Shown here: positions 1-33,299 of the stretch, piece by piece
Position numbering within the stretch: position 1 is the first letter of the stretch
Layout: the number at the start of each line of letters is the position of its first letter
Assembly: GCA_001275005.1 (NCBI GenBank)
Contig: JWZX01001549.1
Span: 1 to 33,299 of the forward strand
Source: Chrysochromulina tobinii
Taxonomy: Eukaryota
Direction of reading: 5' to 3'
Length of the DNA stretch: 33,299 bases
Notes under the pieces: model-generated
What the model was told of the DNA's origin: nothing
Databases searched by the model: none
Seen by the model: only the letters and a program-made list of their open reading frames with translations
Made by a program: the position numbers and the translations under genes

Positions 1-793
<793 letters not shown>

Positions 794-818
794 CTATTGC
801 CGCGGGTTCCCCGTTTTG

Positions 819-852
819 GACTTGACTCGACTTGATTTGACTTGTCTTGACA
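819..852. repeat. Degenerate pentamer array (CTTGA/CTTGT; TCAAG on minus strand) upstream of alpha-tubulin
   Basis: gacttgactcgacttgatttgacttgtcttgaca; shares the 15-mer ATTTGACTTGTCTTG with 16097-16111. Confidence 0.8.
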
Positions 853-1615
853 GGAGCACCGCGTCGAGCATGCGTACCTCCTCGTGCGTGAGCTCTGGCT
901 CGCTCGAGGTGCCCGTGAGCGGGACGATCCCAAGCAAGCAAGGACGATCCCGAGCCCGCGCGCACGAAGCCGAACGCCGCCGCTTCGCTCTTACTTCGCT
1001 CTGAGCAGCATGGATCCATTGTGCTGACGCGAATTAAAAACCCGCGCCGGCCGAGACGGGGACGGAGAAAGCGCGCATGCGGCGTCGGTCCGCCCCGCGC
1101 GCCTTAGGTAGACCCCAACCCGGAACCCGGGGGGTCGGTATGCATACTAGATACATTGTACTTAGATACGACTATAGCCCGATCTAAGTCGAATGAAAAT
1201 GACATGTGGAAACTGACCCCCGTTTTATGAAATTGGAACAGTTTGACGCAAACGGTGTCCTTCCTCCACTGGAGGGGCCACACAAGAGACAAGTTGATGA
1301 TGCATCATCAGTGGATGCAGGCATCTAGGCAAGAGCCGAAGAGGCATGCAGCCTAAAGGCTTATGCAGCACATGATGCAGCGAGAGGGTGCCGAATTGCG
1401 AATACACGCCCCCAGGTCCTGTAGCGAGAAGGCCCATCGAGCCGATCGGTCCATTGCCCACTACCACAACTCGTTGCCTTTGTGTAGCCGATGATGATGA
1501 CCATTCTTACCTCCTGATGCCATGTCTCGGCTTCTCTCGTGCTCGGCAATTTAATCCCCAGGCACGCCATGCCGCCCGCACATGCAGCGGATGTGATTGT
1601 CGCCGGCGCTCCTGC

Positions 1616-2167
1616 TCAACTTGGAGCCACCCGATAGGCCCTTGAAATATAGGATAGCTTCGGGAATCTCTGAAAGTAGGCATTGCCCAGCTGCTTTGCC
1701 TCGTTCTGGTCGATCTTCTTCGCCGGATCGGTCTCCTCGTAAACTGCCTCGGCCACGTCCATGCCGCTCGTGACCTGAGCAAACGGCGTGAATCCCTGCT
1801 CATCGAGCTGCACGTTCGCGTCATCGTAGTTGATAAACAGCTGGCTGCCGCGCGAGTCGGGCCCAGACATGGCGAAAGACAGCATGCCGCGCGTGTTGCC
1901 GATGCCCGCCTTGCGCGGATCATCCTTGATCTTGTTATCGCCCCACTTTTTGTACTCCGTCGGGCTCGCTGGAATGCCCCACTGGCAAATGAATCCCGGG
2001 ATGACGCGGTAGATTCGGCACTCGGTGTAATAGTTGCAGTCCACGAGCTGGAGGAATCGCTGCGCGCCGAGGGGCGCCCAGTCCGGGTGCACTTCGAGCT
2101 CGATCACCTGGGGGTCGGGTCTGCTCGGGTCGAGCACCACTTCGAGCCGGACCCTGACAGCAGACAT
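1616..2167 (-). CDS. Cyclophilin-type peptidyl-prolyl cis-trans isomerase (about 183 aa)
   Basis: HPDWAPLGAQRF, YRVIPGFICQWG, NTRGMLSFAMSGPDSRGSQLFIN, GFTPFAQVTSGMDV. Likely start is ATG 2167; the longer ORF-track start overlaps the neighbouring gene. Confidence 0.92.
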   Translation of the reverse strand: MSAVRVRLEVVLDPSRPDPQVIELEVHPDWAPLGAQRFLQLVDCNYYTECRIYRVIPGFICQWGIPASPTEYKKWGDNKIKDDPRKAGIGNTRGMLSFAMSGPDSRGSQLFINYDDANVQLDEQGFTPFAQVTSGMDVAEAVYEETDPAKKIDQNEAKQLGNAYFQRFPKLSYISRAYRVAPS

Positions 2168-2345
2168 GATGCTCTCCAGCGGGTCGTCTTTGCGCGCCCA
2201 CGCCGACGAACAAAGGGAACACGGGGGCGAGCGTTTCGTCAGCAGTGTGACGTTCTCGAACGTCCAAAGCACATGGCCTCTGTCTCCGTGCTCCGGTGTT
2301 TTTGTCCGGTGTTTGACGAAACCAACATTGCGCAAATCGCGCGAC
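2168..2345. promoter_or_regulatory. Short divergent intergenic region, probable bidirectional promoter
   Basis: 178 bp between head-to-head starts at 2167 (-) and 2346 (+); lower GC than flanking CDS. Confidence 0.5.
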
Positions 2346-4228
2346 ATGCAGACCACGCACATTCTGCTCGCGGCCGCCGCATCCGTCAGCGCCGCGTTCA
2401 TCACCGCTTCGCCGGCGCTCGTCCGCCGGCCACAGCTCGCGCCCCTCTCGGGACCCGTCTGCTGCGCCGAGTCTGGCGCGACAAACGATCCGGTGCCGAA
2501 GCCGCCGTCGAAGCTGCCTCAGCGCGAGATCGATTCACGCGGCTTCATAGTGCCGCAAGTGGGAGACGTGGTCAAGATGCCCTCCAAGTGGGAAGGCGAG
2601 TGGGAGGTCGGCCAGGTGGACTTCGTCCAGTACGTCGGCTCGCGGAATGCGTACGAGGTCGACCTCCTCCCTCTGAAGTCGATCGGCAACGACCTCTACC
2701 GGCTGCCCGGCAAGAAGCCCTCGTTGATACGGACCGACGTGGCGAAGCTCGGCCGGCTGCTCACCGAGTACGTGCCCGAGCGCGACGCGTACCGCGTCAA
2801 CCCCGACGACCTTTTGCCGACGGGCGGGCGCAAAGTCGAGAACCCGAGCGTCACGGAGCAGGGCCTCGCAGAGTATGCTGAGCTCAAGGCGACGCTGCTG
2901 CGCGAAGCGGCGCTCCTCGGCGTGGCGGGCACGGCGGTGAGCTTGCCCTTCTTCGGAGGCGATGTCGCTTTTGCCTTCGCGCTAGGGGCGGCGGGCGGCT
3001 GCGCGTACCTGGCACTGCTGCAGCGTGAGACGGATGGACGCGAGGGCATGGGCAGGTTGCTCGCGGCCATCGTCGGCGGCCGGCTAGCGCTGCCCGCGGT
3101 CGTGATGGCCGTGCTTGCCAGCCGCGGCATCGCCGCCAAGGGGGGGCAGTTTGACTTTGCGCTCGTACGCGCCGCACACGCGCGCGCGCTGCCGACCGTC
3201 CACCACCAACGAGCGTCATCTCGAGCGTCATCTGCCACCACCGCCGCCGGCACCAAGGGGCTGCGTTGCCGGCACCTTGGCAGCACGTCGCTCGGGCGCG
3301 CGCTTCCCCATAGGCGCTTCCCCACAGGCGCCTCCACACAGGCGCTTCCCCGCGCACTCCCATTGACCAACACGCGCGCGCTCGCGCTCACCGGCAGGTA
3401 CCTCGCGACCAGTTCGGGGCAGCGGTGCTCGGCTTCCTCGCGTACAAGGCGCCGCTGCTCGTGCGCCAGGTCGGCACCGCTCTCAAGGAGCTCGCGTCTA
3501 ACGAGGGGTCACAGGCGCCCATTGAGAAGTCTATGAGCGGCGGCTCCCTCAGCCTGATGGCAAAGCTCGCCACCGCCAACTTTCAACAGCGTCAGCGCGC
3601 CGCAGCCGCGGCGGCGGGCGCGGCGGCAGGCGGCCCCGGCTCTGTGTCGGCGGCGCGGCTCGTGGTGCTGTGCGGCCCCTCTGGCGTGGGCAAGTCGACC
3701 CTCATCGGGCGTCTGCTCGCAGAGTCGCCCGAGCGCTTTGGCTTCTCCGTCTCGTGCACCACGCGACCGCGCCGCCCCGCCGAGGCCGACGGCGTCGACT
3801 ACAGCTTCGTGACCGAGCCCAAGTTCGACACGATGATCGAGCGCGGCGACTTCCTCGAGTGGGCAAATGTGGGTAGCTACCGGTATGGTACCTCGGTCGC
3901 GGCGGTCGAGGCGGTGAGCGCGAGCGGGCGCGTCTGCCTCCTCGACCTCGACGTCCAAGGCGTCCAGTCCCTCGTCGAGCGCCGGCCCGACTTACGCCCC
4001 TACTGCGTCTGGGTGGCCGCGCCCTCGCTCGACGCGCTGCGTGCGCGGCTGCGCCAGCGAGGCTCGGAAGCGCAGGGCGACGTCGAGCAGCGCATCGCGC
4101 GCGCCGTTGATGAGATCGAGTTCTCCCTCTCCGCGCGCTGCTTCGACAAGGTCGTCCTCAACGACGACTTCGAGAGGGCGTACGCCGAGCTCAAGGCGGG
4201 CATCGACGAAGCGACGATGTCGTCGTGA
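2346..4228 (+). CDS. Plastid-targeted CGL160/Atp1 (AtpI/UncI)-like membrane protein fused to C-terminal guanylate kinase (exons 2346-3164 and 3398-4228, about 549 aa)
   Basis: Leader MQTTHILLAAAASVSAAF plus transit-like segment. Atp1/CGL160-like motifs EYAELKATL, GGCAYLALLQRETD, RLALPAVVMAV, VLGFLAYKAPL. GK motifs LCGPSGVGKSTL, FSVSCTTRPRRPAEADGVDYSFV, FLEWA..YGTS, LDLDVQG. Confidence 0.85.
3165..3397 (+). other. Intron (233 nt, phase 0) with internal 14-bp tandem repeat
   Basis: GTACGC donor, TTGAC branch-like site near 3363, GGCAG acceptor; splicing joins the 2034 and 3425 ORF frames (FDFAL|VPRDQFGAAVLGFLAYK). Confidence 0.85.
3300..3353 (+). repeat. 14-bp tandem repeat, about 3.8 copies
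   Basis: gcgcttccccatag / gcgcttccccacag / gcgcctccacacag / gcgcttccccgc. Confidence 0.85.
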
Positions 4229-4430
4229 AAGCTCTCGGGCCGCGCACGCGACGAACGAGTAAGCATAGGCCCTCCGCGGGCGCATCGTGTATACGCACAT
4301 GCAGCAATCAACATTATCAGTGGTAAAACTCTTCTGCGGAGCGACGCGTGACCGAAATCGGGCTGCACTTTTTCCCTCTACGGCAAGTCACCCACCCACA
4401 GACCAGCAGCAAAAGCGAGCCTTACAAAGA

Positions 4431-4712
4431 CTATCGTGACGGCGGCTTGTAGCGGCGTTGCAGCGCGTCGTCGTACATGTAGTTGATGTCGCTGCTCTCT
4501 GAGCTCATGCCGCACTGTTGCCGCAGAGACTGCAAGCCCGATCGCGCCTCGTCAAGCATCTTGGCCATCTTCTGTGGGTTGGCCTCGCCCATGTTCCGCC
4601 GGAACTCATCGCGAATCTCGGTCTTGACGGCCTCCTTTTTGATGGATGGCCAGCGCTGCGCCGTGCGCATGATGCGCCGAAAGAGGCTCAGTGCCTCTGC
4701 TCTGCCGGCCAT
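4431..4712 (-). CDS. LYR-motif (Complex1_LYR family) small protein, 93 aa, probably mitochondrial
   Basis: MAGRAEALSLFRRIMRTAQRWP...IRDEFRRN...KMLDEARSGL: LFR variant of LYR plus the conserved downstream F-R-x-N. Confidence 0.85.
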   Translation of the reverse strand: MAGRAEALSLFRRIMRTAQRWPSIKKEAVKTEIRDEFRRNMGEANPQKMAKMLDEARSGLQSLRQQCGMSSESSDINYMYDDALQRRYKPPSR

Positions 4713-4939
4713 CGAGGATCGGTACTGTTCAAGTTTACATCGCGAAAGTAAAATTCTGAATAATGGGAAAGGTGACGAAACCTCCCAATCGTACAATCGT
4801 CTGATCCCTGCTCGTTAACGGTGTCCGCCTCGGGTCTCGTCACACAAAATTTGACAAAGTCGCCTCTTTCACTGGCTTTCGGTGACGCACCCCGACGCGG
4901 CCTCGACCGCGCCGGCGACGCCAGCGCCCGCGTCAACAC

Positions 4940-6582
4940 ATGCACAAGCGTGGCATGGTGCCCGTTCTGTGCGCCGCTTTCTGCTCCGCGCAAATAGTCA
5001 CGCGCACCGAGTACGTGTATCGGCCGGTTGGGCAGCAAGGCGGCGGAGGAACTTTTTCCGGCGTAGTGCCGGGAATGGTCCTCGCTGCGGGCAGTGCGGC
5101 GCTCTTGTGGTGGAATGAGGGCCGCACGGCGGCACAGGAGCGCCTGCTTGCAAGCGCCAACCGCAAGCTCGTGCACGCGAGCGGCACCGACGCGCTCGAT
5201 CAGGCCAACGATGGCCGCCTCGTGCACCTCTACTCTCCCACGGTTTTCAGCACGGGCGTCACCGACAGTTTATTTGAGGACGTGCGCCGGCCAAAGGCGG
5301 CGCGGCTGCGTCGTCTGACCGAAGTGTACCAGTGGGATGAGACTTCGAGCACGCACGAGGTACGCATCTCTCGCGACACTGTCCAGCGCACGACCTCGTA
5401 CTCCTATGACGCACGCTGGCGCGACCACACAGTGGGAAACGCATTCCACGACGGTGGCCGGCACCACAACCCTACGCCGCGCCTGGTGCCGAGCATAGTG
5501 CTCACCACGGCGACGGACGCCCGACTCGCCAACGGCGTCTCGATCGAGCCCGCCTTGCTCGAGCAACTCGAGAGCTGGCATCCGGTGCGGCTACGGCCCG
5601 GGGCCGCTGACGAGGAAGGAGAGGCGGCGGAAGAGGCGTCGGCTGCGCGTGAGGCGGCGGAAGAGGCGGCGGCGGAAGAGGAGGCGGTTGCGGAGGAGGA
5701 GGCGCCTGGGCACGAGGTGGAGGGGCGGGTCTCGTCACATTCACATTCACAGGTGGAGGGGCGGGTCTCGTCGGCGGTCGTCTCATTGAGCGCCATTGAT
5801 GGCGCAGCGATCGCGCCTCTAGATGGGCACTCGTCGCAGGCCGAGTGCATCTACTTTCCGGTACGGGGATTCGCTGGCGACGCGGCTCGCAGCAGCGGCA
5901 GCTGGGCGCTCGCCGACGGGCCAAGCATGCCGCTGCCCCGCTCGGTCGGTGCGTACTTGCACCGTGAGCGCCGTCTCAGTGCGTCGCCCATGGCCCGCCT
6001 CCGCCTCGCACCGCGTGCGCAGGTGGGTGACGGCGCGTGTGCGATTCGACGAGGGTACCTTGGCCGTCGGAGGGAGTGAGCGTGCTCGCATGCCAGGCGA
6101 GCCTCACAACGCTTGCCCCGTGGCGCGACCGTTTGGGTGGCGGCGGCCCTTCTCTGTACATGCTGCTCCCGGGGCGCGTGCCTGCTTGCGAGATGCTCCG
6201 CGCAGCACGTGCGGCCTCCGTGCGGTCGATGTGGATGCTGCGCGGCGCCGGCGCGGCCCTCATGTGGCTCGGGCTCGGGTGCAGCTTGAGCTGGCTGCCC
6301 GCCCTCGCTGCCCGTCTGCCGCTCCTCGGAGGGCTCGCCGGCTCCCTAGCCGGCGCGGGCATCGGGATCGTCTCCTTGGGTGGTGCACTTAGCCTCTCCG
6401 CGGGGGTCGTCGCGCTTGCGTGGGTGCGCTACCGGCCGTGGCGTAGCGCTGTGCTCGTCGCGATGGCTGCGAGTGCATACTGTGCCCTTGCCAAGGCTGC
6501 CGTTGCTCTCCACGCCGCCCAGTCGCTCGGGCTGCCCAACAGGCAGCCAACGGCCAGACTGCGCGGCCAACAGCCCTTCTGA
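4940..6582 (+). CDS. TMEM43: TMEM43 (LUMA/DUF1625)-like membrane protein; reading frame broken near 6032-6054
   Basis: LLWWNEGRT, NDGRLVH, LRRLTEVYQWDE, YSYDARW, HHNP in ORF 4940. C-terminal TM block WMLRGAG...LPLLGGL...VVALAWVRYRPW lies in the 6037 frame. Confidence 0.85.
5715..5772 (+). repeat. 22-bp direct repeat (36-bp period) inside the TMEM43-like CDS
   Basis: aggtggaggggcgggtctcgtc at 5715-5736 and 5751-5772, separated by acattcacattcac. Confidence 0.9.
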
Positions 6583-7302
6583 GAGCTCAGTCGCGTCAGT
6601 GGTGCAGTGCCAGTGCTCACGAGAATCGAGGTCGAGTACACATGGCGGCGATCCGCGATGGCGAAAGCGCGATGACTAGGCTGGGGCGGCGGAGGCGGGA
6701 GAGGGTGATTGGGTGAGAGGTGTTCGGCGAGGTGTTCGGGGAGTGCCCGAGGGTCCCTGACCGAGCACCGACCGTGTGGCGGAGAGGAATCGGCGAATTA
6801 GGGTAAACATTCAATTCTCGGTGTACATGAAAGTACATCCAAGGATTCGCCGTGTCGCAAAAGCGCCGTCGCGTAACCCTTCCCTCAACCCCTGTGCTGA
6901 GACGGGAGCACGGGACTGTCTCGGCGGCGAGAGGACAAGCACGAAACCACGAATGCAGTAGCCACTTTCCGACACGCGTCCTCGACCAGAACGGAGTTTC
7001 CGATCCGTCGGCGATCCACAGTATGCACACATGCCGATACAGTACCACTTCTGTCTCATTTACACACAAGACCAGATACCCATGAGATCTTGCTGGTCCT
7101 CAAAGAAACGGGGGGTCCGGAGTGTCTGCGCGTTTGTGTTTCACAGCCAATGGTTTTATTTGGACACCCACGAGCACCGGACCGGCGACACAGCTCTGTG
7201 TGAAACGGCTGTGAGCTGGAGCGTGCTCCGCACTTCCAAGAAGGCACCAACTCACAGTTGAAAAGGTCGTGCCTTCCCGGCGACAAGCCAGAGGCAGAAC
7301 AC

Positions 7303-8361
7303 ATGGATTCGTCCAGCGACTCCAGCTCCGCCGAGACATCCGAGACCCTGTACGACATCCTTGATATCACGCCCGACGCTGTCGATGCAGTTATCCGGCG
7401 TGCATACAAGCAGCAGGCGCTGCGCTGGCATCCTGACAAGTGCTCCGAGCCCGGCGCAGAGACCAAGTTCAAGCAGATTGCCGAGGCGTGGCACGTTCTC
7501 TCTGACGACAACCGGCGTGCTGTGTATGATGAGCAGCTGCGCAGCGGCGTCTTCGACGACGATCGCAGTCAGAACGAGAGGCAAGCCGCGGCACGCGAGG
7601 CCGCGTACCAGGCATATCAGGAGTTTATGTGGCGCGAGGAGCAGGACGCACAGCGCCGGATGCGTCGAGAGCGCGCCTGCCTTGTGGGTGTCATCAGCTT
7701 GGTGGCATGGGTCAGCGTGCTGCTTGCGATTTTGCAGCGGCATACGGCCTCGCTCGGCCTACCGCCGCAGCTCTTCCGGCCTCCGCTCGTGCTGAGCACG
7801 CGTGAACTTGCGCGTCTGCCGCTCACGCTCGAGTTCGCATCGTTTCGCGAGCGGCTCGACGCGCGCCACCGTGCGCGCGCGCGGCCATTGGCGGCGTTGG
7901 CGTGGCTGCCCGACTACATGCCCGCCTACCTGCGCATTGACCTCAACCAGACCTCGGAGCTGCGCCGTGCGCCCGAAGTGGGCCAGCCGCACGGGCGTGG
8001 CTGGCTGCTGCGCTCGGCCGCGACGGGCGAGGACATCTACGGGCGCGAGCTGAACCTCGTGACGAGCGTCTACGTGCGGCCGCCGGCTGGGCAGCGCAAG
8101 ACGGGGCAGAAGGTGCTCGGGATGAGCCCCGAGGGCACGCCGACCTTGTGTACGCAGCTCTGGCGCTCGGGCAGCCTGCATCGCGAGGAGTGGTACGACG
8201 ACATGGCGCGCTCGGTTGGCGGGCGGCTCAGGCCGTTTGGGCTCGCGGCGGTCCCACCCGCCGATTGCGAGCCGGAGGTTGGCTTGCTGGCCATCGCGGC
8301 GAGCACGCTCTTGGCGCTCATCGCGACGCGGCTCACCTTGCGCATGGCGAGCTTGGGTTGA
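7303..8361 (+). CDS. DnaJ/J-domain protein with two predicted transmembrane segments (about 352 aa)
   Basis: TLYDILDI...IRRAYKQQALRWHPDK...FKQIAEAWHVLSDDNRRAVYD; hydrophobic segments CLVGVISLVAWVSVLLAIL and VGLLAIAASTLLALIA. Confidence 0.9.
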   Translation: MDSSSDSSSAETSETLYDILDITPDAVDAVIRRAYKQQALRWHPDKCSEPGAETKFKQIAEAWHVLSDDNRRAVYDEQLRSGVFDDDRSQNERQAAAREAAYQAYQEFMWREEQDAQRRMRRERACLVGVISLVAWVSVLLAILQRHTASLGLPPQLFRPPLVLSTRELARLPLTLEFASFRERLDARHRARARPLAALAWLPDYMPAYLRIDLNQTSELRRAPEVGQPHGRGWLLRSAATGEDIYGRELNLVTSVYVRPPAGQRKTGQKVLGMSPEGTPTLCTQLWRSGSLHREEWYDDMARSVGGRLRPFGLAAVPPADCEPEVGLLAIAASTLLALIATRLTLRMASLG

Positions 8362-8616
8362 CATAGCGCGCGCGACACAGTGCCTTGGGGCCATGTAGTG
8401 CCCGACCGGCCGCTCGACGCATCAGAAAGTCTCTGAAGATAAAATCAACTTAGCAAAAGTGGCCCCACCTTCCTAATTAAGAACTTGCTGATTTCAACAG
8501 AAGAGTCCAAGTTCTATTTGTGGACTCTGCTGATTAACTTTACCGGCAAATTTGCCGAAATCCAAAACTAGAAGACTTAAGGGCCGACGGCGGGCGCGGG
8601 CCGGAATTAAGACGGA

Positions 8617-9879
8617 ATGATGGCGCTTTTCTTGGGCAACCAGCCGTACGCCTGCGTGCACGAGGGCTGCGGCAAGCGCTTCTCGCAGTCGGGCCACCTC
8701 ACGTCGCACAAGCGCACGCACACGGGCGAGCAGCCGTACGCCTGCGAGCACGAGGGCTGTGGCGAGCGCTTCTCGCAGACGACCAACCTAACGACGCACA
8801 AGCGCACGCACACGGGCGAGCAGCCGTACGCCTGCGAGCACAAGGGCTGCGGCAAGCGCTTCACGCAGTCGGGCCACCTCACGACGCACAATCGCACGCA
8901 CACGGGCGACCAGCCGTACGTCTGCAAGCACGAGGGCTGTGGCAAGCGCTTCACGGAGTCGAGCAACCTCACGACGCACAATCGCACGCACACGGGCGAC
9001 CAGCCGTACGTCTGCAAGCACGAGGGCTGCGGCAAGCGCTTCACGGAGTCGGGCAACCTCACGAGGCACAAGCGCACGCACACGGGCGAGCGACCATATG
9101 CCTGCAACGACGAGGGCTGCGGCAAGCGCTTCTCGCAGTCGGGCAAGCTCAAGTCGCACATGTACACAAGCTCGCACGGCCGTTGCAGCCACAATGTGCC
9201 GGAGTACCTGTGTGACGACCTCGAGTGCGTCCAGCGGCGGGAGATGCGCCGTCAGCTCGCCGTAAACTTTGGCCAGCAAGTAGCTCACTCGCCAGCAGCG
9301 CGCCCGGCGCCTGCCGTGCTCCCATCAATGCCGCAGCGCTTGGGCGGCCGCAGGCGCAGCCGGAAGCGCCCACACGAGGCTAAGGACTGGTACGAGGACG
9401 AGGAGGGCATGCAGCTCGCTGTGGCCCTGTCGGCCTCGGTCACAGAGGTGGGCCTTCCCGATGAGAAGCGACAGCGGTTGGACAGCCGACCGACTCACAC
9501 AAAGGGCGCTTCTTCCAGCTTCGACATGGAGCATGCACCTTGCATCAACGACGAGTTGGATGAGGTGAGGGTGGAGGTGGAATTGGATGAGGAGGGTCCT
9601 TGCTTTGGCTGCTGCCTGGGTAGGGAAGTGACCTTCATCGGCACGGCGCGCGATCGACCTGACCTGTCGGAACCCGACGGCGGGTGGGGATACACCCCGT
9701 GCTGCGGGCAGACGGCACACTTTGACTGCCTCGGGCGCTGGCTCACCCCGGACGATCCTGAGCGCGGCAGGCTGGTGGAGTCGACAAGCGGGCCGGTGGC
9801 CATCGAACTCAAGTGCCCCTTTTGTAAGAAGGCGCTCTCCCGCTCGCGCATGCGCATGCTGAGGGCCTGTGCGAAATAA
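8617..9879 (+). CDS. Tandem C2H2 zinc-finger protein (6 fingers) with UIM-like motif and C-terminal RING-like domain
   Basis: Repeats of YACxHEGCGKRFxxSxxLTxHxRTHTGEQP; EDEEGMQLAVALSAS (UIM-like); CFGC...PCCGQTAHFDCLGRW...CPFC. Start codon uncertain. Confidence 0.88.
   Translation: MMALFLGNQPYACVHEGCGKRFSQSGHLTSHKRTHTGEQPYACEHEGCGERFSQTTNLTTHKRTHTGEQPYACEHKGCGKRFTQSGHLTTHNRTHTGDQPYVCKHEGCGKRFTESSNLTTHNRTHTGDQPYVCKHEGCGKRFTESGNLTRHKRTHTGERPYACNDEGCGKRFSQSGKLKSHMYTSSHGRCSHNVPEYLCDDLECVQRREMRRQLAVNFGQQVAHSPAARPAPAVLPSMPQRLGGRRRSRKRPHEAKDWYEDEEGMQLAVALSASVTEVGLPDEKRQRLDSRPTHTKGASSSFDMEHAPCINDELDEVRVEVELDEEGPCFGCCLGREVTFIGTARDRPDLSEPDGGWGYTPCCGQTAHFDCLGRWLTPDDPERGRLVESTSGPVAIELKCPFCKKALSRSRMRMLRACAK
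8641..9160 (+). repeat. 90-bp coding minisatellite (zinc-finger units)
   Basis: Units start at 8641, 8731, 8821, 8911, 9001 and 9091; highly similar at DNA level. Confidence 0.95.
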
Positions 9880-10109
9880 CGCATGGCGAAATAATGGCAA
9901 TGATGCGTCATTAGAGATCAGATGTGGTATGTATGATGTATCCGGCGATGCATCTGCGTGTGAGCTGCGTCGCATGTCGGCTTTGACGTTCCAGCGAACC
10001 TTACCGGCGCGTGATAATTATGAAACTCAAAGCTCCCAGCGGCACGCACAGCACATGATGTCTCTCACATGTCACATGTGCCGTGCGAGACCCATGGCGT
10101 GGGCAGAGC

Positions 10110-10545
10110 ATACGCGCCACGAGATCGTCGAACACCTCGCCGACGACCTCATCGGACGACTTGACGCCGCGGCCGCCGCCCGTGCGTGGCTGCAACGAGA
10201 TGAACATCTCAAACATGCCTGCGGACTCCTTTGTTTGGAAAGTGATGTCCGCGTTCAGGTAGAGTCCGAAGATCTCGGGACGGTCCAACGAGCGGAAATG
10301 AACTGGCGGTACGTGTCGATCTGCACCTCGGGCGGCGCGCAGTACCGGAACTTGGCATCCATCTGCGAGCAGTACGATAAGGTCGTCGGCTGCGCGATGG
10401 TCTGCGGGTCGAGGTACGACGAGACCATGGCGCGCGTGAGGCGCACGTCCTGCTTGTCCGTCACGCGCCCGCCGTAGATGACGTCCGACATGATGATGTT
10501 GAGCGCCTCCCACGGCACCGACAGGTTCTGGTCGAGGAAGAGCCT
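10110..10545 (-). pseudogene. Dynein heavy chain fragment (AAA6 lid to start of C-terminal domain), frameshifted
   Basis: RLFLDQNLSVPWEALNIIMSDVIYGGRVTDKQDVRL...TYRQFI, frame break near 10290, then DRPEIFGLYLNADITFQ...LQPRTGGG. Left boundary is approximate. Confidence 0.88.
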
Positions 10546-10566
10546 CGAGGAAGAGCCTCGAGGAAG
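10532..10566. repeat. 13-bp tandem repeat (2.7 copies) at the inversion junction
   Basis: tcgaggaagagcc tcgaggaagagcc tcgaggaag. Confidence 0.9.
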
Positions 10567-10568
10567 GT

Positions 10569-10766
10569 CCTCCAAAGGGCCTCAAGGCCAACATCGGCCG
10601 CTCGTTCATCGTCATGGATGAGAGTACGCTCGAAGGATGCGCACAGCCGACCGAGTTCAAGAACCTGCTCTTCGGCCTGTGCTTCTTCATCGCGGCCATT
10701 CACGAGCGGCGTCAGTACGGCGCGATCGGCTGGAACATCGCGTACCAGTGGATGACCTCCGACCTC
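10569..10766 (+). pseudogene. Dynein heavy chain fragment immediately upstream (in the protein) of the minus-strand fragment, inverted
   Basis: PPKGLKANIGRSF...FKNLLFGLCFFIAAIHERRQYGAIGWNIAYQWMTSDL matches the dynein pattern EPPxGLKAN...LxFFHAxxxERRxxGxxGWNxxYxFxxSDL. Confidence 0.9.
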
Positions 10767-10786
10767 ACTTACCGCGTATTGTACGA

Positions 10787-11506
10787 CTACACGCGCCCAG
10801 CCAGCTTCGCTTCGATGATTTGCCTGAGCTCCTCGCGCTCGCGCAGGCTGTCTAGCTTGGCGCGCGCCTGCTCGAGCGCCGCCTCGATCTGCTCGCGGTC
10901 GCTCGCGCTGGTGGCCTCGCCCTCGGGGTCTCCCTCAGCCTCGCGCCTGAGCGCCTCAAGCACGGCACGCGTCGCGTCGGGCGGGATCTCGACGCCGCGC
11001 TCGCTCAGGAACAGCTTGAGCTGCGTCGTGGTCAGATGCTTCGCCTTCATGCCGCTGCTGTTCGAGGCGCGCAAGGCGCGCGAGGGCGCCGTCGCTGGCT
11101 TCGGCTCGGGCGCTGATGCGGCCGCTGCCGCCGCTGCCGCCGCTGCCTCGAGCAGCAATGCCTGCTCGACAGCCTGCTTCTCGGCGTCCGCCTGGCGTCG
11201 GTGCTCCTCGACGCGCTCGCTGAATTTCATCTCCAGTTTGCTCGCACGCACTGTCGATGGTGAGGCAGGCTCTGCTGGCCCATTTGGTGCAGGTACCGGT
11301 GGTGGAGCTTCTGCCAGCTCGTTAGGTGCAGGTGCAGACGACGGAATCTCTGCTGGCTGGTTAGGTGGAGGTGCCAGCGGTGGAGCCACTGCTGGCGGCT
11401 CGGCTGCGGCCGTTGGCTGCTGAGCGTCCGGCTCGGGTGCCTTGGCGACGGGGCTGGTGAACTCATCCGGCTCGGGCGGTCGCGTGCCGCTGTGACAGCA
11501 TCCCAT
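10787..11506 (-). CDS. Hypothetical protein (239 aa): N-terminal MGCCHS acylation motif, Pro/Ala linker, coiled coils, short helix-extension-helix-like motif
   Basis: MGCCHSG start; charged helical segments; LTTTQLKLFLSERGVEIPPDATRAVLEAL resembles SAP/LEM/Ish1-type motifs. Confidence 0.7.
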   Translation of the reverse strand: MGCCHSGTRPPEPDEFTSPVAKAPEPDAQQPTAAAEPPAVAPPLAPPPNQPAEIPSSAPAPNELAEAPPPVPAPNGPAEPASPSTVRASKLEMKFSERVEEHRRQADAEKQAVEQALLLEAAAAAAAAAASAPEPKPATAPSRALRASNSSGMKAKHLTTTQLKLFLSERGVEIPPDATRAVLEALRREAEGDPEGEATSASDREQIEAALEQARAKLDSLREREELRQIIEAKLAGRV

Positions 11507-12027
11507 CGGCGCCACCGAGACGGGCTACCTTCTCTTCAGACGAGGCGGTGGATCGGGGATCGTCCGGCGACTCGCTCCACAAGCGGCTTCGGGCACATCC
11601 GCGGAACTACTTTGAGCTCCGCACGGTGTGAACCTTGAGACAGTGTGTGAATGTTCAGTCAGTCAGTTTCGTCGCGGTCCCCCCGCGCTCACCACACCGT
11701 CTCGTCTCAAAGGACGGCTCCGTTCCATCGGTCAACACAATTTTTGAGTAATCGCTCGCTCGGGCGATTCAATTTCCATGCTCGATTTCGCTAGTGAGGT
11801 TCGGTTGAAGTGTGATCTCTGTGTGAATGGTAGGGAACAAGACCCCCGCGCGCCGTTGTGGCACATGGCTTGCCCCGGTTCCACACCAAACGTGGCACGG
11901 ATATCGAAATCGCACGGTCACGCATTAATTGAACACACACGGAGCGAGCCACACCGCGCCCACCCCGCAGCCGCTCCCGCACGCATCGCATGCGCCGCGC
12001 ACTTCGTCTCTCTCGAGTCTCGTGAGC

Positions 12028-15000
12028 TCACGTGCGGAAGAAGATACGGGCCGAGCAGAAGGCGCACTCGAGCAGCTCGTACTCGAGCTCGTACGAGCGG
12101 ATGCGCTTGAGCGCGAGCGTGTTCGCGTCCTCCTTACGTCCACCCGTCGAGGCCGCGCCCGCGGCCTCCTGCAGCGCCGTCCGCTCGGCAGCGTAGCGCG
12201 CCTGCACCGTGTCCCACCAGTAGAGCGTCTCGAACTGCTCGTTCTGCTCGAGGAGCTTGAGCAGGTACGCAAGGCCCATTGCGAAACCGTCGTCTGTGAA
12301 GTACGCCTCGCGCGCCTTTTTCTGCAGCTTATCCTTGGCCACGAGCATCGAGTCGACGTACGCGATGGTGAGCGAGGGCACGATGAGGAAAAAGTGGCGC
12401 AGGTGATCGTTCTTGGTCGAGCGGATCTCGGACGAGAAGACGTTGACGAGGATTTCGAAGTAGTTGGCGCCCTCGTCGTACGAGGAGCGCATCCCGTCGA
12501 CGAAGCGCGCAGCTAACCCGTGCGCCTCCGCACACGCCGCGCCAAGCGCGAGCGCACCGCGCACCGCGCCGGCGGCGCCGTTGCCCACGCCGGCCGCGGG
12601 CGCGGCGCCTCCACCGGCGGCGTCCGCATCGGGAGGCAGGGGCAGCGGCTGCACGCCAGGCAGGTCGGGAAGGCATTGGGCCGTCTCGCCGGTGAAGTGG
12701 ACGCCGCCCGCGCGCACCATGCGCACATAGCCCATCGCGTTGCCGATCTCGGTGATGAGGATGCGGAACTGGTCGAGGACAGTGATGGGCGCGTGCTGGT
12801 CGCCGAGCTTGCGCACGTCCTTGGCGAGCTTCTCGGCGGACTCGTATGGGTAGCGGGCCCGCGCACGAGTGCGCCCGTCCCTGTCGCTTTCGGGACGGTC
12901 CTGGCGCGTGAGGATGGCGAGCTCGCGGTACGCGCGCGCCTCGCGCACGAGCTTCGACTTGATGTGGTCGTCAAAGAGGAATTGGGAGAAGACCATCAGC
13001 TTTCGCTTGAGGTACTGGTACGTGAAGTTGACGGCAGTGTTCATGATGCCCGCGCCGTGCACGCGGATCGAAGCGGCCACGTGTCGGATGCCGATCGTGT
13101 TCAGGTGCTTGCCCTCGTGCGCGCCGCCGCTCTCGACGAAGATCTGGTTGTGCAGATTGTACCGGAAGTTACGCACGAAGAGGTGGATGTTGCGCATGAT
13201 CTGGAGCACGTCGAGGCCCTCCTCCATGGTTTGTCCGGGCAGGCACGCGGCCGCGGGCAGCTGCGGGTCGACAAAGTCGAGGCAGCCGCCGCCGCCGGAG
13301 CCATCCATGCCAAACGTGTAGCGCTGCATCGCGATGGCGCGCATCTCCGCGTACGTGCGCCAGTCGTGCAGCGAGACGGTGGTCAGGTTGTAAAAGGTGC
13401 AGTCGAGGTAGCGCCCCACGTGCGCCACCGGCAGCACCGCCTGCATGCAGATCGGGAGTGCCGGCTGCCCGAGCCGTGCGGCGAGCGCGCGCACGTTGGC
13501 GGGCGCGGGCGTGGTGAGCGAGCCTAGGGTGGCGGCCGCGTGCTGTGCATATCGCAGGTCAGTCTCGATCTCGAGCGCGAGCTTGCGCAGTACCTCCTCG
13601 TCGAGCGCGCTACTGAGCATCGCGCTCAGCAGCGTGATCCACGACGGGCCCACGGGCGCCGCGTCATTGATCGGCCCCGGCGGCGCGCCGCTGCCGGGCG
13701 CGCCGGGCTTGGGCGCGTACGGCGTGGGGTGGACGCCGAGGGCGGCGGTGCGCCGCAAGAGTGGCTCGACGTCGCGCACCGCGTCGAGCAGGGTGTGGAG
13801 CACTCGTGGCGTGGGCAGCTCGCGTGCGATCGCTACGAGCGGAATGAGCAGGTCGCGCGCACAGAAGAAGAGGAAGTCGCATGAGGTGGCGGCCGCGAGG
13901 GTTGGCTGCCAACTGCCGAGCAGCTGCAGCTTCCACAGCAGGTCCGAGAGCTCCTCGTGATCGGCTTCGCGCATGAGCGGCTTGAGTTGCGCCACGTGCC
14001 TCGCGAGCTGCACGATCGTGAGCCGCGTGCGGTCCGGCGGCGAGGCGAGCGTCTGCACCATCAGCGTGACCGCCGCTAGCCGATCGAGCGCTGCGTCATC
14101 CAGACGACGCGCCGCCTCGAGCTTCGCGCGCACGGGCAGGAGCAGCCGCCTGATCTGGGCGGCGCACGTACGCCCGGCGTGGACTGCGGTGAGGCTCGTG
14201 AGTGCGCCGTGCCGGTCGACGGCCACCTGGAAGCTCTTGAGCACCTCGAGCGCGCCGAGCAGGGACGGGAGCACCTTCTTTGGGAAGGGGCTGCCTAGCT
14301 CGAAGTGGCCCGCGACGGCGGAGCGAAGCAGCTGTGAGAGGCGCGAGCCGAGCAAGATCGCCTGGATGAGGAGCGAGGTGCTCGTGGTGAGCAGCTCCTG
14401 CTTGTTCGCGTGCGCCGTCAGGTCCGAGTCGAAGCGCGCGAGCCACTTGCACAGCGCGAGCCGCAGCGTGTTCACGTCCTTGTGCAGTTCCGCATCGAGC
14501 AGCTTGAGGAATTCGACTTCGACCTTGGAGGCGGCCTCGACGGTCATCGAGGAGCCTTTGAATGGGAGAGTGCCTGCCCACCGAGGGGGTGAGGGGGCGA
14601 GGGGGTGAGGGGCGAAGGGGTGGCGGGAAGGGGGAGGGGGAGTGGGGGTTCGGCCGCTTGGGGACTTGAGCGCCGTCCCGAGCGCGGGAGGGAGGGCGGG
14701 CGAGGAGATCGAGAGGAGATCGAGAGGAGATCGAGAGCTGAGGGGCCAAGGGGATTGGGGGGGGGCGGGGGGAAGTGGGCACTCACGTGCGAGGAAGGAG
14801 AGCGGTCGCCACATGGCGACGCCGCCCAGGTAGGTGAGCGGCACGCGCTTGCCGAGCGCCCAGAGCGCGGTGTAGGTCTTCTTGTCAACTCCCTTGGTGG
14901 GCGCGTGGAGGTACTGGTGGAAGCAGAAGAGTGCTACGAGGCCGACGATCTCGTCGCGCTGCTGCGTCTCGGTGGGCTGGCCGATTATGGTGCCAAGGTC

Positions 15001-15762
15001 GGCGAGCAGCCGCTTCACGTTCTCGAGCAGCTGCGTCAGGAACGGCGCGTTCGTCGTCACGTTAATGTCGACGGTGCCGTCGACGGTGCGCGCGTCGAGC
15101 TGCTGCGTGATGCAGCTCCGGAAGAGATTGTTCTGCAGCAGCTTGGTGATGGCGACGATGCGCGCATCGAGCTCAAGGAGCTGCGGCATCTCTACACCAT
15201 ACAGGCCAGGCTCGCGCGTCATGTTGTTGACCACGCGCCGGTATCCCGCGAGCGCCTCGGGCAGGTGCGTGCTCCGCTGCAGCGCATCGTCGAGCAGGAT
15301 GAGCACCCCGAGCAGGTCTCCGAGCGCATCAAAAGCGCGACGCATGGTGACGGCGCGGAAGGTGGCGGCGAAGAGCTTTTGTTGCGGCGAGTAGAGCGAC
15401 GCGAGCTGCCGGATTAGGTTCACTGCGAGCGCGTTCACGCGGATCGAGAACTGCTGCACCGCGAGCAGCAGTGGCAGCGCCGCGTTGGCGGCCACCTCGG
15501 GCCGCGGCGGCTCGGCGAGCGCGGCGGCGGCGACGCCCGCCTCGACAGCGGCCGACGCCATCGCCGGCTGGTCGGCGAGCAGCAGCAGCGCCGGCAGCAG
15601 GTGGTCCCGCGCTCGATCGCGCAGCGCCGTCGCCTCGTCGCACAGGTACGAGAAGACGATGATGACCTTGTTGAAGAGCTTGTTGTCGGTCTGCACGAGC
15701 GAGTTGCAGGCCACCTCCGAGCGCGGCGTCGCGTCGATGGCCACCGGACCGCACGAGCCCAT
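12028..15762 (-). CDS. WASHC4: WASH complex subunit 4 (SWIP/KIAA1033, 'WASH-7' domains); one in-frame intron; an upstream exon may be missing
   Basis: TDNKLFNKVI, IETDLR, YLDCTFYNLTTVSLHDWRTYAEMR, LPGQTMEEGLDVLQIMRNIH, KHLNTIGIRHVAASIRVHGAGIMNTAVNFTYQYL, LDQFRILITEIGNAMGYVRMVRAGG, FTDDGFAMGLAYLLKLL. Confidence 0.95.
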   Translation of the reverse strand: MGSCGPVAIDATPRSEVACNSLVQTDNKLFNKVIIVFSYLCDEATALRDRARDHLLPALLLLADQPAMASAAVEAGVAAAALAEPPRPEVAANAALPLLLAVQQFSIRVNALAVNLIRQLASLYSPQQKLFAATFRAVTMRRAFDALGDLLGVLILLDDALQRSTHLPEALAGYRRVVNNMTREPGLYGVEMPQLLELDARIVAITKLLQNNLFRSCITQQLDARTVDGTVDINVTTNAPFLTQLLENVKRLLADLGTIIGQPTETQQRDEIVGLVALFCFHQYLHAPTKGVDKKTYTALWALGKRVPLTYLGGVAMWRPLSFLARECPLPPAPPQSPWPLSSRSPLDLLSISSPALPPALGTALKSPSGRTPTPPPPSRHPFAPHPLAPSPPRWAGTLPFKGSSMTVEAASKVEVEFLKLLDAELHKDVNTLRLALCKWLARFDSDLTAHANKQELLTTSTSLLIQAILLGSRLSQLLRSAVAGHFELGSPFPKKVLPSLLGALEVLKSFQVAVDRHGALTSLTAVHAGRTCAAQIRRLLLPVRAKLEAARRLDDAALDRLAAVTLMVQTLASPPDRTRLTIVQLARHVAQLKPLMREADHEELSDLLWKLQLLGSWQPTLAAATSCDFLFFCARDLLIPLVAIARELPTPRVLHTLLDAVRDVEPLLRRTAALGVHPTPYAPKPGAPGSGAPPGPINDAAPVGPSWITLLSAMLSSALDEEVLRKLALEIETDLRYAQHAAATLGSLTTPAPANVRALAARLGQPALPICMQAVLPVAHVGRYLDCTFYNLTTVSLHDWRTYAEMRAIAMQRYTFGMDGSGGGGCLDFVDPQLPAAACLPGQTMEEGLDVLQIMRNIHLFVRNFRYNLHNQIFVESGGAHEGKHLNTIGIRHVAASIRVHGAGIMNTAVNFTYQYLKRKLMVFSQFLFDDHIKSKLVREARAYRELAILTRQDRPESDRDGRTRARARYPYESAEKLAKDVRKLGDQHAPITVLDQFRILITEIGNAMGYVRMVRAGGVHFTGETAQCLPDLPGVQPLPLPPDADAAGGGAAPAAGVGNGAAGAVRGALALGAACAEAHGLAARFVDGMRSSYDEGANYFEILVNVFSSEIRSTKNDHLRHFFLIVPSLTIAYVDSMLVAKDKLQKKAREAYFTDDGFAMGLAYLLKLLEQNEQFETLYWWDTVQARYAAERTALQEAAGAASTGGRKEDANTLALKRIRSYELEYELLECAFCSARIFFRT
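14574..14786 (-). other. Stop-free in-frame intron (213 nt, phase 1) in WASHC4
   Basis: GTGAGT donor at 14786 and GGCAG acceptor ending at 14574, same phase; C-rich low-complexity interior with short repeats. Confidence 0.85.
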
Positions 15763-16186
15763 CTATGTTGGACAGGAGGCGCCAGAAAGCAAGGGTCAAC
15801 ACGCGTCGGAGTTGCCGCGACTGAACTTCACAGCGACATGGAAACACGACATGGATCCTGCTTGGATCCCGCTAACGCATGGACGGAGGCATGGCCGAAA
15901 CAACCTTGCACGGCACACACAGACCATTTACATTGTAAAAGCACGCATGATTCAATTGTAAAAGCAAGACGATGTGGCGCGTTTACAATACATGTATCCA
16001 GGCTCGGGGCTAGCCATGCCAGTTGCGCCGCGGCGCGCGCGCGCCCTCCCCACATCTCGCATGGCGGGCACTGGTGGCGGGGGGGGGGGCGTTTGAATTT
16101 GACTTGTCTTGTCTTGACTTGACATGTCGCCCGCTCGCGCGGAAAGAGAGCGTCCCGGCCGCGACCGACGGCCTCGACGCACGCAC
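15763..16186. promoter_or_regulatory. Divergent WASHC4 / ATM-like intergenic region with repeated motifs
   Basis: ATTGTAAAAGCA at 15932 and 15955, inverted TTTACAAT at 15982, G-run near 16079-16089, pentamer array 16097-16124. Confidence 0.5.
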
Positions 16187-19100
16187 ATGTCGTCTCAGGC
16201 GGTGGCACGGCGCGCCAAGCTGGCGGCTGCCGACGAGGCCCAGTCGACGCTCCGCCAGCCCGCCGAGCTCAATCAGCTGGTCGATGAGCTCCAGAACCGG
16301 CTCAAGGAGGGCGGCAAGGAGGGCAAGGTCAAGTCGGCGAACGAGGCACTCAAGGAGCTCGTCGATCTGCTCGTGTCACACAAGTACGCGCGCGCGCACG
16401 GTGCCACGCTGCGCGACAACGCGAGCGCCAGCGCCGGCCGTGTGCCAACTTGGGACAGCGTCCTGAAGTGCACGCTCTTCTGTCTGAGCGTGTCCAAGAA
16501 GCTGCTCAAGGCGTTGGTTGAAAAGCTGCGCCTGCTCCTCGGCAAGGCACTCGAGGCCGGGCCGGGCGCGCTCCGCCCGACGAGTGAACTGCGCGTCTTC
16601 CTGTACGTGTGCCAGGAGCTGACCGACCGCGGCGGCACGGAGGCGCACGCGGCGCCGCGAGCTCCCGCGAAGAATGACGGCAAGTCGGCGCACCCCGATT
16701 GCATCGGCGTGCTCCTCCTCCTCGCGAGCGAGCGGCCGCAGCTGCTCGCACGCCTCTCGCCCCTTAGGCGCAAGCTGCTGCTCAACCAATGCATAGAATG
16801 GATCATTGGAGAGCCGCCTGGCGTCGATGGCGCTGGCGGCGGCGGCGGCGACGGCGCGGACAGCCGCTCAGACGGCATGGGCATAGGCGGTGTTGGTGCC
16901 AGCTCTAGCCGCGCGCCCGCGGGCGGCGGCGGCGGCATCGATCCGAGCGTGGTGGCGACGCCGCAGCTCCTGGTGCAGTATGCCCAGCTGCTCTCTCAAC
17001 TCGTAGGGGCGTGGGGCAGCGATATGGGGGTCCTCGAGAGCACTGGCGGTGGGCTGGAGGCGGGCGACGACGGCCCGTTCGCCCTGCTCACCGGCTTCAT
17101 GAACGACGTTTGCGAGAAGGAGCTGCCGTACCTACGCAAGATGGCCAACCAGCTTTGGTCCGCCACGCTGCATGCTATCCTGTGCCACGGCGCCAACGTG
17201 CTGCACGAGGTGGCGGCGTTTGGGCTGACCCCGTGCGTGCTCGAGCGCGTGCTGCGCGAGTTGCGCGAGGCCGATCGGGGTGGCGCGCTTGCCGAGACCC
17301 TCGCGAGCTTCGCGCGCTGCCAGCTCGCCTGCGTGCGCCTCTGCGGGCTCGCGCTGCCCGTGACGAGCGCACGCCAGCTCTCACATCTCGTCGAGCTCGA
17401 GCTCCGGTCTGCGAGCGCCTTCAAGCAGCCGGCGGCGCTGCTGAGCACCGCAGAGCTGAGCGAGGAGCGATGGCGTGCACGCTCGCTCCTACAGCTCATC
17501 GCCGACGTCCTCGCACTCCACCGGCCGCCGCCCAGCGCTGCCGCCGCGAGCGCCGCCGCGAGCGCCGCCGCGGGCGTGGCCGCCGCGGGCGCTACCGGGG
17601 CGGGGGCGTCCAAGCGGCAGCGCACCTCGGCGAGCGTGCCGCTGAGCACGCTGCTTCTCGAGGCGGTCCGTGCGCCCGGTAGCCCTGAGGAGTACGGGCG
17701 CTGGCTGCTCCTGATCGGATGCCTCGCTGAGCGCCATCCGGGCGCCCTCACGCCCTCAGTGCGCACGGCGCTCGTCGAGGCGCTCACGGCGGAGCTGCCG
17801 GTGGCGGACGGCTCGGTGGGTGGCGGCTGGGGGCGCCTGCCGCTCCTCGCGTGGGCGCTTGCCGGCCTCGCGCTGCTCGAGCCGCCGGGCGCAAGTGCGC
17901 CGCGCTGGGTGAGCCTCTGGCGCAGCTTACACGCACTCGTCGCTCTGTACGAGCCGGGCACGCGCACTCTCTACGCGGGCGGCGGCGACGGCGGCGCGGG
18001 TGGCGCGTCGGGCGGCGCAGGCGGCAGCGGCGGTAGTGCTGCTGGCGGCGCCGGCGGTGGTGGGGCGGCGGGAAGTACGGAGCGTCTGTGCTTCGTCGAC
18101 CTGGGCGCGCGCTGCTTGCGCGTGATGCTCGAGCGGGGACTTCTCCCTCCCTCTGAGGCCGCCGCCCAAGCCGCCTCCGTGATCCACTCATCGCCCCTCT
18201 TCGCGCCATTGGCCGTGCGCACCGCGGGAGATGCCACCGCGGCGGCGGCTGAGGGTCGCGCCTACCTTCGCTCGATGGTGGAGCTGAGCGCCGTGCTCGT
18301 CAGCGCAGCCGAGCGAGGCGTTCGCGCGGTAGACGAGGGAGCGGCGGCCGGTGGCGGCCGCGGCGGCGGCGGCGGCGGCGGGGCTTTCGACCGTCGGCGA
18401 CTGGTGCGCTGGCTGACGGAGCGCATGTACTGGGCGCCGGTGCAGCCAGCTTTCGAGGCCACATCTCCCTGGCGATGCGCGCTGCAGCTGCGTGCGACGC
18501 GGGCCGCGTGGGCAGCGGGCGCCGAGCACCTTCTGCTCCGGCGCGTCTGGTGTGCTGTCGTCACCGGTCATGGTGGCGGCGGCGCGGCGGTGGGCGGCAC
18601 GCTGCTCGGTGTGCCCGCTATCTCGCCCGGGGCGTGCGCTCTGCCCGTGACGTGGCTCGAGCGACCGTATAGCTCGGGGAGCGAAGGGTATGATCCTCTG
18701 CTCGGCGCCGCATCGGACGCGAGCTGGCGCCCCTCCGACCAGGCCGCCGGAGTGGCCGCCGCGCCGCCGTGCCCGCCGCGGCTGCTGCGCCGCCTCGTGC
18801 CGCTGGCAACGGCAGCGGGCGGCGGCCCGGTGGGCGCGGTGGACGAGGGCTGCGAGGAGGAAGAGGGCGAGTGGGACGAGGGCGGCGGTGGGAGCATCGA
18901 GGGTGTGCCGATGGGGCTGCTCCACCTCGAGGCCTTCCTACGCCACGTCGAGGCTCTCTCATCCAACCCCGCCCCCGCCGCCGCCGCCGGTTGCGCTGCG
19001 GATGGTGGCGGCGGCGGAGGCGGTGGCGGAGGCGGCATTGCGCTCGGGGCCCTCGGTGCGTACGCGAGCTCCGCGTCCCTGCTGGGTGTGGCTACGTACG

Positions 19101-22100
19101 AGGAGGAGCGGGCCGCGGGGCGCGTGAATGGGTCGCTCTCTCACGCGCCGGATGAAGGCACCGATGAGTGCGCCACAATGCCTGAGATCACGCTCGGGTT
19201 GCTCAAGGAGGCGAGCAAGCGGCTGGTGGCGGCTGCACCCTCGGAAGCCGCCTCGCCCGCCGACCCGGGGGCGCTGCGCACGATCATGCACGGGCTGCGT
19301 CTCGTCGAGTTCGCAGCGGCACTCATGCTCGCCACGGGGCCGCGACGCGCGCCAGAGGGCTGCATAAAGCTGCTGCAGAAGCAGCTGCGTAAGGTGGCGT
19401 CCTGGCTGCGGTGTACGCTGCCGCACGCGGGGCCTGATGCGTCACGAGCAGAGATGCTTGCCAAGGTTAAGGGGTGGGCCCGCGCCTCGCGCACGCTCCT
19501 CGCGTTACGCTCATGCCTCGCCATGTTCGCGGCACTCGCGGCTGACACTCGCGGCGGCACGCAGCGCGGATGGCATGTGGTGGTGGCGCCCTCATGGCCC
19601 GAACCTCTCTACGTCGCCATGGCCTCTGAACCTCAGACCCTCGTCCACGGCGTCAAGCTGCTCTGCATCGCGCGACAGGCGCAGCAAGCGGCGCGAGCTG
19701 AGGCCGCCGCCGCGGGCGGCGGCGGCGGCGGCGGCGGCATCGGCATCGGCGGCACAACAGCGGCTGCGGAGGCGATGGACGTTGACGAGTTCGAGCTGCA
19801 AGTGCCGAGCGAAGCTGCGAACGCGAGCGCCACCGCCTCTGGGGCTGCTACCTCGACTTTGCGCGAGGAGGGCGGCGGTGGCGGCGCCACTAGCGCGGCA
19901 GAAGAGGCGGAGGTGGGCGCGGCGCTGCATGCCATCCTCAGCTGCCTCGACCTGTGGGCGCTCGGCTTCGGCTCGGTCAGCGAGCGAGTACTCGTGGCGC
20001 TCCCAGCCGCGCTCGAGGGGCTCAGTGCGGCCGCGCTGCGCACTAAGCTGCTCGCGCTTCGCACGCTAGCCACATGCATGCGGGCCACCCCCACGCTCAC
20101 CCAAGCTCGGCGTGCGTGGCCTGCCGCGGTTTCGCCGAACCCAGCCACCGCGCCCGCCGTCGGGGGGCTTCTCGGGGATATGGACGTGGGCGGCAGCACG
20201 GTGGTGCGCAACCTGCCCGCGCCCGTGGCGGCTCTGCTCGAACCTTGGCTCTTGGTGGCTGACTCAGCCCTCTTCGGCGACGTGACACGTCGGCTGAGTC
20301 ACGCGAAGAAGCACGCAGCCAAGCTTGAGCTGCCGAAGCCCGAGTGTAGGGAACAGACAGCGGATGTGGAGGCTAAGATCGCCGCGGCCGCCGCCTCGTG
20401 CGACGGGGCCCTCCGGCGCGCGCTAGCGGTGCTCTGCCGCTTTGCACGCGCCGCGCCTGCCACGCTGCCGGCAGGCGGGAGTGCGTGCGAGCTCCGCGCG
20501 TACAACAAGCTTTGGACGATGTCGCTCGGGGTGGCAAAGGAGCGTGGCGACTTTCGCACCATCGTGCGCGACCGTAAGCGCATGCTGCCGCTCACGCCGG
20601 CGGCGCGGCTCGCGCTCGTCGAGGCGCTGCATGCACACGTTGAGATGATGGAGCGGCTGCATGCAAGTGCCAAGGCCGCGGCGATGGAACGGCTGCATGC
20701 GAGCGCTTTGGCCGCGAGCAGTCGCCGTCCTAGCGAATCCACACCGCTGCTGCTCGACGGGCAGACAGTTGATGACGTGGGCGAGAAGTATGAGGAAGAC
20801 CTCTTCGACGCGCTGTATGACACGCAGTGGGCGGTGCGCCAGTGGGTCGTGCGAGCGCTCGGCGTGCTCGCCCCCACGTTCGAGCCCGAGGATCATCGAA
20901 CCTTCCTGCTTCCCAAGGCACTTGGCCCCCTCTTCGGCGTGCCCGAGAGCGCCCCGGCCGAGGCGAGCTTTGGCGTGCCGTGCTTCGCCTTCGTCGGCCT
21001 CAAGCGCGGCGGCGGCGCCAACGGCCTGCTCGCGAGCCCGTGGGGGGGCCACGGGCTTGCGGGTGCGGGCGGCGGCGGTGGTGGGGCCCTGGGCGGGGTG
21101 CCGACGAGCGCGCACGTGCCCTCGCCGTACGTGTCGCCGGCTTTTGAGGTACGTCTGACGGCGCTGCACGCCCTCGCCGCCCTCGGAGCTAGCTCGGCGA
21201 GCTGCACCGACCAGTCGCTGCTCCTCCTCCTGCTCGCGCACGGGCCCGACCCCGCCCGCGCCGCTGCCGCCGCCGCCGCTGCCGCCGCCGCCGCTGCGGC
21301 TGCCGGCAACGAGACGCCGCCGCCACGCGCAGCCCTTCGTCTAGCGGCGGACGCGGCTCTGCGCAGCATGGGGGCGGCAAGTGGGCTGGCACCGTGGCGG
21401 ATGCTGCGCCAACGGGGTCAGCAGCTGCTCGCTCTCTGGCTCCAGTTAAAGCTGCCGCTGCAGCGACTGCCGTGCACTCTCTTCAAGGCCACGCCAGCGC
21501 ACGGCACGGCCGCTGCCCTCACCTCGAGCGTCGGCGCCGCCAACGCGCCCTCCTCCTCGGGAGCCTCCGTCGCTGCTGAGGCGGATGCGAGCGCCGATCG
21601 CGACCTCGCCGCCTTTGTCGCTTCAAGCCGCATCCCTCTCGCGACAGCGGCAGCGATGGCCTCCAACGGCGAGGTCCTCACGACCGCCGCACGTGCGCTC
21701 GGGCTCGCGGGTGGTGCACCCGACCTTTTGCTCGAGGCGCTGCCGCAGGTGCTCGCTCGCCTGCTTCCCATGAAGAATGGGGCGGCTGACGAGCGCCAGA
21801 CGTACACCTTCTCGCTCGACTTTGTATGTAGCATCCTCGCACCACAGCCGCTGCACGCGTGCGCGCAGCCGCAGATGAGCGCTTTGCTCTCTTCCATCGT
21901 CCTGTGCGCCTCGGCCGAGCGCCCCCCAAGCCCACCGCAGCGCACCGTGGCCGAGATTATCGAGGTGCTCATCGCGCCGCCCGACCCGCGCGCCGCCGTC
22001 TCTCGACGACCCCTCGTCGAGTCGCTGCGTTCGCTGCCACCGGTGGCGATGCATGCCCTTGTCCTCACGGTTCGTGGCGCGATCGCGGCGGGCGAGGCGT

Positions 22101-25100
22101 CGCTCGGAGCCCTCGAGGTACTGCTGAGCGAAGCCCTCCTCTCGCCTCAGCAGCTGGGTGCCGGATGCACGCCCCACTTGCTGCAGGCTGGGCTGCTCGC
22201 CCCCGCCCACGCCGCCCTCAACCGCACCACCCTCGCACTCTGCGTGCCGCCTGCCGCCGCCGCCGCCGGCAGCAGCGCCGCGGCCGACCCGGCCGACGCG
22301 GCTGCCGCCTCAGAGAACGCGAAGGTGGATGAGCTGTCGCACGCGTGCGAGCTGCTGCGTCGGCTGCACGCGCGGCTGGGCGCCTTGGCGTCTGTGCGGG
22401 CGGCGCTGCTACCCGCGCTGCTCCGAGCGCTCGTGCCTCTGGCGGCACGCTCGGCTGCGGCCCAGGCGACGCTCGGTGAGGTGCTCCAGCACGATGTCTT
22501 CGCGACAGCCGTGGGCGGGGCCCAAAACCAAGGGGTAGGCTTGGGTGCGCGCGAGGGAGCGAGCGGCAGCCTGGGGGCCAGCCTCGAGGCCTCGTGGACC
22601 GACCCGATCGGATCGTCGGATCGGTTGCATGCCGCACTCGCCAAGCTGCCCCCGTACGAGCTGGTCACCTCGGCCAGCACGCGTGGGCTGCAGGAGCTGC
22701 AGGCGCGCCTGCTGGTCGCTCGAGCCCGCGCGGCGGACGAGGCTTCGAGCGAACGCCTTTCGGCTGCGGCGCAGCTGCTGGCATGCGAGGCAGGCGCACC
22801 CGCCCACGCCCTTGGAGGCTACCCCGCCGTCCGATTGCAAACCGCACGGCCGGTTGCCGAGGCGGCGGCGGCGGGCGGGTGCGGCGAGGCGGTGGCGGGT
22901 GCGGCGGCAGGCATGGTGCTCAGCGGCGTGAGCGAGCGCGGCGCACCTCGCTCGGAGCTCGAAGCGCGGGCTGCAGTGACCAAGGCAATCCTCATCCTCG
23001 GCTCGCCTGAAGCGCTCGAGTGCCCGACGCTCAGCGCGTGGCTCGAGGGTGGAGACGAGGTCGCTGATGAGGGCTACGGCGCCCTCGACCTGCGTGCTCT
23101 ACGGGCCGGCAGCGCGCGCGCGGCGGCGGCAGCAAGGCGCGCCGAGGCTTCGAGAGCGGCGGCTGCCCTCGATGACGAGAGCGCTCTGCACGACGGTGGC
23201 GAGGCATGGTGCCCGTGGAACGACCGAGCGCCGCTGCAGGGCATGGGGCCAGCTCGTGGGGGCCTTGACTCCCAGTCGAGGCTACAGTCCCTTAGGCGAG
23301 CACGCCGCTCGCCTATGGAGCGCACGCGGCGCTGGCTGCTGCGGCTTGCCTCAGCGCCGGGCCTCTCGTCGGCCTTACGAGAGCTCATCAGCCAAGCGCT
23401 CAGCCTGTGTGCCACCCTACCGCCGCCGCGTGCGCTTCTCGAGCCGCTCGCCTCGGACGTGCCACTTCCGCCCTCACAGCTCACCGACTGCGCGGACGAG
23501 GAGGAGGCACTCGGAGCGGCAAGGTCGGCCGCAGAGGCCGCGGGCGCAGCTGACGGGGAGGGCAAGGAGGAGGAGGAGGAGGAGGCCGCCGGCCATGCCC
23601 GGCTGCTGCGCCAGCTCCACGCGGTACTCATCTCGCCGGATGCGCCGCCGCGCCTGTGCGCCCTCGCCGCCCAGAGCCTGTGCCGAGCCTTCGAGTCTGA
23701 CGCGGCGCGCCCGGCGGCCCTGCGCGCGCTCGAGCAGCTGCATCGACAGCCAGCCGCAGCGGCCGCCTACCACCATCTGCTCCCGTATGCCGCGCTTGAG
23801 CAGCTGCGTGCCTCGTTGGCGTCGAGCGGCGCGGCAGATGGCACCGTGAGCGGCGGCGAGAGCGGCGCGAGCAATGCGGCGATGGAGGTTGATGCGGCTG
23901 CGTGGCTCGAGGCGCCGCCGCCCATTGCGTGCGCGCTGGTCTGGGCAATGGGCTCGACGGCGGAGACGCCTGCGTACGATCACGCCGCGTGGCTCTGCGC
24001 AGTAGTCAGTCCTCTGCTCGCCGCCTCAACTGACCCGCTCCTCGCCGGATGCACACCACTCGCGGCCGCCGCGCCCCGATTCGCGGCTTCGATGCTTGAG
24101 GCGGCCGTGCAAGACGTGGCGAGGCAGCCTGCTCACGCGCATGCGCTCGCGAACGCCGTGCACGCTGCCCTCGACCCTCCGGGCCTTGGCGCGATGGCAG
24201 GCGCGAGCGCATGCCCCCCTGCCAAGGCGGCCGCCCTGCTCCGCGTGATCACCTCTCTCCTCCGAAACTCTATACACGCGCCCGCCGCACCCGCCGCCGC
24301 CTCGGCAGCGCTCGAGGCCTTCTGGAGATTGCTCTGCCTCGGTCGGCTGGCCGAGGTGGCAGCGGACCATCAGATGGACGCGACGGCTCTCCTCCTACTC
24401 GAAGCCTCGAAGGCGATCGCCACCGCTACCAGCCCCAGCCACGCCGTCCCTCCTGCTGCCGCCGCCCCTAGCGCCGCGCACGAGGCGCGTGCGCTCGCGG
24501 TGCTGCGGCGTGTGCTGCCCCGCCTCGCGATGCCCGACATGGCGTTGGGGCTGCCGGCAATGGCGACGGAGGCGGCGCTCTCGGCGGGCGCTAGCGGTGG
24601 CGTGGGCGGATTGGTCGGGCTGGGCGGGTTGGTGGGCGCGCGTGGTCCGTGGCTCGTCTCGTCACTCGAACTGAGCCTGGCGGACGTGGGGCTGCGCGCC
24701 CAGCACGGCGCTCAGCACGAGCGGCTACCTGCCGCCCTCGACAGCCTCCATCGGCTGGGCTGCTATGCGCTTGTGCGCGCCGTCAGCTCGGCACGGCTGC
24801 CAATGGCGCCGCCCGCGTTGAGGGTGGCACCGGCGCCGCAGCCTGCGGGTTGGGGTGTGGGCGATTGGCAATCGGTGGCGGAGGGGCAGGCGGAGATGGC
24901 ATGGCGCCTTGGCGAGTGGACGGACGTGCGCGTGCCCACAGGGTCGGGCGTTGCTTTTGACGACGAGGAGATGTGGGAGGCGTCGCTGCCGGGTCTACTC
25001 GACGGCGGCGGCGGCGGCGGCGGCGTGCGCGCGGGTGAGGGCGGCGCCTGCCATGGCGCCTTGGCGAGCGCGCTGCGTTTGCTAGGCCGTCGCGAGGCAG

Positions 25101-28100
25101 GTTCCTTCGCTGCACTCAAACGCACCGTTGGCGGTGCGCAGCAGTCGCTGCTGGCACAGATGGTCAGCCTGCCCCCCGAGGCGAGCGGAGCGCTCGAGGG
25201 AGCGCTCCGACAGCTCCGGCTGTGCGGCACGCTGCGCGAGGGCGCGGGTGGCCTCGCATCCGAGGTGAGCATGACCGATGGGATGAGCACGCCCTGGCTG
25301 CTCCCTTTCGCGCTGGTGGCCGCCGCCCGGCAAGCCCTTGGCGGCGGCACATCGACGCAGGGGATGGCCGACACGCTCGACAGCATGGCCACCGCGGAAA
25401 GCGCCGGCGGGTACGGCGGGTACGGCGGCGGCTTTGGTGGCGCCTCGGAACGTGCGGCACGCGACGAGTGGCTGCAGTGGCGGCGCAAGCGGCTGTCGCA
25501 GCAGCTGGCGGTGCTGCCGCGCGGCGCTCCACTCGGCGAATACGAGCCGCTCGTGGCGCTGCACGTGGCGATGCTGCGGCACATGCAGCCGCACGGCTCG
25601 CGTGCCGAGCAACTTGAGCTTCTAGTCAGCGCCGGCCAGCGAGCGCGCGCCGACGGCCACCAAGCTGGCGCGCATGCCCTGCTTCGGCGGGCGGCTGAGC
25701 TCGCCTCGGCCATCGGCGGGAGCGGCAGCGCCGTTGGCGCTCCGCTCGCGTCGCAAGCGCCGTACGCATCCTGCTCGCAGCAGCTTGAGTCGGAGGGCGA
25801 GGGCTCGGTGCAAGGGGCGACGACTCAGAGTGCGCTGCGCTGGCTGCCGGCGACGTGGGCGGGCCGTTGGGAGCACGCGCTCCTGCTGTGGGACGCGGGT
25901 AGTGACGGGCGCACCGACGCCCTGCTGGTGGCCAAGCGGTTGCGTGACGAGCTTCAGGCGGCCATGGACGCAGCCGCTGGGGTGGGCGGACTGTCCTCAG
26001 CACCGAAGGCGAGCGGCGCGGCGGCAGCGGGGGGTACCGGCGGCCGGCCTCTTTCGTCGAGACACGCGACGCTCCACGTGCAGCTGCTTGCAACGCTCGG
26101 AGGCTGGATGGACGCTCTGCGGTGCGAGGGGCTGGGTGCGGTCCAAAAAGAGCTCGACACGGCGGTCTACCTATGTGATGAGCTTGGGGTGCCCGATGAG
26201 AGTGGCGCAGTGGCGGACGCACTTCTCGGGCTGGGCAGCTTCCACGAGCGACAGTTTGGCGCGTTGCAGCGTCAAGCAGATTCGTCCACCTTTGCCAAGC
26301 TCGTGTCAGTGCACGCACGCACCAGGGTTGAGCTGCGACGCGTGCGCAATGAGCTGCTCACGTTGACCGACACGGCAACCAAGGCGATCGCTCACCGTCG
26401 TAACAAGCTCGAGAATCACGCACGCGAGCTGCGTTTCGCGCTTGACGCGCTCGAGAAGGACTCGCTCGCCACCGTCGACCGGCGTTCCGAGCATCTCCTC
26501 GGCGCGATGGAGAACTACCTTCTGTGCCTGCGCCGCGCGCCTGAGGGCTCGTCGGCCTCCCGCGCGGCCGCCACGGCCGTCTGTCGCCTCTGGATGCGCA
26601 ACCGCGAGGTCCAGCCGCTCTCAGAGAAGGTGCTTGCCTTCTTCGGTGCTCATGGGCAAGGTGCCGCGCCCGCGCTCTCCCGCCCCTTTTTGCCGCTTGC
26701 TTTCCAGCTGTGCGCGCGGCTGAGCACTGCGGCGGACGCGGCGGACGCAATCGACCCACTCTCATGTGAGGAGAGCTTCTCGCAGCCGTCACAGGCATAC
26801 GATCTGCTCGACGAGGGCTCGTACGCGGCGCCCTCAACAGCGGGTGATGTGGGCGTGGCTGAGGCCGAGAAGCCCAACGATGTGCTGGCGGCGGCTGCGT
26901 TCCAGAGAGCACTGCGCACGATGCTCCTCCAGCTGAGCGAGCACGACGTCGATCGCGTCATCATCCACCAACTCATCGTGGCCGCCGAGCCTGCCGGCGC
27001 CGCTGCCGGTACTCACGATGTAGGCGCCTCACAGCAAGCGGCGGCGTCGCTGCTCCAGAAGCTGCGTGAGCGTCGACCGGCCGAGGTGGAGGCATCCATC
27101 GCCCTCGTCGGTGCCCTCCGCCGCCTCGCTTGCTGTCAGGCTCGCGCCGGCGGATGCGGCGACGAGACCCCAGCCAGCCCGCGCGCATCGTACGTTGCCA
27201 TCGCAGACGCGCTCGGCGCGGTAGGCGCCGTGGCGGGTGGCGGATCTGCACCCGACCTGAGCCGCCTGCATGACCACCTCGACATGCGCCGCGTGCCACT
27301 ACGTGTACCCCTCACTCCGGCTGGTAGCGAGGGCGGCGAGCCGGCCCTGATGGTGCGCTACCTGCCGCACTTTATACCTGTTGCCTCGGGCCGGCCGCAT
27401 GCACTCACGGGCGGGGACGGGCCAACGGCGCCGTCTTGGGCGCGCTCCAAGCTCGTCTGGTGCGAAGACGAGGCGGGCGTGCGCCATGCCCAACTGCTGC
27501 GCGCGCGCCCCGCCGGCTCTCTCGATCCTCGGCGGGATGCGCTCGGTTGGCAGGTGTTCGAGGAGCTCTCTCGGCGGCTGGAGGCGGATCCTGCCGCGCG
27601 AGCCCGTGCGCTTCGGCTACGCGCCCCGCGAGTGCTCCCCCTCGCCCCGTCCGCTGGGTTGTATGAGTGGCGCTCGCACTGCCGCTCGATGCACGCGTAT
27701 CTGGCCGACGAGCACGCACGGGCCTATGCCGAGGGGCGCGATCGGATGAAGCTGGTCGAATGCGAAGCAGCCATGCGCGCCGCGCGTGCCGCCGACGCTT
27801 TTAATGCCGCCGCCGCCGACAATGTCGTAGTCGACGACGACGCTTACGCGCAGCCTGCACTCGGCCGCCGCCCCTTGACCGTCGACGCGACGGGTTGCGG
27901 GGGCGCGGGCGCGGACGGCGCCGGCGCCGAGGCGGGCCCAGCGGTGCTTGCGGCATGGACCCGCGTGACGGCGGCCCTGACGCCACAGCTACATCGCTTC
28001 CTGCTCGGCAGCTCTCCCTCGGCTGAGGTTTGGCTCGCGCGGCGTGCGGCGCTCACGCGCTCGGCGGCGGGGGCGTCGGTAGGCGGCTGGCTGCTAGGGC

Positions 28101-28669
28101 TCGGCGATCGCGCACCGCACCGGATGCTCCTCGACAGTGCCACCTCTGAGCTCGTCCACGTTCACATGCAGCCCCTCCTCCTCCAACGAGCTGCGTGCGA
28201 TGGCGCAGACAGTGGGGCGGCTCAGGGTGGCGGCGGCGTGAGCGAGGGCGCGCGCGCGCCGCCGCTGATGCCCTTTCGGCTGACACGCGAGCTCGTGGAC
28301 GCTTTCGGGCTCGGCGGCGTCGAGGGTCCCTTCCGAGCGTCCGCTGATGCGACCCTCCGGCTGGCGCAGGGTGAGGCGTGCACGGCGGCGATCCTCACAC
28401 TCCTCGAGGCCTTCGTTGACGAGCCGATGCGCGGATGGGCCGCCGCCTCCGAGGGCGCCGCCGTGCCGTGGGCCCACGACATGGCTGCCGCCCGTGCCGC
28501 GCGGCTCGATGCTGAGGTGGCGGTGCTCCACGCGCAGCGCCGGCTGGGCGGCAAGCAGGGAGCGGCCGCTCCACTGAGCGTCGAGAGCCGCGTGCGTCAG
28601 CTCATCAGCCTCGCCACCAAGGAGGGGACGCTCGCTGCGCAGCCTATTGGCTGGCAGCCGTGGCTGTGA
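16124..28669 (+). CDS. ATM: ATM/Tel1-lineage PIKK (TAN-like N-terminus, solenoid, FAT, kinase-like, FATC) with degenerate active site; start 16124 or 16187
   Basis: One 4181-codon ORF. ATM-type motifs: PTWDSVL, AMENYLLCL, FLPLAFQLCARL, QLLR...DPRRDALGWQVF, RVLPLAPSAGLYEW, LTRSAAGASVGGWLLGLGDR, PFRLTRELVDAFGLGGVEGPFR, FATC LSVESRVRQLISLAT...GWQPWL. Confidence 0.88.
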   Translation: MSPARAERERPGRDRRPRRTHMSSQAVARRAKLAAADEAQSTLRQPAELNQLVDELQNRLKEGGKEGKVKSANEALKELVDLLVSHKYARAHGATLRDNASASAGRVPTWDSVLKCTLFCLSVSKKLLKALVEKLRLLLGKALEAGPGALRPTSELRVFLYVCQELTDRGGTEAHAAPRAPAKNDGKSAHPDCIGVLLLLASERPQLLARLSPLRRKLLLNQCIEWIIGEPPGVDGAGGGGGDGADSRSDGMGIGGVGASSSRAPAGGGGGIDPSVVATPQLLVQYAQLLSQLVGAWGSDMGVLESTGGGLEAGDDGPFALLTGFMNDVCEKELPYLRKMANQLWSATLHAILCHGANVLHEVAAFGLTPCVLERVLRELREADRGGALAETLASFARCQLACVRLCGLALPVTSARQLSHLVELELRSASAFKQPAALLSTAELSEERWRARSLLQLIADVLALHRPPPSAAAASAAASAAAGVAAAGATGAGASKRQRTSASVPLSTLLLEAVRAPGSPEEYGRWLLLIGCLAERHPGALTPSVRTALVEALTAELPVADGSVGGGWGRLPLLAWALAGLALLEPPGASAPRWVSLWRSLHALVALYEPGTRTLYAGGGDGGAGGASGGAGGSGGSAAGGAGGGGAAGSTERLCFVDLGARCLRVMLERGLLPPSEAAAQAASVIHSSPLFAPLAVRTAGDATAAAAEGRAYLRSMVELSAVLVSAAERGVRAVDEGAAAGGGRGGGGGGGAFDRRRLVRWLTERMYWAPVQPAFEATSPWRCALQLRATRAAWAAGAEHLLLRRVWCAVVTGHGGGGAAVGGTLLGVPAISPGACALPVTWLERPYSSGSEGYDPLLGAASDASWRPSDQAAGVAAAPPCPPRLLRRLVPLATAAGGGPVGAVDEGCEEEEGEWDEGGGGSIEGVPMGLLHLEAFLRHVEALSSNPAPAAAAGCAADGGGGGGGGGGGIALGALGAYASSASLLGVATYEEERAAGRVNGSLSHAPDEGTDECATMPEITLGLLKEASKRLVAAAPSEAASPADPGALRTIMHGLRLVEFAAALMLATGPRRAPEGCIKLLQKQLRKVASWLRCTLPHAGPDASRAEMLAKVKGWARASRTLLALRSCLAMFAALAADTRGGTQRGWHVVVAPSWPEPLYVAMASEPQTLVHGVKLLCIARQAQQAARAEAAAAGGGGGGGGIGIGGTTAAAEAMDVDEFELQVPSEAANASATASGAATSTLREEGGGGGATSAAEEAEVGAALHAILSCLDLWALGFGSVSERVLVALPAALEGLSAAALRTKLLALRTLATCMRATPTLTQARRAWPAAVSPNPATAPAVGGLLGDMDVGGSTVVRNLPAPVAALLEPWLLVADSALFGDVTRRLSHAKKHAAKLELPKPECREQTADVEAKIAAAAASCDGALRRALAVLCRFARAAPATLPAGGSACELRAYNKLWTMSLGVAKERGDFRTIVRDRKRMLPLTPAARLALVEALHAHVEMMERLHASAKAAAMERLHASALAASSRRPSESTPLLLDGQTVDDVGEKYEEDLFDALYDTQWAVRQWVVRALGVLAPTFEPEDHRTFLLPKALGPLFGVPESAPAEASFGVPCFAFVGLKRGGGANGLLASPWGGHGLAGAGGGGGGALGGVPTSAHVPSPYVSPAFEVRLTALHALAALGASSASCTDQSLLLLLLAHGPDPARAAAAAAAAAAAAAAAGNETPPPRAALRLAADAALRSMGAASGLAPWRMLRQRGQQLLALWLQLKLPLQRLPCTLFKATPAHGTAAALTSSVGAANAPSSSGASVAAEADASADRDLAAFVASSRIPLATAAAMASNGEVLTTAARALGLAGGAPDLLLEALPQVLARLLPMKNGAADERQTYTFSLDFVCSILAPQPLHACAQPQMSALLSSIVLCASAERPPSPPQRTVAEIIEVLIAPPDPRAAVSRRPLVESLRSLPPVAMHALVLTVRGAIAAGEASLGALEVLLSEALLSPQQLGAGCTPHLLQAGLLAPAHAALNRTTLALCVPPAAAAAGSSAAADPADAAAASENAKVDELSHACELLRRLHARLGALASVRAALLPALLRALVPLAARSAAAQATLGEVLQHDVFATAVGGAQNQGVGLGAREGASGSLGASLEASWTDPIGSSDRLHAALAKLPPYELVTSASTRGLQELQARLLVARARAADEASSERLSAAAQLLACEAGAPAHALGGYPAVRLQTARPVAEAAAAGGCGEAVAGAAAGMVLSGVSERGAPRSELEARAAVTKAILILGSPEALECPTLSAWLEGGDEVADEGYGALDLRALRAGSARAAAAARRAEASRAAAALDDESALHDGGEAWCPWNDRAPLQGMGPARGGLDSQSRLQSLRRARRSPMERTRRWLLRLASAPGLSSALRELISQALSLCATLPPPRALLEPLASDVPLPPSQLTDCADEEEALGAARSAAEAAGAADGEGKEEEEEEAAGHARLLRQLHAVLISPDAPPRLCALAAQSLCRAFESDAARPAALRALEQLHRQPAAAAAYHHLLPYAALEQLRASLASSGAADGTVSGGESGASNAAMEVDAAAWLEAPPPIACALVWAMGSTAETPAYDHAAWLCAVVSPLLAASTDPLLAGCTPLAAAAPRFAASMLEAAVQDVARQPAHAHALANAVHAALDPPGLGAMAGASACPPAKAAALLRVITSLLRNSIHAPAAPAAASAALEAFWRLLCLGRLAEVAADHQMDATALLLLEASKAIATATSPSHAVPPAAAAPSAAHEARALAVLRRVLPRLAMPDMALGLPAMATEAALSAGASGGVGGLVGLGGLVGARGPWLVSSLELSLADVGLRAQHGAQHERLPAALDSLHRLGCYALVRAVSSARLPMAPPALRVAPAPQPAGWGVGDWQSVAEGQAEMAWRLGEWTDVRVPTGSGVAFDDEEMWEASLPGLLDGGGGGGGVRAGEGGACHGALASALRLLGRREAGSFAALKRTVGGAQQSLLAQMVSLPPEASGALEGALRQLRLCGTLREGAGGLASEVSMTDGMSTPWLLPFALVAAARQALGGGTSTQGMADTLDSMATAESAGGYGGYGGGFGGASERAARDEWLQWRRKRLSQQLAVLPRGAPLGEYEPLVALHVAMLRHMQPHGSRAEQLELLVSAGQRARADGHQAGAHALLRRAAELASAIGGSGSAVGAPLASQAPYASCSQQLESEGEGSVQGATTQSALRWLPATWAGRWEHALLLWDAGSDGRTDALLVAKRLRDELQAAMDAAAGVGGLSSAPKASGAAAAGGTGGRPLSSRHATLHVQLLATLGGWMDALRCEGLGAVQKELDTAVYLCDELGVPDESGAVADALLGLGSFHERQFGALQRQADSSTFAKLVSVHARTRVELRRVRNELLTLTDTATKAIAHRRNKLENHARELRFALDALEKDSLATVDRRSEHLLGAMENYLLCLRRAPEGSSASRAAATAVCRLWMRNREVQPLSEKVLAFFGAHGQGAAPALSRPFLPLAFQLCARLSTAADAADAIDPLSCEESFSQPSQAYDLLDEGSYAAPSTAGDVGVAEAEKPNDVLAAAAFQRALRTMLLQLSEHDVDRVIIHQLIVAAEPAGAAAGTHDVGASQQAAASLLQKLRERRPAEVEASIALVGALRRLACCQARAGGCGDETPASPRASYVAIADALGAVGAVAGGGSAPDLSRLHDHLDMRRVPLRVPLTPAGSEGGEPALMVRYLPHFIPVASGRPHALTGGDGPTAPSWARSKLVWCEDEAGVRHAQLLRARPAGSLDPRRDALGWQVFEELSRRLEADPAARARALRLRAPRVLPLAPSAGLYEWRSHCRSMHAYLADEHARAYAEGRDRMKLVECEAAMRAARAADAFNAAAADNVVVDDDAYAQPALGRRPLTVDATGCGGAGADGAGAEAGPAVLAAWTRVTAALTPQLHRFLLGSSPSAEVWLARRAALTRSAAGASVGGWLLGLGDRAPHRMLLDSATSELVHVHMQPLLLQRAACDGADSGAAQGGGGVSEGARAPPLMPFRLTRELVDAFGLGGVEGPFRASADATLRLAQGEACTAAILTLLEAFVDEPMRGWAAASEGAAVPWAHDMAAARAARLDAEVAVLHAQRRLGGKQGAAAPLSVESRVRQLISLATKEGTLAAQPIGWQPWL

Positions 28670-29009
28670 GGATGTGTAGGGGAGGACTCAAAGGATCCGT
28701 CGTCGGCAGGTCGTGGCCGCGGCTGCGGGGATCGACTGGCAGGAGCTCGGCTGAGTTCCGCTGGTGAGCAACACGTACAACTGGTCAACGGGAGCACTGT
28801 TCATAAACAGTCGTCGTTGCATGCGTCCATCTCGAACGCGTACCTTTAAACGGTGGTCTAGCGCGGGTTAGGGTCAGTGAGGTTCTCGGTGGAGTAATTA
28901 GAAATTTACTTTTGTACTGATGGCGATTGCATGCACGATGCAGAACGGGGGGTTTTCAATTTTGGGTCGAGTTTGGTTTCCGTTACGTCTCGTCTTGTCA
29001 CGTTTTTCC

Positions 29010-30704
29010 ATGGGCTCCATTGCTGATGCTTTCGCCACCGCTGATTTCGCCAATGCCGCCGCGGCTGTGGGAGCGGCGGCTGAGGGCGCAGCCGGTGACG
29101 GAAAGAAGTCGCTGGCGAGCCTAAGCCTGCACGCCTTCCTCGAACATTTCCGCCTCGAAGGCCTCACAGAGGCTCTCGTCGACATCGGGATTACGCGGCC
29201 GATGGACACGCGCATCCTGACGCGCGCGGACCTTCGCTTGCTTGGAATCGCCCATGCACACATGGCAAACAGCGTGTGGCATCGGCTGCAGTACGCGCTG
29301 CAGAGGACCTTTGGCGCAGACTACGATTGTGCGGCGGCGGCAGTGGAGGCGGAGGCGGAGGTGGTGAGCGCGTCCGACAAGCGCACGCTGGACAAGGCTT
29401 CCGAATGGAGTACCACCTCCTCCTTGCGCGGCCGTGGCAGCTTCGAGCGTGGGGCTAGCAATGCCGCCGCTGATTACGCACGTGCTCGCACGTATGGCTC
29501 GTATGATCGCCAGTGCGAGCTCGAGCTGCGCCGCTTACTACAGGGGGGGGCTAGGCGGCGTAACGACGTTTCCGCGCTCACATCGCCGGGGCGGAAGGGT
29601 GCACGCAGCTTCATGCTCAGCCAGGGCAGCAGCCGCTCAGACGCGCCGACACGATCATCGAGGCGTCTGAGGGGCGAGTCACCCTCCTCGTCACTGCCGC
29701 CACCTTCGCCGCCTGCGGTTATATCGGGCACGGCGCGCGTGCATGCTCGGCTCCTCGAGCGCGCAGGAGGGGGCGCGACGAATGCGGTGCACACCCGGGG
29801 GAGCGCCCGTGACGGCGCCAATGGTTACGACGCCTCGCTCACCGCCCGCCCGCATACTATCGCTCACGAAACCGCCAGCGGGCCGCGACCACAAGCCTTG
29901 AAGCCTGTCGAACGCTTCCTGTTGCGCCGGTTAGAGGGTCCGAGGCCTAGCCGAAAGGAGGCGGCACATGCCCCAGCGTGCGGTGCACCGCCCCACCGCC
30001 AGCCTGCCACCACCATGACCGTCGCGGCCATCCTGACCGCCGGCACCCATGCGACGAGCAGTACGATACCCCCCCGTTCCCCCAGGGGCGCCCCGCCTCC
30101 GAGCGCACAAGCGAGCATCAATGGAATACTGCCGCTCAACTCATGTCCTCCTTCCTCTGCAGCCTCGGCTTGTGGAGCTTCAGCCTACGACACCTCCGAA
30201 CATGGGGAACATGGCGCGTGGGGCGGCTGTTCTGGTGGCTACAGCTACAGCAGTGGCTGCGGTGGTGGCTGCCATGGCGCTGGCGCCACCCAGGTGCAGC
30301 TGCCCTTCCTCGTGTGCAACTCGGCCGAGGTTTGGGGCCCAATTCAGCGAGGCTCACCCACCGCCATAGCGCGTGTGCACCCAGGCCACGCCCGCGCTAA
30401 ATCGCCGAGCTTGGCAGTGCGACGATGCTGTGCGCCTGTGGTTCCGTCCGTGGAGCTGCTCGACGGGGGTGAGGTGGATGAGGCGTGGGGTCACGTTGAC
30501 GAAGCGTTCGATAGCCTCGCCGGATGGGATCACGAAAGCAGTGACCCGGCCATTGCCTCTGCGATACAGGAGGAGACAGCCCGGTCGCCACGCTCGCCAC
30601 GTTGTAACACGAGGGATGTGCGCTCTTCCCAGCGCCGGCGCTACCCAATCAAAAACCTCCACGCTCGAGCCCCAACGGTGCTGTTCGCGACGCCCGCATT
30701 CTGA
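29010..30704 (+). CDS. Hypothetical protein with N-terminal SAM-like domain and long low-complexity tail (about 564 aa)
   Basis: SLHAFLEHFRLEGLTEALVDIGITRPMDTRILTRADLRLLGI fits the sterile alpha motif pattern. The remainder is unrecognised and could include unspliced intron sequence. Confidence 0.6.
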   Translation: MGSIADAFATADFANAAAAVGAAAEGAAGDGKKSLASLSLHAFLEHFRLEGLTEALVDIGITRPMDTRILTRADLRLLGIAHAHMANSVWHRLQYALQRTFGADYDCAAAAVEAEAEVVSASDKRTLDKASEWSTTSSLRGRGSFERGASNAAADYARARTYGSYDRQCELELRRLLQGGARRRNDVSALTSPGRKGARSFMLSQGSSRSDAPTRSSRRLRGESPSSSLPPPSPPAVISGTARVHARLLERAGGGATNAVHTRGSARDGANGYDASLTARPHTIAHETASGPRPQALKPVERFLLRRLEGPRPSRKEAAHAPACGAPPHRQPATTMTVAAILTAGTHATSSTIPPRSPRGAPPPSAQASINGILPLNSCPPSSAASACGASAYDTSEHGEHGAWGGCSGGYSYSSGCGGGCHGAGATQVQLPFLVCNSAEVWGPIQRGSPTAIARVHPGHARAKSPSLAVRRCCAPVVPSVELLDGGEVDEAWGHVDEAFDSLAGWDHESSDPAIASAIQEETARSPRSPRCNTRDVRSSQRRRYPIKNLHARAPTVLFATPAF

Positions 30705-31254
30705 GGAGTGCGCTCCTGAAGTCTCGTATTCGCTATTCCGTTCTCGAGTGCAGTCAGAAAAAGGCACACGGCTGAGCTGCGATGGCGGAACCGTGAGGCG
30801 AGGCTTATCTGCGGAATGCTTGGGAGTTGGGTACACGCACACGCTGTACACGTGAGAGTCCACATTTATGTATCGCTCGCAACCTAGCAGCTCGGCTAGC
30901 ATTAGCATGCGCTCGGTACGGTACGTTCGGTACCGCTCGTACGAGTTTTCTTTTCCAGAGACTGAAACCCCGAAACTCATCTAATACGCTGTACTCTAAC
31001 CTGACCTAGTCTCCCCTAGACTCTACGCGATGAGTACAATTATTCTACTCACTAAAAAACTTGGGAAGTTGTATTGTCGTGCGTGTGCGGCCACGTACTG
31101 TGATCTGTGTGCACAAGACTCAAGAGTGCCACAGCTGTCCTGTTGAGTTTACCTATTGAGTGTTGTCATAGTACAAGGTGGAGCTCTGCCGCGCTTAACG
31201 TCCTCGCCATCGCTGAAGAACGCGTCCCTATCGAGCATCCTCAGGCAGGCGCCG

Positions 31255-33299
31255 TCACACGTGCACAGTGGCTGCGTGGCTGGCGCTCCCGCGTTCGCTC
31301 AGTGTGGGGGTCCGGCGGATGGCGGCTGGTTGGGAGGAGCCGGCACGCGGGGTGCTCGACACGCCCGCGTGCCGCGGCGGTGTGAACACATCGCCTGGGG
31401 CAAAGGGGGCCGGTCTGCCGGCAGTGGCGCTCATGGTAGTGGTGGTGGTGGCTGTCATGGCAAGGTCGCTGCTGCTGGCCGCTGGAACACTGCATTCCGG
31501 TGGTGGGAGACGATGGGCCTGAGGCATCGTGCTAGTCACGTCGGCACGCGGCAAGCCACGGCGCACAGACGCCCGAGGGAGGTCCACCGATGACCTTCGA
31601 AGCTCAGACCTTCCTCCGTGATAAGAGAGCGTGCGCGGCAGCGGCGAGGGTACATCGGGAGAGCGGAAGGTCGTAGCCGCGGGGCTCCAGCCCGGACTGC
31701 TGCAGAAGGAGTGAAGCTTGGGTGCTGCCTCGGTTGGTGACAGACTCCTGTACGTGAGGAGATGCTCCGTCAACTCGCGGAGCAACGGGAGAGCTCCGGA
31801 AGGCGAAGGTCGCGTGTGTGGCCGAGATGGACCGGCCAGCGCAGCGAGGCGCAGCCGGCAAAGCAACGTGTGTTTGAGACGCTGCGTGGGCGTCGCAGGG
31901 ACAATCCTCAGCACGACAAGCGACCTCCACAAAATCTGCCAGAGGCTCACAGCCGCCTCACGCATCGGTGCTTCGGCTGGCGCCCCGGCTGGCGCTTCAA
32001 GCACCGCGTCTGCCATCGCTCGCCAACGGATGACGAGGTGATGCAGCCGTCGAGCGCGGCGGCTCAACCTCAGCCAATGAGCGCGTACGCGGCGGTACAC
32101 CGAATCGCCGCGCGACCGGCGCAACCGGTGCGCCTCAAGCCACCTGCGCGCGTGCGTCTGAACAACCGACTCTGCGAGCGTGCGCATCTGGGCAAGCTTG
32201 GCCTCTACTGCGCGCCCGCGAACGGCTCGCCTGAGCGCGGCGAGGCGCACTCCCCTCTGCAGGGTGGTCGCCGCCCTCGCCGCCCGCTCCAGGCGTTCCG
32301 CCTCTGACTTGGCGGCGGAATCACGCTTCATCTTGCGCATCTGCAGCGTGCTGCGCACATGGGCCTGCAACCTCGCCGCCGCCCTCGCCGCCGCCGCCTC
32401 TCGCGCCTCCGTGGCAGCATGCGCCCGCTGCCGTGTCCGCTTCGCCAGCCAGGAGCGTGCCCTCGCTTGCAGCGACACTGCCGCCGTCTTCTCCTGCGCC
32501 GCACGCTGCGCCATCTGCGCCTTGCGCTCCTGCTCGATGTTTCGGCGGCGTCGGCGGATTAAGTACCAAAGTAGCATGAAACCGAGTATGGCCAACGTGA
32601 GCAGACCGAAGAAGAGAATGTCAGGAAGCGGCGGCGGCAGCCCGAAAGGGCAGTTCTCGAAGACGAAGCACGAGGGCGGCGAGGGAGCGGGCGACGGTAG
32701 CGCGGGCGGCTGCAGCGTCTGCCGCGTCACCGCACGCGAGAACGGCCCCTCGAGAGCGTCCACGGTGAGCACGGACGTGCCGGTGTAGTGAACCGCGATG
32801 GCGGCAGAGAGGCTTTGGGGGGTCTGTGCCGCCAGCACCTCGACGTAGCTCGTTGCCACGGTACGGTTGGGCGCGAAGACGACGGCTGTGGCACGCACTG
32901 AGGCTGGCTCTATAGTTAAAGTCACCATCGGAGGGGCAGTGCTAGCGCTTTGAAGGTCGCCGACAAGCGCCGCCACTCCTCTTCGAAGGGCAAGCCGCTC
33001 AGGGTCGCCGAATCGCTCGACAGTCAACGACTGGAGCAGCATGACGATATAGACGTCGTAACCTGCGTAAGCACGCCCTGGCGGTGCAGGTGGCCACGAG
33101 GGTGGCGCAGGAGGTGCCGGGAAGGGTGGCGCAGGAGGTGAGGGTGGGGGCGGCGAGGGCGGCGGCGAGGGTGGCGGCGGCAAGGGCGACTGCGAGGGCG
33201 GCGGCGGCGGCGACGGCGGCGACGAGGGCGGCGGCGGTGACGGCGGCGGCGGCGAGGGAGGTGGTTGCGAAGGTGGAGGGGGCGAAGGCGGGGGAGGAC
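31255..33299 (-). CDS. Single-pass membrane protein, 5'-partial: Ser/Pro-rich ectodomain, TM helix, cytosolic IQ motifs
   Basis: Frame is open to the right edge (PPPPSPPPPSQPPPSP...); TM ILFFGLLTLAILGFMLLWYLI followed by RRRRR; IQ-like LQARARSWLAKR, LQAHVRSTLQMR, LQRGVRLAALRR, VQTHARRWLEAHR. Confidence 0.8.
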   Translation of the reverse strand, partial: PPPPSPPPPSQPPPSPPPPSPPPPSSPPSPPPPPSQSPLPPPPSPPPSPPPPSPPAPPFPAPPAPPSWPPAPPGRAYAGYDVYIVMLLQSLTVERFGDPERLALRRGVAALVGDLQSASTAPPMVTLTIEPASVRATAVVFAPNRTVATSYVEVLAAQTPQSLSAAIAVHYTGTSVLTVDALEGPFSRAVTRQTLQPPALPSPAPSPPSCFVFENCPFGLPPPLPDILFFGLLTLAILGFMLLWYLIRRRRRNIEQERKAQMAQRAAQEKTAAVSLQARARSWLAKRTRQRAHAATEAREAAAARAAARLQAHVRSTLQMRKMKRDSAAKSEAERLERAARAATTLQRGVRLAALRRAVRGRAVEAKLAQMRTLAESVVQTHARRWLEAHRLRRSRGDSVYRRVRAHWLRLSRRARRLHHLVIRWRAMADAVLEAPAGAPAEAPMREAAVSLWQILWRSLVVLRIVPATPTQRLKHTLLCRLRLAALAGPSRPHTRPSPSGALPLLRELTEHLLTYRSLSPTEAAPKLHSFCSSPGWSPAATTFRSPDVPSPLPRTLSYHGGRSELRRSSVDLPRASVRRGLPRADVTSTMPQAHRLPPPECSVPAASSSDLAMTATTTTTMSATAGRPAPFAPGDVFTPPRHAGVSSTPRAGSSQPAAIRRTPTLSERGSASHAATVHV
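33080..33299 (-). repeat. Low-complexity (SPPPP)n coding repeat
   Basis: GGC/GAGGGC-rich tract encoding extensin-like Ser-Pro runs on the minus strand. Confidence 0.85.

Follow-up and report, generated by a model that had tools for sequence, protein, structure and literature searches.

The window analyzed here is a 33,299-nt stretch of GC-rich, eukaryotic DNA from the haptophyte Chrysochromulina tobinii. On its forward strand lies a gene of two exons (2346-3164 and 3398-4228) that encodes a protein of 549 residues (273 + 276). The coding sequence starts with an ATG at 2346, leaves exon 1 at a GT donor (3165), resumes after an AG acceptor (3397) and ends with a stop codon at 4226-4228. Exon 1 (2346..3164, +; residues 1-273) encodes a presequence, a soluble N-terminal domain and helices 1-3 of an Atp1-like membrane module, and RNA contigs begin at 2338-2346. 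Exon 2 opens with a loop and helix 4 of the same module (3398..3466, +), marked by a GFLAYKAP motif and corresponding to helix 277-308 in the AF2 model of a relative, P0001. It continues through a linker (3467..3652, +) into a eukaryote-type guanylate kinase (GK; 3653..4228, +), which has its P-loop, GPSGVGKS, at 3674-3697 and runs to the stop codon. The exon is stop-free from VPRDQFGAAVLGFLAYK through to the kinase (frame 3314-4228), and the GC3 signal changes frame at the intron, following exon 1 before it and exon 2 after it. This phase 0 GT..AG intron (3165..3397, +) is 233 nt long, contains short internal repeats (14-nt and 12-nt tandem-like units) and is frequently unspliced in contigs; if retained, it would give a 396-aa protein that has three helices but lacks the kinase. 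Among the matches listed for seven RNA runs, no contig used the in-frame alternative acceptor at 3313.

The exon 1-exon 2 joint (3164>3398) was found in RNA contigs of five of the seven runs (X2, X3, X5, X6 and X7), which bears out the splice model of the initial annotation. All seven runs share a year and a library type, and possibly stem from one campaign. Among the matches listed, X1 and X4 gave unspliced contigs only. Unspliced RNA took the form of a continuous contig over 2346-3534 in X1, was also seen in X4, and appeared as separate intronic contigs in X2, X3, X6 and X7; such contigs may represent pre-mRNA or DNA. Helix 4 and the kinase were bridged in one of the seven runs (X4, contig 3352-4026), and this contig, which starts within the intron, is pre-mRNA or DNA. 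For the other six runs, contig breaks among the matches listed were scattered over 3514-3746, a GC-rich stretch encoding poly-Ala, and none of these matches carried a poly(A) loose end at the breaks. Contigs cannot reveal transcript ends, and the gaps were not counted as such. Stronger evidence for the fusion than the RNA-run contigs comes from a close relative, L004, represented by a 2025-nt contig that ends in poly(A) and is 75-78% identical in DNA sequence. L004 has no intron and holds the whole architecture in one 552-aa frame with the junction sequence unchanged. Together with the placement of helix 4 and the kinase in one stop-free exon, this contig upholds the single-frame fusion first proposed for the locus, and the fusion is real, spliced and conserved. 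It is very improbable that two adjacent genes or a mis-assembly have been taken for one, with an upstream gene that stops at 3534 and a kinase transcribed separately: the unspliced X1 and X4 contigs, the breaks between 3514 and 3746 in six of seven runs and the database predictions for the near-identical genes P0054, P0205 and P0208 (read-throughs of 343-398 aa) would fit such an artefact, but it is effectively refuted already by the splice in five runs, the single frame of the L004 poly(A) contig, full-length fused homologues by the dozen, the exon common to helix 4 and kinase, and purifying selection on the linker (dN 0.40, dS 1.23 against L004).

The N-terminus carries, as judged by eye, a bipartite plastid-targeting presequence and a Pro-rich spacer (2346..2528, +), with signal-like residues 1-17 and an SAA/F site. 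It is the fastest-evolving part of the protein (dN 0.48 against L004). By the same kind of inspection, leaders are hydrophobic in haptophyte-like and ochrophyte-like relatives and transit-peptide-like in red-algal ones. The conserved soluble domain that follows (2529..2828, +; ~100 aa) is predicted to be a Tudor/SH3-like beta barrel, which AF2 modeled with confidence over residues 62-161 (pLDDT 90). No Pfam family matched this N-domain, and exon 1 gave no match to PDB sequences at E ≤ 10 and none in NCBIfam. Its fold matches were generic (Tudor, chromo and BAH domains): the best VIA match was to Tudor domains (Z 7.6, rmsd 1.8, 60 residues aligned), with many equal scores, all below Z 8, and the best Foldseek E value was 0.036. 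The linker between membrane module and kinase includes a poly-Ala run and a predicted helix, and at residues 322-323 it has a conserved G-S motif, which reads PGS in the group of relatives with decayed kinases described below.

Helices 1-3 of the membrane module are encoded at 2847..3164 (+), and residues ~168-296 make up the match to CGL160_C (PF24763). On exon 1 alone this profile scored 25 bits (E 2.6e-5), below its cut-off of 34.2, because helix 4 is encoded by exon 2; P0001, a full-length relative that is 69% identical across exon 1, exceeded the cut-off with 42.4 bits. Scores in other family members were modest, several falling below the cut-off (Porphyridium, 30.9 bits), and Compsopogon gave no match to PF24763 at E ≤ 0.001. 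Other Atp1/UncI families in Pfam gave no match at E ≤ 1. When the profile of the family was compared with that of green CGL160 using hhalign, the two aligned over 138 columns with a probability of 99.4% (E 1.6e-21). This alignment and the P0001 score substantiate the original assignment of the hydrophobic block to the CGL160/Atp1 group. The AF2 model of P0001 (pTM 0.58, linker of low confidence) has four long helices in the membrane module, a number that would place both soluble domains on one side of the membrane.

A careful, unrooted tree of the membrane columns (33 rows, without cyanobacterial sequences) separated the fusion family from green CGL160 plus a family linked to DUF7755, with support of 94/90. 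A quick membrane-only tree had placed green CGL160 beside haptophytes; the careful tree disagreed, and neither placement is relied upon here. The DUF7755-linked family (P0164, P0169, P0185 and P0188) also has a CGL160_C-like module and is a second family, apparently of the green lineage. DUF7755 lies at the N-terminus of both members scanned (P0164 and P0169), and the family groups beside CGL160 in the membrane-columns tree; it is possibly an uncharacterized Atp1 paralogue. A genome scan for cyanobacterial Atp1 with P0155 gave no match, and a scan with alignment A5 returned one locus only, a eukaryote-like gene in a bacterial bin; in the control genome of Synechococcus elongatus, PF24763 exceeded its cut-off. 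A bin titled as a flavobacterium (G001) holds an intron-split, green-type CGL160 gene (L001, 2650-3370). The adjoining frame presumably encodes a eukaryote-like ribosomal protein, and the two genes suggest algal contamination of the bin. Another candidate relative, L005, was a chance match.

The C-terminal domain matched PF00625 with 173.6 bits (E 4.5e-51; cut-off 25.2) and TIGR03263 with 184.1 bits (cut-off 160.45). All 19 key positions of the P-loop, GMP-binding site and lid, mapped from an alignment to yeast GK with residue roles and numbering that we assume to be correct, are present. The kinase therefore looks intact, as originally described. Among PDB sequences its best match was yeast GK (E 2.8e-48, 167 bits); the mouse and human enzymes scored 162 bits and bacterial GKs at most 118. 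The GK fold of the P0001 model likewise matched yeast GK (1GKY, 1EX7; Foldseek E 1.6e-22, 50% identity), and red-algal members and those with a decayed GK also score best with the yeast enzyme. For three family members, fungal and mammalian GKs stood above all bacterial GKs at the top of the PDB lists, and no cyanobacterial or plant plastid GK was among the matches. By its sequence, then, this GK is of the eukaryote type and not of the bacterial type found in plant organelles (GMK3/V2), and it is predicted to be active in this haptophyte.

The gene is not a one-off, as it had at first appeared, and belongs to an old family whose members occur in red algae as well as in algae whose plastids are of red origin. 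A full-library search returned 139 matches. GK was present in all 16 'longer' homologues, and precomputed annotation placed CGL160_C in 15 of them; a search for 'longer' homologues (696-2000 aa) that started from alignment A2 gave no match, which is weak evidence. Named members include Emiliania huxleyi, the red algae Porphyridium purpureum and Compsopogon caeruleus, and the ochrophytes Discosporangium, Phaeothamnion and Aureoumbra. We use the labels 'ochrophyte', 'red-like' and 'haptophyte-like' for tree position relative to these six named proteins. An N-domain together with a complete helix 4 was found in 79 of 187 proteins examined, and a GK or decayed-GK region follows in 65 of the 79, as counted with a decayed-GK profile built from family members. 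Most of the other 14 end just past helix 4 or enter unrelated tails, and three proteins (P0075, P0081 and P0140) appear to be natural GK-less forms.

A census of the 19 key residues in 58 sequences revealed kinases in very different states. Half of them (29, haptophyte-like and red-like) keep 17-19 residues, one keeps 14, and two keep 8 and 10. The remaining 26, which include brown-algal, phaeothamniophyte and pelagophyte proteins, form a decayed group with 3-12 residues, as read from an alignment of divergent sequences. Within this group of 26, the Ser and the Glu of the GMP site are each found in one sequence, as is the second lid Arg, and seven sequences have the P-loop Lys; conserved core positions of the fold are retained along with the PGS linker motif. 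In an unrooted tree of the N-domain and membrane module that omitted the GK columns (subset of rows), the 16 rows with decayed kinases formed one group (100/99), and seven haptophyte-like rows, including the protein studied here, formed another (98/97). Haptophyte-like rows, ochrophyte-like rows and the pair P0068/P0069 stood apart from the red-like and GK-less rows (98/99), and a quick tree of full mature proteins agreed. P0068 and P0069 are the two sequences with 8 and 10 residues and are sister to haptophytes (89/84); they are transcript-like, have broken P-loops (GPSEESKR and GPSEAARR) and have lost the lid arginines. A second, independent decay of the kinase is suggested by these sequences; a single origin of decay (P0068/P0069 plus the main clade) was not rejected by an AU test (p = 0.21).

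Comparison with L004 indicated that all domains are under purifying selection (dS range 0.75-1.4), with tighter constraint on the N-domain (dN 0.08, dS 0.85) and the membrane module (dN 0.105, dS 1.39) than on the kinase (dN 0.183, dS 0.75). The N-domain and membrane module also persist where the GK has decayed or is absent, and are therefore more than a mere anchor. Being more conserved and outlasting the kinase, they suggest that assembly is the core role and that fusion gave the kinase, originally an enzyme of the host, its address in the plastid.

The nearest characterized counterpart is CGL160/CGLD22 (Arabidopsis At2g31040; PF24763). Like CGL160, the fusion protein has a presequence, an N-terminal soluble domain and, over 138 columns, a homologous four-helix module, from which a plastid assembly role would follow. 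It differs in that its N-domain is predicted to be Tudor/SH3-like, the profile match to the green proteins being limited to the membrane part, in that it adds a C-terminal GK, and in that it occurs in red-lineage algae. The green-specific CF1-beta-binding N-domain is absent from the fusion family, as judged from profile comparisons that align the membrane part only. An N-domain unrelated to that of green CGL160 argues that the protein is a separately built Atp1 derivative and not CGL160 plus a kinase. Cyanobacterial Atp1 (sll1321) or bacterial UncI is the presumed ancestor of the membrane module (PMC9806626), and is by description set apart as a small stand-alone membrane protein encoded in the atp operon, without soluble domains. 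Eukaryotic cytosolic GK (yeast 1GKY and 1EX7) is the top sequence and fold match with its key residues kept; unlike it, the GK of the fusion protein is membrane-tethered, predicted to be plastid-targeted, and decayed in one clade. The decayed clade resembles MAGUK scaffolds (PSD-95, Dlg) in combining a non-catalytic GK fold with an SH3-like domain at a membrane. In contrast to MAGUKs, the fusion family is of independent origin, lacks PDZ domains and has four helices between barrel and GK, and the decayed GK scores higher with yeast GK than with MAGUKs.

On balance, we consider it probable that this protein is a plastid ATP-synthase c-ring assembly helper of the red lineage, in which four Atp1/CGL160-like helices are joined to a kinase that is predicted to be active here and dispensable in relatives. 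CFo c-ring assembly is likely to be its core job. Import into the plastid would be directed by the presequence, and the four helices would reside in the thylakoid, with N-domain and kinase both stromal by analogy with CGL160, whose N-terminus is on the stromal side (PMC9806626). Like Atp1 and CGL160, the membrane module would chaperone formation of the c-subunit ring, and the same paper states that Synechocystis Atp1 can substitute for the CGL160 membrane domain. A host-type eukaryotic GK may have been fused before red algae diversified, thereby gaining its plastid address, and in red algae and haptophytes it would likely make stromal GDP from GMP. In ochrophytes catalysis would have been lost and the fold retained, probably to serve for structure or docking; that a dead GK fold is kept at all points to a second, structural role. 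The kinase activity is thus likely to be lineage-dependent, confined to red algae and haptophytes and lacking in ochrophytes, and this speaks against an obligatory coupling of ATP-synthase assembly to the supply of GTP. A link of this kind between ATP-synthase biogenesis and plastid GTP had been proposed as the reason for the fusion and is not supported as a general one: a whole clade of relatives lacks most GMP-binding and lid residues, and three proteins seem GK-less. Import of nucleoside triphosphates into the plastid, as in diatoms, would make GK activity there unnecessary. According to PMC6995639, diatom purines are made in the cytosol, the plastid imports nucleoside triphosphates, and NTT1 and NTT2 bring nucleotides including GTP into the stroma. 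These data prompt the suggestion that nucleotide import relaxed the need for GK catalysis in ochrophytes. The same paper places NTT-type genes in haptophytes too, which retain the kinase.

Another possibility, which we regard as rather unlikely, is that the GK is a sensor coupled to assembly. It would read stromal GMP, ATP or ppGpp and gate ATP-synthase assembly, or act as the CF1 dock that the N-domain provides in green CGL160, with the decayed kinase as a pure, MAGUK-like docking form. A fold that outlives its catalytic residues in a diverse clade, with core positions and PGS linker conserved, is consistent with such a role, as is the maintenance of the fusion across red algae, haptophytes and ochrophytes. 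In green CGL160 itself the soluble domain recruits CF1-beta (PMC9806626), and ppGpp inhibits plant plastid GK (PMC10107265). That ppGpp-sensitive plant enzyme, however, is described there as an orthologue of bacterial Gmk, and the GK here is eukaryote-type. P0075, P0081 and P0140 appear to have no GK region at all, and the P0001 model (pTM and linker as above) gives no fixed domain packing. One could go further and propose that the whole red plastid lineage uses an undescribed three-part ATP-synthase factor of Tudor-like barrel, Atp1 helices and GK, and that a captured host GK lost its catalysis in ochrophytes and came to dock and recruit CF1. The outcome would be a plastid scaffold of MAGUK type with an origin independent of both animal MAGUKs and green CGL160N. 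We regard this broader proposal as rather unlikely.

A shade less plausible still is a repurposed module, in which the Atp1-like helices would have left ATP synthase to organize some other thylakoid or envelope process and tether the kinase there. The moderate PF24763 scores would accord with this, and green plants have the second, uncharacterized Atp1-like family with DUF7755, so the Atp1-like fold seems open to reuse. Two stand-alone CGL160-like proteins, P0175 and P0191, group with green CGL160 (99/94) and would perhaps be the true orthologues if they are from the red lineage. However, a named stand-alone CGL160 of the red lineage was not seen among the 139 matches (20 checked for names), and the persistence of N-domain and membrane module beyond the kinase rules out a mere anchor. 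GreenCut also gives the family, under the name CGLD22, as one that diatoms share (PMC2947710, PMC4383579), and the passages that cover it mention no kinase.

The fusion is apparently undescribed in print: we found no description of it in searches of the literature on CGL160, plastid GK and ATP synthase assembly. Among the matches listed, the red-lineage literature did not mention CGL160, and CGL160 and guanylate kinase came together in one paper, on rice YL1. Precomputed Pfam annotations already show CGL160_C and GK in combination. New here are the greater likeness of the GK to eukaryotic than to bacterial GKs, the pattern of intact, decayed and absent kinases, and the tighter constraint on N-domain and membrane module. 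ATP-synthase assembly factors have been characterized mainly in plants, and this family provides a concrete candidate c-ring chaperone for red algae, haptophytes, diatoms and brown algae, and also, for the red algae and haptophytes, a candidate for the guanylate kinase of the plastid. With the kinase intact, decayed or absent on the same scaffold, the family is a natural series in which to follow an enzyme as it turns into a pseudoenzyme. Database names such as 'guanylate kinase' or 'hypothetical' conceal the assembly module.

Several other genes surround the fusion gene in the window. A cyclophilin gene (PF00160; 1619-2170, -) lies head to head with it, and the two start codons are separated by ~175 nt. 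Among the matches listed, both genes are covered by RNA contigs and the gap between them is not, suggesting a short promoter region common to the two. Further upstream, an intron-containing gene at 1-730 (-) is, from its motif, presumably alpha-tubulin. On the downstream side are a gene for an LYR-family protein (PF05347; 4434-4712, -) and a TMEM43-like gene (4886-6582, +) that occupies two overlapping frames, matching profile positions 1-96 and 134-250, which implies an intron or frameshift near 5700-6080. An isolated fragment of a dynein heavy-chain AAA lid is found at 10503-11423 (+), and a 600-aa frame at 28902-30704 (+) has no Pfam match at E ≤ 1e-4. Between these two, at 16118-28669 (+), an uninterrupted frame of 4183 aa encodes a PIKK-type kinase with a FATC domain.

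Follow-up and report, generated by a model that had tools for sequence, protein, structure and literature searches.

The window analyzed here, the whole 33,299-nucleotide stretch of Chrysochromulina tobinii contig JWZX01001549.1, codes for a giant PIKK that is very probably a real and conserved pseudokinase derived from ATM, as judged from its sequence and those of its relatives. We favor the view that it acts as a non-catalytic partner or scaffold of an active ATM at DNA double-strand breaks, a reading to which we assign a probability of roughly one-half. TRRAP is described as the only inactive PIKK in earlier work (PMC5576489, PMC8021618, PMC8625110), and our literature search, which did not extend to subscription papers, turned up no description of an ATM paralogue without activity. 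The dead ATM would break this TRRAP-only rule, in that retention of the PIKK scaffold after loss of catalysis appears to have happened more than once. The setting is the haptophytes, a globally abundant algal group, in which the paralogue is conserved and expressed.

Gene, domain architecture and catalytic site

The gene occupies a stop-to-stop reading frame at 16118-28669 of the forward strand (4183 codons) in a window without a single N, which bears out the uninterrupted 12.5-kb frame with a FATC end that an initial annotation had described from the letters alone. Because a 93%-identical relative (P0006) begins there, the methionine at 16187 is the likely start, giving an inferred coding region of 16187..28669 (+) that is apparently intron-free and specifies 4160 residues. 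Seventeen of the 21 sequencing runs listed contain the stretch, six of the 17 being RNA; the contigs of these six and of one DNA run were compared with the gene, such contigs showing neither strand nor level. RNA contigs of four runs lie along the frame with no credible splice joint. The codon for the arginine that takes the place of the ATP-binding lysine (27500-27502) is spanned by an RNA contig of run X12, and both catalytic-site loops (28106-28171) by RNA contigs of X13, X15 and X17, with no differences in either case. The gene is expressed, a point that the initial annotation had left to be checked, with its altered codons carried unchanged in four libraries, and the canonical codons that it had named as speaking against its reading do not appear in the RNA contigs. 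Since these codons are unchanged in RNA and the same three motifs recur in P0181, a genotype differing from the C. tobinii protein (1772 of 1784 residues identical), assembly error is excluded.

RNA contigs of X13, X14, X15 and X16 stop at 28876-28888, marking a likely 3' UTR (28670..28888, +), and between 28910 and 30900, where the DNA run goes on, RNA cover amounts to a 21-nt match; hence, the RNA cover follows the gene. The public model KOO33313.1 (Ctob_005195), of 666 residues, matches the protein of this frame in two blocks and treats as an intron the segment 27086..28369 (+), which contains the whole kinase core. This segment is exonic: its supposed donor is read through by RNA contigs of X13, X15 and X17, others lie inside it, and no splice joint for 27086-28369 was seen in the RNA contigs. 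The public model is thus contradicted by the RNA, and its wrongful removal of the entire kinase domain makes the gene easy to miss.

The N-terminal part of the protein (16187..20797, +) is predicted to form a helical solenoid of the HEAT/ARM-like type, and it is conserved among the catalytically altered relatives that make up the clade described below (42-56% identity to P0022 across most 150-residue blocks). Its first 1560 residues gave no significant match against 36 canonical PIKK N-termini, and the low-confidence model of its first 1000 residues (pLDDT 41.7) matches generic HEAT proteins. The Pfam TAN family is matched neither by the C. tobinii protein nor by the canonical haptophyte ATM P0198, which is about 900 residues shorter. 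From residue 1561 to the end, a profile of the dead clade aligns by hhalign with 24 canonical ATMs over 1747 columns at a probability of 100. This portion comprises the C-terminal HEAT repeats and FAT (20798..26068, +), colinear with canonical ATM, and a further FAT segment (26069..26722, +) with the ENYxxCL and FxPL motifs and the FLAP-BE hairpin, an element of the ATM dimer interface. The latter segment is conserved in the dead clade and aligns on its own to human ATM 2335-2529 (E 4e-05); Pfam FAT is not matched, but the profile alignments to the ATM FAT domain are clear. The PI3K-like kinase domain follows (27440..28438, +; PF00454, E 1e-19), and its AlphaFold2 model predicts an intact fold (pLDDT 81.7, pTM 0.84). 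The best structural matches of this model are to human ATM (Z 32.8), a ranking that is weak evidence of lineage, as Z differences are small, chains of more than 3000 residues such as TRRAP are left unaligned, and the inclusion of 59 canonical ATMs in the model's alignment biases it. The protein closes with FATC (28571..28666, +; PF02260, E 1.7e-05) and ends in GWQPWL; its score of 24.8 bits falls just below the cut-off of 25.3, close relatives P0002 and P0019 reaching 25.9-33.8 bits and P0038 likewise lying above it.

Numbered after human ATM by PDB alignment, the C. tobinii protein carries K2717R, D2720L, H2872A, N2875R, D2889H and G2891Q, so that only D2870 is retained of the active-ATM set K2717, D2870, H2872, N2875 and D2889. 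The changes stand exactly where they had first been read. QLLR (27491-27502, +) places an Arg (27500..27502) at the ATP-binding Lys position, DRAPHR (28106..28123, +; dead-clade consensus ERxPHR) replaces the catalytic loop DRHxxN, and HVHMQ (28157..28171, +) replaces HIDLG with loss of the Mg-binding Asp. At the position of the ATP (P-) loop (27383..27451, +), the GGxNxPK motif gives way to a variable insertion. The activation loop (28172..28270, +) has a conserved start, Q-[AP]-[IL]-L-x-Q-R, and is 18 residues longer than that of Tel1 owing to a low-complexity insertion with pLDDT <50. Sequence coding for DRH in any frame occurs five times in the window and nowhere within 26374-33299, a span that includes the kinase region. 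PMC4957979 gives K2717, D2720, D2870, H2872, N2875 and D2889 as predicted ATP or Mg binders in ATM and reports that D2870A/N2875K wipes out ATM activity. We infer that the C. tobinii protein would be incapable of phosphotransfer; with its catalytic motifs lost, its fold predicted to be kept and its sequence under selection, it counts as a pseudokinase by the sequence definition.

Conservation of the dead clade

Among the best 150 of 2993 hits from a HMMER search of 50%-identity representatives, DRHxxN is kept in 129, the loop is altered in 15, and six are fragments without the loop. For a tally of the loops we took these 15, added P0001, P0003 and P0197 and removed the near-copy P0031, leaving 17 sequences. 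H2872 and D2889 are kept in none of them, the latter position being taken by G, H, S, N or K; N2875 is kept in one and has become Arg in 12, and G2891 is Gln in all 17. The D2870 position holds Glu (14), Asp (2) or Gln (1), the last in the P. parvum copy, and new residues have become established in the loop, namely Pro in 16 and His in 14. The dead site has, by these alignments, conserved residues of its own. Thirteen members cover K2717, with Lys in nine, Arg in three and Gln in one; since Lys is so often kept, the lesion of the family is that of the catalytic loop and DLG, not of the lysine. Sharing of the substitutions by relatives, which had been left to be checked, is therefore seen for the loops and only in 3 of 13 for Lys to Arg. 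Across the clade the P-loop motif has disappeared, as have Y2755 and D2720, and the hinge Glu is kept in 12 of 12. The activation-loop Gly/Ala insertion of the initial annotation is present in C. tobinii, but as a family trait it is low-complexity and inconstant in length, from +3 to about +64 residues.

About 20 diverged sequences whose frames are open carry the same lesions; the open frames of the long members, which are about 47-50% identical, run to 4160, 3775 and at least 2327 codons. Selection, likewise put forward for checking, is indicated by a comparison of 373 kinase codons between C. tobinii and metagenome locus L023 (dN 0.42, dS 1.23, dN/dS about 0.34), a single DNA pair treated by simple counting with dS near saturation. 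Evolution is quicker in the dead clade than in the active one, with kinase identities of 44% versus 60% in comparable pairs, and P0082, the member that keeps the Asn, branches first within it in a kinase-only tree. Members with species names come from C. tobinii and Prymnesium parvum (AB1Y20_017107), the others being environmental. A metagenome scan with a PFRLTR-based pattern returned at least 116 loci; among the matches listed, L023, L047 and L062 are of the dead type and the remaining loci are canonical or unreadable. Over 5030 nt L062 matches the window without a difference, and the two may come from one source. The viral contigs scanned gave no match.

Placement in the ATM lineage and the active paralogue

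A kinase profile built from nine dead-clade sequences and scored on solved structures gave 180 bits for ATM, 148-165 for Tel1, 154 for ATR, 132-142 for TOR, 102-107 for SMG1, 80 for DNA-PKcs and 26-42 for TRRAP/Tra1. Run against PDB chains, the whole-length profile aligned extra FAT stretches for ATM/Tel1 only, and no chain named TRRAP or Tra1 was recovered at E up to 5. Pfam includes Tra1 families; neither these nor FRB families were matched in P0001-P0004, P0022 and P0038, and the region where a Tra1-type HEAT ring or FRB would lie aligns to ATM instead. In trees of 134/154 rows kept, 72 rows and 54 rows, composed without TRRAP, SMG1 or DNA-PK rows, the dead clade (support 100) falls inside ATM (98-99) as against ATR and TOR. 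Every tree was built with LG+G4 or FastTree, and the stem branch of the dead clade is long, at 1.1-1.4 changes per column. ESM Atlas neighbors are headed by ATR-like clusters, a TRRAP-like cluster ranking third at 0.92, which we treat as a lead only. By these sequence comparisons, the protein is an ATM-lineage PIKK, nested among the ATMs and with a kinase closest to that of ATM. Both the ATM affinity proposed from motifs and the independence from TRRAP are upheld by the profiles and the colinear FAT and C-terminal HEAT regions; the PIKK phylogeny proposed alongside them holds for the placement against ATR and TOR, the rows that the trees contain.

The active paralogue that the initial annotation had postulated exists in P. 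parvum. A high-GC clade of canonical ATMs is present in both the metagenome scan and the representatives, and its profile matched 37 proteins, including P. parvum AB1Y20_011250 and one Pavlovales protein, both with the Lys, DRHxxN and DLG Asp, the former with HIDLG. As AB1Y20_011250 and AB1Y20_017107 share a locus-tag prefix, P. parvum has an active-type ATM alongside a dead one, and because it encodes a canonical ATM besides, the gene is taken to be a dead paralogue. For C. tobinii itself, P0216 (JGI, 62 members) is a candidate canonical ATM by composition and tree position.

In a kinase-only tree (49 rows, bootstrap not settled), the dead and haptophyte canonical ATMs form one clade (99/90), within which the dead clade is sister to a Pavlovales sequence (98/91). 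An outgroup-free tree joins the dead clade with haptophyte ATMs at 60, and two of the four trees place it elsewhere. Five of 15 haptophyte-diagnostic columns are shared by the dead clade, the corresponding figures for seven control groups being 1/3, 0/5, 1/28, 0/3, 0/29, 3/14 and 0/2. Shared base composition may add to the agreement in the haptophyte columns. A duplication of ATM in early haptophytes is likely and offers the simplest reading. A reciprocal best hit to ATM is reported for Emiliania huxleyi (PMC5709506), and another source dates ATM to green plants though E. huxleyi was included (PMC3969565).

Proposed role and competing readings

Under the reading that we favor, duplication of ATM in early haptophytes would have yielded one active and one dead copy, the latter pairing with the former through its retained FAT/FLAP-BE surface and holding or releasing the PRD helix of its partner. 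It might also keep the MRN complex on DNA ends independently of kinase activity, as yeast Tel1 does, and the Pro-His-Arg of its catalytic loop, together with the Gln after the lost Asp, could stabilize the cleft or make a binding surface. FLAP-BE corresponds to human ATM 2377-2476 and, according to PMC7619004, locks the PRD helix of the partner in the substrate site in ATM dimers; the region is retained in the dead clade. Yeast Tel1 needs no kinase activity to hold MRX at breaks (PMC4762649), and in mouse cells kinase-dead ATM is severe in the absence of a wild-type copy but not beside one (PMC4957979), a tolerance that fits a dead copy living next to an active one. That the two form an obligate heterodimer in haptophytes, in which the active subunit is gated by the FLAP-BE of the dead one, is a more specific version that we hold to be possible but doubtful. 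The active haptophyte ATMs have a changed ENYxxCL motif by FLAP-BE whereas the dead copy keeps it, and hence the two may not pair. A complex prediction for residues 935-1639 of the P. parvum active ATM with residues 800-1090 of the dead FAT, run with no alignments, scored 0.10 against a mark of 0.34 and is counted neither way. If the heterodimer reading is true, the haptophyte proteins would represent a second family of PIKK pseudokinases, of independent origin, and a natural split of the structural from the catalytic roles of ATM. The dead ATM touches on an open question: kinase-dead ATM is worse than no ATM in mice and yeast Tel1 has roles independent of its kinase, yet such structural roles are difficult to study separately. 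Evolution appears to have placed these structural and catalytic functions in two genes, with P0082 as an intermediate.

Of the competing readings, the one that survives best, though we think it rather unlikely, is that the dead paralogue has left the ATM pathway altogether and, like TRRAP, become the platform of some other complex, whether in chromatin, transcription or telomere biology. It draws on the length of the stem branch, on an N-terminal solenoid that is conserved in the clade yet unlike that of canonical ATMs, on the new invariant residues within the dead site and, as a lead only, on the TRRAP-like cluster among the language-model neighbors. The solenoid includes the 1560 residues where ATM meets MRN, and its divergence there, like the faster evolution of the dead clade, would also suit a new role. 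The ATM-type C-terminal HEAT, FAT, FLAP-BE and FATC are all retained in colinear order, and the Tra1-type Pfam families go unmatched, which speaks against such a departure.

It is improbable that the protein still binds nucleotide or retains some weak, atypical activity in which Glu would be the base and the His-Arg pair would take the place of Mg. Basic residues in place of Mg are known from the pseudokinase STRAD-alpha, and the persistence of the Lys, of the hinge Glu and mostly of a Trp, of Asp or Glu at the D2870 position in 16 of 17 and of a strongly conserved His-Arg would accord with this. The DLG Asp is missing throughout, its position varying freely, neither the P-loop motif nor Y2755 nor D2720 survives, four of 13 have replaced the Lys, and the P. 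parvum dead copy has Gln in place of D2870; moreover, ATP binding without catalysis would still make a pseudokinase. More improbable still, the dead copy could be the only ATM of C. tobinii, with ATR and DNA-PKcs performing S/TQ signaling: for this species a canonical ATM is at most a candidate (P0216), and DNA-PKcs is listed for it in PMC8021618. In the trees, however, the canonical ATMs have a crown that parallels that of the dead clade, and the metagenome pattern is incapable of matching Prymnesiales canonical ATMs because these read L-E-D where it needs V-D.

Identity with the haptophyte TRRAP/Tra1 is very improbable. The lost catalytic residues, the large size and the TRRAP-like ESM Atlas cluster would be compatible with it, as would the 18-residue activation-loop insertion, equal to that of yeast Tra1 (PMC5576489); the scores of the kinase profile, the lack of TRRAP/Tra1-named chains, the FAT alignment to ATM and the inconstant length of the insertion argue to the contrary. 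The R-x-P motif of the catalytic loop, which resembles Tra1, would likewise be compatible with such an identity. A decaying pseudogene or assembly artefact, for which low-complexity Gly/Ala tracts, fast evolution and a 4-nt gap at 26796 in one RNA contig might be adduced, is rejected in view of the lesions shared by diverged open frames, the unchanged RNA codons and the dN/dS ratio.

Compared with known systems, the dead clade shares with ATM/Tel1 the C-terminal HEAT, FAT, FLAP-BE, kinase fold and FATC and finds there its best sequence, profile and structure match; it differs in its want of the catalytic loop, DLG, P-loop motif, Y2755 and D2720, in its faster evolution and greater length than P0198, and in coexisting with an active ATM. 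Like TRRAP/Tra1 of SAGA and NuA4/TIP60, it is a giant PIKK with the kinase fold and FATC, an activation-loop insertion and no catalytic set, but it would derive separately, from ATM, scores very low against TRRAP, has no Tra1-type Pfam match and is confined, as far as seen, to haptophytes. For a role as non-catalytic partner of an active ATM, VPS34-VPS15, where a dead kinase touches an active enzyme of the PI3K superfamily at its PRD region (PMC7619004), offers a possible parallel mode, although VPS15, unlike the dead ATM, is not a paralogue of its partner VPS34 and the pairing proposed here is hypothetical. Engineered and cancer-associated kinase-dead ATM and tel1-kd are altered at the same positions (D2870, N2875, D2889); these are single-gene mutants, harmful without a wild-type copy, whereas the haptophyte gene appears to be a natural, selected paralogue.

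Complementary divergence of active-type and dead ATM copies

Among the canonical, active-type ATM proteins of haptophytes (P0198-P0218), most of those from prymnesiophytes have a hinge that reads LQW instead of LEW, with Gln in place of Glu, and most have also lost the ENYxxCL motif of the FAT region. The hinge Glu is retained in the dead paralogue and in the Pavlovales ATM. Judged from these motifs, the active-type ATM and the dead paralogue have diverged at complementary sites.

Variation in related sequences

When window positions 16187-17100 are compared with the close relatives P0006 and P0002, the 93%-identical relative is seen to be interrupted past approximately residue 270 by an insertion that the window lacks. 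This insertion is probably an intron, and its translation suggests that both of its ends lie inside a duplicated stretch. In the metagenome locus L047 (1-617), a dead-clade kinase is represented by its 3' part alone, fused to unrelated sequence, and the contig is probably chimeric. A canonical-type ATM, seen as P0089 and L027, has DHG instead of the DLG motif and an insertion past the lysine strand.

Genomic neighborhood

Downstream of the ATM-like gene, a 600-codon open frame (28902-30704, forward strand) matched no Pfam family, and RNA from three runs left it uncovered. The open-ended, proline-rich frame beyond it (31255-33297, reverse strand), likewise unmatched in Pfam, contains repeats, which we take to resemble the IQ type, and likely a membrane segment. 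On the 5' side, Pfam identifies a gene for WASH complex subunit 4 (12028-15762, reverse strand); it and the ATM-like gene, whose start is a few hundred bases away, form a head-to-head pair. Positions 1-11420 hold ordinary Pfam-recognized neighbors: a tubulin-family gene, CGL160-like, guanylate kinase, TMEM43, DnaJ, TFIIIA-like zinc fingers and a dynein heavy-chain lid fragment.
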